DNA from: a virus
Lineage: Duplodnaviria > Heunggongvirae > Uroviricota > Caudoviricetes
IMG/VR virus record: IMGVR_UViG_3300009744_000018
Length of the DNA stretch: 64,000 nt
Reading direction: 5' to 3' (one strand)
Shown here in pieces: positions 1-64,000 of the stretch (position 1 is its first letter; every line of letters begins with the position of its first letter). The notes beneath the pieces were generated by a model. That model saw only the letters and a program-made list of their open reading frames with translations, was not told the origin of the DNA and did not search any database. The position numbers were made by a program, and so were the translations under genes.

Positions 1-3000
1 CAGTTTACATAACTGGTGTATGGGATGGCTTAGAGCAAAGAATTTATATAAATGGAGTTTTGAGCAACTCTATTTCAACCACAATAAGTGTAATTGATTA
101 TACTGATATTGCACCATTTAGGTTGGCTAAAATTACATCACTTAATACTAACAGGCTTTGGTCCGGAAAAATAGGAAGATTTGAATTATGGGGCAATGCA
201 TTAACCGAAACAGAAATAAATAAATATATGAGAAAAGCTCCATTTGGTACCGAGTCAGGCTTAATATCTTTTTGGGATATAAATAATAATAGCGGAACAA
301 CAGTTTTTGACATGGCAGGAACAAATGACGGTACAATTTATGGAGCTACCTGGACAGATACTAATTTTTTGGAAGGTCAATTTAATAATGCAAAAGTTAT
401 TGATAATAATTTAGAACTAATAAGATTTAATAATTATGCTAGCTATAATATAGATAAAGATATTGTTGATTTATATAGTGGAACCAGATACCCTCCTGCT
501 ACTGATAACTATACATACAGAGATGATGGTAGAATATATTCTTCATTATATGTTCCAAGAGGTACTGAAAATATTATAGCAACAAAAGCAACTACAGCCT
601 TGTGGGGGGCTGGAGGTTTTGAAGGTGGAGACTGTGAAGTTATAACTGACACAAGTTGTCCTGTTGGTGATGGAAAAGTTATTAAATTAGATGCAACCAC
701 AAATACTAGCTTTGAAGATTTAGGCTCTGTTACATTTACAGATACAGAACTTAATACTGGAGATATATATACTCTATCTTGGTGGTTTAAGGGCAATTCC
801 CAACCGGCTTATGCTGATAGAATATACTACACTGATGGCACTTGGTCAAGGGCTACAAAAACGTGGAAATCTCAACCATCTCCTGACCCTAATAATTGGC
901 AGTATTATGAAGTAGAGATGTTAATACAAGATAATGGAGGGAAGACATATTCTTCTTGGAAAGTACCAAGATTTTTTTATGGTTCTACTGATGATACAAG
1001 CATTGGATATTTTTCACCATTCCAACTTGAAAAAAAGTCTTATGCAACAGACTTTATTAATGGCACTAGAACAGGTGCTGGATTATCTTATACTCCATCA
1101 TCTTTTGGAGTTGATTTTAATAGTAAAAATTGGACAGTAATGGCCTGGGTTAAATATGGAGAGACAATTACGGCTGGTACACGTTCAACAGCCTTTGAGC
1201 TTGGAAGTTACTATATAGCAGGAGAAACTGATATAGGTGTAGGCACTAGGACATCTACCAACAGACTTAATCTTTATGGTTATGAAAATAAAGCAGGGCA
1301 ATTTGGAGGAGGTATTAACTTAACCCCATCAGAGGCTAAGGACTGGATATTAGTTGCTTTAACCTGCAATAGCTCTAAATTAACACTTCATACAGTGTCA
1401 AATGAAAGCGGCTATCAGAGTGTGACTGATGATGCAAATTGGGATACCTCTGCAAACCCTATTAGGGATAATTTATTTGTTGGCAGGTATGGGTGGAACA
1501 ATGGAGAAATTAATGGAAATATAGAGGATTTAGTTGTTGTTCCATATGAAATAACAGGCTCACAAATAGAAAAGATTGGTCTCCAGGCAGAAAATGCTGC
1601 TGGAATCTCAAGTGGCTCCTATATCTCAAAACAAATTGATTTGTCCAACATGAACAGTGTTTCAAATAGCAATATTTCATGGGGGTATGGTTTTAATAAT
1701 TCGTATTATATTGTTGGGACAGGGATGGAAGATAACAACTCAGCCCACAGCATATTAATTAATGGAGCAGAAAAATCACTAGATTCAAGAGGTTTAAATT
1801 TAGTTAGGTTAGACAGTAACGGGGACTACATAGAAAGTAAGAGTTATGACACACATGGAAGTTCTGCAGAAAGTGATGCTTGTGCTACATATATAAATGG
1901 GTTGCCAAATACTGATTATTTAATAGTTGCATCTCAAGACCAGGCTGCTGGGGCGGCTTCAGGAGCAAGTTCTGGTAATTTGACTCAATCCTGTATTGAT
2001 GCTATAGCAAATAGACTTTCTAGCACATCTATATCTACTTTGGAATATAGAAGTAATTGGTTAATTTTCTCAAAAATAGATGGAGAAAAAATTGTTGAAA
2101 AGTATAGAAGTAGACAAACAGGGAATGTTAAGTGGGCTCATGACATAAGCGTGGAAACAAGTGCAGATAATCAAGCAACTTGGCAAAGTGTTAGTAACGG
2201 AGGGCAAATTCAAAGTTCTATGAATTCAGCAGACTCCCTTTATATAAAGGCAACATTAAAAACTGAAGATGGAACAGTAAGTACTTTTTTAGATAGTCTG
2301 ACAGTAGAGATAGAAACCCCGATTCAATATAAGTGGGATTCAAATACAACAACCCCCTCCTTGTGGGATGAAATAACAGCAAATCCTGTAACACAATCTT
2401 CCGACGGAATCTGGTATTTGCATACAAAATATTTTGAAAATAATGAACCAGTTACTGAGTATAAAGGTACTTTCAATATTGACAAAACTCCGCCAGTATC
2501 TCCAAATGTAACATTAGTAAATAATACCAGCCATTCACTTTCTCTAAGCTGGACGGCTGAAGACAGCCTGAGCGGCCTTGATTATGTCCGACTTTATGTT
2601 CAAAAATCTGATTCAGGAAATGCTCATGTTGCCGATATAGATATTGATGGCAATGGAACAACTGAATACAGTCTTCCTATTGGAACTCAAACATCATATA
2701 CGGTTGATGGGCTTGAAGAATATCAACATTACAGATATTATATTAGAGTTTATGATAAGGCTGGGAATATAGCAAATGATGGTTACCACCTAATGATAAC
2801 TGATGACATTACAGAACCTGTAGTAGGCTATAATTTAAATAGCAGAGACTGGCTAAACACAAATGTAGATGAGGTAATTAATGTTGATGACCAGGCGGGT
2901 TCTGGTGTAGCAGAGGCATGGTATAAGTGGACTAACTCAGCTGTTCAACCTACTGATGGATGGATTGTAATGGGAACAACTACTAATTTCAATACCTCTC

Positions 3001-5948
3001 AATCACAAGAAGGTGAATGGTATTTACACATCAAAGCAACTGATAATTATTCAAATACAGCCTATGACTACTCAGGACCGTACAAGATAGATAAAACAGC
3101 ACCAGTAATCAACTCAACCAATATAACGCTCGATTCACCAACAAATGTCTATGATACCTATACAGCAACAATAGAATGGGATGTAGAGGATGCTTATAGT
3201 GGTGTTAATAAGACAGAGTTAGGATTTTATAAGGGGTCAAACGGCTTGGAGTTTGATGGTGTTAATGATTATGTGGATTGCGGAAATAGTACAGAACTAG
3301 ATATTACAGAGAGTATAACATTAGAGTGCTGGGTTAAAGGGAACCATCTTGGAAGTTGGGATAGGATTCTTGCCAAAGGATATGACAACTCATGGTTTTT
3401 GGGTACTTTTGATACTAATGGTACAGCAAGATTCAGGTTAGACTCTAACTCAAGCATGATAGCACAATTAGAAAGCAACACTATAATTCAAGATGGCAAA
3501 TGGCATCACATTTCCGGAACTTATGATGGTGCTCAATTAAAGCTTTATATTGATGGAATTCTAGAAAATCAAACATCTGGTACTGGGCTTATAAATATTG
3601 TTACATCTAATTTATATATTGGAGATGTAGACTTTACTTCCAGTTTTGCATATTCTGGTGTGGTAAAAGATGCAAGAATCTGGAACACAGCCAGAACAGC
3701 CGACCAGATTAAAGATAATATGTACACCAAACTAACAGGCAACGAAACTGGCCTCGTCGCTTACTACCCAATGGACGAAGACACAGGAACCACCCTGATA
3801 GACAAAGCAGGTTCTAATAACGGCACAATAAATGGTGCTACCTGGGATGAAGGTGGATGGTACTACGATGAAAACACCTTGCCTGATGGTATAACAACTA
3901 ATGTTGACATGGATAATATAACAGGTGGTGGTGTAAAGAGTGCTACTTTTAATAATATACCAAGAGAAGTAGAGATAGGTGCAGAGTTTAATGTAATAGA
4001 TAATGCTACTAATAATATTAAAAAAAGAAGTGATAATAATTGTTTAAGTTTTGATGGTGTTGATGATTATGTGAAAATAAATAATGTAGGATTTAACTCA
4101 GAACAAATAACTATTGAGTTCTGGGCTAAAATAAACACATCTTCAGGTAAGAATTATGCTTTTGATACAGGGGACGAAAGAGACCCATTGATGAAGTGGG
4201 ATGATGGTGACACTTCTGTAATAATTTGGGGGCTTGGTTCTACAGGATATACCAATTATTCCCAGGGTTATAAAATAGGTGAGTTTGCTCATTATGCTTT
4301 AACTTATGACAATTCTACTGAGAGATTATATATAAATGGAGATGAAGTTGATAGCAAAACAGGTTCAGAAATTGTAAATTTTGATGATTTATGGATAGGT
4401 AATTATAATAATTTAGGTTATTCAATTGATGGGCTTATTTACGATTTTCAAATCTGGAACAAAGCACTAACCCAAACAGAAATACAAAACTACATGCACA
4501 ACAAGCCTGACCCTAACGACCCTAACTTAGTTGCATACTACCCCTTCTCAGAAGGGAGTGGAAATACTCTCTATGATGTAACACCTAATAGTAATCATGG
4601 AACTATTAATGGGGCTACATGGGAGAAAGAATATGATTATGCGCTTAGTTTTGATGGTAATGAGTATATTACTATACCAGATGTAGCTGAAGAAATACAT
4701 GGTGGAACAGAAGCTACTATTGAATTTTGGTGTAGAGCAGATGAATTATATTCAACCGGAAGTGGAATAGTTCAACTTTCTGGATTTGAAAGTACTAATG
4801 GCAACTTATATCCTTATAATTCTTTTACTAAAGTGTACTTAGATGTTTTTAGAACTGACAGAATTGGCCCAATTTACACTAATTCTCCAGTAAATGAGCT
4901 TCATCATTTTGCAATAACAACAACTCCTGGAACTGACGGCTGGAGGTTTTATCAAAACGGAGAGCTGATTCATTCTGCTACTGGACCGGGTAGCGTATCT
5001 GCTAATTATAATGATTTTACTCTTGGGTTTAATTCAGGAAACAGATATCTGCACGGAATAATGAATGATGTTAGAATCTGGAACACAGCCAGAACCCAAA
5101 CCGAAATCCAGGAAAATATGCATAAAGAATTAACAGGTGACGAGTCTGGATTGGTTGCCTACTACAAGATGAACGAGTTTTCAGGCAACACTTTAATCGA
5201 CCACGCAGGTGATAATGACGGCCGGATAGAGGGAGCACACTGGGTTGATAAAGAAGGAAATGAGATTTATACACCAAGAATCATAAATGTTAGAACAGTA
5301 ACAACTAATTCTGACTATGAAATGGGAATAAACTCAGATTATAAATCTCAAACAGAATACGAAACTGGTATCAACAAAGATTACCAGTCGCCAAGTTCTC
5401 AAATAATAGATGTTTTATCAAAGTCATACGATTCTCCTACACTCTACGAAATAGGTAAAAGAACAAATTATAAATCACAAACATTATATGAAGCAGGCAT
5501 AAACAAAACAGAAGGTCCGGCACCTTCACTACAGGATATCTTGGTATTGTATGACGAACCTATCTTAGTAAGCGGTAAATTCTCGCAAGGCATAAGGCTA
5601 GGTCTATCAGACTTAGAAATTGATATCAGCGATTTTACTGAATGGACAATGCATGTATTTAGAAGAGGTATAGACGATAGTGAGTTTAGAACAATATTCA
5701 TCAACTCAAATGGAGAAGTTTATGTTGATAACGAAATAAACAATGAGTATGATGTTAGCTGGTTTGAGAGCACAAATGAAAAAATAACTATTAAAAGTGG
5801 GGCCATTGATATAGATGAGCTTTTAGTTTTTCCACAGATAATAGACCAAAAACAGATTGGCAGAATGGGTGGGTCACCGTTTTATGACCCTAACAGAAGT
5901 GTAAAAATTGATATGCCGGATTCAGTCGATATGGAGGTAATGCAATAA
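1..5948 (+). CDS. Giant tail fibre / host-adhesion protein with repeated LamG (concanavalin-like lectin) and FN3-like domains; 5' end lies upstream of the window
   Basis: The frame is open back to position 3 with no stop, and the track start at 60 is TTG. At least 6 repeats of the Laminin_G_3 signature (..IWN.ALT..EI...M...LVAYYP..E.SG.T..D..G.N.GTI.GATW..). There are FN3-like segments (TPPVSPNVTLVNNTSHSLSLSWTAED) and the protein exceeds 1962 aa. Confidence 0.6.
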   Translation, partial: VYITGVWDGLEQRIYINGVLSNSISTTISVIDYTDIAPFRLAKITSLNTNRLWSGKIGRFELWGNALTETEINKYMRKAPFGTESGLISFWDINNNSGTTVFDMAGTNDGTIYGATWTDTNFLEGQFNNAKVIDNNLELIRFNNYASYNIDKDIVDLYSGTRYPPATDNYTYRDDGRIYSSLYVPRGTENIIATKATTALWGAGGFEGGDCEVITDTSCPVGDGKVIKLDATTNTSFEDLGSVTFTDTELNTGDIYTLSWWFKGNSQPAYADRIYYTDGTWSRATKTWKSQPSPDPNNWQYYEVEMLIQDNGGKTYSSWKVPRFFYGSTDDTSIGYFSPFQLEKKSYATDFINGTRTGAGLSYTPSSFGVDFNSKNWTVMAWVKYGETITAGTRSTAFELGSYYIAGETDIGVGTRTSTNRLNLYGYENKAGQFGGGINLTPSEAKDWILVALTCNSSKLTLHTVSNESGYQSVTDDANWDTSANPIRDNLFVGRYGWNNGEINGNIEDLVVVPYEITGSQIEKIGLQAENAAGISSGSYISKQIDLSNMNSVSNSNISWGYGFNNSYYIVGTGMEDNNSAHSILINGAEKSLDSRGLNLVRLDSNGDYIESKSYDTHGSSAESDACATYINGLPNTDYLIVASQDQAAGAASGASSGNLTQSCIDAIANRLSSTSISTLEYRSNWLIFSKIDGEKIVEKYRSRQTGNVKWAHDISVETSADNQATWQSVSNGGQIQSSMNSADSLYIKATLKTEDGTVSTFLDSLTVEIETPIQYKWDSNTTTPSLWDEITANPVTQSSDGIWYLHTKYFENNEPVTEYKGTFNIDKTPPVSPNVTLVNNTSHSLSLSWTAEDSLSGLDYVRLYVQKSDSGNAHVADIDIDGNGTTEYSLPIGTQTSYTVDGLEEYQHYRYYIRVYDKAGNIANDGYHLMITDDITEPVVGYNLNSRDWLNTNVDEVINVDDQAGSGVAEAWYKWTNSAVQPTDGWIVMGTTTNFNTSQSQEGEWYLHIKATDNYSNTAYDYSGPYKIDKTAPVINSTNITLDSPTNVYDTYTATIEWDVEDAYSGVNKTELGFYKGSNGLEFDGVNDYVDCGNSTELDITESITLECWVKGNHLGSWDRILAKGYDNSWFLGTFDTNGTARFRLDSNSSMIAQLESNTIIQDGKWHHISGTYDGAQLKLYIDGILENQTSGTGLINIVTSNLYIGDVDFTSSFAYSGVVKDARIWNTARTADQIKDNMYTKLTGNETGLVAYYPMDEDTGTTLIDKAGSNNGTINGATWDEGGWYYDENTLPDGITTNVDMDNITGGGVKSATFNNIPREVEIGAEFNVIDNATNNIKKRSDNNCLSFDGVDDYVKINNVGFNSEQITIEFWAKINTSSGKNYAFDTGDERDPLMKWDDGDTSVIIWGLGSTGYTNYSQGYKIGEFAHYALTYDNSTERLYINGDEVDSKTGSEIVNFDDLWIGNYNNLGYSIDGLIYDFQIWNKALTQTEIQNYMHNKPDPNDPNLVAYYPFSEGSGNTLYDVTPNSNHGTINGATWEKEYDYALSFDGNEYITIPDVAEEIHGGTEATIEFWCRADELYSTGSGIVQLSGFESTNGNLYPYNSFTKVYLDVFRTDRIGPIYTNSPVNELHHFAITTTPGTDGWRFYQNGELIHSATGPGSVSANYNDFTLGFNSGNRYLHGIMNDVRIWNTARTQTEIQENMHKELTGDESGLVAYYKMNEFSGNTLIDHAGDNDGRIEGAHWVDKEGNEIYTPRIINVRTVTTNSDYEMGINSDYKSQTEYETGINKDYQSPSSQIIDVLSKSYDSPTLYEIGKRTNYKSQTLYEAGINKTEGPAPSLQDILVLYDEPILVSGKFSQGIRLGLSDLEIDISDFTEWTMHVFRRGIDDSEFRTIFINSNGEVYVDNEINNEYDVSWFESTNEKITIKSGAIDIDELLVFPQIIDQKQIGRMGGSPFYDPNRSVKIDMPDSVDMEVMQ

Positions 5949-7834
5949 TGGCGAAGATACTTAAAGATATATATGTGTCTTGGACCTGGGAAGGAGACGA
6001 AATGTTACTTGAGGGGTTTAATGTAGCAATAGCCCCCCAAGGCTCTGACCCTAACACAGAGGCAATAATTATACAAAAAACAAGTTCAGAAAAAACAGAT
6101 ATATTAAATAGAGGTACAACTCAGTACGAGCATATTTTTAGAAATATAACATTAAATAAAGACACAAACTACATAGCATGGGTTCAGTCTCTAACTGATG
6201 GCTTTGATTCAGAATGGCTGTCAGCAACAGGTATCAACGTTTCTGATGATGGCAAAGCTACAATAGCTACTACTGATGCTGATGGCAACCCAATAACTTC
6301 TTCTGGTGGAGATGTTACTATAGATTCAGCAGGTATAACTGTAGTAAATGGAGCTTTTAAACTAGTAAACTCTTCAGGCTCAATCACAATAGATAACACT
6401 GGTATAACAGCAAATGACGGCTCTAAAGACACATTCAAAATAGATAGTAATGGCAACGCATCATTTAGCGGTTCAGTAAATGTAGGCTCAAATATTGCCG
6501 GTATTGATACAAGCGCCGAAGACTTAGAAACAGTAAGTGGTTCTACATTAAAATCTTCAGGTTCTTGGCTACGGAATGGCTTTGAAGATGGAGAGTTTGA
6601 TATGTGGTCTTCTGGAGTAGTTAGGGAAACAGATAGTTTTTCTGGGAATTATTCAGGGCTTTTTACTTCATCAAATACTTCTCCAGCTTCAAGTGGCTCC
6701 ATTGGTGAACCTTCAATGACTATACCCGAAGAAATAGCACTAAGTTTGGCAGGTAAGAGAGTAAGAATTTCAGTTTTTGCTAAATGGCCAGAAGTAAATG
6801 AGTCAAGCGAATTTGCTGTATCTTATTCAACAAATGACACTGGAAATAGTGGATGGCATCACTTTAATCAAGATATAGATTGGAAAAGATTTTCATTTTA
6901 CTACACTGTTCCAGAGCCAGTTGCTGGAGGGGTTGATTATATTGGTATATGGGGTGACACATCTGGTTTGGGTGGTGGCGTTTTAATAGATAATGTCGTA
7001 ATAGAAACTATGCCTGGTTCAGAAAATAATAGCATAATCATCGATGATGCTGGAATAAAAACTTTAGGTACAGATGGAGACTATTCAATATTAACAGATG
7101 ACTCTCTTATTTTTTATCAGAACGGGGTTTCAACACCTCATTACTATTCTAAAAGAGTTGCTTATGGAGTAGCCCAAGATGGTGACTATATTAATCTAGG
7201 GTGGAAAAATGAACCAAAAGTTTCTACTGCTATAAGGCAGTTAAGAAGTTACTCAGCTGGTTACCCCTCAAGAAATCAAACATATGAGTCTTATGCATCC
7301 GGAATTGATGCTGACGGGTTTTATGTTTACGGTCGTTCAACAATTAAAGGTACTTCTGGCTCTACAGCAATTGGTGCCAAGATTTCGGCACAGGGTTCAG
7401 CTTATTCATATATGGGGTCATATTCATCAACAAACGATTCTGCTGCCTATAATACAACTACTGGCATAGTGGCAGGGGGCACTAGTTACTTAAAGATTCA
7501 GTTTTATGTTAATAGCTCGTCTTCTCAACATTCAAGTCTAGCACCTAGGGGTGTTAGGATATATTACAAAATAGAGGGTGCTGGAAGCTGGACTCATTAT
7601 AAAAATTACCAAAATATTGGTGTCGGAAGATATTACTGCGAAATACCAGGATTAGCTGCTAATAGATATCAGGTAAGAATGTATGTATACGCAAATGCTT
7701 ATGCTAATACAAATGAATTGGACACAAAAACTTCACAAATAACTGCAACACTCGAGAGTGTTTATTATACAGCTAACGAAACCACAATAGATTATGGAGA
7801 TGTAATGTGGATTGCAGTTGAAGGAGGAGCTTAA
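5948..7834 (+). CDS. Tail fibre protein (repetitive fibre shaft plus C-terminal carbohydrate-binding-like jelly-roll)
   Basis: The ATG overlaps the TAA of the upstream gene. The sequence has G/S/T/N-rich repeats typical of fibres (ITIDNTGITANDGSKDTFKIDSNGNASFSGSVNVGS). A CBM-like segment follows (WLRNGFEDGEFDMWSSG..). Confidence 0.55.
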   Translation: MAKILKDIYVSWTWEGDEMLLEGFNVAIAPQGSDPNTEAIIIQKTSSEKTDILNRGTTQYEHIFRNITLNKDTNYIAWVQSLTDGFDSEWLSATGINVSDDGKATIATTDADGNPITSSGGDVTIDSAGITVVNGAFKLVNSSGSITIDNTGITANDGSKDTFKIDSNGNASFSGSVNVGSNIAGIDTSAEDLETVSGSTLKSSGSWLRNGFEDGEFDMWSSGVVRETDSFSGNYSGLFTSSNTSPASSGSIGEPSMTIPEEIALSLAGKRVRISVFAKWPEVNESSEFAVSYSTNDTGNSGWHHFNQDIDWKRFSFYYTVPEPVAGGVDYIGIWGDTSGLGGGVLIDNVVIETMPGSENNSIIIDDAGIKTLGTDGDYSILTDDSLIFYQNGVSTPHYYSKRVAYGVAQDGDYINLGWKNEPKVSTAIRQLRSYSAGYPSRNQTYESYASGIDADGFYVYGRSTIKGTSGSTAIGAKISAQGSAYSYMGSYSSTNDSAAYNTTTGIVAGGTSYLKIQFYVNSSSSQHSSLAPRGVRIYYKIEGAGSWTHYKNYQNIGVGRYYCEIPGLAANRYQVRMYVYANAYANTNELDTKTSQITATLESVYYTANETTIDYGDVMWIAVEGGA

Positions 7835-8344
7835 ATGCCTAGCAGATTATTATTTGATAAAAGAAACAAAGAAATATTAAGGTGTCAGCCTGAACCCTTC
7901 GGTAGCGCAGGTCTTCCGAGTTTTGAAGCATTATGCAATTCTGCAAGGGTACCGCTTGATGAAATCCAATACATGAATACTATAGTTATAAACGAAGATA
8001 TACTTACAAGAGAGGCTAAATCAAATTTTTACTTAAGTGAAAATGATAATGGCAGTATTGTTCTGATAGAGAAGCCAGAAGCACTTATAGTTTTAGAAAA
8101 TGAAATTATTAATATATCTGCCGATAATACAGCAACAATAAGAGTTTATTTAGACAATCTAAACTCTTATATAGATTATAGTTATGTAACACTTAATATT
8201 AACGGAGTTGAATTTAATGTAAAGATAGATATTAATACATATGAAGGCTTAAAGTATATAAAAATTGAAGAGGCAGGAGAGTATATAATATCAGGTAGTG
8301 ATGACAGATTTAATATTAATGAAGTTATGATAAGTGCAGTTTAA
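7835..8344 (+). CDS. Hypothetical protein, tail-fibre-associated (possible assembly/chaperone partner)
   Basis: The ATG overlaps the stop of the upstream fibre gene, which suggests translational coupling. I see no recognisable motif. Confidence 0.4.
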   Translation: MPSRLLFDKRNKEILRCQPEPFGSAGLPSFEALCNSARVPLDEIQYMNTIVINEDILTREAKSNFYLSENDNGSIVLIEKPEALIVLENEIINISADNTATIRVYLDNLNSYIDYSYVTLNINGVEFNVKIDINTYEGLKYIKIEEAGEYIISGSDDRFNINEVMISAV

Positions 8345-8368
8345 AACAAGAAATGGAGGTGTTGTTTT

Positions 8369-9235
8369 TTGCTAAAAAAAGGCATTGTTAGGCCAATTGC
8401 ATATGACGAAATAAGCCATAAGTTTTTACTAAAAAATATAAAAAACCATACACATACTGATTATATGAAGCAAAAAAATATGAGAAAATACTCAACAGAA
8501 GATTTGTATTTTATGTATAATTCATACATTAATTATAATTTAAGGAATTTACTTAATTTGAGCGTATTTGAATTTTCTTGGGAACATCCAAGCAAAATAA
8601 AAAATAGAGATTTTGATATAGAAGAAAACTGGGTTATACAAGATAATACAGATATGTATTTGAGACAAACAAAAGAAAATAAAGTAAATTTAGGATTAGA
8701 TATCTTAGAGAACGGAACTTACTGGCCAATAGTTGTTGAAGTAATAGATGGAGATTTATATGTATACGAGGGTAACCATAGAGCTTTTGCTATAAAAAAG
8801 ATGGTAGAAACTGGCGATTGGCCAGAAGATAAAAAGGTGCTTTGTATGAGGGTTAATGGCGACTACCAAAGAATCAAAGCTAGAAAAAAAGTAATAGAAT
8901 TAGAGAGACCAGTAAAACAGTTAGCTCCGTTTGTGACAATTTACGGAGATGAAAATAATAAAAAAGAGGATAGAGATTTTATAGAAAAGAACTTATTTAA
9001 ATCTGATAATATTGAATTTCATAGTGATAAAAAAATACTATTAAAAAAAGAAGTTTATGACTATAGCAGCTTACTTTTTTTAACTCAAGCATTGCCTCAC
9101 TGGATGAGAGATATTATATGGTTAAATCAAAATGATACAGGCACTCCAATAAAGTCAAGCAGAGTTGTTAATGATGAGAGTTTATGGAATAGATTTGTTG
9201 GAGGAGAAATTTTTAATGAAAATATAGATAATTAG
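8369..9235 (+). CDS. ParB/Sulfiredoxin-fold domain protein (paralog 1)
   Basis: TTG start with a GGAGGTG RBS. The motif GTYWPIVVEVIDGDLYVYEGNHRAFAI matches the ParB/Srx (D/E)GxHR nucleotide-binding signature, and it is a paralog of 9241-10116. Confidence 0.5.
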   Translation: MLKKGIVRPIAYDEISHKFLLKNIKNHTHTDYMKQKNMRKYSTEDLYFMYNSYINYNLRNLLNLSVFEFSWEHPSKIKNRDFDIEENWVIQDNTDMYLRQTKENKVNLGLDILENGTYWPIVVEVIDGDLYVYEGNHRAFAIKKMVETGDWPEDKKVLCMRVNGDYQRIKARKKVIELERPVKQLAPFVTIYGDENNKKEDRDFIEKNLFKSDNIEFHSDKKILLKKEVYDYSSLLFLTQALPHWMRDIIWLNQNDTGTPIKSSRVVNDESLWNRFVGGEIFNENIDN

Positions 9236-9240
9236 CAAGG

Positions 9241-10116
9241 GTGGGACTATTGAACAGATATAATATAGATAGACTAAAGCTTGATTATGATGAAAGAAAT
9301 GATAGGCATGTTCTGCCTGCACTTTACAGGCATTTACACACGGCGTATTTAAACCAGGAAAACTCATGTATATTTGATAAAGAATATATAAAATATATGT
9401 ACAATACATATATTAATTATAATTTGAAAAATATTTTAGAAGCTGAGCTTTTTAGGTTTTTATGGATTCACCCTAAATTTATTTATATAACAGAAAAGAA
9501 AAAGAAAGAAGAGCAGTGGGCAATGAGAAATCAAGCAAATCAATTTAAAGATGCTTACCTTGTAGAATCCAGGAACAATAAGGAAAAGTTAGGCTTGGAC
9601 GTGTTAAAAAACGGTACTTACTGGCCACTAGTTATATCAGCCAGAAGGTATCAAAGATTGTTTTATGTCTATGAAGGTAGCCACCGAATGTTATCAATAA
9701 GAAGCCTTTATAAAAATAATTTATGGCCAGAAGATAAAAAGATGTTATGTTTAAATATAATAACTAGAGATTTTTATGAATTAAAATATGGCAAGGAATT
9801 TATAGAATTAAAAAAACCAATAGAACAAGTATTACCTTTTTCTGTAGTTTATGGAGACGAATATAATACACCAGACGGAAAAGAATTTGTTAAAGATAAA
9901 TGTTTTAAGAGAGATGGAGCTTCATTTTTTGACCCAAAGAAAGAACTAATTAAAATGAAAATATATAATTATAGCGACCTTTTGTATGCAAATCAAAGTA
10001 TGTCACACTGGTTGAGAGATATATTTTGGCTTTATAAAGAAAATAATGAAGACATTATAAAACCAAGCAAAATAATAAATAGTGAAGATAAATGGAATAA
10101 ATTCATAGGGGGTTAA
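9241..10116 (+). CDS. ParB/Sulfiredoxin-fold domain protein (paralog 2)
   Basis: GTG start. The motif GTYWPLVISARRYQRLFYVYEGSHRMLSI is collinear with the 8369 paralog along the whole length (same N- and C-terminal extensions). Confidence 0.5.
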   Translation: MGLLNRYNIDRLKLDYDERNDRHVLPALYRHLHTAYLNQENSCIFDKEYIKYMYNTYINYNLKNILEAELFRFLWIHPKFIYITEKKKKEEQWAMRNQANQFKDAYLVESRNNKEKLGLDVLKNGTYWPLVISARRYQRLFYVYEGSHRMLSIRSLYKNNLWPEDKKMLCLNIITRDFYELKYGKEFIELKKPIEQVLPFSVVYGDEYNTPDGKEFVKDKCFKRDGASFFDPKKELIKMKIYNYSDLLYANQSMSHWLRDIFWLYKENNEDIIKPSKIINSEDKWNKFIGG

Positions 10117-10117
10117 A

Positions 10118-11023
10118 ATGCTTTCTCATATAAAAAGAATAGAGATAGAGATTAATGGGTATTGTAATAGAGAATGTCATTGGTGTCCAAACAAGGATAT
10201 TCAAAGAGATAAGAATCTTCCTATGCCGGAGGATACTTTTTTAAAATTAATCCAAGACCTTAAAAAAAATAATTTTAATAAAAATAAAAATAAAATATTC
10301 AACAAGATTTCATTTAATAGATTTTCTGAGCCAATGGCAGATATTAAATTACTTAAAAAAAGGTCTAACCAATTAAAAAATATCCTTGATAACGTATATT
10401 TATACGTAAATACTAATGGCGACTTTTTAAACAAAAAGAATATTAGCAATCTTAATTTAGATAGAATAAATGTTATGGACTATGATTGCAGAGGTACAGC
10501 ATATGGTTTTGAGCTAATAAACAATCTAGGCCTAAAAGTTAGAAGATTTGACACTGAAAATAAATATATATCAGCTATAGATGATAACTCTTTTGAGTTA
10601 AGGTATTTTTATAATTGGCCTCTGAATAACAATATAGAAAATATAGCTGAACTTTTAGATATTGAAAACAAAATAAAAATTAAAGACCCTCATAATCATG
10701 AGTACAAAAATATAGAGTGGCACAGCAACAGGAAAAGCAGACAAAGAAATAAAAAGTGCATAGAAATTTTTAATTATATTTCTATTGACTATAATGGTAA
10801 CGTTATGCCTTGTTGCCATATGAGAAGTGATGCTAAAAAGCATGAGGATTTCATACTCGGAAATATAAACGAAAAAAGTATATCAAATATATATTACTCA
10901 AAAAAATCTAAAAAATTTAGAAACATAATGCTTGGGAAAATTGATGATTACCCCAAAATATGCAAGAGATGTCATAAATATAGGGACAATGAAGAAATTA
11001 AAAATATTAAGGAATGCTGGTGA
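10118..11023 (+). CDS. Radical SAM enzyme with C-terminal twitch/SPASM-like auxiliary cluster domain (paralog 1)
   Basis: The N-terminus carries a CxxxCxxC motif (YCNRECHWC). The C-terminus reads MPCCHMR..ILGNINEKSISNIY...CKRCH, a SPASM/twitch-type signature (PC..GN(I/L)...SI..IY). The ATG follows the upstream TAA directly. Confidence 0.6.
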   Translation: MLSHIKRIEIEINGYCNRECHWCPNKDIQRDKNLPMPEDTFLKLIQDLKKNNFNKNKNKIFNKISFNRFSEPMADIKLLKKRSNQLKNILDNVYLYVNTNGDFLNKKNISNLNLDRINVMDYDCRGTAYGFELINNLGLKVRRFDTENKYISAIDDNSFELRYFYNWPLNNNIENIAELLDIENKIKIKDPHNHEYKNIEWHSNRKSRQRNKKCIEIFNYISIDYNGNVMPCCHMRSDAKKHEDFILGNINEKSISNIYYSKKSKKFRNIMLGKIDDYPKICKRCHKYRDNEEIKNIKECW

Positions 11024-11027
11024 TATA

Positions 11028-11858
11028 ATGTTTTCTCATATTTCAGGTGTAGAAATAGCTTTCCACAGCCAGTGCAATAGAAAATGCGAGTGGTGCCCAA
11101 ATAAATATATAGATAGAACTTTTTATAAAGAGTTTGATGAAGATATTTTTCTAAAATTATTAAGTGATTTAAAGGAAAACGGCTTCGGAGAAAAAGACTC
11201 TTCTACAATATCTATTTCAAGATTTCATGAAGCATTTATTAATCCTGAGCTTGCAAGAAAAAGGTCAAAGCAAATAAAAAAAATACTTCCAGATGTTCAT
11301 CTACTTATCAAATCTAATGGTGATTTTATAACAAAAGAAAACATAAAAGATATACCATTTGATAGGTTAAACATAATGGACTATGACGGTGTTGGAAGTG
11401 CAAGCTGTTTAATAAAAATAAATGATATAGGTTTTAATTTTGATTTTATAAGAGCTAAAAACTCATATATCCGCGCAAGGGATGAAAACTCAAGAATTAT
11501 TATATATAAATCTAACTGGAAGAGAAATGTAGAACTGGAGGATAGAGCTGGTTTATTAGACCCAAACTCAATAAATGATATGGAATGGATAAAGAAAGAC
11601 AAAAAAAGAAATAGATTTTGTGGAGAGCCATTTAATACAATTATTGTTGATTATGATGGAAGTGTAATGCCTTGCTGCCACATGAGGCATGATGCAAAAA
11701 AGCATCAAGAATTTATATTAGGAAATCTTCATGAAAAAAGCATAGTTGAGATATATAAATCAGAAAAAGCTAAAAAAATAATGAAAAAATTCGAGAAAAT
11801 AAAAACTATGCCAGGAGTTTGCACTTATTGCCATAAGCCTGAAGGGGGTAACAAATAA
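11028..11858 (+). CDS. Radical SAM enzyme with twitch/SPASM-like domain (paralog 2)
   Basis: CxxxCxxC motif HSQCNRKCEWC, and a C-terminus MPCCHMRHDAKKHQEFILGNLHEKSIVEIY..CTYCH. The likely start is the ATG at 11028, just after the stop of paralog 1; the track's 10932 start overlaps the upstream gene. Confidence 0.6.
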   Translation: MFSHISGVEIAFHSQCNRKCEWCPNKYIDRTFYKEFDEDIFLKLLSDLKENGFGEKDSSTISISRFHEAFINPELARKRSKQIKKILPDVHLLIKSNGDFITKENIKDIPFDRLNIMDYDGVGSASCLIKINDIGFNFDFIRAKNSYIRARDENSRIIIYKSNWKRNVELEDRAGLLDPNSINDMEWIKKDKKRNRFCGEPFNTIIVDYDGSVMPCCHMRHDAKKHQEFILGNLHEKSIVEIYKSEKAKKIMKKFEKIKTMPGVCTYCHKPEGGNK

Positions 11859-11859
11859 A

Positions 11860-12732
11860 GTGTTTTCAAAAATAAAAAATCTAGAATTAGAATTTCACAG
11901 CCAGTGCAACAGAAAATGCGAGTGGTGCCCAAACAAAGATATAGACAGGACCTTCTACAAAGAGCTTGATGAAGATGTTTTTTTGAAGTTGTTAAATGAT
12001 TTAAAAAGAAACAAATTTAACTTATATAGAAATGCAACTGTTTATATTGCAAGATATCATGAGCCTCTCATAAATATAAAGCTTTTAAATAAAAGAATAA
12101 AGCAAATAAAAAATTTTTTCCCTTATATAAATATAGTTGTAAAAACTAACGGAGATTTTGTTGAAAAACTTGACTTAAAAGATTTTTATGCTACAAGGTT
12201 AAACATTATGGATTATGATTGCCTTGGTGCAGAAAAGGTGAAGAAAAAAATATCTGAGGCTGGTTTTAAAAATATTAAATACAACAAAAAAAATAAGCAA
12301 ATATTGTCAAAATCAAAATATGGAACTACAGCTCTATACAGAGTAGATTGGCCAAAACATGCACTTTTAGAAAATAGAGGAGGGCTTTTAAGTCAAGAAG
12401 AAGTAATTCATAATAGAACAAAATTAAAATGGAGAAAAAACAGAGAAGAGAGAACGGAAATCTGTACAGAACCATTAGATTCGATATATATAGACTACAA
12501 TGGCTCTGTTATGCCTTGTGCACACACAAGAAGTGATGCAGATTCTCACAAAGAATTAATACTTGGAAACCTTTATAAAAGCGATATAGATGATATATAT
12601 AAATCTAGTAGAACTAAAAAAATACTGGCCAAATTCAGTAATAAAAACTCTATGCCTCAAGCATGTAATAACTGCCACAGAAACACAGATGGAAAATCTC
12701 ATGCATCTAGTGTTAATGGATTAGTTTTTTAG
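11860..12732 (+). CDS. Radical SAM enzyme with twitch/SPASM-like domain (paralog 3)
   Basis: GTG start directly after TAA. CxxxCxxC motif HSQCNRKCEWC, and a C-terminus MPCAHTRSD..ILGNLYKSDIDDIY..CNNCH. Confidence 0.6.
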   Translation: MFSKIKNLELEFHSQCNRKCEWCPNKDIDRTFYKELDEDVFLKLLNDLKRNKFNLYRNATVYIARYHEPLINIKLLNKRIKQIKNFFPYINIVVKTNGDFVEKLDLKDFYATRLNIMDYDCLGAEKVKKKISEAGFKNIKYNKKNKQILSKSKYGTTALYRVDWPKHALLENRGGLLSQEEVIHNRTKLKWRKNREERTEICTEPLDSIYIDYNGSVMPCAHTRSDADSHKELILGNLYKSDIDDIYKSSRTKKILAKFSNKNSMPQACNNCHRNTDGKSHASSVNGLVF

Positions 12733-12743
12733 GAGGTGGTCAA

Positions 12744-12968
12744 ATGGCTAAATTTAACATAATGAACGAAAACGAAAACACTATTGTTATTTCAAAAGGT
12801 TACGAAAAATTAACAGATGAAAACGCTGAACTAGCAAGCGACCTAGACTACATTACAAAAGAAGAATTAATAGAGGCGGTTCATGTACTTGCAGCAGAAA
12901 TAAGTAAGCTAAAAGGAGAACCATTCGATATTAAATTTACTTATGAGAATAAAAAAAATAAACTTTAA
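12744..12968 (+). CDS. Small acidic protein (74 aa), unknown; candidate substrate or partner of the rSAM cluster
   Basis: Strong RBS (AGGAGGTGG) and an ATG 11 nt after the rSAM-3 stop. The protein is acidic and probably helical. Confidence 0.4.
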   Translation: MAKFNIMNENENTIVISKGYEKLTDENAELASDLDYITKEELIEAVHVLAAEISKLKGEPFDIKFTYENKKNKL

Positions 12969-13027
12969 GTTTTATGTTTAGTAATGTTTGATAAATAAAA
13001 CTAAAAAAAGAAGGGAGGTGACTATAG

Positions 13028-13621
13028 ATGCCATATAAAGAAAACTTAATAATTGCAATTAGCGCAGGACATGGAGGAAAGGACGGAGGGGCTGTCGACC
13101 CTAAAGACAAAAAGTATGATGATGATATTTATGAAGATGAAATCTACACAGAAGAAAGCGAAAAGAACTTAAAGGCAGCAAAGATGCTTAAGAGTTTATT
13201 CGAACTAAAAACAGAGCACAAAGTAGTAATGATTAGGGATAAAGACGAATATGTAAAGCTTAGCGAAAGGTGCAATATAGCAAACAATGAAAAGGCAGAT
13301 TTGTTTATTTCAATCCATGCTAATGCAGCAGCTGCAGAGAGTGCTGAAGGCTTTGAGACACTTCATTACCCTACCAGTATTGGTGGTAAAAAGCTTGCAG
13401 GCTTAATACAAGGAGAAGTAATAAGGGACCTTAATCCTCGTGATAGAGGCCTTAAAGAAAGAAAGAACTTATACGTATTAAAAAACACTCATATGCCAGC
13501 AGTCTTGATAGAGATGGGTTTTATTACAAATATAGAAGAAGAAAAGAAACTAAATAACGATGACTACTTAAAGCTAATGATGAATGATGTAGTTAATGCA
13601 GTAAGAAGATACAACAGCTAA
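13028..13621 (+). CDS. N-acetylmuramoyl-L-alanine amidase (Amidase_3/CwlD-like), probable endolysin catalytic module
   Basis: Motifs ISAGHGG, FISIHANA and PAVLIEMGFITN, with a GGAGG-type RBS. Confidence 0.8.
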   Translation: MPYKENLIIAISAGHGGKDGGAVDPKDKKYDDDIYEDEIYTEESEKNLKAAKMLKSLFELKTEHKVVMIRDKDEYVKLSERCNIANNEKADLFISIHANAAAAESAEGFETLHYPTSIGGKKLAGLIQGEVIRDLNPRDRGLKERKNLYVLKNTHMPAVLIEMGFITNIEEEKKLNNDDYLKLMMNDVVNAVRRYNS

Positions 13622-13665
13622 AATTTTAATAGGGGGAGCATTTAAATAAAAAGGGTGACAAAAAG

Positions 13666-14289
13666 ATGAAAATAATAGCAGACGCAAAAACAAATCATAA
13701 TGGAAATATAGTATTCGCTAAAAAACTAATAGAGGAAGCCTTTATGGCAGGAGCAGATATTATATCCTTTGATGTTAAAGTTCCAGAGCTATCAATCACT
13801 AGAGATGATTGGTTTAAACTGATTGATACTCCCTGGGGCCAGATGCTCAATATAGATTGCGAGAGAAGATTACAGCTTAGAAAAAAAGAATTGAAAGAAA
13901 TAGATAAATATTCAAAAAAAGTTGGTATCAAATGGATGCCTAAAGTATACGACTCAAAAAGTTTAAATTGCATTTTACAGTTCGATATTCCATACATAGA
14001 GCTATGTCAAGGTTTTAAATTTAAAAAGGAACTAATTAAAAAAGCAAAAGAAAGTAAAGTTCATATATTATTACCTTCATCTGAACTTAAATTCTCAGAA
14101 GGGTGTGAACTTTCCTTGTACTTTGGTGAAAGATATGCAGAAAAATACGGACTCACCTTTTTAGCTAAAAATAACACTGAGGGTTTCGGCATTATTAAAA
14201 GAGGCCTTACTCTAGATAAAAATATGTGGACTAAAGAAGATAACAACCTTAACAAAACAGAGTTTAAGAATTTTATTTTAAACTTGTAA
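13666..14289 (+). CDS. NeuB/SpsE (sialic-acid-synthase family) N-terminal TIM-barrel-like protein, truncated or divergent
   Basis: The N-terminus KIIADAKTNHNGNIVFAKKLIEEAFMAGADIISFDVK resembles the NeuB/PseI start IAEIGxNHNGdlxxAkxLIxxAkxaGADavKFQ. It is only 207 aa and has no SAF domain. Confidence 0.3.
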   Translation: MKIIADAKTNHNGNIVFAKKLIEEAFMAGADIISFDVKVPELSITRDDWFKLIDTPWGQMLNIDCERRLQLRKKELKEIDKYSKKVGIKWMPKVYDSKSLNCILQFDIPYIELCQGFKFKKELIKKAKESKVHILLPSSELKFSEGCELSLYFGERYAEKYGLTFLAKNNTEGFGIIKRGLTLDKNMWTKEDNNLNKTEFKNFILNL

Positions 14290-14305
14290 AAGGAGGCAAA
14301 GATAA

Positions 14306-15001
14306 GTGGAAAAAGTAATGACTAAGATTAATGACGGCTTAATAAAAAATGAAGACTACAGGTTCAAAAATAAAGATAAATTAAAAAATAAAATAAAAGA
14401 GCTCGGCTTTGAAATAGAAGAAGCTCTGCCTGACATAGTTAATACAGATAAAAAGGAAGTTTACTATACATTTAATGAGTATAAAGTTGCCGACACCGAA
14501 AAGTACTTAAAAGTGTTAGATGAGCTTAAGATTGGTGATGTTATCAACCAGGAGATTAATAATAAGCTCTTTGATATTACAAGCTTAAGTTTCTTATCTT
14601 CGGTTTATTCAATTATATCTTACGATAAAAAAAGCGTAACCTTTTATTTATACAAAAAGGGCTTAAATAATGAACAACTCAACAAACTTAAAAGTATGAC
14701 TAATACTGATGATTTAGTTTTAAGCAGTTTTATTTTAGATAAAGCTTACCTTATAGGTGTTGATTACAATCTGGAAACAAACAAAATAGAAGATAATTTA
14801 AGACTTTATTTTACAGTAAACAGGGTAAAGTACGAAGATGTCTCAGAGCCTTTAACTGATGAGGACTTAAAAGAATTCGAAACAATATTAGATGAAAAAA
14901 TAAATGATATTAAAACTAATTTTGAAATAGAAAAAGAACTTGAAGCACTGGCAGTGGTTATAGAAAACGGAGCATTAAAACATTACAATTACTATTTTTA
15001 A
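14306..15001 (+). CDS. Hypothetical protein
   Basis: ORF with an RBS (AAGGAGG); no recognisable motif. Confidence 0.4.
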   Translation: MEKVMTKINDGLIKNEDYRFKNKDKLKNKIKELGFEIEEALPDIVNTDKKEVYYTFNEYKVADTEKYLKVLDELKIGDVINQEINNKLFDITSLSFLSSVYSIISYDKKSVTFYLYKKGLNNEQLNKLKSMTNTDDLVLSSFILDKAYLIGVDYNLETNKIEDNLRLYFTVNRVKYEDVSEPLTDEDLKEFETILDEKINDIKTNFEIEKELEALAVVIENGALKHYNYYF

Positions 15002-15015
15002 GGAGTGGAGAGGCT

Positions 15016-16125
15016 TTGGTAATCTTACAGGGGTTTTATTGGAACTGTCTTGAGAATTGGTGGGAGCATTTAGAGTATCTGGCTGAAGAGATAGCAAACA
15101 AGGGCTTTGATACAGTCTGGCTTCCACCTGTTTCAAAGGGCATGAATGGTTCTAACTCAATGGGCTATGATATTAAAGAACATTACAACTTAGATTCTAG
15201 GTTTGGTACTAAAGAAACACTCAAAAAACTAATAAATAAACTACATAAAGAAGATGTTAATGTCATGGCTGATTTAGTATTAGGCCATATGCTTGGAGGA
15301 GAGCTTGAGTATAATCCTTATTTTGATAAAAAAACATATACAAAATTTGAAGATGAATTATTTAAAAAAAATTACAGACACTTCTGTCACGAATGTGGAA
15401 ACTGTGACAGCCGCAACTCATTTGGAGAAACAATCTGTTATTCCTCTGATGATAAATATATGGCAGATGGTTTAATAAATTGGGCAAAATGGCTCAAAGA
15501 TGAGATAGGTTTCGACAGTTTTCGACTAGATAACATAAAAGATATGCGATGGGATTTTACAAAAGTATTCACACAATATTTTAAGCTTGACACATTTATG
15601 ATGGGCGAATACTGGGAAGGTGCAGATTCAAAACTAAATGAGGTTCACTCTTATAATCCAGACTTAAATTTATTAAATTTTCCCTTATTTTACAAATTAA
15701 GAGATATGTGTATGAATCCTGATTTTGATATCAGAAAACTTGAAGAAATAAACAAAAACAAAAGGGTTAATTTTCTTGCTAATCACGATATTGAAAGAAG
15801 AGAGAGAAGTTCAAATAAGGATGCAATCTCAGAGAAAAAAGAGCTTGCATATGCATATATATTCTTCCAGGACAATCCAGTTGTTGTTTTCTGGGATGAT
15901 TACTTTAGATATGAACTGAAAGACCAAATAGATACTCTTATCGGAGTTAAAAAGGAAACAGAAAAAGAGGGCCTTGAGATTATCAAATCAACATGTAACA
16001 TTTACCACGCTAAAAGAGGATGTTACGAACTAATAATCAACAACGGAGGCAACGCAGAAATGGTTCAAGGGTTTAAAATTGAGCCAAGGTCCTACATTAT
16101 CTTAAATGGGGGTGATAAGTTATAA
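15016..16125 (+). CDS. Alpha-amylase family glycoside hydrolase (GH13, plant/archaeal-type catalytic domain)
   Basis: TTG start with an AGGAGTGGAGAGG RBS. The start VILQGFYWN..GFDTVWLPP matches the amylase start VILQGFNWESW. The conserved regions are present: FRLDNIKDM (nucleophile Asp), GEYWEG (acid/base Glu) and FLANHDIER. Confidence 0.7.
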   Translation: MVILQGFYWNCLENWWEHLEYLAEEIANKGFDTVWLPPVSKGMNGSNSMGYDIKEHYNLDSRFGTKETLKKLINKLHKEDVNVMADLVLGHMLGGELEYNPYFDKKTYTKFEDELFKKNYRHFCHECGNCDSRNSFGETICYSSDDKYMADGLINWAKWLKDEIGFDSFRLDNIKDMRWDFTKVFTQYFKLDTFMMGEYWEGADSKLNEVHSYNPDLNLLNFPLFYKLRDMCMNPDFDIRKLEEINKNKRVNFLANHDIERRERSSNKDAISEKKELAYAYIFFQDNPVVVFWDDYFRYELKDQIDTLIGVKKETEKEGLEIIKSTCNIYHAKRGCYELIINNGGNAEMVQGFKIEPRSYIILNGGDKL

Positions 16126-16183
16126 TTCAAAAGGGGCTATCACAGGGGGGACATTAAATATGTCTAGGAGGTAACTTAAGAAG

Positions 16184-16564
16184 ATGGTAGAATTCACAAA
16201 ATTAATCTCAGTACTAGGAGACACACTATCAAACCCTTATCTCTACTTGATAGCTATGTTAGTTGGTGTAATCTATTCAATAGTCAAGGTCATGATTGAA
16301 AGAGAAAGAGAAAACTCAAAAGAAAAATCGGAGATGCTTGATAAAGTAATCTGTGATGCGGAAGAGACGAGAAAGCTCTTAACTCAGTCACAAAAAAACC
16401 AGACTAAATTTGCACATACATTAGAAGTGCAGATGGGAGAACACCGCCACGCAATTAAGGAGATAGCAACAGCTGTAGCGGAAATGAGAAAGGATTTAAG
16501 CGAGGTAAAGGTCGACTTAAAGGGAGAGATTGAAAGTATAAAAAAGGATATTGAGAGACGGTAA
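16184..16564 (+). CDS. Membrane protein (1 TM plus charged coiled-coil tail), possibly lysis-associated
   Basis: TM segment YLYLIAMLVGVIYSIVKVMI followed by a charged helical tail. Confidence 0.4.
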   Translation: MVEFTKLISVLGDTLSNPYLYLIAMLVGVIYSIVKVMIERERENSKEKSEMLDKVICDAEETRKLLTQSQKNQTKFAHTLEVQMGEHRHAIKEIATAVAEMRKDLSEVKVDLKGEIESIKKDIERR

Positions 16565-16609
16565 AGGCATAAAAAGGAGGTTAAAAAGGGGGTAAAAATT
16601 TAAATAGGA

Positions 16610-16855
16610 GTGGTCTTAATGGAAGAAAAAAGAGAGTTTTTAGACAGGGACCAGGATGGAGTAGATGACAGAGTGGAGAGAATTATAGATTATATCTTAG
16701 CCTTGGTGCTTCTTTTGATTACTGTGCCGGCTTTTTTCCTCAAGATGATTGATTTTGAAGATGTAAAAATTGTCTTTTATCTTGTTGTAGGTCTTTCCGG
16801 CGGGATGACGATGCTTAAAGGTATTTTAAAGGAACTGCTTAAGAACTTTAAATAA
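16610..16855 (+). CDS. Small 2-TM membrane protein (holin-like topology)
   Basis: 81 aa with two hydrophobic helices (ILALVLLLITVPAFF and IVFYLVVGLSGG) and a basic C-terminus. Confidence 0.35.
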   Translation: MVLMEEKREFLDRDQDGVDDRVERIIDYILALVLLLITVPAFFLKMIDFEDVKIVFYLVVGLSGGMTMLKGILKELLKNFK

Positions 16856-16875
16856 AAAAAAGAAGGTGCGAATTT

Positions 16876-17316
16876 ATGTTTAATAAAATAAAGGAAGCTT
16901 TGGTTTATATTCTATCAGGGATAGGTGCTGCTTTAGCATTTGTTTTCTTCAGTAAAAGTAAAGATAAAGAAGAGATAGAAAGAAAAATCAAAAGCAAAAA
17001 AGAAAAGGAAAAGAGAATTAGAGAAGAGGTAAAAATCAGGCAGGAGCAGCTAAAAAAAGACGCTAAGAAATATGACAAAGAGTTTGAGGATTCGATGCAG
17101 AAGACCAAAGAGATGAAAGAGAAGAGAGACTTAATTCAAAAACAGATTGAACAACAGAAAGAAAAAAATAGGGAAAAAGAAAAGGAAATTGAAACCCTAA
17201 AAAAGGAGCTCGAGGACGATGAGAATGCACCCGGAGAATTTGGCGACTCTGATGGCGACGCTGCTTATAGTTATATTATTGATAGTATTAATGATGATGG
17301 GAAGCCAGAAGGCTAA
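16876..17316 (+). CDS. Membrane-anchored K/E-rich coiled-coil protein
   Basis: N-terminal TM (ALVYILSGIGAALAFVFF), then a long KEKEK coiled coil. Confidence 0.4.
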   Translation: MFNKIKEALVYILSGIGAALAFVFFSKSKDKEEIERKIKSKKEKEKRIREEVKIRQEQLKKDAKKYDKEFEDSMQKTKEMKEKRDLIQKQIEQQKEKNREKEKEIETLKKELEDDENAPGEFGDSDGDAAYSYIIDSINDDGKPEG

Positions 17317-17803
17317 TGCTGAATCTGCAACAATAGTAGAACTAAGCAACACTATAAAAGCTCAAGAGGCAGAGATAGAAACTCTAAAAAAGATAATAGA
17401 AAGTAAAAAATATGATTTAACAGAACAGGAAGCTATTGATGTTGCAAATAAGATTAAATCTCTTGAAAATGAAGTATCGAAACTAAAAAGCATTGTAGCC
17501 AAACAGGAATCTTTAATAAAAGGATTAAAAAAGGAGAATGAACTCCAAGATAAATACATATTATCCTTAGAAGATGAAAATGACATGCTTAAAGTTTCTA
17601 TTAAAAACCAGAAAGAATCTTTTGACAGTGCAATAGCTAACGCCAATCAGGTGATAGGACTGCAGAAAGAGCAGCTAATGCTTAAAGACGATATAATAAA
17701 TGAACAGGAAAAGATGTATTCAATGAGCTTTATAGAAAAAATTGAGTACATAGCATTAGGTGTAGCCATTTATTCTACAGCTGATTTGTTAATAGAAAAC
17801 TAA
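17219..17803 (+). CDS. Membrane-anchored coiled-coil protein (start uncertain; the ATG at 17252 is an alternative)
   Basis: TM (LMATLLIVILLIVLMMM) then a coiled coil. It overlaps the upstream gene by 98 nt if the 17219 ATG is used (AAGGAG RBS). Confidence 0.35.
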   Translation: MRMHPENLATLMATLLIVILLIVLMMMGSQKANAESATIVELSNTIKAQEAEIETLKKIIESKKYDLTEQEAIDVANKIKSLENEVSKLKSIVAKQESLIKGLKKENELQDKYILSLEDENDMLKVSIKNQKESFDSAIANANQVIGLQKEQLMLKDDIINEQEKMYSMSFIEKIEYIALGVAIYSTADLLIEN

Positions 17804-17813
17804 ATAGAAATGA

Positions 17814-17848
17814 CAAAAGCCGCCCTTAAAAGGACGGCTTCTTTTTTT
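17814..17848. terminator. Bidirectional rho-independent terminator at the + / - strand switch
   Basis: AAAGCCGCCCTTAAAAGGACGGCTTCTTTTTTT is a GC stem with a loop and T-run. It sits between convergent genes ending at 17803 (+) and 17847 (-). Confidence 0.6.
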
Positions 17849-18164
17849 ATAGTAATGTTTTTATCTTTTTTAGAAATACCATAGCTGATTTATCCTGTTC
17901 TTCAACAATCTCTCCATTTTTAAACAATATAAGTTTCGGAAGTCCTTTTACGTTATACTCTTCAGCTAAAGCCTCAAAAGAGTCAACATCAACTGTGTAA
18001 ATATCAAACTTATCAGCATACTGGGCCATTAACCTTCCTTTAAGTTGCTTACACTTTCCACACCATTTAGCGTAAAAATCAACCACAACATGTTTGTCCT
18101 GATTGATAAAGTCCTCGAATTCCTCTACAGTTGTAATCTCTATCATTAATTTAATTCCTCCCAT
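17847..18164 (-). CDS. trx: Thioredoxin
   Basis: Active-site WCGKC motif (VVDFYAKWCGKCKQL); 105 aa. Confidence 0.8.
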   Translation of the reverse strand: MGGIKLMIEITTVEEFEDFINQDKHVVVDFYAKWCGKCKQLKGRLMAQYADKFDIYTVDVDSFEALAEEYNVKGLPKLILFKNGEIVEEQDKSAMVFLKKIKTLL

Positions 18165-18565
18165 TGTTTACTTTCACTATTAAAACTTTCTATTTTTAAA
18201 TTACTATCACTCATCCAGGCATCAACTTCTTTTTCTAGTTTCTTTTTATAGTCATCAACACCCTTTAGAGCATAGCTTGTTTTAAGCTTATGCCATTTTT
18301 TAAATTCATCTGTCTTTACAAGTCTTTCAAGTGCAGCCTTTTTATTCTTAGCCTGAGTCCTGTGGTTTCTTGACTCGGCCACAGCCCCTGACTCTTTATG
18401 TCTAATTCTGACACCAGTTTCTCGTGAGTTTTGGTTTTGTCCGCCCGGGCCACCAGAGCGAAAAGTCTCAATTTCTAAGTCGTTTTTAGTTACAGAAAAT
18501 AGAAGCTCCTTACTCATTGTTGTCATCATCCTCTTTTTTATAGTTTCTGCATTTACCCTTCTCAT
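18146..18565 (-). CDS. ArfB/ICT1-like peptidyl-tRNA hydrolase (RF-1 GGQ domain protein)
   Basis: GGQ motif in FRSGGPGGQNQNSRETGVRIRHKESG plus a basic C-terminal tail; ArfB-sized (139 aa). Confidence 0.65.
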   Translation of the reverse strand: MRRVNAETIKKRMMTTMSKELLFSVTKNDLEIETFRSGGPGGQNQNSRETGVRIRHKESGAVAESRNHRTQAKNKKAALERLVKTDEFKKWHKLKTSYALKGVDDYKKKLEKEVDAWMSDSNLKIESFNSESKQWEELN

Positions 18566-18636
18566 CTAAAAAAACTTCATCTGTCCAGCATTCGCCTAAA
18601 TCATGATATTCGCAATCAGATGCATCGCAATAAGCT

Positions 18637-18975
18637 CTAGGCATTATTATCACTCTTCAGGGCATAACCTAAAGCCTCATAAAAAGAGCAGCCACCATTA
18701 TAATACTTTGTTTCAAAGCTTATAGTTCCGTCATCGTTAAAATTAGATTCAAAGATATCATCATAATAAACATCTTCCATTTCAATCCGGTAGATAGTAT
18801 CATCGATAACAGCAAACTTCTTGTAAGCAGCTTCCAAAAACTGTTCTTCTAAGCTGTCATAATAGCTTTTAACCTCTGTAATACCAGCTACATCTTTCAT
18901 TTGTTCTTCAAGTGTCATACCTTCAGGCCTTGTCAAAGGCACTAACTGACCCTTAAAATGTACCATTTCACTCAT
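18637..18975 (-). CDS. Hypothetical protein
   Basis: ORF in a tight - strand operon; no motif. Confidence 0.4.
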   Translation of the reverse strand: MSEMVHFKGQLVPLTRPEGMTLEEQMKDVAGITEVKSYYDSLEEQFLEAAYKKFAVIDDTIYRIEMEDVYYDDIFESNFNDDGTISFETKYYNGGCSFYEALGYALKSDNNA

Positions 18976-19229
18976 TAAAATCCCTCCATATCAAACTCTT
19001 TAACTTCACTTTGGTTATAATCTCTAACTTTAATTAGATTTTCAATTGGTATTTTAGTCCACTTCATACCGACTCTATCGAAAGGGTCCTCGGCAGGGAC
19101 AACTACCTCAACTTCAGCCTTATCATTTTCTACTTTATTAACTTTAAACTCACAATTGTTATTGATTCCACGGCGTTCGAGCAGTCCTTTGTGATAGACA
19201 ATATCTCCTTTTTTAATCATCATCATCAA
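18975..19229 (-). CDS. Hypothetical protein
   Basis: Start/stop overlap with its neighbours. Confidence 0.4.
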   Translation of the reverse strand: MMMMIKKGDIVYHKGLLERRGINNNCEFKVNKVENDKAEVEVVVPAEDPFDRVGMKWTKIPIENLIKVRDYNQSEVKEFDMEGF

Positions 19230-19438
19230 CTCCCATTAATATCTACAGTATATACTCCATCATTAATGTATGCGTCTGAAATACATGTAAAAAGAACTCT
19301 GTCATTCTTATCAGATACAAGCATTCCATCTGGTTCATACATTTTAAACATATCATCTTTTTTTAAGTCTTTGAAGTTAACCTCTTTAAAAACGCCACCA
19401 TCTTCAAGACGAAAAACTTTTCTATTTATGTTGCTCAT
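19226..19438 (-). CDS. Hypothetical protein
   Basis: Overlapping-stop operon arrangement. Confidence 0.35.
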   Translation of the reverse strand: MSNINRKVFRLEDGGVFKEVNFKDLKKDDMFKMYEPDGMLVSDKNDRVLFTCISDAYINDGVYTVDINGS

Positions 19439-19679
19439 CCTTAAATCGGTCCTCCTCAGTATATCCGTAATAAAACCACAAAACAGTCATTATAATAAAT
19501 CTTAAATTATCTAAAAACCATGCAGTCCATGTATATGTATATTCAACATCTCTACCAAGCTCAAAAAGAGAGAGGAGAGCATATAAAACAACAGTTATAA
19601 GATATGCATAAATAGTGATATTCCATAGCTCGCCCTTAAACACCTTTATCTTTTTAACTCTCAAATTAAAACACCTCAA
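19422..19679 (-). CDS. Small membrane protein
   Basis: Two hydrophobic helices. Confidence 0.35.
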   Translation of the reverse strand: MRCFNLRVKKIKVFKGELWNITIYAYLITVVLYALLSLFELGRDVEYTYTWTAWFLDNLRFIIMTVLWFYYGYTEEDRFKDEQHK

Positions 19680-20287
19680 TCCTTAAATTTATCTCCATAT
19701 TTTTTCCTTAGTTTAGTTTTATAAAGCCAGTTATTTCTCATGTAGAAATCCTTACTTAATTTATAAAGCATCCTCCACTTTAATCTTTCAACAGTTTGTT
19801 CTTTTCTTTTTTTAGGTATCTTTATTTTTCTGGCCCTCTGGATAGTCTTATAACCCGACTTTATTCTATTACCTTTATAGTAGAACTTATCAAAATCAAT
19901 CTCAATCAAACCGACAAAAGAAGGGACCTCATCCACAGGGATAACTCCTTTTGGTGCTATGAGATAATTATACTCACCGCCGATGCAGAAACCGTTTTGA
20001 AAGTCAGAATAAGAGGCCTTAGCCTCAACCGATTTAATCGTCACATCACCAGAGTAGGTTGCCTTAAACCCAAAAGCATCTGTAATACTTTTGTTATGTA
20101 TCTTATAACCAAGCTTTGTATCAAACTGCTTTTCTGCAAGACGAGAGAAGCAGTGGGGGATAGTAAATTCATCCGCCACAAAGTTGCAGAGCTGGTTATG
20201 CTTTAAATAAAGCTTACCAATTTCTTTTAAAGTAAAATGTTCAAAGCTCTCATTTTTTGGAAATACAATATCTGACATAAAAAACAT
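19676..20287 (-). CDS. Hypothetical protein (first gene after the long intergenic region; start may be the ATG at 20278)
   Basis: 203-aa ORF; AAGGAA RBS upstream of the second Met. Confidence 0.4.
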   Translation of the reverse strand: MFFMSDIVFPKNESFEHFTLKEIGKLYLKHNQLCNFVADEFTIPHCFSRLAEKQFDTKLGYKIHNKSITDAFGFKATYSGDVTIKSVEAKASYSDFQNGFCIGGEYNYLIAPKGVIPVDEVPSFVGLIEIDFDKFYYKGNRIKSGYKTIQRARKIKIPKKRKEQTVERLKWRMLYKLSKDFYMRNNWLYKTKLRKKYGDKFKD

Positions 20288-20770
20288 TCCTTCTTAAATT
20301 TATTTATTCTTATGAAATAAGTATGTTTAAGAATATAAAAACATATATTTTTATTATGTTTAATCATTATATGAACTTATGAATATAGAAACAAAGGAAC
20401 TAACCCCTATAATTTTAAAAAAGTATTTAGTTATACCCACAATCCAAAAACTTTTGACGATATGAGGCCATATAATTTATGTTATTTTTTCCATTTTATC
20501 CCAAAAACCTAGATATCTTGGGATATTGAGACAGAATTTAGAATTAAATAACTTGGATGTAAAATATTTTAATAGTAAAATAACCTCTCTTTTGGTAAAA
20601 ATTTCGTAAAACAAGAATTTTACGAATATATTGCGAAACTTTTTTACTAAGCTTTTTTATAAAAACATCCAATAATATAATACTTTTAATATTTTAAATA
20701 TTGCATATAGTATCACAAGTGCTCCAATTGTAAATACTGTTCCTATTAAGAAATCCATTTTTAATTCTCC
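20288..20770 (-). promoter_or_regulatory. 480-bp AT-rich non-coding region containing a 10/11-bp perfect inverted repeat (operator-like)
   Basis: ATTTCGTAAAA-caagaa-TTTTACGAAT at 20601-20627. The region has no ORF and lies upstream of the - strand operon starting at 20287. Confidence 0.35.
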
Positions 20771-20771
20771 T

Positions 20772-21005
20772 TTATTGCAATTCTAATAAACATCCGTTAT
20801 TTTTTATATAATCATATAATTTTTTCATAATAGAATCTCTTTGCATTCGGTATTTAAAAGTTTTAACGATATTTTTATCTGTTAATGTTATTTCTAAATA
20901 ATATGGCTCAACCATATTTTCTTTTTCATAAATTTCAATATTAATAATTGAGTTGACATTTATTATATTATAATCAAGTTTAATAAAGTTTGGCTCAAAA
21001 TCCAT
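20772..21005 (-). CDS. Hypothetical protein
   Basis: ORF; no motif. Confidence 0.35.
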   Translation of the reverse strand: MDFEPNFIKLDYNIINVNSIINIEIYEKENMVEPYYLEITLTDKNIVKTFKYRMQRDSIMKKLYDYIKNNGCLLELQ

Positions 21006-21020
21006 AATAATCCTCGCTTT

Positions 21021-21263
21021 CTATTTTGGAGACATCGACTTGACATAAATAAAGGCTAAAATAGTCAGCCAGCTTAAAAGGCACGACATAAAAATTGCAG
21101 AGTAAACATCATTTTTATCTTTTGCTGATGAAGCCTTTATAATATGTTCAAGTGCATCTTCCCAAATATGTTTGTTAACTAAATACTGTGACAGCCACAA
21201 AAACATTGTGGCCATCACTCCTGCTAAATAAAACCAAAATAATCTCTCAAATAAAACAATCAT
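21021..21263 (-). CDS. Small membrane protein
   Basis: Two TM helices. Confidence 0.35.
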   Translation of the reverse strand: MIVLFERLFWFYLAGVMATMFLWLSQYLVNKHIWEDALEHIIKASSAKDKNDVYSAIFMSCLLSWLTILAFIYVKSMSPK

Positions 21264-21653
21264 TTATAGCACCTCTGTTAATTCCGCAAAATCTTCTGGC
21301 ATTCTAAGATTAATTTTTTCAAAGTCTTCTTCCCTCATATAAAGAACAAGCGCATCATCAACATGCTTTAGTACATCATCAGCTGATAATCTATGATTTT
21401 CTGCTACAAGTTTGTTGCCTAAATAAAAACCTTCCCATTCACCATTTTCAAGTCTTACAAAATGGTATTCATGACCATTTTCAAGTCTTGCAAAACGGTA
21501 TTCATGCGGCTTAATCGACATTTTATTGGACTTTTCTATTTCCATCATTTCTATTTCCATCATTGCAGATAGCGTATCTTTATTTGTCCCGTACTGTTCT
21601 ACCTGCTGTAAAATTTCATCTTTTAATTCTTCCCACATTTTTTCGTAATTCAT
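21264..21653 (-). CDS. Hypothetical protein
   Basis: Contains a tandem internal repeat (HEYRFARLENGHEYHFVRLENGEW). Confidence 0.4.
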   Translation of the reverse strand: MNYEKMWEELKDEILQQVEQYGTNKDTLSAMMEIEMMEIEKSNKMSIKPHEYRFARLENGHEYHFVRLENGEWEGFYLGNKLVAENHRLSADDVLKHVDDALVLYMREEDFEKINLRMPEDFAELTEVL

Positions 21654-21664
21654 TTATTTACCTC

Positions 21665-21862
21665 CTAAATTAGATTGTAATGATAAACAAAGCTTCTTCC
21701 TTCATTATATTTTCTTTTTTTATCCTCCATCTTATCAGCAACCCGTTTCATTCTTAAAGCTTTTTTGCGGTCCTTTACATCAAGAGCCCACTTTGCTAAA
21801 AGCATAGCTTCAAGCGATTGATACTTCTGATAACCAGGAGCGTTTTTCCAAAGGTGACTCAT
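21665..21862 (-). CDS. Hypothetical protein
   Basis: Short basic ORF. Confidence 0.3.
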   Translation of the reverse strand: MSHLWKNAPGYQKYQSLEAMLLAKWALDVKDRKKALRMKRVADKMEDKKRKYNEGRSFVYHYNLI

Positions 21863-21872
21863 TTTACCCCCC

Positions 21873-22205
21873 CTAAAATATAAAGACTATTATTAATGTA
21901 AATACATGGGCAAGCTGGTCTGCTATTAAGTAGCCAGAATAATGAGCCTCGCGCTGCAATGAAATTTTCGCCAGGTCGATAATAAAATGTGTAGCAAATA
22001 AAAACATAAACTTCCAGAGTGTATAAATTCCAAGAATCTTTAACCCAAGCGACAAGAATAAAGCCCATGTCAGACAGTGTATGAATAAAATAAAAATGTA
22101 TTTAGCCTTGTATGTTCCGACAAAATCTCCCTGCCAGTGAAAGTCATACATTAAGTGCATCAGTATTAAAATCGCAAACTGCTCTATCAAGCTAAGCTCC
22201 ATCAT
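21873..22205 (-). CDS. Membrane protein (3 TM)
   Basis: Hydrophobic helices. Confidence 0.35.
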   Translation of the reverse strand: MMELSLIEQFAILILMHLMYDFHWQGDFVGTYKAKYIFILFIHCLTWALFLSLGLKILGIYTLWKFMFLFATHFIIDLAKISLQREAHYSGYLIADQLAHVFTLIIVFIF

Positions 22206-22208
22206 ATT

Positions 22209-22613
22209 TTAATCTCCAATCTTTATAAAATTAAGTACATTAAAAATATGTGCTAATTGTTTTTCGGTCCATTCAGGTGCTCCTGTTTCATATTCCCTAG
22301 CTAAACCTCTTTTTAGAAGAAAGTCGCTCAAGGTTCCACCTTCTGGTAGATAAATATCTGCAATATACCTGCCAAAACCACCCTTTTTATTTGTTTTAAT
22401 TACTAATTCTCTATCTTTTAATAGGTGTTTTACAAACTCAGTAACAAGTATAGCTGCGTTTTTTTCTCTATTATTAGATGTTCTCATCTCTGGTGTATCA
22501 ACACCCTTGAGTCTGAGCCTTTCTTTTTTTAATGTAGAAAAGCCCAAATCAATTGTTGCATCAAAGGTATCACCATCTATAACCTCATCTATCACGGCAT
22601 TGTATTTGTACAT
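22209..22613 (-). CDS. Staphylococcal-nuclease (SNase/thermonuclease)-like nuclease
   Basis: VIDGDTFD...LRLKGVDTPE matches the SNase signature (DGDT..RLxGIDAPE). Confidence 0.6.
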   Translation of the reverse strand: MYKYNAVIDEVIDGDTFDATIDLGFSTLKKERLRLKGVDTPEMRTSNNREKNAAILVTEFVKHLLKDRELVIKTNKKGGFGRYIADIYLPEGGTLSDFLLKRGLAREYETGAPEWTEKQLAHIFNVLNFIKIGD

Positions 22614-22970
22614 TTATGCCCCCTTAACCCAGTCATCTACATAAACAGCTTTATCATCAATATATTTATGAGCAAACACTTTTATTCCCTCGCCATCAAA
22701 ATGGTTTTTAACCCATTCACAATTTTCATTAGCATAATCAATAGGTATATCATTTTCGTAGCAGAATTTTATAGCTTCCTCAAGCTCTTTACCGGTCCGA
22801 CATGTCCAGAGAATGATTACAGTGCCATCTTCATCTTCTCTTCTCATCTCTTCTACAACATGCTCATTAATCTCTCCGATTTCAGGCCATTTATTTTGAA
22901 CAATAGTTCCGTCAAAGTCGACAGCTATAATTCTAGGCATATCTCCATTTAAATCTTCTTTTTCTGTCAT
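22614..22970 (-). CDS. Small HAD-like (DxDGT) phosphatase-fold protein; paralog of 42129-42482
   Basis: IIAVDFDGTIV motif; 118 aa. Confidence 0.45.
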   Translation of the reverse strand: MTEKEDLNGDMPRIIAVDFDGTIVQNKWPEIGEINEHVVEEMRREDEDGTVIILWTCRTGKELEEAIKFCYENDIPIDYANENCEWVKNHFDGEGIKVFAHKYIDDKAVYVDDWVKGA

Positions 22971-22974
22971 TTAA

Positions 22975-23706
22975 TCACCTTTCATTCTCTATAAATTTTA
23001 TTAGTCTTTTTAAGTTTATAGGTTTTAATAATAAATTTTCTGCTGAAACACATTTGTGGAACTTAGATTTCTCTTCCTTAACACCATGTACATGTCCGTG
23101 AATGTTAATTATGTTGTGTGACTTAAAATAAAGCTCATCTTCTATACTCAATTCCATTGGTCTGTGAGTTAAAACGAAAGTGTAATCATTAACCATCAAG
23201 GTAAAACTGTCATATACTTCTTTAAACCCAAGCCTTTCAACGAGTTTTGTTCGTGATTGACCGTCGTGATTACCTCTAATGAGTATAATTTTGCCGTTTA
23301 AACGGTCCATAATCTCAAGCTGTCGTTTGGTGTTAGTAAGAAAGAAATCTCCTAGATGAAGCACTGTGTCATGTGGACAAACAGTATCATTCCACATTTC
23401 AATCATGTATTCATCCATCTCTTCTGCTGTTAAAAAAGGTCTGTTCTCATATTCTATAATGTTATAATGGCCAAAATGGGTGTCAGCAATCAGATATAGA
23501 TTTTTAACACCCAAGATTGACTCAATTATCCTTTTTCCTCTTTCAATTTCTTCCATTGTTTTCTTTATGTTTGTTTTTCTTTTATTTATTTCTTCTGGTG
23601 TAGATTTATGATTTTCAGCTTCTTCTAAAAGTTCATAAAACCTATCAGCTGCTTTTTGCGACTTTATAACAATAGGCTCTGTAAATCTTTTTAAGTAATC
23701 TTCCAT
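22975..23706 (-). CDS. Calcineurin-like metallophosphoesterase
   Basis: Motifs IADTHFGH, LHLGDFF and IRGNHD. Confidence 0.6.
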   Translation of the reverse strand: MEDYLKRFTEPIVIKSQKAADRFYELLEEAENHKSTPEEINKRKTNIKKTMEEIERGKRIIESILGVKNLYLIADTHFGHYNIIEYENRPFLTAEEMDEYMIEMWNDTVCPHDTVLHLGDFFLTNTKRQLEIMDRLNGKIILIRGNHDGQSRTKLVERLGFKEVYDSFTLMVNDYTFVLTHRPMELSIEDELYFKSHNIINIHGHVHGVKEEKSKFHKCVSAENLLLKPINLKRLIKFIENER

Positions 23707-23991
23707 TTAAAATCTCGAGAGACCAATCTCGATTTCCTTTTCTAAATTTGTATGTTGACCTAGCCAGTTTTTATACTGAAACTTTTTAAGGTCCTTGTCA
23801 TACTTTACTTTCATAAATCTCTTTGTTCTAGGTACAGAACTTCTATTATCAATTAAAGACATTGTTCCTTTATACTTATCCCATGTCCCATCTAAAAACC
23901 CAACTTCAAGTTCTTCATTCTTTTCATCTAGAAGATTAAAAAATTCCTTCTTAATATCTTCGTGTTCTTTTAATTTCTGTGTAGCTGCCAT
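23707..23991 (-). CDS. Hypothetical protein
   Basis: ORF; no motif. Confidence 0.35.
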   Translation of the reverse strand: MAATQKLKEHEDIKKEFFNLLDEKNEELEVGFLDGTWDKYKGTMSLIDNRSSVPRTKRFMKVKYDKDLKKFQYKNWLGQHTNLEKEIEIGLSRF

Positions 23992-24010
23992 TATTTTATC
24001 CCCCTTGTTT

Positions 24011-24208
24011 TTACTCTTTATTTGAAACTTCCTTTACCATGTTTTCTATATCTAAAATAGTTTCGTGCTTTACTGTTTCGTAATCTTTTTCAGTTTTATC
24101 ATAGGCTCGTCCATCCCAATAAGTCTTTTCCAAAAGCAGATGGTATTTTATTTTATCTACTTTAGCTCTTGCTTCTTTCGAAAAGATTTTTTTAATCCAT
24201 TTAATCAT
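24011..24208 (-). CDS. Hypothetical protein
   Basis: Short ORF. Confidence 0.3.
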   Translation of the reverse strand: MIKWIKKIFSKEARAKVDKIKYHLLLEKTYWDGRAYDKTEKDYETVKHETILDIENMVKEVSNKE

Positions 24209-24227
24209 TTTTATATTCCTCCATTTT

Positions 24228-24476
24228 TTATATGCAAAGCATAATTACTATATATACAAGTGTTGAACCTGTTATAGTGTAAGCCATATCCGTCCATTCA
24301 AAGCAACCTTTATCAAGCCACTTGTCCCAGACATATTCCTTTAATATACCAACTGTACTTCCTGTTACTAATCCAAAGAATGGGTTAATCAAACTTAAAA
24401 TTAGTGTTATTAACCCTCCAGCAAAAAAGTGTTTGATATAATCAATTCTTGGTGGCTTTTCTTTTAAAAATTCCAT
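24228..24476 (-). CDS. Small membrane protein (2 TM)
   Basis: Hydrophobic helices. Confidence 0.35.
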   Translation of the reverse strand: MEFLKEKPPRIDYIKHFFAGGLITLILSLINPFFGLVTGSTVGILKEYVWDKWLDKGCFEWTDMAYTITGSTLVYIVIMLCI

Positions 24477-24817
24477 AAGTCTAACACCCCTTCAATTCCT
24501 TCAGAGCCAAGAGGAATTTTGTAAATTGCTACCTTTTCTTCAAGTCCTGCAATTACCCTAACTTTCATCCCAAATATAGAGCTTATTTTATCTGCGTTTT
24601 CTTTTAATTCAACAGGCATTGTTTCTTTAAATTCTTCAAAACCCTCTTTATTAAAAACAATTACATAATGATAAGACATTTCAGGCAGTGAATTTATTGC
24701 CTCATACAAGTCATCAAGGCTTGTTTCGTCTGTATTTATTTCACATTCGACAGAATACCTATCCTTAGATATACTGTCATACCACTCAATCTGGTCTTTT
24801 GCTACCTGAGATGTCAT
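24464..24817 (-). CDS. Hypothetical protein; 5' end abuts or is overlapped by the IS element's right end
   Basis: The track's ORF start (24859, MRNPRGLAPRSVKTM..) reads through the IS subterminal hairpin. The internal Met at 24817 (MTSQVAKD..) is the likely native start. Confidence 0.4.
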   Translation of the reverse strand: MTSQVAKDQIEWYDSISKDRYSVECEINTDETSLDDLYEAINSLPEMSYHYVIVFNKEGFEEFKETMPVELKENADKISSIFGMKVRVIAGLEEKVAIYKIPLGSEGIEGVLDLWNF

Positions 24818-24819
24818 GG

Positions 24820-25010
24820 TCTTGACGCTCCTCGGGGCAAGCCCACGAGGATTCCTCATTCATAGAGAATTGCCTACTTAAAGCATAGCAAAAGCTAGAT
24901 TAATTAGGTCTTATGCTCTCTCCAAAGGCGTAAATTCGGGTAAGCCCTACCCTATATAGTCTATCTTATACCTAAATCTAATTTGCCTTGTTTTAAAAGA
25001 TTTTTACTAG
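24820..25010 (-). ncRNA. Candidate omega/reRNA of TnpB (overlaps the tnpB 3' end through the right-end hairpin)
   Basis: Position-based inference only. TnpB elements encode their guide RNA from the 3' end of tnpB plus the right end, and the RE hairpin is at 24830-24850. Confidence 0.3.
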
Positions 25011-26082
25011 CGTTTATATCCCTGTCGTGATTTGCACCACACTCACAAGTCCAAGTGCGAACTGATAAATCTTTGACTTTAGGATTTTTAGTACCACATT
25101 CTGAACAGGTTTGACTACTAGCAAAAAACCTATCTGCTTTGTGTAATATGCAATTATACCACTTGCTTTTGTATTCCAGCATTGTAGTAAACATATTCCA
25201 GGCACAATCAGAAATATGTTTTGCAAGTTTAGAATTTTTAAGCATACCTTTTACATTTAAGTCCTCTATGACTAAAAGTTGGTTCTCCTTTGTTAGACTA
25301 GTTGACAGTTTATGCAAAAAGTCTTTACGAATATTTTTGATTTTTTCATGAACTTTAGCAATTTTCTTTTTAAGTTTATACCAATTGTTACTACCTTCTT
25401 CTTTACGAGCTAACCTTCTTTGTAATTTAGCAAGTTTATCTTGATATTTAGAAAGGTGCCTAGGATTTGAAATATGTTCACCATTAGAAGTAGTTAAAAA
25501 GTCTTTAATTCCTAAATCTAATCCTAATTCACATTGATTATCTTTAACAATAGTTACTAAGACTTGTTTAACATTAATTGATATATAATATTTACCTGCT
25601 CTAGATTTAGAAACTGTAACATTATTAATTTTACCTTTAACCTCTTTAGATTTAGCAAACTTAATCCAAGATAGTTTTGGTAGTTTAATCTTATTTTCTT
25701 TAATTTCAATATTTGTTGTACCACTAGGTCTAATGAATTTTTGTGTTCTATATGATAGCCTAGCTTTTCTTTTAGATTTAAACTTAGGATAATTATATTT
25801 ACCACTAAAGAAATTCTTAAAAGCTCTATCCAGGTCTTTAAGACTTTGCTGTAAAGCTATACTATCTACTTCTTTAAGCCACTCATATTCTTTTTTTAAT
25901 TGAGGCAGTTGTCTGGAATATTTAGTATATGATTGATAATTTTCTTCTTTAGTTTTTGCTAAAAATTCGTTGTAAATGAATCTAGAACAACCAATAGTTT
26001 TATCAATTAATTCTTGTTGTTCTTGATTAGGATAAATTCTAAACTTATATGCTTTGTTAATTGGCTTAAATTTTTTAATCAT
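24961..26082 (-). CDS. tnpB: TnpB (IS605 OrfB family RNA-guided nuclease)
   Basis: N-terminus KAYKFRIYPNQEQQELIDKTIGCSRFIYNEFL, a RuvC-like core and a C-terminal zinc finger (CSECG..C.CG); 373 aa. Confidence 0.85.
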   Translation of the reverse strand: MIKKFKPINKAYKFRIYPNQEQQELIDKTIGCSRFIYNEFLAKTKEENYQSYTKYSRQLPQLKKEYEWLKEVDSIALQQSLKDLDRAFKNFFSGKYNYPKFKSKRKARLSYRTQKFIRPSGTTNIEIKENKIKLPKLSWIKFAKSKEVKGKINNVTVSKSRAGKYYISINVKQVLVTIVKDNQCELGLDLGIKDFLTTSNGEHISNPRHLSKYQDKLAKLQRRLARKEEGSNNWYKLKKKIAKVHEKIKNIRKDFLHKLSTSLTKENQLLVIEDLNVKGMLKNSKLAKHISDCAWNMFTTMLEYKSKWYNCILHKADRFFASSQTCSECGTKNPKVKDLSVRTWTCECGANHDRDINASKNLLKQGKLDLGIR

Positions 26083-26177
26083 TATGTTTGCCTCTTTTCT
26101 ATGTTGTTAACTACATTATATCATTGTGTTGATATGTTGTCAACTATATGATATAATAATTTTAGGAGGTGTTCATT

Positions 26178-26330
26178 ATGTCAAGAAAAGCAGTCAACAC
26201 TACTTTAAATAAAGAATTATATAAGAAAATTAGAATATTAGCTCTAAAAAAAGGTTGCAATGCTAATGATTTAATGGAAGAAGGTATGAAGATGGTACTT
26301 AATAAGTATGAGAACCAGGAAAAAGAATAA
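26178..26330 (+). CDS. Ribbon-helix-helix (CopG/Arc-like) small DNA-binding protein, 50 aa, inside the IS element and divergent from tnpB
   Basis: AGGAGGT RBS 7 nt before the ATG. MSRKAVNTTLNKELYKKIRILALKKGCNANDLMEEGMKMVL has a beta-strand plus two helices. It is absent from the ORF track because it is under 60 aa. Confidence 0.45.
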   Translation: MSRKAVNTTLNKELYKKIRILALKKGCNANDLMEEGMKMVLNKYENQEKE

Positions 26331-26471
26331 TTTTAAAGCAATATTTAATTACTTCAAAATTAGGCACTATTCATCCGTGAGGGCAAGCCCATCAGGTTTT
26401 CTAGTGCCTAACTTTTATAACTTCTGCCGGGAATTCAATATCATCTATAAACATTCTCATCTCTGTTGCTT

Positions 26472-28151
26472 TTACTTTTTTTCCTGTGAACTCATTACTG
26501 ATTGTATCCATCTCCTCGTAGAAGCATTTTTTACAAAATCAACAAATAAAGGGTGTGGCCTCAAAGGTCTTGACTTAAACTCCGGATGAAACTGCACACC
26601 AACAAACCATCTGTGTTCTTTAAGCTCCATTGTTTCAACAAGCTTTCCGTCCGGTGATAGACCTGAGAATACAACCCCGTTAGCTTCAAATAACTTTCTG
26701 TAATCATTGTTAAACTCAAAGCGGTGACGATGCCTTTCTTTTAATTCTAAATGGTCGATGTAGGCGCTGTGAACTCTTGACTTTAAAGGCTTTGCTGTAA
26801 AATCATAAGAGCCAAGCCTCATTGTTCCGCCCTTGTTAACAACCTCTCTCTGCTCATTCATGAGGGTTATTACAGGGTTTTTAGTTTCACTGTCAAACTC
26901 TAAGCTGTTGGCATCTTCTAGTCCTAACTCATTTCTGGCAAATTCAATAGCTGCAACCTGCATGCCAAGACAAATACCAAAGTAAGGGACCTTATTTTCT
27001 CTTGCATATTTAGCCGCCTTTATCTTGCCTTCAATGCCTCTCTCACCAAATCCACCAGGGACTAATATTCCATCATATCCTTTTAATGTTATTCTAACTG
27101 CTTCATCACAGCTTAAATCTTCAAGCTCTTGAGAGTCAATAAATGTAATATCAACATCGAGATGATTTTTAAGACCTGCATGTATTAAAGCCTCTTTGAT
27201 GCTGAGATATGCATCTTCGAGCTGTGTATATTTTCCCACAACTGCTATATTTACCTTTTCTTTTTTTTCTTGTAAATTTACAAGCATATGCCCCCAGTCA
27301 TCTATATCTTGAGGATAACTCTGAAATGATTTAAAACCAAGTTTCTCCATTACCTTTTTAGCCATATCCTGACCTTCATATTTGAGAGGTATTTCATAAA
27401 TGTGCTCTACATCAACTGACTCAAATATTAATTCCTTGTCTATATCTCCAAATAAAGAAATCTTATCCCTTATTTCTTCAGGCATTTTATCTTTAATTCT
27501 GCCGACTACAGCATCAGGCTGAACGCCAAGACTTCTAAGCTCCTTTAAGCTCTGCTGGGTAGGTTTTGATTTGTACTCTCCTACTTTATGCATGTAAGGA
27601 ATTAATGTGCAGTGAACATGGAATGTGTTATCAAAACCTAAATCATGTCTTAACTGCCTTACAGCCTCCACAAAAGGGAAGCTTTCAATATCTCCTACAG
27701 TGCCCCCGAGTTCAATTAGTATCACATCAGTCTTATCGTCTTCCGGCATGGTCATCCTGCGCTTTATCTCATCAGTGATATGAGGTATTACCTGTATTGT
27801 CTTACCTAAGTATTTGCCTTTTCTTTCGTTATCTAAAACTTCCTGATAGATTTGACCTGTTGAGACAGAATTAATTCCAGAAAGCTCTATATCAATAAAC
27901 CTTTCATAGTGGCCAAGGTCTAAATCAGTTTCTGCTCCATCATTGGTAACAAAAACCTCTCCGTGTTCTATAGGGTTCATTGTCCCAGCATCAACATTTA
28001 TATAGGGGTCAAATTTCTGAACCTTAATATTTAACCCTCTAGCTTTAAGTAACATTCCAAGCGATGCAGAAGTTAACCCCTTTCCTAATCCAGAGACAAC
28101 CCCTCCTGTCACGAATATATATTTAGTTTTCTTACTCACACTCATCAACAC
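26472..28151 (-). CDS. pyrG: CTP synthase
   Basis: KYIFVTGGVVSGLGKG, a C-terminal glutamine amidotransferase domain (GICLGMQ), 559 aa. Confidence 0.9.
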   Translation of the reverse strand: MLMSVSKKTKYIFVTGGVVSGLGKGLTSASLGMLLKARGLNIKVQKFDPYINVDAGTMNPIEHGEVFVTNDGAETDLDLGHYERFIDIELSGINSVSTGQIYQEVLDNERKGKYLGKTIQVIPHITDEIKRRMTMPEDDKTDVILIELGGTVGDIESFPFVEAVRQLRHDLGFDNTFHVHCTLIPYMHKVGEYKSKPTQQSLKELRSLGVQPDAVVGRIKDKMPEEIRDKISLFGDIDKELIFESVDVEHIYEIPLKYEGQDMAKKVMEKLGFKSFQSYPQDIDDWGHMLVNLQEKKEKVNIAVVGKYTQLEDAYLSIKEALIHAGLKNHLDVDITFIDSQELEDLSCDEAVRITLKGYDGILVPGGFGERGIEGKIKAAKYARENKVPYFGICLGMQVAAIEFARNELGLEDANSLEFDSETKNPVITLMNEQREVVNKGGTMRLGSYDFTAKPLKSRVHSAYIDHLELKERHRHRFEFNNDYRKLFEANGVVFSGLSPDGKLVETMELKEHRWFVGVQFHPEFKSRPLRPHPLFVDFVKNASTRRWIQSVMSSQEKK

Positions 28152-28845
28152 CGAGAGCCATCATATTATTATCGCAGATAGTCATATCAAGGTATTCCTG
28201 AATCTCCAGCAAATCCTCGTCTGTCATATCAGAAAGCTTGTCATACACCTTATCAATTGCTGTCTCTTCAACATAAGTGTGGCTTACAATTTCGATATCT
28301 CCACCAACAAACGGTGTAAGGTCCATAGCCGCCAGAATAGACATTGTTATCTTTTCAGTAGGCTCAACTTCATCAAAACTATTTAAAGCGTACATAGCCC
28401 CCAAAGCTACCTCTCCACCGGAACCTATAGCGGTAAAGTCTTCACTTCCGATACCAACCTGAAAGTCATAGTCGATTCTATAGAGCTCATTTTTATATGC
28501 TACTAAAAATAAACCGCCAAACTCTTTGTTGTCCTGGTCGACACCCATAATACCGTTTTTATCAAAAAGTCTCCTAACTTCATCGATAAATGTCGTGGCC
28601 ATATAGCCGTGGTCTGTCTGAGAGTCTTTCTGTGCCGGAACATCTAACTTATACTGTAATACCTGTCCCATTCTATAAGAGCCCGCAAAACCTATTGTGA
28701 AATCACCTGAAGCAAATACCTTGCCGTCTTTCCTGTTTTCTTTTGTGTAATTTGTAGAGCCAACAGTGTCAGCGCCAATATATATTTTGTTTTCTTTTTC
28801 TGCTTTAAATCCAACTACACATGTCATTAAATAAACCACTTCCAA
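28132..28845 (-). CDS. HslV / proteasome-beta-like Ntn-hydrolase protein
   Basis: MTCVVGF..IYIGADT gives an N-terminal Thr after Met, as in HslV TTIVSV..IAGDGQ. It also has GFAGS and IGSGGEVALGAMYAL, matching HslV GFAGG and IGSGG..A..A..AL. The probable start is the internal Met at about 28827. Confidence 0.5.
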   Translation of the reverse strand: MEVVYLMTCVVGFKAEKENKIYIGADTVGSTNYTKENRKDGKVFASGDFTIGFAGSYRMGQVLQYKLDVPAQKDSQTDHGYMATTFIDEVRRLFDKNGIMGVDQDNKEFGGLFLVAYKNELYRIDYDFQVGIGSEDFTAIGSGGEVALGAMYALNSFDEVEPTEKITMSILAAMDLTPFVGGDIEIVSHTYVEETAIDKVYDKLSDMTDEDLLEIQEYLDMTICDNNMMALGVDECE

Positions 28846-29013
28846 TCCTTTTTAAAATTAAATTTGCTTTTTTATTTTCTGTGATGTAAAATTAAAAAAT
28901 TTACTGCCTATACTTTTGTTGTTTAAGTAAACCTATATAAGAAGGTGCCTTCTTTTATTGTATTATTGACAATCAAAATCGTACGAGATACAATTAATAC
29001 AGAGGTGAGGTAT

Positions 29014-29241
29014 ATGTCAAAAAAGAAAAAAATAGAAAGAATAGAATTCAGTGGCACTATTGACCCCGACCTGTATTATGAAATTAAGATGCTTTCTTTA
29101 AGGCTTAGAAAGATTGGTATTAAGCGTAATATAAATGAATTAACCGAAGAAGGATACCGTTATATCCTTAAAAAATATTACTCAAAATACCAAAAACTAG
29201 GCCAGTCACACTCTAAGTATGTCGAAGAAGATTTAGATTAA
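29014..29241 (+). CDS. Small basic protein (75 aa), lone + strand gene in a - strand block
   Basis: GAGGTGAGG RBS before the ATG at 29014 (the track's 28945 start is probably too long). It is followed by its own terminator. Confidence 0.45.
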   Translation: MSKKKKIERIEFSGTIDPDLYYEIKMLSLRLRKIGIKRNINELTEEGYRYILKKYYSKYQKLGQSHSKYVEEDLD

Positions 29242-29242
29242 G

Positions 29243-29271
29243 AGGCGGAATTACCCGCCTCTCTTTTTTTA
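29243..29271. terminator. Bidirectional rho-independent terminator between convergent genes
   Basis: GAGGCGGaattacCCGCCTC followed by TCTTTTTTT; the - strand reading is also U-flanked. Confidence 0.55.
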
Positions 29272-29436
29272 CAATGAATTTTTCATCTCCCAAATAAGCC
29301 AAGCTACCAAGAATAAAAACCCCTCAAGTAATAACTTGCCCGACAAAGCAATGTCTGCCAGTAAAAATGATACTGCAATCAGGAAAAATCCAAATCCTCC
29401 AATCATTAGTCCTATAAAATCCTCATCAAACATCAT
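29269..29436 (-). CDS. Small membrane protein (55 aa), translationally coupled to the SPFH gene (TAATG overlap)
   Basis: MMFDEDFIGLMIGGFGFFLIAVSFLLADIALSGKLLLEGFLFLVAWLIW has two TM helices. Its start overlaps the SPFH stop. It is absent from the track because it is under 60 aa. Confidence 0.4.
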   Translation of the reverse strand: MMFDEDFIGLMIGGFGFFLIAVSFLLADIALSGKLLLEGFLFLVAWLIWEMKNSL

Positions 29437-30536
29437 TATTCCATCGCTCCATTAATTTCATTTAAGATACCCATTATACCAGGCATTGAACCTATACCAC
29501 TTCCGTCTTCTGGAGTAACGATAATCTTCATCTTCTCATTGATACTTGTAACTGCTTTAGTCTGCAGGTCAAGCTTTCTATCAGCAAAATATACATCTGT
29601 ATAAGCCTGCTGTTTTTCTAATTCTGCTTTCTTTTCCAGGATAGCTGCCTCATATTTATTTTTGGCTGCCATTTTAATAGCCTCTGCTTTTCTTTCAATA
29701 GAATAAGCTTCTGCATCCGCTTTTCTTTCCTTCTCGTAAGCATCGGCATCAGCAGCTGCCTTCCTTTGAATAAGTTCCTGCTTTGACTCAGCTTCCTGTC
29801 TTGCAACCTCTTTAGCGTTAACCTCCGCCTGTCTTTTAGCATCTAATTCAGCAAGTTCTACCTCATTAATAGCTGATGTTTTACGGTTAATCTCTGCCTG
29901 AATTTCCTGTGGAACTAAGATATTTCCGAATTCAAATCTGATTAGTTTGATACCATATTTATCAGAGAGTGTATCTCTTAAATTCTCAAAGATTTCTGTC
30001 TGCATATCGCTTACCTTAGCTTGAAAATTGTAGACTGAAGTTTTTCTGGTAACTTTTTTAACTTCACCTTTCATAACCCCGTAAAGTTCGTCATCCACGA
30101 TAGTCTCGAAGTCTTTTTTAACGCCCCAGTTTTTGATAATCTTAGCAACATTCTCAGGCTGTACTGACATATAGATATCAACTATTACATTTTTACCTTC
30201 AATTGTTCCTGCTTCAATAGAATCGTCCTGCTTTGAGCCTTCCTGCTCGTTTTTAGTCCAGTTCCTGCTGATGATAGTAGTAGGTGATATATACATTTCT
30301 TGAGTAAAAGGATTTAGCCAAACCAATCCATATCGTGGTTGATTGATTACTGAAGTACCTTCTAATACAGGCACACTATTTTCTCCCGGGTTATCAGGGT
30401 CAATAGTTCTATCATATATATAACCAACAAAACCTGGCTCTATATTATCAGTCACCATGAAGAAACCTACACCTGCTAAAACCACTAAAATACCAAATAC
30501 TATAAGTCCTATAAAACCTTTTTGTTTATTATTCAT
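29436..30536 (-). CDS. SPFH/band-7 (prohibitin/flotillin-like) membrane protein
   Basis: N-terminal TM, an SPFH core, and a C-terminal A/E/K coiled coil (AEINRKTSAINEVELAELDAKRQAE..). Confidence 0.7.
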   Translation of the reverse strand: MNNKQKGFIGLIVFGILVVLAGVGFFMVTDNIEPGFVGYIYDRTIDPDNPGENSVPVLEGTSVINQPRYGLVWLNPFTQEMYISPTTIISRNWTKNEQEGSKQDDSIEAGTIEGKNVIVDIYMSVQPENVAKIIKNWGVKKDFETIVDDELYGVMKGEVKKVTRKTSVYNFQAKVSDMQTEIFENLRDTLSDKYGIKLIRFEFGNILVPQEIQAEINRKTSAINEVELAELDAKRQAEVNAKEVARQEAESKQELIQRKAAADADAYEKERKADAEAYSIERKAEAIKMAAKNKYEAAILEKKAELEKQQAYTDVYFADRKLDLQTKAVTSINEKMKIIVTPEDGSGIGSMPGIMGILNEINGAME

Positions 30537-30557
30537 TAAATAAATCCCCCTATTTTT

Positions 30558-30701
30558 TTATTCATCTTTATTTTCTTCATCTTCCCAGTTAAAATACTTA
30601 TTAATAGCACTTCCTATCTTCGGAAATATAGAAAAGATTGATACTCCTATAACCATAACTATTAATAAAACAAAAAATATAAACATAAAACCCCAACCCA
30701 T
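30558..30701 (-). CDS. Small membrane protein (47 aa) upstream of the SPFH gene
   Basis: AAAGGATGA RBS. MGWGFMFIFFVLLIVMVIGVSIFSIFPKIGSAINKYFNWEDEENKDE has one TM helix. It is absent from the track because it is under 60 aa. Confidence 0.35.
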   Translation of the reverse strand: MGWGFMFIFFVLLIVMVIGVSIFSIFPKIGSAINKYFNWEDEENKDE

Positions 30702-30765
30702 AAAATCATCCTTTCACTTGATTGGTTTATTAAACTTCACTAAACCTCTAATCCTAAAAAAAGAA

Positions 30766-30939
30766 TTAACTGTTTACATAAAAATTCTTGCCTTTAAAAC
30801 TTATACCCGGAGCCTTTTTAAATATTCTTTTTATGCTGCCTCTACATTCAGGACATTCTTCTAATGGCTCCTCACTTATCTTCTGCATTTTAGAAAACTG
30901 GTAACCGCAATCTTCACACCTATAATTATATGTAGGCAA
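30766..30939 (-). CDS. FmdB-family zinc-ribbon protein (57 aa)
   Basis: TTG start after a GAGGAGG RBS. (M)PTYNYRCEDCGYQFSKMQKISEEPLEECPECRGSIKRIF matches the FmdB signature MPxYxYxCxxCGxxFE...CPxCG. It is not in the ORF track. Confidence 0.5.
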   Translation of the reverse strand: MPTYNYRCEDCGYQFSKMQKISEEPLEECPECRGSIKRIFKKAPGISFKGKNFYVNS

Positions 30940-30967
30940 TTCATCTACCTCCTCGTACCCAATAAGT

Positions 30968-31582
30968 TCAACTTCTTTTTTTGTAACTATCTTCTGATAT
31001 ATGTTTTTTCATGTTTTCTGCCAACTCTTTGTTTACTTCTAATAAATCTACTATATATTGTTTCCTTTTGAAAGGAGCTGAGTTAAAAATAAATATCTGT
31101 TTTAAATTATAGTCTTTAATAAAATGTTCTCTTATTTTTGCTACCTTTTTATCAGAGACTTCCATATCCTCAAAAATTAAAGTATCGATTTTTTCTGTAT
31201 AACCATGAACTCCTTCATATATATTTCTAATCGCAGAATCTGATGTTCCAGATAAAAAGAATATTTTTCTTCTTTCAATTTCATCATTTTTATTTAAAAT
31301 CCAGTACTGAATTATTCTCCTATCCTTAGTAGTATAACTTATATGATTTTTAAGAGATGATATTTTTTTAATCGCTGATTTAAAACATTCATCTTTTTGC
31401 CTACTGTATTTAAAGTATCTTACAACAACTTCATCTCTTAAAGATAAATTATTTGCAAGCTCTGTTTTGCCTGTTATTCTTGCTCCTTTAACTTCTATAA
31501 CTGATGACTTATCATTAAAAACTTCAAAAACTTCCTCCTGCCATTCATATAATTTTATGGTAAATCCCCCTCTCTTTTTAAC
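30968..31582 (-). pseudogene. P-loop NTPase gene with an apparent frameshift at an A5/T5 homopolymer (31526-31530)
   Basis: A 205-codon open frame with Walker A GARITGKT has no in-frame start. An ATG at 31548 with an AGAGGGGGA RBS is in the other frame and stops after 17 codons. One extra T in the T5 run would fuse MNGRRKFF to EVFNDKSSVIEVKGARITGKTEL. Confidence 0.45.
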
Positions 31583-31660
31583 CTATAATAAGTATACCAT
31601 ACCCTTATCCATTTTTCAAGGTTTAGTATTATAAACTAAATTAAAATACAATTATTTGCA

Positions 31661-31903
31661 TCATAATCTTTCGTTTCTTATCGCAAAACCCTGAGCCATA
31701 CCCTGAGCAAACTCAGACTTATTCATGGTGGCCCAGGTGTATGCCCTCCTAAAACCTATAAAGGCAAGTTTATTTATAAGATAGTCCAAATCATTGAATA
31801 AAGTATTAGCAAAATCCTCAAAGCCTAAATCTTTAACATAGATTTGTCTGGCCTGTATGAGCTCATTATAAATATCCTTGTCAACAGGAATCATTAATCT
31901 CAC
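31661..31903 (-). CDS. Hypothetical protein
   Basis: 80-aa ORF overlapping its upstream gene by 4 nt. Confidence 0.35.
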   Translation of the reverse strand: MRLMIPVDKDIYNELIQARQIYVKDLGFEDFANTLFNDLDYLINKLAFIGFRRAYTWATMNKSEFAQGMAQGFAIRNERL

Positions 31904-32868
31904 TCCTTATATTTGTCGAAATCTATAAAGAAATCCTTCCATTTATAATTATCCTCTACTTTATTCTTCTCTGTTTTATTAGAATCTCCTGCAGCTGTTT
32001 TAAGATTGTCTTTTCTAAAAATCTTTTTGAGGTCATCTTTTTTATAAATACCTTTGTCCATCAGAATATCAAGTCTCCTGAAAAAGAATGTCTGGTTGTG
32101 GCCACCAATTGCACAATACTCTATCGTTTTAAGCAATAGCTCAAAATCGCCACCTTTATCAATAAACTCTGAGAGCTTTTGCTTTTGAAAATCGTTTGGT
32201 TTTTTGCCGAATGCTTTTTGGAAGTTATCCACAAGCAGTTCTGAATTTTTATCTCCCGGCTTTTTGTTATTATTATTAGAATTTGTAGTAGTCTCTGTAG
32301 TACTCTCTGGTAATGTTTCGTTTTTATTTATGTTTGAACCAAAATTATTCGTGTTTGAAACAAAATCATTTTCTTTGCATTCGTTTTTATTTTCTTTGGC
32401 GTTATCTCGGGGATAAGGAACCTTTTGAATTATTGAAGGATATTTATCTAAGTTATAACCAAGCTTAAGTAAGTCTTTTTGTATCTGTATAATATCTACT
32501 CTGTACTGATATGTTCTATCCTGCTTGTACTTTGGATTTCTCCTTCTTTGTAGCCATTTTTTTTCTACTAACTTAGTCATTCTTTTTCTTATAGTAGGTT
32601 CAGTCATATCTACCATTAATTCTTCATTCATTTCTTCAGCACTTTTATATATCCACCCATTCTTAAACTGAACTTCTTCATCAGTTTTTATTCCTTCATT
32701 TTCTAACCTTGAATATTCTTCACTTAACATTTTGTCATAATCATTAACTCTTTCTGACCAGTATATAAACTGATTTAAAACTAATGCTGCTAAGTACTCT
32801 CCTGTAAGCTCAACTAGTTCTTCTTTTATAACAACCCTCTTTAGTGGTCGCTGTTTTTTATCACTCAT
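31900..32868 (-). CDS. DnaD-domain replication initiation / replisome organiser protein
   Basis: The C-terminus FQKAFGKKPNDFQKQKLSEFIDKGGDFELLLKTIEYCAIGGHNQTFFFRRLDILMDKGIYKKDDL resembles the DnaD/DnaB C-terminal (DDBH2) motif. It also has a low-complexity N/T-rich linker. Confidence 0.5.
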   Translation of the reverse strand: MSDKKQRPLKRVVIKEELVELTGEYLAALVLNQFIYWSERVNDYDKMLSEEYSRLENEGIKTDEEVQFKNGWIYKSAEEMNEELMVDMTEPTIRKRMTKLVEKKWLQRRRNPKYKQDRTYQYRVDIIQIQKDLLKLGYNLDKYPSIIQKVPYPRDNAKENKNECKENDFVSNTNNFGSNINKNETLPESTTETTTNSNNNNKKPGDKNSELLVDNFQKAFGKKPNDFQKQKLSEFIDKGGDFELLLKTIEYCAIGGHNQTFFFRRLDILMDKGIYKKDDLKKIFRKDNLKTAAGDSNKTEKNKVEDNYKWKDFFIDFDKYKE

Positions 32869-32938
32869 ACAGCAACACCTTCTCCACCAATAATATTAGA
32901 CACATTTTCAGCATTAATAGATTTTATAATTTCTTTCA

Positions 32939-33184
32939 TTATAAAACACCGCCACATAAAACATAATCCAATAATCTTTCGTATTGTTTTTCTGAAATAC
33001 TATGCTTTATTCTGATGTTAGTCTCTATGTACCCTTTTGGTTTTTGTTTTTCCTTATTCTTATAAATCTCCATTGCTTTTTTTAAACTTTCTCTTTTCTT
33101 TTTATTCATTTCGTCTACATCTCCTTTTGTTTTCGGAGCATAATAAAACCCACTGCTGCTAGAGTCTTGGCAAGTATCCAGCAA
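32939..33184 (-). CDS. Hypothetical protein
   Basis: 81-aa ORF. Confidence 0.35.
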   Translation of the reverse strand: MLDTCQDSSSSGFYYAPKTKGDVDEMNKKKRESLKKAMEIYKNKEKQKPKGYIETNIRIKHSISEKQYERLLDYVLCGGVL

Positions 33185-33322
33185 ACAGTGGGCGAGAATA
33201 GGAAAAACTTTTAAATAACCCTTGACTAATATTATCTATATGTGTTATTATTAATCCAAGAATTAAACAATTAAATGGTTATTTTTGTTTTTTCTGTTTG
33301 TTTTAGTTTATTTTTGTTTGCT

Positions 33323-33357
33323 GGAGTGACTTGGTGGGTCGCTCCTATTTTTTTTGT
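33323..33357 (+). terminator. Orphan + strand intrinsic terminator in a - strand region (possible end of a U-rich sRNA of about 90 nt)
   Basis: GGAGTGACttggtggGTCGCTCC followed by TATTTTTTTTG. A candidate extended -10 promoter lies upstream on the + strand: TTGACT at 33222, an 18-nt spacer ending in TGT, then TATTAT at 33246. Confidence 0.3.
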
Positions 33358-33445
33358 TTTAATTTTAGTTTGATAAGTATCACTCTACATACTACATATT
33401 TTATAATTTAACTATAACACATTCAATATTAATGTGCAAATAATT

Positions 33446-33670
33446 TTACTTTTTATCTCTTATAGCTTCAGCGGCTGCAGACACAGCATCGTTGAAGTTT
33501 TTTATATATGTTCTTACTGTTTTTCCGCTCATATCAACCCTGTATTTTCTAGTCTTTTCATCTTCTGGAATTATAGAATATTCATTTATTATTGATATGG
33601 TAGCAGCAATCATTGATTCATCATCATATACAGTCCAGTCTCCATTATCTTCTTTTAAAGTTTTAATCAT
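33446..33670 (-). CDS. Hypothetical protein
   Basis: 74-aa ORF. Confidence 0.35.
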   Translation of the reverse strand: MIKTLKEDNGDWTVYDDESMIAATISIINEYSIIPEDEKTRKYRVDMSGKTVRTYIKNFNDAVSAAAEAIRDKK

Positions 33671-33969
33671 TTTTTACCTCCTTTTCTCAAATCATAAAAT
33701 AATATATACTCAGGATAACCAAGTAATTTAGATAGGCTTTCTTTATTTTCTTCATTGGGATTCCTGCCTTCAAAAACCCATGCCTGAACAGTTCTGGGAC
33801 TAACATTTATTATTTTAGCTAAGTCAGAAATCTTCAAGTTAAGCGAAAACATAATTCCATATAATATTTTATTCTCTACATTCCACTCTCTCAACCTTCT
33901 AAAAGATTTTTTCTTTCCACCTTTTATTTTATTAGATATCTTTTTTCTTTCTTCTTCAAAAGAAGCCAA
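33667..33969 (-). CDS. HTH (XRE/Cro-like) DNA-binding protein
   Basis: Helix-turn-helix LAKIINVSPRTVQAWVFEGRNPN. Confidence 0.5.
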   Translation of the reverse strand: MASFEEERKKISNKIKGGKKKSFRRLREWNVENKILYGIMFSLNLKISDLAKIINVSPRTVQAWVFEGRNPNEENKESLSKLLGYPEYILFYDLRKGGKK

Positions 33970-34032
33970 ATTAAATCCCTCCTTTTACATATTATAACAT
34001 AAAAAAAGAGAAGGCGAAATGCCTTCTCAACC

Positions 34033-34455
34033 TTATATAGTATTTACACTTCCATTTGCTGTAATATCACCATTAACATCTTCACAATTTACACTGCCTT
34101 TAGAGTATACACTTCCAAAAACGTCGTCACAGTTAATACTTCCGTGAGAACTTATATCTCCATCGACATTGTTGCAGTTTACAGCAAGGTCAGTAGTTAA
34201 ATTGCCGTTTATATCTCCGTTTATTTTTAGACATTTTATATCATCATCAATATCGTCTACTTTGCTTCCATCAACACGAACCTCACCATTTGAAATGCTA
34301 ATATTGTTACCTTCATACATTCTTCCATTTATAACAACTTTACTTTTTAAATTGTTATCGCCAACAGAGTTTATATCTCTGCCGGCGACTTTATTATTAT
34401 TTCCAGAAACTAAAGAAGAATTTTTCTTAAAAAAATTCAATAATTTTTTAAGCAT
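34033..34455 (-). CDS. Bactofilin-like (beta-helical polymer-forming) protein
   Basis: Repeated G(D/N)I(N/S/T)xNGS(V/I)N motifs (GDINGNLTTDLAVNCNNVDGDISSHGSINCDDVFGSVYSKGSVNCEDVNGDITANGSVN). Confidence 0.4.
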   Translation of the reverse strand: MLKKLLNFFKKNSSLVSGNNNKVAGRDINSVGDNNLKSKVVINGRMYEGNNISISNGEVRVDGSKVDDIDDDIKCLKINGDINGNLTTDLAVNCNNVDGDISSHGSINCDDVFGSVYSKGSVNCEDVNGDITANGSVNTI

Positions 34456-34481
34456 TTTTACCTCCTTATAAACTATAATTA

Positions 34482-36089
34482 TTACTTAAAAGGATTTATC
34501 TTTTCAACTATTATTTGCAGTGACTTTCTGCCTCTATACTCATTCCAGCCAACTGTATATGTTAGGTTAACTTTACCCTCTCTCAAGGTTCTTTCCATAT
34601 CAGCCTGCCTAAAAGCTATAGCTTCAACCCCACCAGCTTTAAATTTAACATGTTCATTTCCTGGAAGAACCCAAACTGAAGTTATATCAACATTTTTTGA
34701 GTAGAATACAGGCTTCCTATTTCCCTCTCCACATGGTTCTAAAATTTCAAGGTCGTACAGTAGCTCTTCTGAAATTTCACCTATGTCTACCTCTTTATCA
34801 TAGGTTACTGGCATTAACTCTACACTTTCAGCAAGCTCATTTAGTCTTAAGCTAAAATCATCAAATTTGTTCATTGATACATTTAGGCCAGCTGCCATCG
34901 AGTGTCCACCTGCAGAATTTAAGAGTTCTTCTTCTAAGCAGACTTTTAAATTTTCGTAAAGATTAAACGGCTCTATGCTTCTGCCTGAACCCTTACCACT
35001 CTTTCTATCAACAACTATTGATGGCTTCTCAAAAGAAGATGATATTCTTCCTGAAATAAGTCCAACTATGCCCTGTGGTATATTGCCATTACAAACTATT
35101 ACTTTATCACTATCATCGATATCATTTTTCATTTCATCCAATATCTTTTTAGTGATGTCTTTTCTTTGAACGTTTTTTCTATAAAGCTCATCAGCTAATT
35201 CAGAACGTTGATATTCATTGTCAGTATATAAAATATCGTATGCTGGTCGAGCGGTTTTAAGTCTTCCAGTAGCGTTGATTAGTGGGCCTATCTTAAAGCC
35301 TATGTCAGTTGCTGAAAGTTTTGTTTCATCAACCTCGTTAACTTCAAGTATATTTTTTAGGCCGGAATTCATTATTCCCTTTCTCATACGCTTTAAGCCT
35401 TCTCTGACGATAATTCTGTTTTCATCAACTAAAGGTACAACATCAGCTACTGTAGCAACTGCTACGATGTCGATTACATCTAAGAATAAGTCATCTAGAA
35501 GATACTGAGAAAACTTCCAGGCTGCTCCAGCTCCACAAAGTTCAGTAAAGGGATAATCTCCCGAGTTTGCTTTTAAATCTATAAAAGGAGCATCAACACC
35601 ATCATCACTTTCGTGGTGGTCGATAACAACTACTTCCATTCCCAAAGAGCGTGCATAATCTATTTCAGCCTGATTAGATATACCGCAATCTAAAGTAATT
35701 ATTAACTTAGCTCCTTGATGGTTCATTATATCTATTGACCTTTTTGATAAGCCATAACCATCTTTAAATCTATTAGCAAAAAAGACATCCACCTTAGCAT
35801 TGTTTGACAGCTTTTTTAGTGCAGTTCTCAGTATATAAGCAGATGAAACTCCATCAGCATCATAATCTGAATAAATTGCAATCTTTGAAAAGAAGGCATA
35901 CTCTTTTACCTTGTCTGCAAATTCCTTAATATTTGGTATCTTTTCTGGTTCGTGCAGGTCTTTTAAAGAGCCGTTGAGAAAGAGGTCTAAATCTTTCTCA
36001 TTATCAAGACCTCTATCCACCATGAGCTCTGCTACTATTTTATTTATATTTAGTTTTTCTTGTATATCTTCTACTTTTAGTTTTTTCAA
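34482..36089 (-). CDS. recJ: Single-stranded-DNA-specific exonuclease RecJ
   Basis: DHH motifs (SDYDADGVSSAY, VVIDHHE) and a DHHA1 domain (GGGHSMAAG); 535 aa. Confidence 0.8.
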   Translation of the reverse strand: MKKLKVEDIQEKLNINKIVAELMVDRGLDNEKDLDLFLNGSLKDLHEPEKIPNIKEFADKVKEYAFFSKIAIYSDYDADGVSSAYILRTALKKLSNNAKVDVFFANRFKDGYGLSKRSIDIMNHQGAKLIITLDCGISNQAEIDYARSLGMEVVVIDHHESDDGVDAPFIDLKANSGDYPFTELCGAGAAWKFSQYLLDDLFLDVIDIVAVATVADVVPLVDENRIIVREGLKRMRKGIMNSGLKNILEVNEVDETKLSATDIGFKIGPLINATGRLKTARPAYDILYTDNEYQRSELADELYRKNVQRKDITKKILDEMKNDIDDSDKVIVCNGNIPQGIVGLISGRISSSFEKPSIVVDRKSGKGSGRSIEPFNLYENLKVCLEEELLNSAGGHSMAAGLNVSMNKFDDFSLRLNELAESVELMPVTYDKEVDIGEISEELLYDLEILEPCGEGNRKPVFYSKNVDITSVWVLPGNEHVKFKAGGVEAIAFRQADMERTLREGKVNLTYTVGWNEYRGRKSLQIIVEKINPFK

Positions 36090-36104
36090 TTTACCACCCT
36101 CTTT

Positions 36105-37179
36105 CTAATTAGCTTTCTTAAAGAAATCTCCTTCAATCAATTTAACTTTATCAACCAGCATTGCATTACTTTTATCTTTTTTACCTTCAAGTTTTAATTT
36201 AAAACCTTTTTGAAATAAGTCATGATTGGAGCGATATGTGTCCGGAAAAACTACAAGTTTAATCTTATTTTTATCTGTTTTAACTTTTGCAAAAGCCATT
36301 AATTTATTTGACTTTCTGGTTTTAACCTCTTTAGATTCTGTAATTATGCCTTCCACCTCTAAGACCTCTCCGCTTTTAGCAAAATCCCATTCAGAAGGAT
36401 AGGTTAAAGATAAACCGATTGTGTCCATTTCGAATTCAATAATTTCTTCTTTTGTGGGTTCTGGTTCGTCAAAAACTCCAGAACCTTCCTCATTTTTGAA
36501 GGCATCAAATAGTGACTGCCTCATCTGTCCAAACTCTTTAATAGTCTTGTAATCTACAAGTAATTGTTTTCTGTTTTTGCCGAATGAATCCATTGCCCCA
36601 GCTTTAATTAAAGATTCAAAAGCTGTCTTATTAACAACTCTTGTATCAACCTTCTGGTACATATCATCTAGGTCTTTAAACGGTCTTTGATTCATTATTT
36701 CGGTGCTTGCTTTTTTACCTAAACCATCAATCGCATTTAAACCCAGTCTTATCTTCCCGTTAACAGCTGTAAAGCGCCCTTCTGACTCGTTAATGTCAGG
36801 AGGTAGTATATCTATCTTCTTTTTATAGCAGTCCGAGAAATAGTCCGTAATCGAGCTGTCAGAGCCACTCTTTGCTGCTTCAACACTCATGATAGCTGCA
36901 TAGAACTCTGCCGGAAAATGGTATTTAAGGTAAGCAGTGGCATAAGATATTAATGCATAGCAAGCAGAATGTGATTTATTAAAGCCATAGCCGGCAAAAT
37001 ATTCGATTAATCTAAACATTTCATCAGCAAATTCTTCTGTGTGGCCATTTTCTTTAGCTCCTGCTTTAAACTTAACTTTCATTTTTTCTAATACTTTTAT
37101 TTTCTTTTTTCCCATTCCACGCCTTAATATATCTGCCTCTCCCAGGCTGAAGTTAGCAATTATCTGTGCAGTTTTCATT
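36105..37179 (-). CDS. dnaE: DNA polymerase III alpha subunit (DnaE), exon 3 (C-terminal 357 aa)
   Basis: (V)MKTAQIIANFSLGEADILRRGMGKKK matches DnaE ..[31 protein letters not shown]. It continues exon 2, which ends ..YQEQV. Confidence 0.7.
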
Positions 37180-38755
37180 CAATTATGTTATCGCAAAAGC
37201 TTTTTATCTTCTGCTTCTATATCTGCTATCTTTACAAATATAGTTCGGCATACATTTTCACCTTATTTAAGGTGTCGAACACTCGTGGAGAGATTATATT
37301 TTACATATAAATGTAAGTTCACTCTCTATGCTCTACGGTATTAACAGATTTTTAGGTCTATTAATTACCTCGGTATTATCACATATAATATCCATTCTTT
37401 TTCTTTTTCTTGGTAGCCAAATATTAGCATCTTTGTACATGTATTTATATAGCTTTTTAGAAAATGATATACCACTTTGAAAGTAATATAGATTAGTACT
37501 TTTATGGATTGTTTTATTGCTTTTTATTACCTTTTGTATAGATTTAAGCATTTTTTTATTTCCACAAAACCCACTTCTCTTACTTTTTTTGATGCAAGTT
37601 ATGCCATCTCCATCAAAAAACCCTCTAATAAAGTGTCTATACATATTATCAGGTATTTGAAAGGGAAATGATTCTTTTCCCGTCTTATTAGGTATAACAC
37701 CATATTCAAATAATTTTTCAGTCATATGTCTTGATGTTAAGCTACATCTGCAACAGTAACCTTTTTTTGAATATCCAGAATTTTTACCAACATAAGGATT
37801 AAGAGAACTTTCTAAGTGGCTTAAAAACCCATAAATAATCTCTTTGTCCTTTAAGGCTACACCTAATTTTATAGAATATTGACCATTATAGATAGAAGTG
37901 TTTCCATCAGCCATTAAAAAACCCAAAAAATAAGCTTTTTCTTCTTTGTTTATTTTATCAAAAAAATCTTCTTTTTTTATGCTATTCTCTAATCCTCTTT
38001 TTATATCAAAACCTTCTTTCTTTAACCATAATGAAATAGTGTTTCTATTAATACCTGTTTCAGTTGCTATTTCACATAAATATAATCCTGATTTATAAAG
38101 ATTAACAACTCTTTTTTTATAAACATCTTTATATCCTATTTTATCCCCATGATTAAATTTTGAATTTTTTGTTAGTCCAGCATTTCTTAAATATTTATAC
38201 ACTGTACCAACACTTATATTCAATAATTTTGATATTTCTTTTCCAAACTTACCTTCATTATAAAGGTCCATTATTTTTTTGATTTTATATTCACTTATTT
38301 TTTCAGTTTTTTTAGATTTTTGTGGATTTTGTAAACTTATATCAGATTCATTAATCCATTTATAAATTGTACTTCTGCAAGGCATAATTTCCATTTTAGA
38401 AATATCAGTAACAGAAATGCCATCGCCATACATGTTTAATGCTTTTATTTTGCGTTGACTACTTTTCATCTTTATCACCTTCTACATATTGAAAGAGTAT
38501 ATACCTAACCATTTCAGAAAAATTAATTCCTTTTTTGTCAGCTATTTTTTGAATGTCTTCTTCCAGCTGTTCCGGTAAATAAATATTTCTTCTTTTCATT
38601 TTTATCATCTCCAACGTGTGGTATTTGTATCACCTTGCATACATTATTATAACACACATTGAATCATTTTTCAAATTATGGATATTTAGATAGTGGCTTC
38701 ACCGATTTTGCTCGATAATAATCTAGCTTATTTCTAAGCTGGACGGCAATTTCTT
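37180..38755 (-). other. Group-I-type intron in dnaE (intron 1) carrying a LAGLIDADG homing endonuclease ORF
   Basis: It interrupts the conserved DnaE sequence YQEQV|M. Exon 2 ends in U (..CAG GU) and the intron ends in G (..AAUUG) before A AUG. The intervening frame has stops, so this is not an intein. Confidence 0.55.
37333..38478 (-). CDS. LAGLIDADG homing endonuclease (intron-encoded), with N-terminal HTH repeats
   Basis: Two LAGLIDADG motifs (YFLGFLMADGNTS and FIRGFFDGDGIT). It is free-standing inside the dnaE intron. Confidence 0.7.
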   Translation of the reverse strand: MIKMKSSQRKIKALNMYGDGISVTDISKMEIMPCRSTIYKWINESDISLQNPQKSKKTEKISEYKIKKIMDLYNEGKFGKEISKLLNISVGTVYKYLRNAGLTKNSKFNHGDKIGYKDVYKKRVVNLYKSGLYLCEIATETGINRNTISLWLKKEGFDIKRGLENSIKKEDFFDKINKEEKAYFLGFLMADGNTSIYNGQYSIKLGVALKDKEIIYGFLSHLESSLNPYVGKNSGYSKKGYCCRCSLTSRHMTEKLFEYGVIPNKTGKESFPFQIPDNMYRHFIRGFFDGDGITCIKKSKRSGFCGNKKMLKSIQKVIKSNKTIHKSTNLYYFQSGISFSKKLYKYMYKDANIWLPRKRKRMDIICDNTEVINRPKNLLIP

Positions 38756-40707
38756 ACCTGTTCCTGGTATACTAGGTAACCGTATGTTTCCTCTAATTCC
38801 TTTTTTAAACTTTCGTGTGGATATTCTACTTTTTCATTACCGTGCATTCTGTCGAAATATTTTTCCACAATACCAGCTTCAAGTGGTCCCGGGCGACCGA
38901 GAGCAAGTATAGCAATTATATGCTCGAACTTTGTAGGTTTCATTTTCTTTAACAGCCTTTTAAATAGTTGTGATTCTACCTGAAAAACCCCGTTGGTATC
39001 AGCCTTCTGATAGATGTTTTTATATACATCTTTATCATCAAGAGGTAAATCCCAAATGTTTTGTACTGTAGGCTTATACTCTAAGCTATCATAATCTTTT
39101 CTGTTCTTGATAAACTTAATAGCCTCACCTATGATAACAACAGTCTTTAACCCTAAGAAATCCATCTTGAGCAAACCTAAATCTTCGCTATCGTGCATCT
39201 CTGTCTGAGTTACATATGTTATCTCACCAGTCTGGCTGTTTTTGGTTCGTGCTAAAGGTGTGTAATCATCAACAGGCTCTGGAGTAATAACAACTGCTGA
39301 GGCATGTGTACCTAACTGTCTAGGCTTACCTTCTAGCTTTTGAGCTATATCGAATAGTTTTGGATACTGTTCAGCATACATCTTAAGTTCTTTACTTTCT
39401 TCCAGTGCTTCCTTGATTGAAATACCTGGGGTATCGGGAAATGCCTTTGATATCTCTTTATTCATTAGATTGTAATCATATCCTAATACTCGGCCTACAT
39501 CTTTAACAGCTGATTTAGCACCTAGTGTACCAAAGTTACAGATACTTGCTACATTTTCTTCTCCGTATTTGTCGATTACATACTGGATAACTTTTCCTCT
39601 ATTTCCAAAATCTATATCAATATCAGGCATAGCAGTTCTTTCAGGATTTAAGAATCTTTCAAACAGCAGTCCATACTTAACAGGGTCTAAGGCTGTGATG
39701 CCTAAAAGATAGGATAGAAGTGAGCCTGCTGCAGACCCTCGACCAGGACCAACAATGATGTTATTATCTTTAGCCCACTGAACATAATCTTCAACAATTA
39801 AAAAGTAGGCAGGATACCCCTTCATATTTATAACCTCAAGCTCTGTATCAAGCCGTCTGGCGTATTTATCCATATCAATGTCTTTTTCTACAGCCAACTC
39901 AAAAAGCTTCTTAAAGGCCCTTTCTTCAAGGTATGACTCAAGTGTATAACCTTCAGGAACTTCGAACTTAGGAAGGAGTAAATTACCTAAATCAAGCTCG
40001 ACTGTATCACATTTATCGGCAATTTTTACTGTATTCTCAACTGCACTATCTCTGGCATCTATAAAATCAGACTCTACACTTTTTGCAAAAAGCTGACTTT
40101 TTATCTCATCTTCACCCTTAAAATAGTATGAATCTCCATGAAATCTAAATCTGTCATTATCTTCAACTTTTGCCCCTGTTTGAATACATAGCATAACGTC
40201 ATGAGCTTCTATACTGTCCTTTTCTAGATAGTGCATATCTGATGTAGCTACAAGCTCTATATCTAATTTTCTAGCTAAATTTGCAAGCTTTGAGTTCATT
40301 ACGTACTGCTCTGATACATCGTTGGCCATAATCTCTATATAGAAATCATCACCAAAAAGTTTTTTATATTTTAGAGCTATTTCTTCTGCTCTTTCATTGT
40401 TGTTATTCTCTAAGGCTCTTGGTATCTCTCCTGCAAGGCAGGCAGAACTTACTATAAGTCCTTCAGAATGCTCTTTTAAAATTTCAAAATCTATTCTTGG
40501 TTTATAATAAAAACCTTCTGTATTTGACTTACTCACCATCTTAAAAATATTATCCAATCCTTTTTTATTTTTAGCAAGGATTATAAGGTGGTGTCTTTTA
40601 CCTTCTTTATCATGCATGTCATTAGCTACATATACTTCAATTCCAAATATATGTTTAATTTCTTCTTCTTTGGCTGCTTTATAAAGCTCTACGAAATTAT
40701 GGATACT
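38756..40707 (-). CDS. dnaE: DNA polymerase III alpha subunit (DnaE), exon 2 (PHP and polymerase core)
   Basis: GPGRGSAAGSLLSYLLGITALDPVKYGLLFERFLNPERTAMPDIDIDF and a C-terminus ..LVYQEQV. The track ORF 38734-40710 includes intron-derived tail codons (RNCRPA*) and a spurious TTG start. Confidence 0.7.
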
Positions 40708-41837
40708 CAATTGTGTTATCCTACAAGTTTTTTACCATGTAGTTCTTGCAGTTCATTTCCTGCAAGTTCAGCATACCTTTTGCCCACCAGCATTACCTGT
40801 GAGGACAGGAGTCTCTTGGAAAAATTATATTCTTTAATACAAATTAAAGTTTCATTTTCTATGCGTTGCCCCTGACTAATATTTTAAAATTAGCCTTCGG
40901 TTCGGATTGGCTTCTCAGCTTTCCCGCTTAATACTCCTGTAATAATTCTAAACATTCCTGTTTAGAACGGCAAATTTATCATGTTTTCTCTTTAAATATA
41001 TATTAGCATCTTTATATAGGTAGTCTTTAATTTTCAAAACAGCAAGCCTTCCTGACTTTCTTATTTTGTACATATCAGATTTATGAAATTTTGGTTTTTG
41101 CATAAATATATCATTTTTTTCAAACTCATCAGATATTTCATTTAGCATATCTTTATAGCCCATTATATAAAATTCACAATTTAAAGAGTTCTTGTGATGG
41201 TTATCATTTCTTATTGAATATGATATACATCCATCACCGTCAAAGTAACCTCTTATAAAATGATTCATATATTCTTCTTTTATATTTGGTAATGAGTTTG
41301 TGTTTTTTACACCTAGTTTTATTAAGTCTTGATATATTTTTTTATTGGTAAAAGACAGAGTATATTGTCCAATATTACTATATCTATCCTTTCTTGGTTT
41401 AATGTAATATAATGGACCTGCATAACCAACTTCATTTTTTACATCTAAAAGAAGTTTTTTATCATCTTCTTTTAAACCAATAGAGGCCACATAACTTCTT
41501 CCTGAAATATATACGCTTCCATCTGAATAAAATAATCCTAATATATAGGCTTTCTCTTTAGAATTTATTTCAGAAAAATATTTTTGATTTATTTTATATT
41601 GTGGTTGACCTCCTGGATTTCTTGATTTTATATTATACTCTTTGAAAGTCGTTTGTATTTTTGAAGCACTTACATTAAAATATTTTCCTATATCTTTATG
41701 ACTTAAACCATCATTATAAAGATTTTTCATTTCATTAATTTGTTTTGTAGAAAAAATAATTTTTTTAGTAATTTTTATCACCCTCTTTAGCTTAAAGGTG
41801 CTAATATATTTATAATTATAACATGATATTAATGTTT
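40708..41837 (-). other. Group-I-type intron in dnaE (intron 2) carrying a second LAGLIDADG homing endonuclease ORF
   Basis: It interrupts the conserved PHP motif AITDHG|SIHNFVELYKAAK (compare DnaE AITDHGNMFGAVEFYKAAK). Exon 1 ends in U (GGU) and the intron ends in G (..CACAAUUG). Confidence 0.55.
40948..41781 (-). CDS. LAGLIDADG homing endonuclease (intron-encoded)
   Basis: Motifs YILGLFYSDGSV and FIRGYFDGDGCI, with an N-terminal HTH. Confidence 0.7.
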   Translation of the reverse strand: MIKITKKIIFSTKQINEMKNLYNDGLSHKDIGKYFNVSASKIQTTFKEYNIKSRNPGGQPQYKINQKYFSEINSKEKAYILGLFYSDGSVYISGRSYVASIGLKEDDKKLLLDVKNEVGYAGPLYYIKPRKDRYSNIGQYTLSFTNKKIYQDLIKLGVKNTNSLPNIKEEYMNHFIRGYFDGDGCISYSIRNDNHHKNSLNCEFYIMGYKDMLNEISDEFEKNDIFMQKPKFHKSDMYKIRKSGRLAVLKIKDYLYKDANIYLKRKHDKFAVLNRNV

Positions 41838-41963
41838 ACCGTGGTCTGTTATAGCAACAGTTTTTTGACCCATATCTTTTGCTTTCTTCACAATATCCTT
41901 TGGTGAATCAAAGCCGTCCAAAAAAGAGTAGTAACTGTGGTTGTGTAAATTAACATAAGACAA
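41838..41963 (-). CDS. dnaE: DNA polymerase III alpha subunit (DnaE), exon 1 (42 codons); not in the ORF track
   Basis: TTG start after an AGGAGGAAG RBS. (M)SYVNLHNHSYYSFLDGFDSPKDIVKKAKDMGQKTVAITDHG matches the DnaE N-terminal PHP motif (HLHxHSxYSLLDG...ALAITDHG). Confidence 0.6.
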
Positions 41964-42019
41964 ATAACTTCCTCCTTTCGTTTCGTTAAGTTTATTATAT
42001 CATACTTCACTTGATTATT

Positions 42020-42060
42020 AAAGAAAAAGGCGCACCATTAAAGCAACGCCTTCTTTTATT
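42020..42060 (-). terminator. Intrinsic terminator (hairpin flanked by U-runs on both strands) between the HAD-like gene and dnaE exon 1
   Basis: AAGGCGcaccattaaagcaaCGCCTT with T-runs on either side. Confidence 0.45.
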
Positions 42061-42128
42061 ATATAACTATACCTGCTAACAACCCAGCTATTAATAAAGC
42101 ATTAAATAGTCTTAACATTATTCTTCAC

Positions 42129-42482
42129 CTACTTGTGCCAAGGCTTAAAGTCTTTAACTTTATTAATTAACTCTTTATTCCATTTACCCCCAAAATTAAT
42201 TGCTCTATCATCAATTTGCACTATAGCTGGTACTTTATCTCTAACTACTTTATCTACTTCAATATCATATTTATCTAAATAATCTTCGATAGCTTCAATT
42301 CCGCCTTCTTGGTGGCACCTGGAAGAATGGACAACTACTTCATAATCTTTCCTTAATTCCTGAATAGCTTCGTTTACACCTTCAACCGGAGAATCTGGTA
42401 TATTAGTAACTCCTTGCCAACCAGACTTATAGCTGTGAATAACACCGTCAAAATCTAAAATAATTGTTTTCTTGCCTGACAT
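42129..42482 (-). CDS. Small HAD-like (DxDGV) phosphatase-fold protein; paralog of 22614-22970
   Basis: TIILDFDGVIH motif; 117 aa. Confidence 0.45.
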   Translation of the reverse strand: MSGKKTIILDFDGVIHSYKSGWQGVTNIPDSPVEGVNEAIQELRKDYEVVVHSSRCHQEGGIEAIEDYLDKYDIEVDKVVRDKVPAIVQIDDRAINFGGKWNKELINKVKDFKPWHK

Positions 42483-42797
42483 TTAATTTGCCTCCTCTAC
42501 TTTCTCATAAGTTTTATGGAATATATCAGGTTTACAAGGATAAAATTCGCCGTTTACGCCTTTGATAATATAGTCTCCAACATTAGCCCTCATTACCCCT
42601 TCTAAAGTAGGTATGACAATTTCCCCTAATTTTTTGTTGCTGTAATCAATATAAGAATCCTTACAATCTTTCATAAAAGTTTCAGTAATTAAACTATTAG
42701 CCCCATTCCATTCAACAGCCTCAATTACAACTGGTTTTTTACGATATTTTGCCATTTTATCCCCCTTAAAATTGCTTTGAAAGTGTAAAACTAACAT
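42483..42797 (-). CDS. Hypothetical protein
   Basis: 104-aa ORF directly abutting its neighbour. Confidence 0.4.
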   Translation of the reverse strand: MLVLHFQSNFKGDKMAKYRKKPVVIEAVEWNGANSLITETFMKDCKDSYIDYSNKKLGEIVIPTLEGVMRANVGDYIIKGVNGEFYPCKPDIFHKTYEKVEEAN

Positions 42798-42871
42798 TAT
42801 TTGGAGTCTTACAATCCTGCTTTATCCTTAAATGGCCTAAAGGTAGTTTGCCTTCAACGCCATATACCTTT

Positions 42872-43510
42872 TTAACGCCCTCTACATAGCAATAGTGTAG
42901 CTTTTCCATAACTATAATAAGGAACTCCATCATCTATTAAATCATAATCGTCTCTTTCTGATATGATTGCCCATGCATCTTCGTTTTCTATATGGTATCT
43001 AACACCAACCTTTTTAGCTTGTAGTTTACCTCTGGATATTTTATTAACTATCCCTTGGTTGGTTACTCCTATCAACATTGCAAGTTCATTTGCAGATAAA
43101 TCTCTGCCTCTGTATAATTTTATTCTTGTCTCTGCAAGCGTTATTAAAAATCCAATCCGGGAGTTTAAAAGACCCCTGTTGGTACCTTTCTGAACAAAGT
43201 ATTTAGAAACAATATTTACCTGAGCATCCTCTTTTAATTCGTTTATTATTCCAGTTATTTCAGGAATATAATCATACTGTCCCTTTATAAAGTAAAATAG
43301 TTTTTTTATTTCTTTAGCAAAAGGAAAAGGAAAATCAATTTTTTTATTCTCTATTGGACAGAAAAGTTCCACTGGTTCTTTGTTCACTTCTATGTCTTTT
43401 GCGTACTTAAGTTCAAGTTGGATTAATTCACGTAAATTGTTTTCTATATCAGATATAATTTTATTATAAAAACTTTTTCCTTTGAAATCTTTAATACTGT
43501 ATTCATTCAT
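42872..43510 (-). CDS. Hypothetical protein with C-terminal HTH
   Basis: LSANELAMLIGVTNQGIVNKISRGKL resembles a helix-turn-helix. Confidence 0.4.
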   Translation of the reverse strand: MNEYSIKDFKGKSFYNKIISDIENNLRELIQLELKYAKDIEVNKEPVELFCPIENKKIDFPFPFAKEIKKLFYFIKGQYDYIPEITGIINELKEDAQVNIVSKYFVQKGTNRGLLNSRIGFLITLAETRIKLYRGRDLSANELAMLIGVTNQGIVNKISRGKLQAKKVGVRYHIENEDAWAIISERDDYDLIDDGVPYYSYGKATLLLCRGR

Positions 43511-43607
43511 TTTTTTAAACCCCCTTTTTATTTAGTTTTATTATCTAAACTAATCATAACAGCTGCAAATTACTTTGTCAACAACTTTTTTAGGAATTAC
43601 TCTTATT

Positions 43608-44147
43608 TTATATGTGAATTTTTTCTTTTAACATCACTTCTAATTCTCTTTTTGCAATTTCTTTTTCATCTTTTTGCAAATTGTTTTTTAAGCAAAATTC
43701 AAAGTCTATATTTGAGTTTTTAATAAATAATGCTGATTTATAAATACACTTCCAATCTTTACCTCCTGTTATAACAACGTTCTTGTGGTAGTTTAAAAAA
43801 CTGTTCTTTAAAACTAGATATATTTTATCAACTAGGTTCTCATTTGTTATTTTGTATATTTTTGAAACTTTAACCCCATTTGTATATAGTTTTACAACTA
43901 TATTTTTATGATTATTTTGCAAATATTTCAAAAATTGAACGAGGTCAGTTTGAAGCGTTGCCTCTCCGCCTCTTATGGTAATTTCCTCTAAATTTTTATA
44001 ATTTATATCTTCTTTATTAAAATTTTCTTTTTTTATTTTTGGAACTAGATGCAAATCCTTACAATCTGCACACCTTAAGTTACATCCCTGAACATAGATT
44101 GTTAACTTCTTACCGTCCTCTGAATATTCCTTCTTATAAATATTCAT
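43608..44147 (-). CDS. Radical SAM 4Fe-4S activase-family protein (NrdG/PflA/QueE-like), second copy
   Basis: GCNLRCADC (CxxxCxxC, activase variant) and ITIRGGEATLQ...KLYTNG, collinear with NrdG at 45873; 179 aa. Confidence 0.55.
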   Translation of the reverse strand: MNIYKKEYSEDGKKLTIYVQGCNLRCADCKDLHLVPKIKKENFNKEDINYKNLEEITIRGGEATLQTDLVQFLKYLQNNHKNIVVKLYTNGVKVSKIYKITNENLVDKIYLVLKNSFLNYHKNVVITGGKDWKCIYKSALFIKNSNIDFEFCLKNNLQKDEKEIAKRELEVMLKEKIHI

Positions 44148-44196
44148 TCCAAACCTCCTAAAATAAAAACCCCCAAAATTAATTGAGGGTTTGAAT

Positions 44197-45384
44197 TTAT
44201 TTTTTATATTTTTCTTTTATTAAAAATGAGACCTGTATCCCGATTCCTATTAATGCTGCAAGTCCTACACCGCTAAATTTATAAACTGTTATTCCACTTA
44301 GTCCAAAAACTATCATCGTAGAAGCTATAAATGTATTCTTTGGACTTGTGAAATCGACTTTATTTGAAACAAAAGTTTTAAAGCCTAGAGTTGCTATATT
44401 ACCAAAAAGAATAATCATAACTCCTCCAACAACAGCTGTTGGTATTGACTGCAGAAAAGCTGCTAATACACCTACAAAGCTAAATATAATTGCAAATATA
44501 CCTGCATTTCTTGTAACTTTTGGGTCTCTTATCTTTAATAGACTAACTGCTGATGTTCCTTCTGAGTAAGTTGTATTTGGTACAGAGCCTACAAAAGAAA
44601 GCATTGTGCCTATTCCATCAATTAACATCGTCCTGTGCATCCCTGGTGACTTATAATACTTATTACCAGTTGCTTCACTTACTGCAAATACATCACCAAA
44701 ATGCTCTATTGTTGGAGCTAAGGCAAATGGCAGTATGTAAATTGCTGCGCTTAAATTAAATCTTGGGAGTGTAAATTCAGGCATGCTTACTAGTGGTAGA
44801 GAAACAAATGTTACCTCTCCTAGAAGCAAAGCTGATATATATCCTGTTAAAATAGCTATCAAAACTGAATATAATCTTGTTACTCCTTCTGTAAACATCA
44901 TAAAATATCCTGCTGTAGATAATGTTATAATAGCTAAAAGCCAATTACCTGAAGCCATATCTATACCGGTATCTATCAGGGTCAACCCTATCAGCATAAT
45001 CATTGTTCCTGAGATTACTGGAGGGAAAAGTTTTTCTGAGATGAAGTCACTGCCTGTTTTTTTAATTACAAATGAAAATAAAACTTTCATAATTCCCGCA
45101 ACACCTAATGCAAAGAAAACAGATGGCATATCCCATCTATCCTGTATATAAATTATTGGTGCTATATAGGCAAATGATGAGCCTAGAAAAATTATTGGTG
45201 CTCCATATTCACCTCTACCAAAATAATGCATGATAAGAGTCGATATACCTGCTGTAAATAAAACAATAGATGTTGAGATACCCGTCAAAAGTGGTACCAA
45301 AATCGTAGCGCCAAAGCAGACTACAAGCATCTGTAAACCTAAAAGCCATGTGTTATTTCCAATATTGAAATTCTCTGATTTCAT
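44197..45384 (-). CDS. NCS2-family nucleobase (uracil/xanthine) permease
   Basis: At least 10 TM helices. LQMLVVCFGATILVPLLTGISTSIVLFTAGISTL matches the NCS2 signature (LQHvlAMFGATVLVPlLtG...LFtaGIgTL). Confidence 0.7.
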   Translation of the reverse strand: MKSENFNIGNNTWLLGLQMLVVCFGATILVPLLTGISTSIVLFTAGISTLIMHYFGRGEYGAPIIFLGSSFAYIAPIIYIQDRWDMPSVFFALGVAGIMKVLFSFVIKKTGSDFISEKLFPPVISGTMIMLIGLTLIDTGIDMASGNWLLAIITLSTAGYFMMFTEGVTRLYSVLIAILTGYISALLLGEVTFVSLPLVSMPEFTLPRFNLSAAIYILPFALAPTIEHFGDVFAVSEATGNKYYKSPGMHRTMLIDGIGTMLSFVGSVPNTTYSEGTSAVSLLKIRDPKVTRNAGIFAIIFSFVGVLAAFLQSIPTAVVGGVMIILFGNIATLGFKTFVSNKVDFTSPKNTFIASTMIVFGLSGITVYKFSGVGLAALIGIGIQVSFLIKEKYKK

Positions 45385-45405
45385 TAATATTGTGCCTCCT
45401 GTTTT

Positions 45406-45699
45406 TTATAACCAATTATATTTTTTTACGTAATAAAAATCTTCGCTTATACCACAATAAGGGCAAACCTTTACTTTCTTTTCTGGATGAGTTTTAAATT
45501 TTCTATTTTTGCCACATATAGGACACCATGTATAAATTATTCTTCTGTCTGGTTTTTTGAAATCCTTGTGTTTGTAAAGTGTTACTTTTTTGTACTTCTT
45601 TTTTTGTTTTTTGTAATATTTTTCTGCCTCTTTTTTGCTTGTAAACTTTTCTTTTTCATATTTAAATTTTTTCTTAGCTGTAATTACAAACCACTTCAA
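45406..45699 (-). CDS. Lysine-rich zinc-ribbon protein
   Basis: CPICGKNRKF...CPYCG, in a highly basic protein. Confidence 0.4.
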   Translation of the reverse strand: MKWFVITAKKKFKYEKEKFTSKKEAEKYYKKQKKKYKKVTLYKHKDFKKPDRRIIYTWCPICGKNRKFKTHPEKKVKVCPYCGISEDFYYVKKYNWL

Positions 45700-45725
45700 T
45701 TAATACCTCCCCCTTTAAGAGATAT

Positions 45726-45854
45726 TTACAGTACTTTATCAAATGTTTTTCTGTCTTTCCACTCTTCTTTTTTTCCTTTATTCCAATGAGAGATAGGTGT
45801 TAAAAACCCAACAACTCTGGAATAAACTTCACATCTAGTTCTTTTGCTTTCCAT
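45726..45854 (-). CDS. Stand-alone glycyl-radical motif peptide (42 aa) homologous to the NrdD C-terminus
   Basis: Strong RBS (AAAGGAGGTGG) 8 nt before the ATG, 18 nt after the nrdG stop. MESKRTRCEVYSRVVGFLTPISHWNKGKKEEWKDRK matches the NrdD C-terminal glycyl-radical region (..RVCGYLGSP....NAGKQEEVKRR). It is not in the ORF track. Confidence 0.6.
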   Translation of the reverse strand: MESKRTRCEVYSRVVGFLTPISHWNKGKKEEWKDRKTFDKVL

Positions 45855-45872
45855 AATTACCACCTCCTTTCT

Positions 45873-46589
45873 TTAATTTCTTATTCTTACATTATCAATA
45901 TACTCTTCAGCAATGCTTTTAAATTCCTTTAACTTTTTTTCACTAAAACCATTTTTGCCACAGAGTTCTTTATTATAAGTAGAATCACCTTTGAAATTCT
46001 GGATAAAATACCAGTCAGAATTTATTATCTGAGAGGCGATTTCTCTAATGTCCTCACTTTCATGCATTCCTGGTACTACTGTGGTTCTGATTTCATACTG
46101 AACATCATATTTTTCTTTGGCCTGATATATATTATATAAAGAGCGTTTAATCTTATCTAAATTAATCTTGCCTCCTAATGAGCCGTATCTCTCATATGGC
46201 ATTTTAAAATCCATTGCTATATAATCTATAAGACCAGAAGACGCAAGGTATAAAAGTTTTTTAGGATAGGAACCGTTAGTATCAATCTTAACTTTTAATC
46301 CCATAGTTTTAACTTTTTCAAGGAATAATTTTAAATCATCAATATCCTGCATTAAGGGCTCTCCACCAGTAATAGTAACTCCATCTATCTTTCCTTTTCT
46401 TTCGTTTAGGAACATTAAAATTTCATCTTCGTTAATTAAATTTTCTTTGTCTTTTATATCTTCACTTATTAATGATGGGTTGTGGCAGTAAGGACATCGT
46501 AAATTACAACCCTGAGTAAATAAGATTGTAGAAATATGTTCTGGATAATCCATCAAAGAAGTCTTTTGTATTCCTGCAAATTTAATCAT
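45873..46589 (-). CDS. nrdG: Anaerobic ribonucleoside-triphosphate reductase activating protein
   Basis: FTQGCNLRCPYCHNP, ITGGEPL, and the right size class (238 aa). Confidence 0.75.
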   Translation of the reverse strand: MIKFAGIQKTSLMDYPEHISTILFTQGCNLRCPYCHNPSLISEDIKDKENLINEDEILMFLNERKGKIDGVTITGGEPLMQDIDDLKLFLEKVKTMGLKVKIDTNGSYPKKLLYLASSGLIDYIAMDFKMPYERYGSLGGKINLDKIKRSLYNIYQAKEKYDVQYEIRTTVVPGMHESEDIREIASQIINSDWYFIQNFKGDSTYNKELCGKNGFSEKKLKEFKSIAEEYIDNVRIRN

Positions 46590-47184
46590 TTAAACCCTCA
46601 CCAAACCTTTTTACAAAAGCTTTTTCATCTGCTGGCATTTGCTCAAAGCCAATCTCCACTAATCCATGTAGCCTTATAATTTCATAAAAAATAGCAATAG
46701 ACTTTTTAAGCTCTCCATCATTATTTTTAATAGTGTAGTCCGCTATTTCTTTATTTTTTCTTTCACGAGTCTTAATCATGTGCCAAACTCTCTTGAATGC
46801 AGCTTTAAACCCATCTCTTTTATAAAGTCTTTTTGCAAGCTGATAGAATGGTACATCAATGTAGATAACTCTAACCTCATCACCATACATGCCTTTCATT
46901 TGTCTGACTCCGTTTCTGTCCATAATTACAAATACAGAATCGTTATCCTCTAACTTTCTTTCAACTTCTCTTGTTGAGAGGCAGTAATAGTTGCCGGCGT
47001 ATTCTGTAAACTCAGCTTTATTCATTTTGTCTATGTCTTTTTTGGTAACAAAATAGTAAGTCTCTCCGTGAACTTCTCCTTTTCTCATATCTCTTGAGGT
47101 GTGGGATACAAGCTCAGGTAATCCTGAGCCTTTACCGATTGCAGTTTTACCAGAGCCTGAAGGTCCCATTAAGATATATATCAT
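46582..47184 (-). CDS. gmk: Guanylate kinase
   Basis: ILMGPSGSGKT (P-loop) and SHTSRDMRKGEVHGETYYFV, matching Gmk STTTRxPRxGExdGvDYhFV. Confidence 0.7.
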   Translation of the reverse strand: MIYILMGPSGSGKTAIGKGSGLPELVSHTSRDMRKGEVHGETYYFVTKKDIDKMNKAEFTEYAGNYYCLSTREVERKLEDNDSVFVIMDRNGVRQMKGMYGDEVRVIYIDVPFYQLAKRLYKRDGFKAAFKRVWHMIKTRERKNKEIADYTIKNNDGELKKSIAIFYEIIRLHGLVEIGFEQMPADEKAFVKRFGEGLND

Positions 47185-47195
47185 ATTTAACCCCC

Positions 47196-47615
47196 TTAAA
47201 TTTCTAATTCATTTTCTAAAATAGTTCTTGTCTTATCGGTTAATTTAATTTTTTCTTTATTATTTAAGTAATACTCTTTGGCTGTGTCACCAAATTTCAA
47301 ACTCATAGCCTCCCAGTCAACTACCATTTGTTGAATATATTTTAGTGGTATCTCCATAGGTTTTCCCTGTGGGCCTATCCAGTGATTCCAATGGTGAGGA
47401 TTATTATAATAGTGGTGTCTCCATGCCATCTCAAATCGGTGCTTGTATTTTTCTTTATCTTTATAAAAATATCCTGCATAAGCCCAAAATTCGCTACCAG
47501 TTAATTTAGATAAATCATGGGTAAAAGCATGAACGAACATACCCTTACCCATTGCAATTTTAAAAACATTCCATTTGTGTTCTAAAACATAAAGTAAATA
47601 TTTTAAAATATACAT
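47196..47615 (-). CDS. Hypothetical His/Trp-rich protein
   Basis: 139-aa ORF (WRHHYYNNPHHWNHW); no assignable family. Confidence 0.4.
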   Translation of the reverse strand: MYILKYLLYVLEHKWNVFKIAMGKGMFVHAFTHDLSKLTGSEFWAYAGYFYKDKEKYKHRFEMAWRHHYYNNPHHWNHWIGPQGKPMEIPLKYIQQMVVDWEAMSLKFGDTAKEYYLNNKEKIKLTDKTRTILENELEI

Positions 47616-47618
47616 TTA

Positions 47619-50600
47619 CTAACCCTCATATCCGTTTTCAGCATCACACTTAGGACAGAATTCGTGTTCTCCTGGCAGATACCCATGTATTGGACAAATA
47701 CTAAAAGTAGGAGTAATAGAGTAATAAGGAAGTTCATAATTTTCAGCAACTCTTTTAACAAACTTTTTGGTAGCCTCTATTCCAGGCATTCTCTCTCCTA
47801 GAAATAAATGTAAAACTGTTCCTCCTGTATAATTTTTCTGAAGTTCATCCTGCCAATCTAAAGCTTCAAAAGGGTCGTCTGTAGCCCCTACAGGTAGCTG
47901 AGTTGAATTAGTGTAATACGGGTCAGCATCTTCTGTATAAACCCTTTTATCATTAGCAAAAACAGCTTCTTCTTTCCCAAACTTATCAAGGTCTGATTTG
48001 GCCAATCTATAGCTTGTTCCTTCAGCTGGAGTAGCTTCAAGGTTAAAAAGGTCACTTGTTTCTTCCTGGTACTCCACCATTCTTTCTTTCATTTTGTACA
48101 TAACCCATTTAGTAAATTTAATAGCTTCATGTTCTGTCATATCTTTTCCTAAGAAATTCATAACAGATTCATTCATTCCATTTAATCCGATTGTATTAAA
48201 GTGATTTTTCCAGTACTCTCCAAAACGTTCCTTAATACTTCTTAGATAAAACTTAGAATAAGGGTAAAGACCTGCATCTGTTAACTCTTCTAAAATTCTT
48301 CTTTTAATTTCTAAACTTTCTTTTGCAATATCCATTAATTCATAGACTCTCTCTAAATAATCATCAGTATTTTCTGCTAAAAGTCCAATTCTGGGCATAT
48401 TAAGTGTTACTACACCGATAGAGCCTGTCATAGGCGATGAGCCGAATAAACCTCCTCCTCGCTTTCTTAATTGCCGATTATCAAGGCGCAGCCTGCAGTT
48501 ATGAGTCAAGATTCCAGTTGTGCCAACCGTAAACATTGGTTCTCCATCTTTGACTTCAAAACAATAAGCCGTTTGTTTTTCTTTTAGTTTTTCAACTTTA
48601 TCTATTTTCATCCACAGTTTTGAGTCTTTTTTAAACCAAACGTCGCCATAACTATTTCTATTTAATTTGTAAAATAAAACAGCATAATTTGGATTATCTC
48701 CTAGTCTTCCATCACTTTTTTTTCTGTCATCAGTATAAACATTGGTTGTTGTTCCCAGAGTAGCAGCTAACATATTTAAGCTTTCTACCATTTTTTCTGA
48801 TGATGTATAAATTCTATTTTTGTTTCCTCCATCAGTTTCATAATAGCCATCAAATAATCCTGTTCTAAAGTGTTTGCTCATTTCAAAAACATTTGCTTTG
48901 AAGTATTTATTTAATGCATTATCCCCATCAACAAAACTTTCAATCATTGATTTTACTGCTGGATTATATGTTGAAAGTTTAACTACATTATTTTTTTCTT
49001 CTTTTTCGGTAAATTTAGCCCCAAAAAGTTTAGTCAGTATTTCTTTTAAATTTTCAAGCACTGTTAGCTTGGTATTATTATTTAAAGAAAAAACAGTTCC
49101 TGTATTTTTATCACAGCTTCCGTCTCCTGCAAAAGCTCCTATTAAATAGCCAAGGTCATAAGTTCCTCCTTCGCCTTTAAAACTTGTTAAGCTATAAGGT
49201 AGATAATAACCTTCTTTTAAGTCTTTTCCTGACATTTCTTCAATATCTTTATTTTTATTTTTGATAACAAAATTTAAATGTTCTTCAGTCATCTTTATCT
49301 CATGCCCGTTAACCAATCTTACATTTATCATATTTTGATTTTCAAACTTATTGAATCGACCTTCTATAAATTTACCATCAGAATAGACTAATATATCATC
49401 ATTATCTTTAGTGTCATAATATGTGTGGTTAATTTGGGAGTATCTTACATTGTCATCACCTGTTTTAACTAATACCTTTTCTTTTCCGTCAAGTGGACAC
49501 ATTGAGCGAGCGTCTTCAGCTTTCATATCGGAATTGACGAAGTTCGCAAAATATGGAATTCCGTACTTGGCTGTCATTTCCCAAACAGGATTTAATATTT
49601 CGTTATCCCAATCAAAATCTGGAGTAATGTTATAAGTAGGAATAGGGAAAGAAAATACTCTTCCTTTTGAATCTCCCGCCAGCATAACCTCAGCAAAAGC
49701 CTTGTTAATCATGTCCATTTCCTTCTGGAAATTTTTAAGCGGCATGTCATAAAGCATTTCGCCACCAATAATAGCTGGGTCCTCTGCCATATTTGATGGA
49801 CAAACTAAATCCATAGTTAAATTTGTAAAAGGACTTTGAAATCCAACCCGTGTCGGTACATTTAAATTAAAAATAAATTCCTGCATAGCCTGATAAACTT
49901 CATCATAATCAAGTCCATCATAAGATACAAACGGTGCAAGATAAGTATCGAAACTTGAAAAAGCTTGAGCTCCAGAACTCTCTCCCTGTAAAGTATATAA
50001 AAAATTAACCATTTGTCCTAAAGCAGTTCTGAAGTGTTTTGGTGGTGCCGACTCTATCTTGGTTGACACTCCTGAAAAACCTTCCAATAATAAATCCTGA
50101 AGGTCCCATCCACAACAGTAATTACTTAAATTAGCAAGGTCGTGAATGTGCAAATCTCCACTTACATGCTTTTCTTTAATGTGTTTAGGGTAAATTTCAT
50201 TTAACCAATAATGGCCTGTCACCTCGCTTGCTATATGATTATTTAAACCCTGAAGACTATAACCCATATTGGAGTTCTCATTAACTTTCCAATTGCTTAA
50301 ATCAAGGTAATTATTAACTGTATCATTTATTCCATTGTATAGTTTTTGAGCATCTCTATACTTTTCATGCTGCTTTCTATATAATATATAGTTTTTTGCT
50401 ATTTCATAATGTCTGTTTTCCATTAATTCATACTCAACAATATCCTGTAAAGTCTCAACATTAACAGAGTTTAATCCAGAACTAATCATTCCACTTATAT
50501 TATCTTCTATTTCTTCAACAATATTATTTGCAACAAAATTCCAAAAATCTTCACCTTTTTTTTCTGCTGTTGCCTTCGCTGCTTTATAAACTGCATCTTT

Positions 50601-50660
50601 AATTTTTTTATTTTTATATTCTACTTTTCTTCCGTCTCTTTTAATTACATAAAACGACAT
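47619..50660 (-). CDS. nrdD: Anaerobic ribonucleoside-triphosphate reductase NrdD (ATP-cone plus class III RNR), contains an intein; ORF ends before the glycyl-radical motif
   Basis: N-terminal ATP-cone (VIKRDGRKVEY), GDLHIHDL, and a C-terminal Zn-ribbon CPIHGY..CPKC. There is no RVxG(Y/F) Gly-radical motif. The intein is at residues 388-721. Confidence 0.8.
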   Translation of the reverse strand: MSFYVIKRDGRKVEYKNKKIKDAVYKAAKATAEKKGEDFWNFVANNIVEEIEDNISGMISSGLNSVNVETLQDIVEYELMENRHYEIAKNYILYRKQHEKYRDAQKLYNGINDTVNNYLDLSNWKVNENSNMGYSLQGLNNHIASEVTGHYWLNEIYPKHIKEKHVSGDLHIHDLANLSNYCCGWDLQDLLLEGFSGVSTKIESAPPKHFRTALGQMVNFLYTLQGESSGAQAFSSFDTYLAPFVSYDGLDYDEVYQAMQEFIFNLNVPTRVGFQSPFTNLTMDLVCPSNMAEDPAIIGGEMLYDMPLKNFQKEMDMINKAFAEVMLAGDSKGRVFSFPIPTYNITPDFDWDNEILNPVWEMTAKYGIPYFANFVNSDMKAEDARSMCPLDGKEKVLVKTGDDNVRYSQINHTYYDTKDNDDILVYSDGKFIEGRFNKFENQNMINVRLVNGHEIKMTEEHLNFVIKNKNKDIEEMSGKDLKEGYYLPYSLTSFKGEGGTYDLGYLIGAFAGDGSCDKNTGTVFSLNNNTKLTVLENLKEILTKLFGAKFTEKEEKNNVVKLSTYNPAVKSMIESFVDGDNALNKYFKANVFEMSKHFRTGLFDGYYETDGGNKNRIYTSSEKMVESLNMLAATLGTTTNVYTDDRKKSDGRLGDNPNYAVLFYKLNRNSYGDVWFKKDSKLWMKIDKVEKLKEKQTAYCFEVKDGEPMFTVGTTGILTHNCRLRLDNRQLRKRGGGLFGSSPMTGSIGVVTLNMPRIGLLAENTDDYLERVYELMDIAKESLEIKRRILEELTDAGLYPYSKFYLRSIKERFGEYWKNHFNTIGLNGMNESVMNFLGKDMTEHEAIKFTKWVMYKMKERMVEYQEETSDLFNLEATPAEGTSYRLAKSDLDKFGKEEAVFANDKRVYTEDADPYYTNSTQLPVGATDDPFEALDWQDELQKNYTGGTVLHLFLGERMPGIEATKKFVKRVAENYELPYYSITPTFSICPIHGYLPGEHEFCPKCDAENGYEG
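48498..49499 (-). mobile_element. Intein (334 aa) with LAGLIDADG endonuclease domain within NrdD
   Basis: Inserted in the conserved ..DARSM|C..: it begins with Cys (CPLDGKEKVLV) and ends ..GILTHN, followed by Cys of CRLRLD. LAGLIDADG-like motifs LIGAFAGDGS and LFDGYYETDGG. It is in-frame with no stops. Confidence 0.7.
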
Positions 50661-50672
50661 TTTACTCCCCCT

Positions 50673-51047
50673 TTAAATTATTAACCGTTTATTTTTTACT
50701 TTCTGTTTTTTATTTATTACTATTTTTTTATCTTTAAGGTCTTCGTTTAAGTTTACATTATAAAATCTTTTATAAAGCTTTGAGGCCTCATCATTTAGGC
50801 AATCTTTTACATTTTGGCCACATGTTTTATGATTATAAAGGCAGTCTGAACAAAAAACACTTATAGATTCTTCTTCACTTCTCTCGTTTTTATAATCATC
50901 ACTAATATTTAAATTATTGATTTTACACTTTATAGCATTTTCAGTCCTGTTTATAACTTTAGACAATTCTTTAGCTGAAAGCCTTGGATATTGCAGAAGA
51001 TAAAACATTTCTGTAGCTGTCCATCTCTTAGAAGCCATACATATCAT
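50673..51047 (-). CDS. Hypothetical Cys-containing protein
   Basis: 124-aa ORF. Confidence 0.35.
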   Translation of the reverse strand: MICMASKRWTATEMFYLLQYPRLSAKELSKVINRTENAIKCKINNLNISDDYKNERSEEESISVFCSDCLYNHKTCGQNVKDCLNDEASKLYKRFYNVNLNEDLKDKKIVINKKQKVKNKRLII

Positions 51048-51050
51048 CCC

Positions 51051-51887
51051 TTATTTTATATTTTTTAATCTTCTATAGATTGTCATCGGAGTTTTATCCA
51101 GCATATCTCCTATTTCTTCAACAGTTTTGTTATTAACTAAGTACTCATTAGCTATTATTTTATTCTCTATGTTCTTATCTTTTATTTTTTCAAGTTTATT
51201 TCTGATAGTATTAATCCTTCTTGAAATTGATGATTTAGATTTTCCTAATCTCTCACCTATTTCGTCTAAGATTAAATGGTCTTCAAATCTTAGTTTTAAA
51301 ATTAACCTTTCTTCAATTGTTAAATCAGAAAATCTATTGTTGCATGTATTTCCATTAACCCAATCTCTATCAATACTTGTTTTTGAAACTTCATCTTTTT
51401 CTGTGACTAAAAATGGATTTTGCATAGGCCACTTTTCTATATTATCTGATAAAGGTTCTGTCTTTACATTGTCTACTGTATTGTTTTTTAGTATATAAGG
51501 AAAATAAATTGACAAGAAATAATCAAATGGACTTTCAACTTCTTTTCTTTCATCATATTCTGATATATCAAAAACATCTAAAGAAATTAAAAAAGATAAT
51601 TTTACATCCTGATAGACATCTTCAAAATCATATGCTGAATATATTGCGTTAATAACACTTACAACATTGGTTAATTCTTCTACTGAAGAGCTGCCTCCTG
51701 GCTGAAGAAGTCTAAGAAAGTTTTTAACTGAAGTGTTGCTTTTATAAGAGCCGTGATAAATAAGCGAAACAAAGTTTTTTATGAATGCATCATACATGTC
51801 TAAAAGTTTTTGTCCTGACTCTTTATTTCCTTTTTTGTATTCTTCTATTAGCTTTAGTTTTTCACTCATCATAATTTCCCTCTTCAA
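51051..51887 (-). CDS. Sigma-70 region-4-containing putative sigma factor / transcription regulator
   Basis: LTIEERLILKLRFEDHLILDEIGERLGKSKSSISRRINTIRNKL resembles sigma-70 region 4. A second C-terminal HTH is TVEEIGDMLDKTPMTIYRRLKNI. Confidence 0.5.
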   Translation of the reverse strand: MKREIMMSEKLKLIEEYKKGNKESGQKLLDMYDAFIKNFVSLIYHGSYKSNTSVKNFLRLLQPGGSSSVEELTNVVSVINAIYSAYDFEDVYQDVKLSFLISLDVFDISEYDERKEVESPFDYFLSIYFPYILKNNTVDNVKTEPLSDNIEKWPMQNPFLVTEKDEVSKTSIDRDWVNGNTCNNRFSDLTIEERLILKLRFEDHLILDEIGERLGKSKSSISRRINTIRNKLEKIKDKNIENKIIANEYLVNNKTVEEIGDMLDKTPMTIYRRLKNIK

Positions 51888-52155
51888 AATCTTCTATTAA
51901 CTTCCTCAAAGTATCTTCTATATTTCCATTGTAATCTCCAGAAAACCCATCATCCAAACCTTTATCAACTAACAAGTTTGTTTCCGCACTATCAAAAGGA
52001 TTAAAAAATAAAAATTCAATCTCAGTCCCTAAAGTTTGACTTTCTTTGTCTACCTGTCCTAACATGCATAAAAAATCTTTAATATCCTGTGGGTGTTCAG
52101 AAAAAATTTCATCAAAGCTCATTTCTACATCGAAATTATCAAAATTAAATTTCAT
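51862..52155 (-). CDS. Hypothetical acidic protein
   Basis: 97-aa ORF. Confidence 0.35.
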   Translation of the reverse strand: MKFNFDNFDVEMSFDEIFSEHPQDIKDFLCMLGQVDKESQTLGTEIEFLFFNPFDSAETNLLVDKGLDDGFSGDYNGNIEDTLRKLIEDFEEGNYDE

Positions 52156-52170
52156 TTATTATCACGCCTT

Positions 52171-52734
52171 CTATATTTTTTGCCCCTTTTTCTTATTGAA
52201 AAGAAAAGAAAGTGCGATTCCTATAGCATCTGCTTTATCATTTTCTTTCTTAAAATTTAACCCTAAATCAAAGTATTCATTTATTGCTTCTGTCATCTCT
52301 TCCTTTGAAGCTCTTCCATTTCCTGAAGCTATTTTTTTTACACTTGTAGGATAATATAAGTACATATCTTTTTGATACATCTCTGCTAAAAACATGCAAA
52401 CCCCTCTTACATGACTTAATCTTTTTAAAGTTTTAGGGTTAAGAGAGCTGTATTGGTCTTCAATACTTATTATTTCAGGCTTATAAAATTTAATAATTTT
52501 TTCTAGCTGTTCATATATTTGATAAAATCTTTTTCTATCTGTCTTATCCGAATCTGTTTCTATATTGTCATAATCTAAAAGCTCTGGTTTGTAGTTACCT
52601 TTAAACAAACTTTCTTCTTTTTCAGGTGTTATTATATTTACAAGTTCGTCTTCCTCATATTCCAAAACTGCCCAGCCGGTGCTGGTGATGCTCGGGTCAA
52701 TCCCTAGTATCCTCTTTTTCATCTTCTGTATCAT
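52171..52734 (-). CDS. ruvC: RuvC-like Holliday junction resolvase
   Basis: KRILGIDPSITSTGWAVLE matches RuvC (iILGIDPGsrvtGygV); 187 aa. Confidence 0.7.
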   Translation of the reverse strand: MIQKMKKRILGIDPSITSTGWAVLEYEEDELVNIITPEKEESLFKGNYKPELLDYDNIETDSDKTDRKRFYQIYEQLEKIIKFYKPEIISIEDQYSSLNPKTLKRLSHVRGVCMFLAEMYQKDMYLYYPTSVKKIASGNGRASKEEMTEAINEYFDLGLNFKKENDKADAIGIALSFLFNKKKGQKI

Positions 52735-52852
52735 CTACTTCCTCTTTGTTTTTTTCTTCGTCTGATTCAGATTCTGATAAATTACCTGACCATTCATCGC
52801 CAATCTTTAAGCCTTTTTCTTGGTCTTCAATTATATTGATTTTTTTTGACAT
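52697..52852 (-). CDS. Small acidic protein (51 aa), overlaps the ruvC start in another frame
   Basis: Strong RBS GGAGGTGATTTTA before the ATG. The product is MSKKINIIEDQEKGLKIGDEWSGNLSESESDEEKNKEEVDDTEDEKEDTRD. Confidence 0.3.
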   Translation of the reverse strand: MSKKINIIEDQEKGLKIGDEWSGNLSESESDEEKNKEEVDDTEDEKEDTRD

Positions 52853-52857
52853 TAAAA

Positions 52858-53601
52858 TCACCTCCCGCGCCAGTTATAGCAAATATCACTGTATGCACAT
52901 GCTTTACATAAATAGTTTATATTCTGCCAGTAGAGCTCCTGGTCTATAATCTCTGCAATATTATCTAAAGTAGCAACCATTTTTTTAAACTGCCAGTTGC
53001 TTCTATATATCTCTAAAAATCTACCTTTTCTTACGCTGTTGTAAATAAATTTATCTTCTTTTTGTTTAAATATATTTCTAAATCCATAACTCATAAGAGA
53101 AAATTTAAGGTCGTTATTTTTTCTAAAAGTATCAGGATTATGAGAAGCATTACTAAAATACATTATGTGAGTTTTTTTATTTACCATTTTTACAAGCTGT
53201 AAATTGCAATTTGTAATTTTGTGATTTTCTAGTTCTACATCAAACTTTTCATTCACAGCTATTGGAATCCCTGGATTATCTCTGTGTTTAATGTAAAACT
53301 TTTTTATAAATTCTCCTGGGTATTGCTGTGTATATCTCTTTTTTTGCTGACTTGTTTTGAATTTTAAAAACTCTTCCTTTTCAGCAAATTGAGTTCCATA
53401 AAAATTTTTTAATTCAGTTTCTGAAGGTATTCTTTCTTCTTCAAGTATTGTGTTATAAAAAAAGTAAATAGTATTTGTTAATATGTCGTCTATTACTTTT
53501 CTGCCCATGTAGCTTTCAACCTTGTCTTTTCTTTGATGCTTGAAAAGATATAAGGCAGGACATGCTAAAAAATCTAATAGTGCTTGATATTCTATTTCCA
53601 A
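52858..53601 (-). CDS. Cas4/RecB-like PD-(D/E)xK nuclease with probable Fe-S cluster
   Basis: An N-terminal Cys (DFLACPALY) plus a C-terminal CxxCxxxxxC (CKACAYSDICYNW). That gives four Cys ligands in the Cas4 arrangement. Confidence 0.4.
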   Translation of the reverse strand: MEIEYQALLDFLACPALYLFKHQRKDKVESYMGRKVIDDILTNTIYFFYNTILEEERIPSETELKNFYGTQFAEKEEFLKFKTSQQKKRYTQQYPGEFIKKFYIKHRDNPGIPIAVNEKFDVELENHKITNCNLQLVKMVNKKTHIMYFSNASHNPDTFRKNNDLKFSLMSYGFRNIFKQKEDKFIYNSVRKGRFLEIYRSNWQFKKMVATLDNIAEIIDQELYWQNINYLCKACAYSDICYNWRGR

Positions 53602-53652
53602 TTAATTCACCTCATATTATGTTGATTTGTTTATTTTACTTCACTAAACTAA

Positions 53653-54318
53653 TTATAACACAAATCCGTCCACTTTTAAAGTTTTTATCTCTTTTAATAT
53701 TTTATCGGTTGATTCTTCTATTGAATGAAGGCTTGAGTTAATTATTACTTTGGTGTAATCAAGCATTTTTAAATTATGATTTTTAGTTAGAGTTATAAAC
53801 TTTCTATTTAATCCGTCCCAATCATAATTGTATTTTTCCATAAAGGTATCTGCTTCATTACTGATAAATGGTTCGTTAGCTATCATTATAACGCCCATAT
53901 CCGGAGTTGGAAATCCTAACATCTCTTCTATCTTAAATAAATCTTTGTAGTCTAAAACTCCCTTTTCCATGCACTGATAGACAGCTGTTGAAAGGTCGTA
54001 TCTATCACTTAATATTATAGTGTTGTCATCATTTCCTTTTTCTATTAATGTTTTTGTATGTTCAGCCCTATCAGCCAGGAATATTAATGTTTCAGTTAAA
54101 GGAGATATTTTTTCATTTTTATCAAACAAAATCTTTCTTAACTTTAAACCGAACTCTGAACCTCCAGGTTCTTTAGTTGTCAATACTCTCTTATTAAAGG
54201 AAGGAGAAGCCTTCAAGGCCTCTCCCACGCTTTCTAAGAGGGTTGATTTTCCGACCCAATCGGGCCCTTCAAATACGATAAACAAACTAATCATCCTCTC
54301 TCTTTTCTGCTTCTTCAA
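53653..54318 (-). CDS. tmk: Thymidylate kinase
   Basis: IVFEGPDWVGKST (P-loop, matching Tmk I.FEG.DGSGKST) and a DRY-like LSDRY. Confidence 0.75.
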   Translation of the reverse strand: MKKQKRERMISLFIVFEGPDWVGKSTLLESVGEALKASPSFNKRVLTTKEPGGSEFGLKLRKILFDKNEKISPLTETLIFLADRAEHTKTLIEKGNDDNTIILSDRYDLSTAVYQCMEKGVLDYKDLFKIEEMLGFPTPDMGVIMIANEPFISNEADTFMEKYNYDWDGLNRKFITLTKNHNLKMLDYTKVIINSSLHSIEESTDKILKEIKTLKVDGFVL

Positions 54319-54550
54319 TTACTTTACTCATTATTTTGCCAAAATCATCTCCGTCTTCTAAATCCTCTTTGTCAAAATGCATTACAAAGTCGGGTTCTCC
54401 AGCGAATGTATACCTGTATACTTCAAAGACTATAAAACCTGAAAGCAGTGTTAAAGCTGAGTATATTAATGAGTAATTAACAAAAACGACCATTGATAAT
54501 ATTCCGAAGATTAAACCTAAGACATAGCTTATTGTTGAAACATGCGACAT
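54287..54550 (-). CDS. Small membrane protein
   Basis: Two TM helices and an acidic tail. Confidence 0.35.
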   Translation of the reverse strand: MSHVSTISYVLGLIFGILSMVVFVNYSLIYSALTLLSGFIVFEVYRYTFAGEPDFVMHFDKEDLEDGDDFGKIMSKVIEEAEKREDD

Positions 54551-54591
54551 TAAAAAAATCTCTACATTGTCTAAAAATACTAGAAATTTAT

Positions 54592-55254
54592 TTATTTTAC
54601 CACCTCCTGGTCATTTGCCAAAAAATCGGCAATATGTACTATCTTAAGAAAATCATTCTCTTTTCTATACCTTAAAGATTGAATTAAGCACTTACCCCCT
54701 GTGTGGCCTTCAATCCCCTTCATTATCAAGTCAAAAGCATCTTTATCTTCTTCGTTTGCTATCAAGTATTCATAGTCTAAAAATTTAATTCTTGGCTGAA
54801 TCAAATGCAAGTGAAAAATTTCATCTTTATCAGCAGTAGAAAATGAATCTAAAAAACAATCATGTAAAAGTGTTGCTGCAAGTACAATATCACGCTTGTA
54901 ATCGCTAATATCCCAAGCTTTAATTAGCTTTTTAGCTATTTTAAATGCCTTTTTAGAGTGGAGCACAGCTCCTCCGACACCTTCTTCATCTTCAGGAGTT
55001 TTGCCGTACTCTGATTTATTAGGCCTAAACCAAAATTCATTTGGTAAACTTTCTAAAATTTTAATAACTATAACTTTTACATTATAATTTTTGATATCAT
55101 TTATTTCACTGCCAAATACTATATTTTTTTCTTCATCTGTTAAGTTTGTTATTCCATAGATGTTTGTCATATTCTTAAGGTCAGCTTCTTCTCCTACTAA
55201 GTTTCCTTCAGCATCAACTAGTTTATCATTTACTAAGAATTTAAGGTAATTCAT
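54592..55254 (-). CDS. HD-domain phosphohydrolase-like protein
   Basis: AVLHSKKAFKIAKKLI....AATLLHDCF gives an H..HD..D pattern. Confidence 0.4.
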   Translation of the reverse strand: MNYLKFLVNDKLVDAEGNLVGEEADLKNMTNIYGITNLTDEEKNIVFGSEINDIKNYNVKVIVIKILESLPNEFWFRPNKSEYGKTPEDEEGVGGAVLHSKKAFKIAKKLIKAWDISDYKRDIVLAATLLHDCFLDSFSTADKDEIFHLHLIQPRIKFLDYEYLIANEEDKDAFDLIMKGIEGHTGGKCLIQSLRYRKENDFLKIVHIADFLANDQEVVK

Positions 55255-55275
55255 CTCTATCTTCCCCCAATAATT

Positions 55276-55593
55276 TTATATTTTATGTCTTCTTCTTACT
55301 TCTTTTGGCCAGCACTTATGACAAACAGAAGCTTCCCACTCTTTTTTTCTGTTCTGATTTACATTACCATTGTGGTCTGTCTTTACAAAAATAAGCTGTT
55401 TACCGCAGAACTTGCAGTATTTTGTGTGTCCACCATAATCTTTATCAACTCTGTCTTTTTTGTTAATTTCTTGGTTTGCTTTATCACTATTTTGTATCAT
55501 CTTTTTCCCTCTCAATCTTGAACTCAGTCTCACAACTAGGACACTGGAGCTTTTCGTAATCTTCATCTCCGAGTTTATTTGAGAAAAAATCAC
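55276..55593 (-). CDS. Basic zinc-ribbon protein
   Basis: CKFCGKQ...CHKC. Confidence 0.35.
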   Translation of the reverse strand: MIFSQINSEMKITKSSSVLVVRLSSRLRGKKMIQNSDKANQEINKKDRVDKDYGGHTKYCKFCGKQLIFVKTDHNGNVNQNRKKEWEASVCHKCWPKEVRRRHKI

Positions 55594-55741
55594 CGCATTC
55601 AGGACATTTATACAAATCTAGTTTCTCCTCTTCACACTCATCTGCTGTAGCGTAGACCTTAAGGTCTATATCGCTCTGTTTGAATGTGTTGTTTATAAAA
55701 CTCAACTTCTCCTCTACTTCTTTTTTTAAGTCCTCTCTCAT
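55487..55741 (-). CDS. Acidic zinc-ribbon protein
   Basis: CPECGDFF...CPSCETEF. Confidence 0.4.
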   Translation of the reverse strand: MREDLKKEVEEKLSFINNTFKQSDIDLKVYATADECEEEKLDLYKCPECGDFFSNKLGDEDYEKLQCPSCETEFKIEREKDDTK

Positions 55742-55974
55742 TACTCCTCCACCTTTCTAATAAGCAAATTCTTTTCTTTGGTTGAGTGAGAACAGGTAAG
55801 GACTTTGCATCTTCTACACCATTCATACTTACTATTCTTATTTTCACATCTATAATCAATAGGACAAGGGGCGTACTGAGAGCACTCAATGCCTTCATAG
55901 TAGCCATCCTTATACCTAATTACTCTTTCTCCGAACGGACCTTCAAATTCTTCATGTTTTTCTGCTACACCCAT
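55741..55974 (-). CDS. Cys-rich small protein
   Basis: Eight Cys in 77 aa (CPIDYRCEN..CRRCKVLTC). Confidence 0.35.
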   Translation of the reverse strand: MGVAEKHEEFEGPFGERVIRYKDGYYEGIECSQYAPCPIDYRCENKNSKYEWCRRCKVLTCSHSTKEKNLLIRKVEE

Positions 55975-56094
55975 CGGGTAAGCACCTCCTTAATATTAAC
56001 ACATAAACATATGTTTTGCAAGGGTCATAATCACAATTTCATCAAATTTTAAATAGCAATTTATTACATAATTCGACAACAAAGTGAATAAGCT

Positions 56095-57225
56095 TTAATT
56101 TTGATAAATCAAATTGTTGTAATACTCAACTTCTCCTTCTGTTGCCTCGACAAATAATGCATATTCAGGAACGAACTTATAATAAAGCCTTCCTTTATAT
56201 GAACTTTGTTTATTTTTGTCGAAATGAACTTCAACTATAGGATTTTTACCTGGCCTATCCTGACTTCTGTAAAACACGGCTGCGTTCTGCTGCTCTAGTC
56301 CAACCTCATTGTAAAGCATAAGGCATGCTGTTGCTCGGTAAACAATCTTTCCAGCTTCTTTGATATCCTCTTTTACTGGCCTAACATTTGTATGGCCAGA
56401 TGAGCCCTTTCGTAGTTCAGCTGTACACCAGATTGGAATATTAAATTTTTCAGAAAGATTTCTTAACCTATCAGCTATATCGCTGTATTTTTCTTTTTCG
56501 CTGTAGTATGTCTTATCTTCTGATGTAAGGTCGTGAAAATTATCAATTTGTACAAAAAGTTTTCTGTCAGAACCTATCTCCTCTAAATAATTTAAATGCT
56601 TTTCCACTTCCTTTTCAACAAGCTCAATCGATTTACCTTTGTCCTGGTCGATGATTTTAAATCTATCTAAAGAAGAATACAAATCTCTAATCCCATCTTT
56701 CCTTTTCTCAAGTATCGTTGGGTAGTCTAAATATCTTTCAGGAAGTCTAATTGCGTTAATAGGTATATTCTTTTCAGATGCAACAATTCTTGGCAGTAAA
56801 TCCTTACTGCCGTCATCAAAAGAAAAATACAAACTATAAACATCACCAGCAATAGATGATTGGTTAGCTACATATAACAAAAAACTTGATTTACCAACAT
56901 TGGACTGAGCTCCGACAAATACTAAACCTGACTGAATACCCATAAATTTATCATCTAAAAGTTTAAACCCTGTAGAGAAACCTTCGCCTCTTTCCCAGGC
57001 TACCTTGTCGGAATTTAAAATTGTATAGTACATTTCTTTTTCTATGTCATTTAACTCATCTGGTTTGATATTTGAATTGACTAATAAATCTTCTATAGGA
57101 ATATCTTCTTTTTCTATCTCCTTTTCTGGAGTATCTTCTTCTATATCTATTTCTTCTTCTAACCATTTTTGAAAATCATACTCCTCTTCACTTTCTAAAA
57201 AGTTTTCTATTGCAGTTGTGCTCAT
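56095..57225 (-). CDS. DnaB-family replicative helicase-like ATPase (C-terminal RecA-like domain)
   Basis: STGFKLLDDKFMGIQSGLVFVGAQSNVGKSSFLLYVANQ matches DnaB sTGFteLDrltsGlqpGeLiivAaRPsmGKTafalniAen. Confidence 0.65.
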   Translation of the reverse strand: MSTTAIENFLESEEEYDFQKWLEEEIDIEEDTPEKEIEKEDIPIEDLLVNSNIKPDELNDIEKEMYYTILNSDKVAWERGEGFSTGFKLLDDKFMGIQSGLVFVGAQSNVGKSSFLLYVANQSSIAGDVYSLYFSFDDGSKDLLPRIVASEKNIPINAIRLPERYLDYPTILEKRKDGIRDLYSSLDRFKIIDQDKGKSIELVEKEVEKHLNYLEEIGSDRKLFVQIDNFHDLTSEDKTYYSEKEKYSDIADRLRNLSEKFNIPIWCTAELRKGSSGHTNVRPVKEDIKEAGKIVYRATACLMLYNEVGLEQQNAAVFYRSQDRPGKNPIVEVHFDKNKQSSYKGRLYYKFVPEYALFVEATEGEVEYYNNLIYQN

Positions 57226-57905
57226 TTATTTACACCCCTCTTCTTTAGGTAAGCTTTATAGAAGGGGTGTACTTTTCCAGAGCTTGAATTTTTGACATTT
57301 TCCATTCTTTTTTTACCTTCTTTTGTATAGTATATTATCGACTCAGCAACTTTTGTATCCCAGTTCTCTACACTTCCAAGCCTTTTTATTTCGTCTATTG
57401 TAAATAATAATAAATCTAAATCATAAGATTTTAAGTATCCATTTATTCTTTTTTTATTTCTATCATAAAGAGTCTCATCTTTATCTTTAATATCAAGTCT
57501 TTCGTAAAAATGCTGTACCAAATCCTCTGCTGTAAAAGACTCAACAAGCTCCAAATAAAAAGGTTCTTTTTTCTCGATTATTTTTCCTTCAATTGAAATA
57601 TCAAGAGAGGCAGGCTCCGAAATTTTATGAAGCCTGCTGTTGTAATAAAACTTATCCTCAAGAAGGTTATTTGGCTTTTTTAGAGGAGGGGTGCTATTAA
57701 GGTATGGAACATCGTTTAAACTCTGCACTCCCTCTATGCTGTTGATATCGCAAGATACAATCCTGTTTGTGATGTTGGCTATAGTCCAGCCCTGACTGAG
57801 TAAGTTTTTTGACTGTTCATATATCTGTTTAACATATTTTTTTGAAGGTACAGTCTTTGGGTGCAAAACCAGAAAAAAGCACCTTACTATATCATCTATT
57901 TTCAC
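57222..57905 (-). CDS. Hypothetical protein
   Basis: 227-aa ORF, 4-nt overlap with its neighbour. Confidence 0.4.
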   Translation of the reverse strand: MKIDDIVRCFFLVLHPKTVPSKKYVKQIYEQSKNLLSQGWTIANITNRIVSCDINSIEGVQSLNDVPYLNSTPPLKKPNNLLEDKFYYNSRLHKISEPASLDISIEGKIIEKKEPFYLELVESFTAEDLVQHFYERLDIKDKDETLYDRNKKRINGYLKSYDLDLLLFTIDEIKRLGSVENWDTKVAESIIYYTKEGKKRMENVKNSSSGKVHPFYKAYLKKRGVNK

Positions 57906-58486
57906 ACAGCCTTACCTCCTGCCTCCAAATCTATTTTTCCCTGCAGAAAATCGTTAAAATCCTCTATATTCTTTGGTAGAATATCTCCTACACTTTTTGA
58001 ATTATCATCAAAAAATTCATGCACATAAGGCATTAACTCGCTGTTAGTCTTAAGTCTTAGTTTAGATTTTAACTCCTGAAGTTTTGTTACATCTGCTGCA
58101 TAAAAGATACTACTTTTGGTTGTCCATTTATTCATATCCTCATCAGTCAGTTCCGATTTTAAAATCTTTTCATTTTCATTTTGCGGTTCTTTCCTTTTAG
58201 TCTCTATATTAGCAACTTTACTTTTATCTTTTTTAAGGCTAAAGCCTATATCAAAACTATCAACAAGCTCAACCACAAGCTCAGAGATTTTGTTTTCTAT
58301 CTCTGTTTTTTTTAAAAGTTTGTCTGATAAAAAACCAATAGCTGTGTTAGTGCCAATATCATCAAGGGTAAGTGATACTTTAATTCTTGCCCCCAACTCT
58401 TTTGGCCCTTTTACATCTAAATCTAAATCAATCTTAGGCTTGAAACCTTTACTCCTAAGTTTTGCAAAGTGTTTTAAATAATTCAT
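57902..58486 (-). CDS. Hypothetical protein
   Basis: 194-aa ORF. Confidence 0.4.
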   Translation of the reverse strand: MNYLKHFAKLRSKGFKPKIDLDLDVKGPKELGARIKVSLTLDDIGTNTAIGFLSDKLLKKTEIENKISELVVELVDSFDIGFSLKKDKSKVANIETKRKEPQNENEKILKSELTDEDMNKWTTKSSIFYAADVTKLQELKSKLRLKTNSELMPYVHEFFDDNSKSVGDILPKNIEDFNDFLQGKIDLEAGGKAV

Positions 58487-58499
58487 TTAATACCTCCTT

Positions 58500-58799
58500 T
58501 TACTCTATTGTTGCTATAATGTCTCTTTCATTTATCAACCATAAATCTTCTCCGTCAACTTCAATTTTATGACCTGCATACTGCTTATAAAGTATTTCGT
58601 CACCTTTATTAACACTTGTTTCAATTAGTTTATTTGAATTAGGAGTTTTTCTACCTGGTCCAGCCTCAATTACCTCTCCTTTTAAAACTTCATATTTTTC
58701 AGTTTGCTTTTCAGGAATAATAAGTCCCGATTTTGTTTTTGTCTTACCTTCTTTTTCTTCTCTTTTAACTAAAATAAAGTCATGCATTGGTTTAATCAT
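58500..58799 (-). CDS. groES: Co-chaperonin GroES-like (Hsp10 / T4 gp31 analogue)
   Basis: IKPMHDFILVKREEKEGKTKSGLIIPE...GDEILYKQYAGHKIEVDGEDLWLINERDIIA is the GroES pattern; 99 aa. Confidence 0.65.
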   Translation of the reverse strand: MIKPMHDFILVKREEKEGKTKTKSGLIIPEKQTEKYEVLKGEVIEAGPGRKTPNSNKLIETSVNKGDEILYKQYAGHKIEVDGEDLWLINERDIIATIE

Positions 58800-58943
58800 T
58801 TATTTTCAGCCCTCTCTATAATTTCTTTTTTCATTAATTCTATTTCTTCTTCTCTTTCTAATGTGTAATTAGATGTTTGAAATACAATATTTCTTTCAAG
58901 CTCTTTAACTAGGTCATGAGTTGGGATTATCTTAATCATTTTC

Positions 58944-59495
58944 TTATCCATTTTTTACAAACTCTCTATCACGGAAACTCATACTTCCTGTTGCTCCGTT
59001 TTGACCATTGTATTTCCCGTTGTATAAATTGTCAGGTACATTTTTAGTTTCTGCAAATACAAGCTGACAAATTCTTGTTCCCGGAGTTAATTCTATTGGG
59101 ATTTCATTGGAATTATATAACTCTAATGTAATTTGACCCCAAAAGCCGTTATCGACCCACCCTGCATTCTCAATAAAAAGACCAAGCCTGCCAATTGAAC
59201 TCCTGCCTTCAACAAAGGCTGCTATTTTACCGTCAAGTCTTACGCTTTCTTTTGTTGTAGCCAAAACAAATTGATGAGGTTTTAGGACAAACTTCTCATC
59301 TTTTTCTAAAATTAATTCTTCGTATTCTGTTTTTTGATTAAATTTTATAATTTCATTTTCTTTTTTAATCAAAGAAAAACTATTTCCAAGCCTTAAGTCT
59401 ACGGAAGCGGGTTCAATCTGCTCTTTTTTTAGAGGTCTTATATCTATAAAGCCAGCCTCCATGTTTCGTTTAATATCTTTATCCGACAAAATCAT
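58944..59495 (-). CDS. dcd: dCTP deaminase (dUTPase superfamily)
   Basis: MILSDKDIKRNMEAGFIDIRPL...ASVDLRLGNSF matches Dcd MRLcDrDIeawl..G.l.I.P....i.gAtvDvRLGn.F. Confidence 0.75.
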   Translation of the reverse strand: MILSDKDIKRNMEAGFIDIRPLKKEQIEPASVDLRLGNSFSLIKKENEIIKFNQKTEYEELILEKDEKFVLKPHQFVLATTKESVRLDGKIAAFVEGRSSIGRLGLFIENAGWVDNGFWGQITLELYNSNEIPIELTPGTRICQLVFAETKNVPDNLYNGKYNGQNGATGSMSFRDREFVKNG

Positions 59496-59850
59496 CTATT
59501 CTAACTTCCTCTCTCAATTTAATTTTATTGTACAAATCTTTATTTTTAAATATATTACCTACAATTTCATAATTTTCATTTTGGTAAAATGGACTGATTA
59601 CTTTATTATCCTTGTAATAGCATTCAAGGTACCAGCCATTTAAAGTCTTTCCATTATAACTAAACTTTCCTCTTTTTAAAATTGATATATACTTTTTGTA
59701 TTTCAAAATATCATTTTCATATATTAAATTATTATTAATATCTGAACAACCGGGAGAGCCCATTGAGCCTTCGCTCTCCCAACTGTAAATTAAATGGTTC
59801 ATTTCGCTTCCGTCCCAGGTTCTTATAGGCTCAAAAAACATCAAAAACAT
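59479..59850 (-). CDS. YopX-like phage protein
   Basis: C-terminus ..YEIVGNIFKNKDLY resembles the YopX family end (IGNIYENPELL). Confidence 0.4.
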   Translation of the reverse strand: MFLMFFEPIRTWDGSEMNHLIYSWESEGSMGSPGCSDINNNLIYENDILKYKKYISILKRGKFSYNGKTLNGWYLECYYKDNKVISPFYQNENYEIVGNIFKNKDLYNKIKLREEVRIDDFVG

Positions 59851-59856
59851 CCTCTC

Positions 59857-60597
59857 TTAAAGATTCATTATATTTCTATTTACAATATATTCAGGCATTA
59901 AGGGTAAAATATTTTCTGTAATAACCTGTAATCTTCTCACATCATTACTGCAATGAATTATTTGCGTTTCTTGAAACTCATCAAAACCAATCTCACCTTT
60001 TTTGTACTGGTTGACAAGTTCTCCAACATCTATATATGGATATTCTTCTTCCTTTTTAGGGTCAAAGAAGTTAATATAAACATCCTGTAGAGAATTTGAT
60101 TCTGATGTAGTTACTGAATCTCTTCCACACCAGTCACATCCTTCTGCTTCCTCAAGTTCCATTAATCTTTTATATGTGTCTTTAGTTGTTGTGTACTTAA
60201 TAGAATTGGCAAAAGCAAGCTCCATTAGGTCATCTTTTCTAAGTGATGACTTTGAAGGCAATTTAACTTCGTAAGTTTTAGTATCAAGGTGTCCTTGAAC
60301 AATTGGCATCATATCTAAATGTCTTCTGCTTTTAAAAGGCCATTTTAAATTATTTTTTAAAGCCTGTGTTCTTAAAAATGGCAGGTCAAATCCTCCACGA
60401 TAAGTCTGTGTATTATAACCTACAAGTATTGCTCCTGATAAAGTTTGGCAATAGCTTAGGAAAGTTTCAAGACTTCTAAAATCTAAAACTTTATTTTCTT
60501 TTCTTATTATTGCACAAACAAAATCATCTTCTAGACCTGACAATCCTGTTGTTTCAATATCAAAATAGTGCGGTATTAAACCTTCTATTTTATACAT
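59857..60597 (-). CDS. DEDD-family 3'-5' exonuclease (DnaQ-like)
   Basis: Exo I motif YFDIETTGL. Confidence 0.55.
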   Translation of the reverse strand: MYKIEGLIPHYFDIETTGLSGLEDDFVCAIIRKENKVLDFRSLETFLSYCQTLSGAILVGYNTQTYRGGFDLPFLRTQALKNNLKWPFKSRRHLDMMPIVQGHLDTKTYEVKLPSKSSLRKDDLMELAFANSIKYTTTKDTYKRLMELEEAEGCDWCGRDSVTTSESNSLQDVYINFFDPKKEEEYPYIDVGELVNQYKKGEIGFDEFQETQIIHCSNDVRRLQVITENILPLMPEYIVNRNIMNL

Positions 60598-60642
60598 TTA
60601 ATCTCCTCCTTTTATAAGGAAGGTACAAGACCCTCCTTATCT

Positions 60643-61416
60643 TTAATCTTCGATTTTTTCTTCTTTTATTTTTTCTTTTACTTTTTCTATAATTTCTAAT
60701 AACTTTTCTTCATCTTTAATCTCAGAAACAAGGGCTATATCCCTTTCTTTTCCCATTTTTTCGAGTTCATCAAAAACAATATCCTGTGTTATTGATTGGT
60801 TCTTTTTCCATAGCTGTCTAATTTCTTCTATATTATTATCTTTATGCTCGCTTTTTTTCTGAACTGGAATATCTTTTTTTGTTTTTTTCTTTTTAGGCTT
60901 GGGAGCCTCCTGTTTAATCTTAGGAGAATCCATTTCAGGGTCATCACCAGTGCTCAACATGAAATTGTTGATAAGAAAGTATTTAATAGCACCCGTATAA
61001 GCTTTATAGATGTGCTTGTCGCCTTCGTCTAAAGCATAGCCTGAATATAAAAGCTTGACTTTTGCCCCAGTATCACCACATCGTAAGGTAAAGTACATGC
61101 CTAATTCAATTTCTGTTGAGTTACCTCTTTGAGTTTGGACCTGCTTTTTGCTGTATCCCTTTACTTCACTTGAAATCCATAAATTTTCTTCAGCACATAA
61201 TGGCCTTAGCGCTTCTTTAATATCTTCAGCTGTTGCATATTCATAATCATCATATTTGTTGTAACCACTCTTTTTTATTTTACCTACTTTACCCATAATT
61301 TTTGCTACTTTAGAATAAAGTGTTGCTAAATCTTTCTTGCTTCCGACCTCATCTATTTCCTCAACCTTTTCTTTTGCTTCGGTATTTATATCATAAACAG
61401 TAGCTCTATTTTCCAT
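60643..61416 (-). CDS. ERF-family single-strand annealing protein
   Basis: LYSKVAKIMGKVGKIKKSGYNKYDDYEYATAEDIKEALRPLCAEENL fits the ERF pattern (N..f.YkY..ledV...irp.L...GL). It has a K-rich acidic tail. Confidence 0.5.
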   Translation of the reverse strand: MENRATVYDINTEAKEKVEEIDEVGSKKDLATLYSKVAKIMGKVGKIKKSGYNKYDDYEYATAEDIKEALRPLCAEENLWISSEVKGYSKKQVQTQRGNSTEIELGMYFTLRCGDTGAKVKLLYSGYALDEGDKHIYKAYTGAIKYFLINNFMLSTGDDPEMDSPKIKQEAPKPKKKKTKKDIPVQKKSEHKDNNIEEIRQLWKKNQSITQDIVFDELEKMGKERDIALVSEIKDEEKLLEIIEKVKEKIKEEKIED

Positions 61417-61480
61417 TTTGAAGCCTCCTTTTTTATTCTTAAGTTAAGTATATCAAACAAAACTAAATTATTCAAGTTCT

Positions 61481-61876
61481 TTAGTTTTCATTATCAATTT
61501 TTTTAAAATATTTTTTCATTTTTTCATCAAGCTCTTCTTTGCATTTTTCTGAACAAACGGGAACTTTTCCATAAAGAGTTTTGACAAACATACTCCATTG
61601 ATGTATTGGTGTTGCAATATAATAATCACAGTTTGAACATTTACCAACTGGTTTTGGTTCATAATGTTCGCAATTTTTTGCCAACTCACTTTCGTCCCAA
61701 TCATGTGACTCCATAAATTTAATAGTGACATGTGCATTAGAACATTCATTTAGCTCAGGTATTATCTGAAAATCTTCAGTTACAATACTTTCTATATTTC
61801 TAGAATGTTTACAATTTTTACAATGTTTTTTAGGCATTTTACACCTCCTTTTTATATTTTTTGGATTTTTTTGCAT
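61481..61876 (-). CDS. Cys-rich putative zinc-binding protein
   Basis: CKNCKHS...CSNCDYY..CSEKC. Confidence 0.35.
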   Translation of the reverse strand: MQKNPKNIKRRCKMPKKHCKNCKHSRNIESIVTEDFQIIPELNECSNAHVTIKFMESHDWDESELAKNCEHYEPKPVGKCSNCDYYIATPIHQWSMFVKTLYGKVPVCSEKCKEELDEKMKKYFKKIDNEN

Positions 61877-61933
61877 TTCTTTTTTCTTAATGTTATAATA
61901 TCAATACTAGCAAAATTGGAGGATTGATATATT

Positions 61934-62344
61934 ATGAGCGATGAATTTGATAAAAATAAACTTTATTGGTTCAACCCTCAAAAAGAAAATAGCAAGTGTT
62001 CAAACAAAGATGAGTTTATTTCAGTCAGCACAAAACATGCTTCAAACAGGATTTATTTCAACTCTGCTTTAGTCAAAAATTATTTTATAGACTGTCCTGG
62101 CTATCTGCGTTTTGGCTTTTATGACAATCGTTATCTTATCTTGGAATGTACTAACTCCAATGATGAGCTTGGCTACCCTGCCAAAAAACAAGGAAATAAA
62201 ACTAGCGAATCTAAAGTCGTTATTTCAAGCCCACTTGTAGAAAAGATAACAGAAATTTCAGGACAAAAAGACAATATAGTAAAAAGATACAAAGCTTCTT
62301 TTAATGAAGAACACAATTTAGTTTACGTTGATTTAAAGCAGTAA
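61934..62344 (+). CDS. Hypothetical protein (lone + strand gene)
   Basis: GGAGGATTG RBS, and its own terminator downstream. Confidence 0.45.
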   Translation: MSDEFDKNKLYWFNPQKENSKCSNKDEFISVSTKHASNRIYFNSALVKNYFIDCPGYLRFGFYDNRYLILECTNSNDELGYPAKKQGNKTSESKVVISSPLVEKITEISGQKDNIVKRYKASFNEEHNLVYVDLKQ

Positions 62345-62346
62345 GA

Positions 62347-62378
62347 AAAAGCCCGGTTTTATCCGGGCCATTTTTTTA
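62347..62378. terminator. Rho-independent terminator between convergent genes
   Basis: AAAAAGCCCGGttttatCCGGGCCATTTTTTT. Confidence 0.6.
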
Positions 62379-62714
62379 TTTATTTCCAAAGTCTGGTCTA
62401 ATTATTTTGCCATTTCCTTTTTTCTTTTTGTCTACAGCATCTTCAGGCACAAATAACTTGCTGCCCTTTTTATTCTCCTCAGCTTCCTGCATTCTCATGT
62501 ACTGTTCAACTTGGAATTGGTAATTTTGATATAATGATAGCAGTAAAACTGTATCATAAATTTCTTCATCAAAATTTTCTGAGCCAATACCAACATCATC
62601 AAGCCACATCTTAAAACCCTCAAGTGCCTCTTTTTTTACATCTTCTTTTTCAACTTTTTCGTTATTCATTATTAAGTAGTTCCTCTCTTGTATATTTTTT
62701 GCCGCAGTCGGCAC
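62376..62714 (-). CDS. Hypothetical protein
   Basis: 112-aa ORF. Confidence 0.4.
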   Translation of the reverse strand: MPTAAKNIQERNYLIMNNEKVEKEDVKKEALEGFKMWLDDVGIGSENFDEEIYDTVLLLSLYQNYQFQVEQYMRMQEAEENKKGSKLFVPEDAVDKKKKGNGKIIRPDFGNK

Positions 62715-62865
62715 ATACTAAAACTGTTTTTTTATTTAAAACTCTTGATTGAGCTGTAGGATAATCAAGCCCAACATCTTTAGCAATCAAGTAAATTTCA
62801 TCAAATTTAAAGTAAGGATAGTTACAATTTGGACATCTAAAAAATTCATCACCGTATTTAGCCAT
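62662..62865 (-). CDS. Zinc-ribbon small protein
   Basis: CPNCNYPYF....CADCGKKY. Confidence 0.4.
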   Translation of the reverse strand: MAKYGDEFFRCPNCNYPYFKFDEIYLIAKDVGLDYPTAQSRVLNKKTVLVCADCGKKYTREELLNNE

Positions 62866-62866
62866 T

Positions 62867-63397
62867 TTAATCTTCCTTTTCTAGTCTGTTTATTTTTTCT
62901 TCTAGGTATTTTACTTTATGAAGTAGTTCTAATAAGTACTCGTATTTTGTAGAAAAATACACCTCCTCCATATCATAATCACTTTCTCCCTCAACATTGA
63001 ATCCATATATTAAAATAGGTATTAAACCATGATTAAAGGCTTCGTCTTCAATTTGGTCATGCCATTCTTTTTTAATTGTTATTTGTTTTTTGCCACCTGA
63101 TTTAACGTTTTTTTCTTTGCATTCAATTAATGTGTGCACAGTTTTAACATCGCCCTCAAGACCTGTTATTCCTCCAGATAGGGGCATTCTTTTAGCCATG
63201 TACTGATTATACTCTGTTCTTACTTTTTCCTCTAAACCCATCCCTTTCTTCTTTTTAGAGGGCGTTTTATACTTACTCATTGAGTTGTAGTTTTTATATT
63301 TAACTTCTTTATATTGAGAGCGTCCATCACAAAAAAGACATCTTTCATTTGCATTTTTACAATGAGCTGCTTTTTCGCAGTCATCCACATCCATCAT
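62867..63397 (-). CDS. PD-(D/E)xK-like nuclease (possible resolvase / VRR-NUC-like) with N-terminal Cys cluster
   Basis: LEGDVKTVHTLIECKEK gives D...E.K. The N-terminus is CEKAAHCKNANERCLFCDG. Confidence 0.35.
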   Translation of the reverse strand: MMDVDDCEKAAHCKNANERCLFCDGRSQYKEVKYKNYNSMSKYKTPSKKKKGMGLEEKVRTEYNQYMAKRMPLSGGITGLEGDVKTVHTLIECKEKNVKSGGKKQITIKKEWHDQIEDEAFNHGLIPILIYGFNVEGESDYDMEEVYFSTKYEYLLELLHKVKYLEEKINRLEKED

Positions 63398-63409
63398 TTT
63401 ATCCCCACC

Positions 63410-63706
63410 TTAATCCGGCAATATAGTTATTACATAGTTATAAAACTCAGGCATCACAACAGCTTTAAAGTCCTTTGTTATAACTAAAAGAGAGCCGTCT
63501 CTTTGCTCGATTATTTTCTCTCTTCTTTTTTTGATTGACTTAATTATTTTCTGATTTAAGGTATGCTTACCCATATTTTTAATCTTTTTATTTCCTATAT
63601 ATTCATTACCATGCCTATCTTTGAATCTATCTCTAGCATGCTTTCTTACTTTAAACTTACCCTTTAAACTTTTGTTGTAACATCTGTATCCCACAAACGA
63701 CATCAA
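63410..63706 (-). CDS. Hypothetical basic protein
   Basis: 98-aa ORF. Confidence 0.35.
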   Translation of the reverse strand: MMSFVGYRCYNKSLKGKFKVRKHARDRFKDRHGNEYIGNKKIKNMGKHTLNQKIIKSIKKRREKIIEQRDGSLLVITKDFKAVVMPEFYNYVITILPD

Positions 63707-63712
63707 CCTCCT

Positions 63713-64000
63713 TTAAGCACTTGCTCCATAACCTGATATAATCTGTGACTCAATCTTACCTGCACCAATATCAGTATTAAGCGCATCTCTTTTAGCTTTA
63801 ATAGTTGCTATTACAAAGTCTCTAAAGAAATAATATCTTTCTCTAATTCTATTTCTAATCTCAATTAAGTTCTGAGCGTCATCTCTTTCTGTCCCGTAAG
63901 GATAATAAATCAGCATCTTATATGCTCGTGACTTTCTCTCTTCAGGATTGTTGCCTTTATCCCGATAGACATACTTAACTGCATCAATATAATCTTCCAT
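63713..64000 (-). CDS. Hypothetical protein (5' end at or beyond the window edge)
   Basis: The ORF reaches the window end, where an ATG sits at 63998-64000. Confidence 0.35.
   Translation of the reverse strand: MEDYIDAVKYVYRDKGNNPEERKSRAYKMLIYYPYGTERDDAQNLIEIRNRIRERYYFFRDFVIATIKAKRDALNTDIGAGKIESQIISGYGASA

Follow-up and report, generated by a model that had tools for sequence, protein, structure and literature searches.

Two Twort-like, putatively mobile group I introns in the dnaE gene of an uncultured phage

Described phage introns and how the dnaE locus compares

Introns I2 and I3 of orf142 in the Staphylococcus phage Twort are self-splicing group I introns of subgroup IA2, I2 being the crystallised Twort ribozyme. 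The dnaE gene studied here belongs to an uncultured, ~188-kb phage and lies on the minus strand of a 64,000-nt stretch of its DNA (the window). Like orf142, it appears to carry several introns within one gene. The order of elements is shared (short P1 hairpin, P2 with a 4-nt loop, P3, P4-P6), as are P4-P6 with CAAUCC and J6/7 GCAAC followed by P7. P1 reads GCAU|AA-AUAA-UU-GUGC in Twort and GGU|AA-GAAA-UU-GCC in intron 2 of the window. The 3' domain is nearly alike, with ..UGAAC, P9 with a GAAA loop, GAAG, P9.1 and (G)UAACAUAAUUG. P7, in contrast, is GACUA/UAGUC in Twort and GCAUA/UAUGC here, a compensatory difference. A further difference lies between P7 and P3', where the window's family has a single helix with the conserved internal loops UGAA and GAAUAUAAU, then CCACGAG. 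The Twort orf142 introns are ORF-less, whereas the dnaE introns hold one LAGLIDADG gene apiece. By sequence only, the likeness is weak (nhmmer E 0.1-2.6). A covariance model made from the 3' domain of the intron family (CM R1) matches Twort I2 with 33.4 bits (E 1e-4) and I3 with 34.9 bits (E 5e-5), and both matches stop precisely at the 3' splice sites. The gyrA introns of Bacillus phages AR9 and PBS1 fall into the RNA family of the dnaE introns (family HMM E 1e-26, CM R1 about 73 bits) and also come as two copies per gene, but in another host gene and with another 3' tail (..GGUUAAUAACUA).

For the phages SPO1 and SP82 (I-HmuI), Bastille (I-BasI) and the Bastillevirinae, group I introns within the DNA polymerase gene are described (PMC11878797, PMC3984707). 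These are mobile, target conserved motifs of a replicative polymerase, encode their endonuclease in a peripheral loop and bring about co-conversion of the flanking exons on homing, as appears to be the case here. Their host gene, however, encodes a family A (Pol I-type) polymerase and not a C-family Pol III alpha subunit (DnaE), and their enzymes are mostly HNH nickases, whereas those of the window are HTH-LAGLIDADG proteins. According to a review, phage introns chiefly encode GIY-YIG, HNH, PD-(D/E)xK or EDxHD enzymes (PMC11878797/PMC3984707). A LAGLIDADG gene carried by a group I intron is a well-known kind of element; the literature search found no description of a phage dnaE with such an intron. 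In fractured genes, DnaE included, split inteins are separated by an intervening free-standing endonuclease (Dassa et al. 2009, PMC2677866). There, too, an endonuclease gene interrupts DnaE in phage-like metagenomic DNA, but the fractured genes have intein halves. None is present at the break points of the dnaE gene here, where removal would take place at the RNA level.

Exon layout and continuity of dnaE

The earlier note had read dnaE, encoding DNA polymerase III alpha, as three exons with two interruptions, and this layout is borne out. As read from the sequence, the gene starts at a TTG codon (41963..41961) seven nt downstream of the ribosome binding site AGGAGG (41976..41971; together 41961..41976). 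The first exon (41838..41963, 42 codons) encodes the N-terminal end of the PHP domain and ends in ..AITDHG (..CACGGT). It is indeed missing from the annotation, as it is from the gene calls of the sibling contigs L003 and L048. In an alignment, its N-terminus MSYVNLHNHSYYS matches Taq DnaE from residue 6 on. Exon 2 (38756..40707) comprises the rest of PHP, where the Pfam match begins at profile position 40, the polymerase core and the greater part of the finger domain. Its first codons are AGT ATC CAT (SIH) and it ends in ..YQEQ plus GT. The listed ORF (38734..40710) was rightly called misdelimited: it opens with the last three bases of the intron (TTG) and ends in the tail RNCRPA*, which the intron encodes. 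Exon 3 (36105..37179) encodes the end of the finger domain, HhH and the OB fold. It opens with A|ATG AAA, (V)MK, so that intron 2 splits a Val codon (GT|A).

When joined, the exons (126 + 1952 + 1075 = 3153 nt) form one frame of 1050 aa, which aligns by phmmer to the DnaE chains of PDB entries 2hpi (E 1e-206), 5fku and 4jom without a gap over both junctions. At junction 1, 'aitdhgsihnfvelykaak' is aligned with 'amtdhgnlfgavefykka', and at junction 2, which interrupts Pfam DNA_pol3_finger between profile positions 121 and 122, 'yqeqvmktaqiianfslgead' is aligned with 'yqeqimqiasqvagyslgead'. For the joined frame, dN/dS against sibling L003 is 0.08.

The comparison with intron-less dnaE that had been proposed earlier gave exact empty sites for both introns. 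In L003 (98% nucleotide identity to the window), intron 1 is present and intron 2 is exactly absent. Conversely, L049 and L050 (95-99% identity) have intron 2 and exactly lack intron 1, and exons 1 and 2 are fused directly in L049. Each intron is thus polymorphic, occurring in some genomes of the population and missing from others. Another sibling, L048, is identical to the window, and on a separate 188-kb contig the arrangement is conserved to 100%. With equal-length exact empty sites and a dN/dS of 0.08, the interruption pattern is far beyond chance. The empty sites each sit in a 50-110-nt cluster of substitutions, while the surrounding exons are ~100% identical. In the patch at site 2, the window (MKTAQII) is nearer to L005 (MKTAQVI) and L046 (MEIAKII) than to L003 (MAAARRL). 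Such divergent exon patches look like the result of co-conversion. Intron 2 is also found at the identical dnaE site in L046 and L047, and homologous endonucleases occupy the corresponding intron loop there, in a DnaE with just 38% identity. The nrdD gene of the window carries an intein, and so does dnaE of L005 (PF14890 in both).

RNA family, structure and gene content of the introns

Intron 1 (40708..41837, 1130 nt; 5' AAACAUU, 3' GAUAACACAAUUG) and intron 2 (37180..38755, 1576 nt; 5' AAGAAAUUGCCGU, 3' GAUAACAUAAUUG) belong to the same Twort-like phage intron family. The last base is T in both upstream exons and G in both introns, as had been observed before. A two-part motif of the family (GTATGCYGAAC..GATAACAYAATTG) was found in 36 IMG/VR contigs, nearly always directly 5' of a long ORF. 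Further members lie in AR9/PBS1 gyrA, where the CDS is annotated as a three-piece join, and in tape-measure genes of C. difficile phages. The terminal G is invariant throughout the family and the 3' end ..AAUUG is conserved. The family HMM, built without window sequences, matches intron 1 at 40971..40708 (E 2e-40) and intron 2 at 38747..38690 and 37387..37180 (E 9e-38). With CM R1, 40869..40708 and 37336..37180 reach 126.8 and 136.3 bits, respectively.

RNAalifold predicts P3, P6, P7.1, P8, P9 and P9.1, with compensatory changes in 34 of 35 pairs. In the fuller family structure, 89.4% of the cells pair, compared with 63.6% after shuffling and 35-44% after sliding. Double changes occur in 40 of the 46 pairs, and the observed values were attained in 0 of 500 shuffles. 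P4 has at least nine compensatory variants. Taken by helix, P2, P3, P4, P6, P7.1, P8, P9 and P9.1 show strong covariation. The 5' strand of P7 lies within P3 and its partner past P3' and P8, an arrangement that makes up the P3/P7 pseudoknot of the group I topology. Because P7 is invariant within the family, its pairing is derived solely from the comparison with Twort.

P1 to P9 and the suggested guide pairing with the exon ends ..ACGGU and ..CAGGU were located in both introns. The ribozyme core of intron 1 (40708..40974) follows from alignment A2, RNAalifold and pair counts, with P1 read from the sequence: the guide sequence UUUGCCGU (40974..40967) complements ACGGU|AAA (41842..41835) in an 8-bp P1. 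P2 (40966..40947) is followed by P3, P4-P6, P7, P7.1, P8, P9, P9.1 and the terminal G at 40708. In intron 2, the 5' part (38690..38755) consists of P1 (GGU|AA-GAAA-UUGCC, with just 3 base pairs on the exon side and 2 on the intron side), P2 (AGCUUA-GAAA-UAAGCU), J2/3 (AUUAUU) and the 5' strands of P3 (UCGAGCA), P4 (UCGGUG) and P5. The 3' part (37180..37382) runs from P5' through P4' (UACCGA), P6, P7 (GCAUA), P7.1, P3' (UGUUCGA), P8 (CACCUU/AAGGUG), P7' (UAUGC), P9 and P9.1 to the terminal G at 37180. At the YQEQ site, P1 is GGU/GCC in the window, GAU/GUC in L046 and GCU/GGC in L047. The guide sequence thus covaries with the exon and the U·G wobble is retained in all three phages, in which a possible P10 (AAU/AUU) is also feasible.

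The proposed search with the Rfam model Intron_gpI (RF00028) detected neither intron; a 301-nt stretch stayed without a match even at E<=10. Since RF00028 also misses L010, an ORF-less member of the family, this is read as a failure of sensitivity. Other dnaE introns in relatives do match the model (L004, 32.6 bits; intron X of L049, 53.4 bits). The group I assignment made earlier is supported by the covarying core, P1 with its wobble and exon covariation, the possible P10, the terminal G, the Twort matches and the exact polymorphism.

The endonuclease ORFs are free-standing as had been claimed, with the exons in another frame or separated by stops, and both have the double LAGLIDADG motif and match Pfam LAGLIDADG_3. 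That of intron 1 (40948..41781) lies in the P1 loop and has 277 aa from a GTG, its true start being uncertain. It combines one HTH with AYILGLFYSDG / FIRGYFDGDG and matches PF14528 (E 1e-10) and PF00961. Its final codons, together with the stop, extend over the guide sequence and P2, a C-terminal overlap shared by L008 and L015 (..YKDANVYLERK..FNRNV). The ORF of intron 2, in the P5 loop, had been given 381 aa (GTG 38478; 37333..38478) but more likely has 378 aa from ATG 38469 (37333..38469). It encodes three N-terminal HTH repeats and AYFLGFLMADG / FIRGFFDGDG (PF14528), and at the 3' end the gene extends over P5', P4' and P6. Homologues at the matching intron position share 55% (L046) and 47% (L047) identity. 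The two enzymes of the window are paralogues (28% identity, E 2e-18).

Upstream of the intron-2 endonuclease, a ~208-nt cassette not mentioned before holds a strong promoter-like site and a ribbon-helix-helix gene, with 92% identity to a copy in intron X of L049, which is unrelated. The promoter-like site (38646..38674; TTGAAA, 17 nt, TATAAT, TG extension) agrees at 11 of 12 positions and is the top match of the 6.2-kb region. The CopG-like ORF (38459..38614; 51 aa, or 46 aa from ATG 38599) matches PF07878 RHH_5 (E 4e-6) and overlaps the endonuclease start at its 3' end. In 15 contigs the gene is called, with 46 aa; L046 and L047 lack it in their homologous introns.

Alternative explanations and the proposed splicing and homing of the introns

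A truly fragmented polymerase, whose pieces of 42, ~650 and 357 aa are translated apart and assemble without RNA splicing, would agree with the listed TTG and ATG starts of exons 2 and 3 and with the literature on fractured DnaE genes and free-standing endonucleases (PMC2677866). It is nevertheless very improbable: the breaks lie inside the invariant motifs DHG|x and YQEQV|M with zero extra residues, the TTG is merely the conserved intron end, the spacers are a covarying RNA family ending exactly at the exon, siblings have an uninterrupted gene of identical length, and a free 42-aa peptide with PHP metal ligands is implausible. Somewhat less improbable, though still unlikely, are decayed introns or the lack of a required factor, which would make dnaE a pseudogene and leave the phage to the host polymerase. 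The lack of an Rfam match and the short P1 of intron 2 point this way. So does the intron-2 guide UUGCCGU, which fits its own 5' site less well than that of intron 1 (ACGGU|AA, 7 bp) and could therefore cause non-productive exon skipping. Against decay stand the dN/dS of the joined frame, core helices that are all intact in both introns, CM R1 and HMM scores near the top of the family, two intact endonuclease ORFs and the unchanged arrangement on the independent 188-kb contig.

Inteins or split inteins, with removal at the protein level, have a negligible probability. LAGLIDADG domains are common in inteins, and nrdD of the window and dnaE of L005 do carry inteins, but the stops noted earlier lie between the exons in all frames, neither ORF has a Hint or intein-splicing domain where PF14890 was found in those two genes, and the ORFs are off the exon frame with translation signals of their own. 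The sequence already refutes this reading. Equally negligible is a group II or other intervening-sequence class. LAGLIDADG-encoding group II introns exist, and their class has recently been reported from phages (PMC12350094); both would fit. Here, however, the GUGYG start, AY end, domain V and reverse transcriptase are all absent, Rfam group II models do not match, and the covarying structure is the P3-P9 core of group I, with its likeness to Twort.

The dnaE gene is thus very probably one gene with a single pre-mRNA and two mobile Twort-like (IA2-type) group I introns. The internal guide sequence of each ribozyme would pair with the upstream exon end, and the resulting P1 would have its U·G wobble at the cleavage site, where an external guanosine would attack. 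The released exon would then attack past the terminal G of the intron, joining the exons into the 1050-codon frame. In intron 2, the endonuclease gene would come second, behind that of the ribbon-helix-helix protein, in a small operon driven by the intron-internal promoter; the ribbon-helix-helix protein would probably regulate it. During mixed infection, the endonucleases would be expected to cut intron-less dnaE alleles, and repair would copy in both the intron and a short adjoining piece of exon, the process known as homing.

Exon structure of dnaE and occupation of its intron sites

The dnaE gene is encoded on the minus strand between 36105 and 41963 and consists of three exons. Exon 1 comprises 42 codons, preceded by the ribosome-binding site AGGAGG (41976..41971), and runs from a TTG start at 41963 to ..AITDHG at 41838. 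Downstream of intron 1 (41837..40708, 1130 nt), exon 2 begins with SIHNFVELYKAAK at 40707 and ends at 38756 (..YQEQ followed by GT). Intron 2 (38755..37180, 1576 nt) separates it from exon 3, which begins at 37179 (A ATG AAA, read as (V)MK) and reaches its stop at 36105. The joined exons form a frame of 3153 nt encoding a 1050-aa protein, which aligns with solved DnaE chains at E values of 1e-206 to 1e-179, both joints being gap-free. According to Pfam, the PHP domain enters exon 2 at profile position 40 and the finger domain is split at junction 2 between profile positions 121 and 122. The arrangement of three exons and two insertions described in the earlier note is therefore confirmed in every detail. 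Eukaryote-like GT-AG boundaries were also considered and rejected, as they break the frame. In comparison with the sibling contig L003, the joined frame has a dN/dS of 0.08, indicative of strong purifying selection; it follows that dnaE is used, which requires removal of the insertions.

The mis-delimited exon-2 ORF (658 aa, TTG start, RNCRPA* tail) and the unannotated exon 1, both pointed out before, were found as described. Exon 1 is missed and exon 2 mis-delimited on every examined contig bearing these introns, and the phage therefore seems to be without an intact replicative polymerase. A megablast search of the locus against GenBank phages returned a single 38-nt match and nothing else, and a search of IMG/VR for related loci with the spliced DnaE returned only intron-less genes of 35% identity.

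The closest database protein, P0001 (97% identity, 1009 aa), contains exons 2 and 3 uninterrupted and is encoded on L003. This contig is 98% identical to the window across exon 1, intron 1 and exon 2 and is without exactly the 1576 nt of intron 2, its length being otherwise unchanged; the empty site reads ..CAGGAGCAAGTTATGGCTGCT.. in L003. In the siblings L049 and L050 (95-99% identical), intron 2 is present and exon 1 is joined straight to exon 2 (..GACCACGGC AACATTCAC..), the intron-1 empty site of L049 reading ..GACCACGGCAACATTCAC.. in its surroundings. The comparison with intron-less dnaE genes suggested earlier has thus yielded exact empty sites for both introns. A further sibling, the 188-kb contig L048, is identical to the window across 8.1 kb.

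A short patch of exon sequence next to each intron diverges from the empty allele. At site 2, it comprises about 59 nt on the upstream side and 47 nt on the downstream side, with roughly 55-70% identity, and at site 1, 13 changes are found in about 50 nt; beyond both patches, the exon sequence is about 100% identical. The site-2 patch of the window (MKTAQII) is nearer to those of two more distant relatives, L005 (MKTAQVI) and L046 (MEIAKII), than to that of L003 (MAAARRL). Homing is accompanied by co-conversion of flanking exon sequence (PMC3984707), and the patches at the empty sites show the pattern expected from this process. Exon 3 of the window and of L003 share 92.5% identity, below the 98% of exon 2, which suggests that further recombination may have occurred downstream of site 2. 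In L003, dnaE and recJ are also separated by an additional gene of 93 aa (4627..4908, compared with window 36089..36105), to which the window has no counterpart.

At least three dnaE intron sites (DHG|S, MPD|IDID and YQEQV|M) are found in the population. The presence or absence of one element is independent of that of the others, and a co-conversion-like scar accompanies each. The third intron, intron X, is located within exon 2 at the catalytic motif MPD|IDIDF (L049 1192..~2984; also in L050) and is absent from the window. It matches Rfam Intron_gpI with 53.4 bits (E 3.5e-13), reaching the gathering score, and codes for a 452-aa HTH-LAGLIDADG protein as well as a ribbon-helix-helix (RHH) protein. 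In more distant relatives, an intron or an intein occupies a fourth site, NKSH|S: the conserved GFNKSH|S motif is interrupted by an ORF-less group I intron in L004 (5970..6355; Rfam 32.6 bits) and by a dnaE intein (PF14890) in L005 (about 4957..5444).

Other elements are located outside dnaE. The nrdD gene of the window (anaerobic ribonucleotide reductase, 1013 aa; 47619..50660, minus strand) carries an intein with a LAGLIDADG domain (PF14890, PF14528), which adds one more mobile element to this replication module. A TnpB / IS605 OrfB-type gene is encoded at 24961..26082 on the minus strand (PF01385, PF07282, PF12323). Short ORFs of 41-48 aa with NRDD Pfam matches are present in the related contigs L004 (3498..3644), L005 (627..761) and L045 (1968..2093), where they sit apart from the main nrdD or adjoin radical-SAM genes. 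In these contigs nrdD may be split, or the short ORFs may be leftover fragments.

Structure and relatives of the intron RNAs

Introns 1 and 2 have in common the 3' end GAUAACAYAAUUG and the box GUAUGCYGAAC. A two-part pattern of both motifs, used as a strict motif, matched 36 IMG/VR contigs, in nearly all of which the match lies directly before a long ORF. Among the distinct family copies, ..AAUUG is found directly 5' of the downstream ORF in 31 of 31 (38 pattern matches in all). By distant BLAST, the element was also detected in cultured phages, namely AR9/PBS1, C. difficile phiCD211-type, Aeromonas, Yersinia, Staphylococcus and Listeria phages. Family copies are located in gyrA of Bacillus AR9/PBS1, the CDS of which is annotated as a three-piece join, and in tape-measure genes of the phiCD211-type phages. 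In the tape-measure region of Clostridium phage phiCD211 (L043 2355..2923; LN681537 28588..29156), a family-type intron ends 23 nt before an annotated Intron_gpI, the pair being two different group I introns nearly back to back. A family profile HMM, built from 24 members with the window left out, matched the window solely at 40971..40708 (E 2e-40), at 37387..37180 (E 9e-38) and, in the 5' piece of intron 2, at 38747..38690 (E 1e-3).

RNAalifold was applied to the family alignment of 26 sequences. The consensus contains a long-range P3 around a branched domain as well as P6, P7.1, P8, P9 and P9.1, with compensatory changes in 34 of the 35 pairs. In a fuller hand-built structure, in which these helices are supplemented by P2 and the invariant P7, 89.4% of the cells are paired, compared with 63.6% when partners are shuffled and 35-44% when they are slid. 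Double changes occur in 40 of its 46 pairs, and none of 500 shuffles reaches the observed values. At least nine compensatory versions of P4 are found (e.g. CGGG/UCCG, CAGG/CCUG, CGAG/CUCG, CGUG/CACG, CAAA/UUUG and UCGGUG/UACCGA). The order of the elements (P3, P4-P5-P4', P6, P7, P7.1, P3', P8, P7', P9, P9.1, terminal G) is that of a group I core and includes the P3/P7 crossing, with the P7 5' strand inside P3 and P7' after P3' and P8. P7 is invariant in all 26 sequences. P7.1, located between P7 and P3', is 100% paired, has four of five pairs compensatory and contains an optional inner hairpin. A tentative assignment to subgroup IA2 would be based on the covarying P7.1 and on an affinity to the Twort introns.

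P1 was argued only where the protein alignment or the empty sites fix the junction independently; an automated best-pairing search across the family with ORF continuity was discarded, as its search space was too large and its top matches were spurious. The guide sequence of intron 1, UUUGCCGU (40974..40967), lies directly 5' of P2 and pairs with ACGGU|AAA over 8 bp, with a U·G at the predicted cleavage site. The loop of this P1 is the endonuclease ORF, whose last codons and stop lie inside the guide sequence and P2; P1-loop ORFs are known from recA introns (PMC2677866). Intron 2 has a compact P1, GGU|AA-GAAA-UUGCC, with a GAAA loop, a design shared with P1 of intron 2 in orf142 of Staphylococcus phage Twort (GCAU|AA-AUAA-UU-GUGC). 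The same intron, its loop likewise filled by a homologous endonuclease, is found at YQEQ|x-M in L046 and L047, in DnaE proteins that are 60-68% and only 38% identical to that of the window, respectively. The exon end and guide sequence at this site are GGU/GCC in the window, GAU/GUC in L046 and GCU/GGC in L047; therefore, the middle P1 pair covaries (G-C, A-U and C-G) and the U·G is kept. In all three, the 3' exon AAU can form a P10 with the AUU that immediately precedes the guide G. The ORF-less copies L010, L036 and L019 contain P1 helices of the UUCGGU|../GCCGAA type. As stated in the earlier note, both introns follow a U and end in G; P1 contains a U·G wobble in both, and the guide pairing with ..CAGGU and ..ACGGU, which the note proposed to look for, was located.

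The guide of intron 2, UUGCCGU (38741..38747), also pairs with the intron-1 5' splice site ACGGU|AA (41836..41842), over 7 bp compared with 5 bp for its own GGU|AA. Because this fit is better than that to its own site, exon 2 could be skipped; joining exon 1 to exon 3 would break the frame. Exon skipping has been reported for Twort orf142.

The 3' domain of the family resembles the crystallised Twort ribozyme. A 71-mer of this ribozyme is 98.6% identical to AF132670, in which the orf142 CDS is a four-piece join and the record note reads 'contains group 1 introns'. A covariance model of the family 3' domain matched orf142 intron 2 with 33.4 bits (E 1e-4) and intron 3 with 34.9 bits (E 5e-5) in 89 kb, both matches ending exactly at the 3' splice sites. 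P7 differs by a compensatory change (GACUA/UAGUC in Twort, GCAUA/UAUGC in the family). The predicted guanosine site agrees with that of Twort in its flanking C..G pair and in the bulged Y that precedes GAAC. The 5' halves line up as well, with UGCC, a P2 with a GNRA-type loop, P3, P4, CAAUCC and GCAAC before P7. The family profile searched against Twort by nhmmer gave collinear matches that are not significant alone (E 0.1-2.6).

The fold check with Rfam Intron_gpI proposed in the earlier note was negative for both introns. RF00028 had no match on the whole window (gathering threshold, 50 bits), in the 6.1-kb region (E<=10) or in the 301-nt intron-1 core, and the matches actually returned by the Rfam scan were snoRNA-type noise. 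This result is not taken as evidence against group I. The ORF-less family copy L010 (4872..5130), searched alone at E<=10, was also missed, while two unrelated dnaE introns, those of L004 (32.6 bits) and L049 (intron X, 53.4 bits), do score. The negative result is thus a blind spot of RF00028, which is a detection model and not a definition. This is in line with published remarks on the heterogeneity of IA2-type introns in phages, many of which give only partial matches (PMC11878797).

Endonucleases and the promoter-RHH cassette

As stated earlier, each intron has its own LAGLIDADG ORF. Both encode double-motif proteins with N-terminal HTH repeats (one in intron 1, three in intron 2) and match PF14528 and PF00961. 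One enzyme carries the motifs LGLFYSDG and IRGYFDGDG, the other LGFLMADG and IRGFFDGDG. The two enzymes are paralogues (28% identity, E 2e-18) of a family that is common in Clostridia-type genomes, where its members are often named 'transposase'; the intron-2 endonuclease as query against viral contigs gave no match. A homologous enzyme and intron occupy the same site in DnaE genes that are 38-68% identical. Site-specific cleavage of the intron-less allele, leading to homing, is predicted for these enzymes, as indicated indirectly by the exact empty sites and the co-conversion-like patches.

A promoter and RHH block in intron 2 was missed in the earlier note. Of the promoter-like sites in the region, the best one is located here (TTGAAA-17-TGnTATAAT; 38674..38646, minus strand) and is followed by an RHH ORF of 46-51 aa (38614..38459, minus strand; PF07878), the end of which overlaps the endonuclease ATG at 38469. 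The block of about 208 nt (window 38459..38690, minus strand) is found again in intron X (L049 1216..1432) with 92% identity, where it precedes a different endonuclease (28% identical) inside a different ribozyme. It recurs in intron X, and L046 and L047 lack it in their homologous introns; it is therefore a separable cassette. The two scaffolds bearing it, intron 2 and the Rfam-type intron X, are unrelated group I ribozymes of the same dnaE gene.

Tentatively, and with more doubt than confidence, the cassette may be regarded as a portable strong sigma-70-type promoter with an RHH gene, placed before two distantly related HTH-LAGLIDADG genes. In this reading, the RHH protein would act as an autoregulator carried by the intron, or as an antitoxin-like partner, and would set the level or timing of endonuclease expression. 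We infer that the RHH protein may regulate endonuclease expression. To our knowledge, such an accessory module for intron homing has not been described. An imperfect inverted repeat, CAATGTGTG..CACACGTTG, seen by eye, brackets the -10 box and could, as a weak lead, be a candidate operator; a scan for inverted repeats near the internal promoter did not report it.

Alternative explanations and significance

The insertions might be thought to be inteins or split inteins. This is excluded by the stops between the exons and by the two ORFs, neither of which carries PF14890 or a Hint domain, whereas the window nrdD and the L005 dnaE do carry the intein-splicing domain. Group II introns are likewise excluded: the boundaries are AAACAU..AAUUG and AAGAAA..AAUUG and not GUGYG..AY, and the introns contain a group I core instead of an Rfam group II match, domain V or an RT domain. 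That the exons encode the parts of a truly fragmented multi-subunit polymerase is very unlikely, because the empty sites are exact, the structured RNA ends at the exon and the breaks fall within invariant motifs. A relic that has ceased to splice is also very unlikely, given the low dN/dS and the scores of the cores, which are close to the highest in the family models.

The earlier assignment to group I introns, as opposed to inteins or a fragmented polymerase, is upheld by core covariation, P1, the terminal G and the match to Twort. On the sequence evidence, the case for two mobile group I introns in the dnaE of this phage, each with a LAGLIDADG endonuclease, is clear and well supported. Guanosine-dependent splicing, cleavage by the endonucleases and a regulatory part of the RHH protein are proposed functions.

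The added value of the analysis lies in the presence and absence of the introns within a population, in dnaE as a host gene with at least three intron sites and a fourth in relatives, in the Rfam blind spot and in the RHH cassette. A widespread clade of phage group I introns, represented in the 36 IMG/VR contigs and in AR9/PBS1, C. difficile, Aeromonas and Yersinia phages, is invisible to RF00028; therefore, surveys seeded with this model, e.g. the 2025 intron database (PMC11835236), probably miss such introns. The sibling contigs are a natural snapshot of homing and useful for defining LAGLIDADG target sites, and the RHH and promoter cassette hints at an uncharacterised control of intron endonucleases.

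Follow-up and report, generated by a model that had tools for sequence, protein, structure and literature searches.

A glycyl-radical enzyme is by definition one whose C-terminal domain itself bears a radical glycine, with one known exception: the pyruvate formate-lyase (PFL) repair protein GrcA/YfiD, together with Y06I of phage T4. In the viral contig IMGVR_UViG_3300009744_000018, of which a stretch of 64,000 nucleotides (the window) was analysed, an nrdD gene for class III (anaerobic) ribonucleotide reductase (RNR) stops before its glycyl-radical element, and a small open reading frame (ORF) farther downstream encodes such an element. The locus raises the question of whether the two products work together as one enzyme, and our analysis makes it probable that they are a natural two-polypeptide class III RNR.

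Gene content of the locus

The locus (45726..50660) lies entirely on the minus strand and reads nrdD', a DUF5662 gene, a guanylate-kinase-like gene, nrdG and the mini-ORF (Table 1). This is the order given in an earlier note on this DNA, whose unknown ORF is the DUF5662 gene. The five genes are closely packed, and an activase for NrdD is encoded among them, namely nrdG with its CX3CX2C motif. The earlier note rightly reported a strong ribosome-binding site (RBS) before the mini-ORF but placed it 18 nt after the nrdG stop; this is the distance to the ATG at 45854, and the RBS itself begins 2 nt beyond the stop. The DUF5662 and guanylate-kinase-like genes are phage-specific insertions between nrdD' and nrdG and do not occur in the cellular operons compared. 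Promoter and terminator consensus matches around the operon are at chance level only, and we detected no tRNA, no second NrdD and no second mini-ORF in the 64-kb window.

Table 1. Coordinates of the features of the split nrdD locus
Feature	Position	Strand	Description and evidence
nrdD' precursor	47619..50660	-	1013 aa including intein, extein 680 aa; ATP-cone, alpha/beta barrel, Zn-ribbon; without glycyl-radical loop
ATP-cone, aa 4-99	50364..50651	-	Pfam PF03477, E = 2.8e-20
Intein with LAGLIDADG homing-endonuclease domain	48498..49496	-	Pfam Intein_splicing and LAGLIDADG_3, NCBIfam intein_Cterm
Zn-ribbon CPIH-x9-CPKC (C989, H992, C1002, C1005)	47646..47696	-	stays on large subunit
DUF5662 gene	47196..47615	-	Pfam PF18907, E = 5.7e-30
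Guanylate-kinase-like gene	46582..47184	-	Pfam Guanylate_kin, E = 2.4e-18; phrog_1815; under NCBIfam equivalog cutoff
nrdG, radical-SAM activase, cluster motif CNLRCPYC	45873..46589	-	NCBIfam TIGR02495 NrdG2, 190.7 bits vs cutoff 131
Shine-Dalgarno AAAGGAGGTGG of mini-ORF	45860..45870	-	read from sequence
Mini-ORF, 42 aa, glycyl-radical loop and NrdD C-terminal tail	45726..45854	-	Pfam NRDD; family profile E = 7e-31
Gly16 codon of mini-ORF	45807..45809	-	aligned to T. maritima Gly621

The two products cover one NrdD

The nrdD ORF terminates in SICPIHGYLPGEHEFCPKCDAENGYEG; TAG and TAA come next, and then the start codon (ATG) of the following gene. Its product, NrdD', ends 8 residues past the CPKC of the Zn-ribbon, and thus, as the earlier note had it, before the glycyl-radical element. 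The Pfam scan identified the NRDD barrel domain (PF13597, E = 2.8e-174), and the closest NrdD model, NCBIfam NF006126, scored 972 bits against a cutoff of 548. The CPIH-x9-CPKC motif aligns to the Zn site region CEDGH...CPVC of T. maritima NrdD, and an AF2 model of NrdD' (mean pLDDT 79.8) gave Foldseek matches to class III RNR structures. The RVxG[YF] motif, which might have been overlooked in the large ORF, is absent from it and occurs in the separate 42-aa ORF alone.

The product of this mini-ORF, MESKRTRCEVYSRVVGFLTPISHWNKGKKEEWKDRKTFDKVL, carries Gly16 within YSRVVGF and the tail WNKGK..E...R. Its Pfam match is to the final 32 positions of NRDD (531-562 of 562, E = 2.9e-9), and its NCBIfam matches are to the very C-terminal end of four NrdD models, which bears out the earlier claim that the glycyl-radical motif resides in a separate ORF behind nrdG. 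The large ORF and the mini correspond to adjacent, non-overlapping stretches of the NrdD profiles (Pfam, NCBIfam); in NF006127, for example, the former extends up to position 595 and the latter starts from 595. When concatenated, as proposed in the earlier note, they are collinear with T. maritima NrdD through the junction, with an 11-residue insertion exactly at the free ends, and Gly16 aligns with Gly621, the radical site of the T. maritima enzyme (PMC4493059). No homology with GrcA or PF01228 (Gly_radical) was detected, the Pfam (E <= 0.1) and NCBIfam (E <= 0.01) scans giving NrdD models only. Judged by these matches, the similarity of the mini to NrdD is far above chance, and the peptide is derived from NrdD and not from PFL. 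Codon differences between the phage and Jonquetella minis (22 synonymous, 9 non-synonymous) indicate that the mini is under purifying selection.

An intein interrupts the finger loop of NrdD'

The earlier note gave the correct length for the NrdD ORF, 1013 aa, but overlooked the 333/334-aa LAGLIDADG intein behind it (aa 388/389-721), which splits the thiyl-radical finger loop. Insertion is between the two Cys of the MCCRL motif, reading ARSMC / intein / CRLRL; cellular orthologs have an uninterrupted ARSMCCRLRLD. The finger-loop Cys motif (MCCR/MGCR) is restored only with the predicted splicing at Pro389/Asn721. With Pro as residue 1 the intein comprises aa 389-721, and with Cys388 as residue 1 it starts at 49499. 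It is 30% identical to the NrdD intein of Clostridium phage c-st, which occupies the same insertion site; the c-st intein starts with Cys, whereas ours appears to start with Pro, and the gapless alignment of the two puts Pro at position 1. The intein blocks show Cys at F:4 (AYCFEV), Thr at G:5 (LTHN), Asn at B:12 and Cys at +1. Class 3 inteins have a non-nucleophilic residue 1, a Trp(B:12)-Cys(F:4)-Thr(G:5) triad and Ser or Thr at +1 (PMC2807308). Their prototype, MP-Be DnaB, shares the N-terminal Pro (PMC2807308), but the phage intein has Asn in place of the Trp at B:12 and Cys in place of Ser/Thr at +1. A splicing-incompetent intein would leave the phage with an inactive NrdD', in which case the host enzyme might be the only one that the mini serves. 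LAGLIDADG elements are abundant in this phage, which also has such insertions in DNA polymerase III alpha.

The split is conserved across phyla

We found the phage locus again in at least 22 metagenome contigs, identical or 98% identical, and the mini was called as a 42-aa gene on every contig examined. The gene order nrdD'-nrdG-mini is present in H. orenii, Jonquetella, Halanaerobium and Synergistales (Halanaerobiales, Synergistota), and the order nrdD'-mini-nrdG in CPR bacteria, DPANN archaea, Thermoplasmatales and others. The cellular splits have true TAA stops, with the mini in another frame and preceded by its own GGAGG. Stop-codon recoding was ruled out for the CPR cases, which show TAA, further stops, a different frame and a separate RBS. 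A seeming third NrdD split (in L014) proved to be an artefact of a run of N.

A word-index search gave 91 homologs of the mini, each of them a stand-alone protein 38-68 aa long. Among the representatives of 50%-identity clusters from a library of 1.84 billion proteins, 149 of the best 150 matching the mini stand alone (48-149 aa, starting with M, V or L), and stand-alone homologs number in the hundreds. YSRVVG[YF] is invariant among the mini cluster representatives, and the core of the peptide does not vary over hundreds of clusters, the invariant residues being Y, S, R, V, V, G, N, K, E and R. On the side of the large subunit, 96-98 of the best 120 homologs of the C-terminal half of NrdD' stop 8-85 residues after the Zn-ribbon, and 22 are contiguous. 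By sequence comparison, a truncated nrdD with a stand-alone Gly-loop ORF is therefore conserved across phyla in two gene orders.

These results bear on several other explanations of the locus. The earlier note considered an assembly error, which is excluded by the independent contigs and the cellular counterparts. It also considered a disabled nrdD, the downstream ORF being a remnant of a decaying gene. The gene is indeed short compared with a textbook NrdD and bears an intein; however, phages as well as bacterial and archaeal phyla keep the same architecture, with an invariant radical motif and largely synonymous substitutions. Together with the recurrence on independent contigs, this conservation leaves decay with next to no probability.

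A third proposal was a rearrangement or an endonuclease-mediated split in the manner of T-even nrdA; a recent event of this kind in the phage would resemble the split nrdA of Aeromonas phage Aeh1. The wealth of LAGLIDADG elements would suit such an origin, but Pfam finds no endonuclease domain in the DUF5662, gmk or nrdG products encoded between the pieces, the sole endonuclease sitting in the intein elsewhere in nrdD. Moreover, the break point and its flanking sequence are the same in H. orenii and Jonquetella, and the phage NrdD' is placed within the clade of split cellular enzymes. We consider a recent split extremely improbable.

A single NrdD chain might also be restored from the pieces, through RNA trans-splicing or an intron, ribosomal bypassing, or protein trans-splicing or ligation. 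Phage nrdD genes with group I introns and inteins are known (PMC3653736), and 8 residues ahead of its Gly the mini carries a conserved Cys; the same Cys, however, occurs in contiguous relatives. Three complete genes separate the pieces, and an Rfam scan of 44000..52000 gave no group I/II intron or other structured RNA even at E <= 1. Other lineages have the order nrdD'-mini-nrdG, with differing frames and separate RBSs, and the free ends, of variable length (8-85 aa for NrdD' tails, 1-50 aa for mini heads), fall short of the size of split-intein halves. Rejoining thus appears very unlikely.

Minis without nearby nrdD in viral contigs

About 67 of the best 80 viral contigs with a mini have neither nrdD nor nrdG within 6 kb, so that the peptide must act in trans to make sense; one viral mini is flanked by terS and terL, within a Synergistaceae prophage. 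Among cultured phages (INPHARED), the mini had no match other than the C-termini of four contiguous NrdDs, and a single 231-bp match was found, to the nrdD of an Oceanotoga phage.

The peptide could accordingly work mainly or only in trans on a split NrdD' of the host, re-arming it via the host or phage NrdG, with little contribution from the phage's own intein-interrupted NrdD'. This would agree with the mini being alone in the majority of related viral contigs, such as the prophage just mentioned, with its 79-90% identity to the minis of Synergistota and Halanaerobiales, and with the uncertain competence of an intein with Pro1. Against it, the phage retains intact nrdD' and nrdG, the NrdD' score is well over the NCBIfam equivalog cutoff, and the nrdD' of two phage variants differ by 10 synonymous but only 5 non-synonymous codons. 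We regard this role as rather unlikely for the phage peptide; it is compatible with a two-polypeptide RNR and not exclusive of it.

A putative two-polypeptide RNR

From the observed architecture, conservation and distribution we infer that a radical is installed on the peptide and that the peptide docks in NrdD' to give an active enzyme. NrdD', which comprises the ATP-cone, the Zn-ribbon and a catalytic barrel bearing the thiyl-radical finger loop, would mature through excision of the intein. The radical-SAM activase NrdG would then take the C-alpha hydrogen from Gly16 of the mini, and the peptide loop would dock non-covalently in the NrdD' barrel, facing the finger-loop cysteine and mirroring the covalent loop of the NrdDs of T4, T. 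maritima and P. copri. In the AF2 model of the fused sequence the core is good and the finger loop and Gly loop both fall below pLDDT 50, so that docking is neither supported nor refuted by the model; AF2 from the single sequence gave pLDDT 34. Since oxygen cuts the chain at a glycyl radical, only a 5-kDa consumable would be spent, and the 680-aa enzyme would be spared resynthesis. This 'cartridge' idea of repair is speculative and draws on the analogy of GrcA. As far as the sequence tells, the mini is an obligate subunit rather than a spare, because the large subunit does not itself provide the glycine.

The split architecture was probably inherited from cellular lineages near Halanaerobiales and Synergistota; the phage itself would have gained gmk and DUF5662, placed between nrdD' and nrdG, as well as the intein in nrdD'. 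A functional two-polypeptide RNR, which the earlier note had favoured, is thus supported by the cross-phylum conservation, the invariant core and the codon differences.

Comparison with known systems

Canonical class III RNRs (E. coli, phage T4, T. maritima, P. copri) share with the phage system the ATP-cone, the barrel, the Zn-ribbon and NrdG, as well as the RVxG[YF] loop and WN.GK tail and, once the intein is spliced out as predicted, the finger-loop Cys motif. Their Gly loop is on the same chain, whereas the phage keeps the Zn site in the core and makes the Gly loop and tail as the free 42-aa product, which divides the glycyl-radical domain itself.

GrcA/YfiD of E. coli and Y06I of phage T4 are likewise small stand-alone radical-glycine proteins, acting in trans on PFL with a cognate radical-SAM activase, and Y06I is a precedent for a phage-encoded autonomous glycyl-radical cofactor (PMC8683613). 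The analogy drawn in the earlier note is apt for the mechanism but does not extend to membership. GrcA/YfiD are homologs of the PFL C-terminus, of about 127 aa with a disordered N-terminus, and the 42-aa mini matches NrdD models only; GrcA/YfiD rescues an enzyme that has its own glycine, whereas the phage NrdD' never has one.

As in the phage system, the catalytic subunit consists of two polypeptides in NrdJa/NrdJb (Pseudomonas aeruginosa, Thermus phage phiYS40) and NrdA-a/NrdA-b (Aeromonas phage Aeh1), whose halves assemble non-covalently and stay functional (PMC4520616; PMC3653736). These are class II or class I enzymes, cut in the core or in the C-terminal redox tail, and none of these splits detaches the radical-bearing residue from the catalytic subunit, as the NrdD split does. 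The Aeh1 split was caused by the mobE endonuclease, while no endonuclease gene lies between the phage nrdD halves.

Significance

Autonomous glycyl-radical proteins have been stated to be known only for PFL, and their existence for other glycyl-radical enzymes was left open (JBC 2021, PMC8683613; Biochemistry 2026, PMC13450708). In open-access papers and bioRxiv we found no description of an NrdD with its Gly loop as a separate gene, and an earlier account elsewhere is possible. We lean towards regarding NrdD-type glycyl-radical peptides as a large unrecognised class of autonomous radical cofactors, the first outside the PFL system. If so, many CPR, DPANN, Synergistota, Halanaerobiales and other lineages would have class III RNRs that work only as two-piece glycyl-radical enzymes, with the radical on an exchangeable peptide of about 45 aa, and many phages would carry the peptide gene alone, as a minimal auxiliary gene that re-arms the host anaerobic RNR during infection.

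The phage locus and its relatives offer a concrete, cloneable candidate for a class III RNR in which the separate peptide would be the normal state and not a repair part. If confirmed, it would provide a minimal 5-kDa substrate for studying target recognition and activation by NrdG. It would also correct annotations, as thousands of 'partial' NrdDs would pair with 'hypothetical' ORFs of 40-70 aa, reveal a tiny, widespread phage auxiliary gene, and explain how organisms and phages might cheaply regain dNTP synthesis following transient oxygen exposure.

The glycyl-radical end of NrdD is encoded by a separate gene

The ribonucleotide reductase (RNR) genes in the window are densely packed on the minus strand. 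The large class III subunit (hereafter NrdD', for an NrdD that ends after its Zn-ribbon) terminates in ...CPIHGYLPGEHEFCPKCDAENGYEG, followed by TAG and TAA, and a 42-aa ORF, preceded by AAAGGAGGTGG, opens with an ATG 18 nt past the nrdG stop. The earlier note proposed that this ORF carries the missing glycyl-radical end of NrdD, and profile matches together with a collinear alignment to T. maritima NrdD bear this out. The match to Pfam NRDD is restricted to the last 32 of 562 positions (531-562, E = 2.9e-9), four NCBIfam NrdD models are likewise matched at their last ~32 positions, and on the NF006127 profile the large ORF extends up to position 595, at which the peptide starts. When concatenated, as that note had suggested, the two ORFs align collinearly with T. 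maritima NrdD (4coi), with CPKC opposite CPVC and YSRVVGF opposite YMRIVGY; the alignment is interrupted only by an insertion of 11 residues, placed precisely where the two free ends meet. By this pairing, Gly16 of the peptide corresponds to Gly621, the radical site of T. maritima NrdD (PMC4493059). No other NrdD or Gly-loop sequence was found within the window. Neither NCBIfam nor Pfam (both scanned) contains a model specific to the peptide, and PHROGs give just a weak match, to a family of full-length NrdD.

Features of the RNR region and other genes in the window
Feature	Coordinates	Strand	Description
nrdD	47619..50660	-	1013 aa; Pfam ATP-cone + NRDD; NF006126 972 bits
Intein	48498..49496	-	333 aa, inside nrdD; Intein_splicing + LAGLIDADG domains
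DUF5662 gene	47196..47615	-	Pfam PF18907
Guanylate-kinase-like gene	46582..47184	-	Pfam Guanylate_kin
nrdG	45873..46589	-	TIGR02495 190.7 bits; CNLRCPYC motif
AAAGGAGGTGG	45860..45870		before 42-aa ORF
42-aa ORF (mini)	45726..45854	-	matches Pfam NRDD C-terminal end
Mini residue 8	45831..45833	-	Cys
Lys-rich ORF	45406..45699	-	97 aa; C-terminal Zn-ribbon CPICG...CPYCG
NCS2-family permease	44197..45384	-	395 aa; uracil/xanthine
NrdG2-like radical-SAM protein	43608..44147	-	179 aa; CNLRCADC motif; TIGR02495 70.7 bits (cutoff 131)
PolIII-alpha region	36105..41781	-	in pieces
PolIII-alpha piece	38734..40710	-	658 aa
PolIII-alpha piece	36105..37178	-	357 aa
LAGLIDADG ORF	40948..41781	-	between PolIII-alpha pieces
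Endonuclease/HTH ORF	37333..38478	-	between PolIII-alpha pieces
Transposase-like ORF	24961..26082	-	373 aa; phrog_506, E = 5e-132

A cysteine lies eight residues before the radical glycine of the peptide. It is kept in 89 of 92 homologous small proteins (minis) and offset by two residues in the remainder; some contiguous relatives have it too (..QPCEVYSRVVGY..), and T. maritima NrdD lacks it.

An intein interrupts the finger loop of NrdD

The 1013-aa ORF had been read without an intein, which was overlooked. The insert interrupts the MCCRL thiyl-radical finger loop: cellular orthologs have ARSMCCRLRLD, and the phage has ARSMC-PLDGKEK...AYCFEV...GILTHN-CRLRLD. It shares 30% identity and the insertion site with the NrdD intein of Clostridium phage c-st. 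The gapless alignment with the latter (ASC/CFDGQQK...) places Pro at intein position 1, so that the phage intein apparently begins with Pro, whereas its c-st homolog begins with Cys. The prototype of class 3 inteins likewise begins with Pro (PMC2807308), and the phage intein resembles this class in having Cys at block F:4 and Thr at G:5, but it has Asn at B:12 instead of the class 3 Trp. Because of this Asn and the Cys at +1, splicing competence is uncertain, which is the main caveat for the putative activity of the phage's own NrdD'.

The split recurs in phages and cellular genomes

Identical nrdG is present on at least 22 contigs, and the same gene order and 42-aa gene call are seen in all six of their loci that were inspected. 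Homologs of the peptide from a word-index search are all stand-alone (91/91, 38-68 aa), many of them from cellular genomes (Aminobacterium, Jonquetella, Pyramidobacter, Dethiosulfovibrio, Halothermothrix orenii, Iocasia, Patescibacteria, and Elusimicrobiota). H. orenii and Jonquetella share the operon nrdD'(676-683 aa)-nrdG-mini, and their NrdD' ends in ...CPIHGY(L/I)PGEHEYCP(K/I)CDAE..., at the break point seen in the phage. An endonuclease-mediated gene split, one of the scenarios first considered, is rejected since these operons share the break point.

Patescibacteria, Elusimicrobiota, Pacearchaeota, and one further contig have the order nrdD'-mini(-nrdG). There, the nrdD' stops are TAA with more stops behind, and the mini lies in another frame with its own GGAGG; these features reject stop-codon recoding and therefore indicate gene fission. 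Among the best 120 homologs of the C-terminal half of NrdD', 96-98 end 8-85 residues past the Zn-ribbon and 22 are contiguous (CPKCV.EQ.TEVYSRVVGY). A neighbour-joining tree nests the phage NrdD among split enzymes of Halanaerobiales and Synergistota.

A profile of the minis, searched against 1.84 billion representatives at 50% identity, gave 5099 matches at E <= 1e-3; among the best 150, 149 are 48-149 aa long and have M, V, or L as their first residue. The first 92 minis have Y-S-R-V-V-G, N, K, E, and R without exception; their extensions at both termini vary freely. The phage and Jonquetella minis differ by 22 synonymous and 9 non-synonymous codons, and nrdD in two phage variants by 10 and 5, respectively. 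A disabled nrdD, another of the earlier scenarios, is rejected by the mostly synonymous change between the minis and by conservation across cellular operons. Recurrence, cellular operons, and conservation show that the split is neither artefactual nor a pseudogene nor peculiar to this phage. The observation as a whole is confirmed.

Gene arrangements in GTDB species genomes (best 80 loci)
Arrangement	Loci	Lineages
contiguous	38	various
nrdD'-nrdG-mini	10	Halanaerobiales, Synergistales, Bacillota MAGs
nrdD'-mini-nrdG	18	Saccharibacteria, Dojkabacteria, Woese-, Micr-, and Nanobdellota archaea, Thermoplasmatales, Bipolaricaulota, Hippea, others
mini, no nrdD within 4 kb	8	various

In about 67 of the best 80 of 487 confirmed IMG/VR loci, the mini stands alone, without nrdD or nrdG within 6 kb. 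A profile-HMM check of these 80 loci (L016-L095) detected a large NrdD ORF in only 6 and NrdG in none. The neighbours of mini-alone genes are structural, lysis, or packaging genes, and these contexts are plainly phage: a tail collar domain (L027, mini 5989-6132); a GH108 endolysin, a holin, and YqaJ/RecT (L035, mini 6007-6147); or terS and terL, with the mini between them, before the portal gene (L019, mini 5950-6105). Over 8.1 kb, the last segment matches a 396-kb Synergistaceae MAG contig (L099) at 100% identity, which makes it a prophage from a phylum that itself has a split RNR. Carrying just the peptide gene would make sense only for a peptide that acts in trans.

Some viral contigs have two mini genes ~10 kb apart (L048/L085, L049/L091, and L050/L092). 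We also detected 'midi' proteins of ~115 aa in Thermodesulfobacteriota/delta MAGs (L149:~3760-4110, L156, and L171), in viral locus L088, and in proteins P0310 and P0342. They join their own Cys-rich Zn-ribbon-like module (CHDC...C..CF) to a YSRVVGY glycine loop, with no NrdD within 4 kb, and are in effect a complete stand-alone NrdD glycyl-radical domain.

The phage and its other genes

The operon is 100% identical to that on a 188-kb ENA metagenome contig, and the nrdG product is encoded on contigs of up to the 0.2-1 Mb size class. Related contigs code for DnaB, PolIII-alpha, RecJ, RuvC, a sigma factor, and Tmk, and a 1962-aa protein in the window matches a virion structural PHROG; for these reasons we read the source as a large phage. 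GC content is 32%.

The Lys-rich ORF directly after the mini is present in all related contigs and matched no family. The phage-encoded permease, whose gene adjoins the RNR genes, is an unusual nucleobase-uptake auxiliary gene. The second, divergent NrdG2-like gene, two genes downstream of the mini, is kept in all related contigs. DNA polymerase III alpha is a single 1036-aa gene in some variants of the phage (contig L001:13849-16959); in the window, small genes also lie between its pieces. The transposase-like ORF, matching a transposase-annotated PHROG, lies within the phage genome.

A proposed two-polypeptide class III RNR

The glycyl-radical domain of NrdD has to swing out for activation by NrdG. 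We propose that NrdG would activate the peptide while it is free or loosely bound and that the activated peptide would then fill the barrel non-covalently; upon O2 cleavage at the radical, the peptide alone would be lost. An AF2 model of the extein (NrdD' after intein removal) fused to the mini has a confident class III core (pLDDT 79.8 overall; Foldseek TM about 0.7 to 1h79, 4coj, and 8p2s). Because pLDDT is < 50 in both the finger loop and the Gly loop, docking of the peptide is putative.

Known split RNRs include class II NrdJa/b, Aeh1 NrdA-a/b, and intron- or intein-interrupted phage nrdD (PMC4520616; PMC3653736), but in none of these is the radical residue parted from the catalytic subunit, unlike here. 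We found no description of a split NrdD with a separate Gly-loop gene in the open-access literature; an earlier report is possible. A 2026 review restricts spare-part proteins among glycyl-radical enzymes to the formate lyases and calls the existence of others 'yet to be determined' (PMC13450708), and a 2021 JBC paper states the same (PMC8683613). The comparative evidence supports the reading, raised in the earlier note, of a functional two-polypeptide class III RNR. Its proposed mode of action resembles that of GrcA/YfiD and T4 Y06I for pyruvate formate-lyase (PMC8683613), but those proteins are spares, whereas the peptide here would be a normal subunit.
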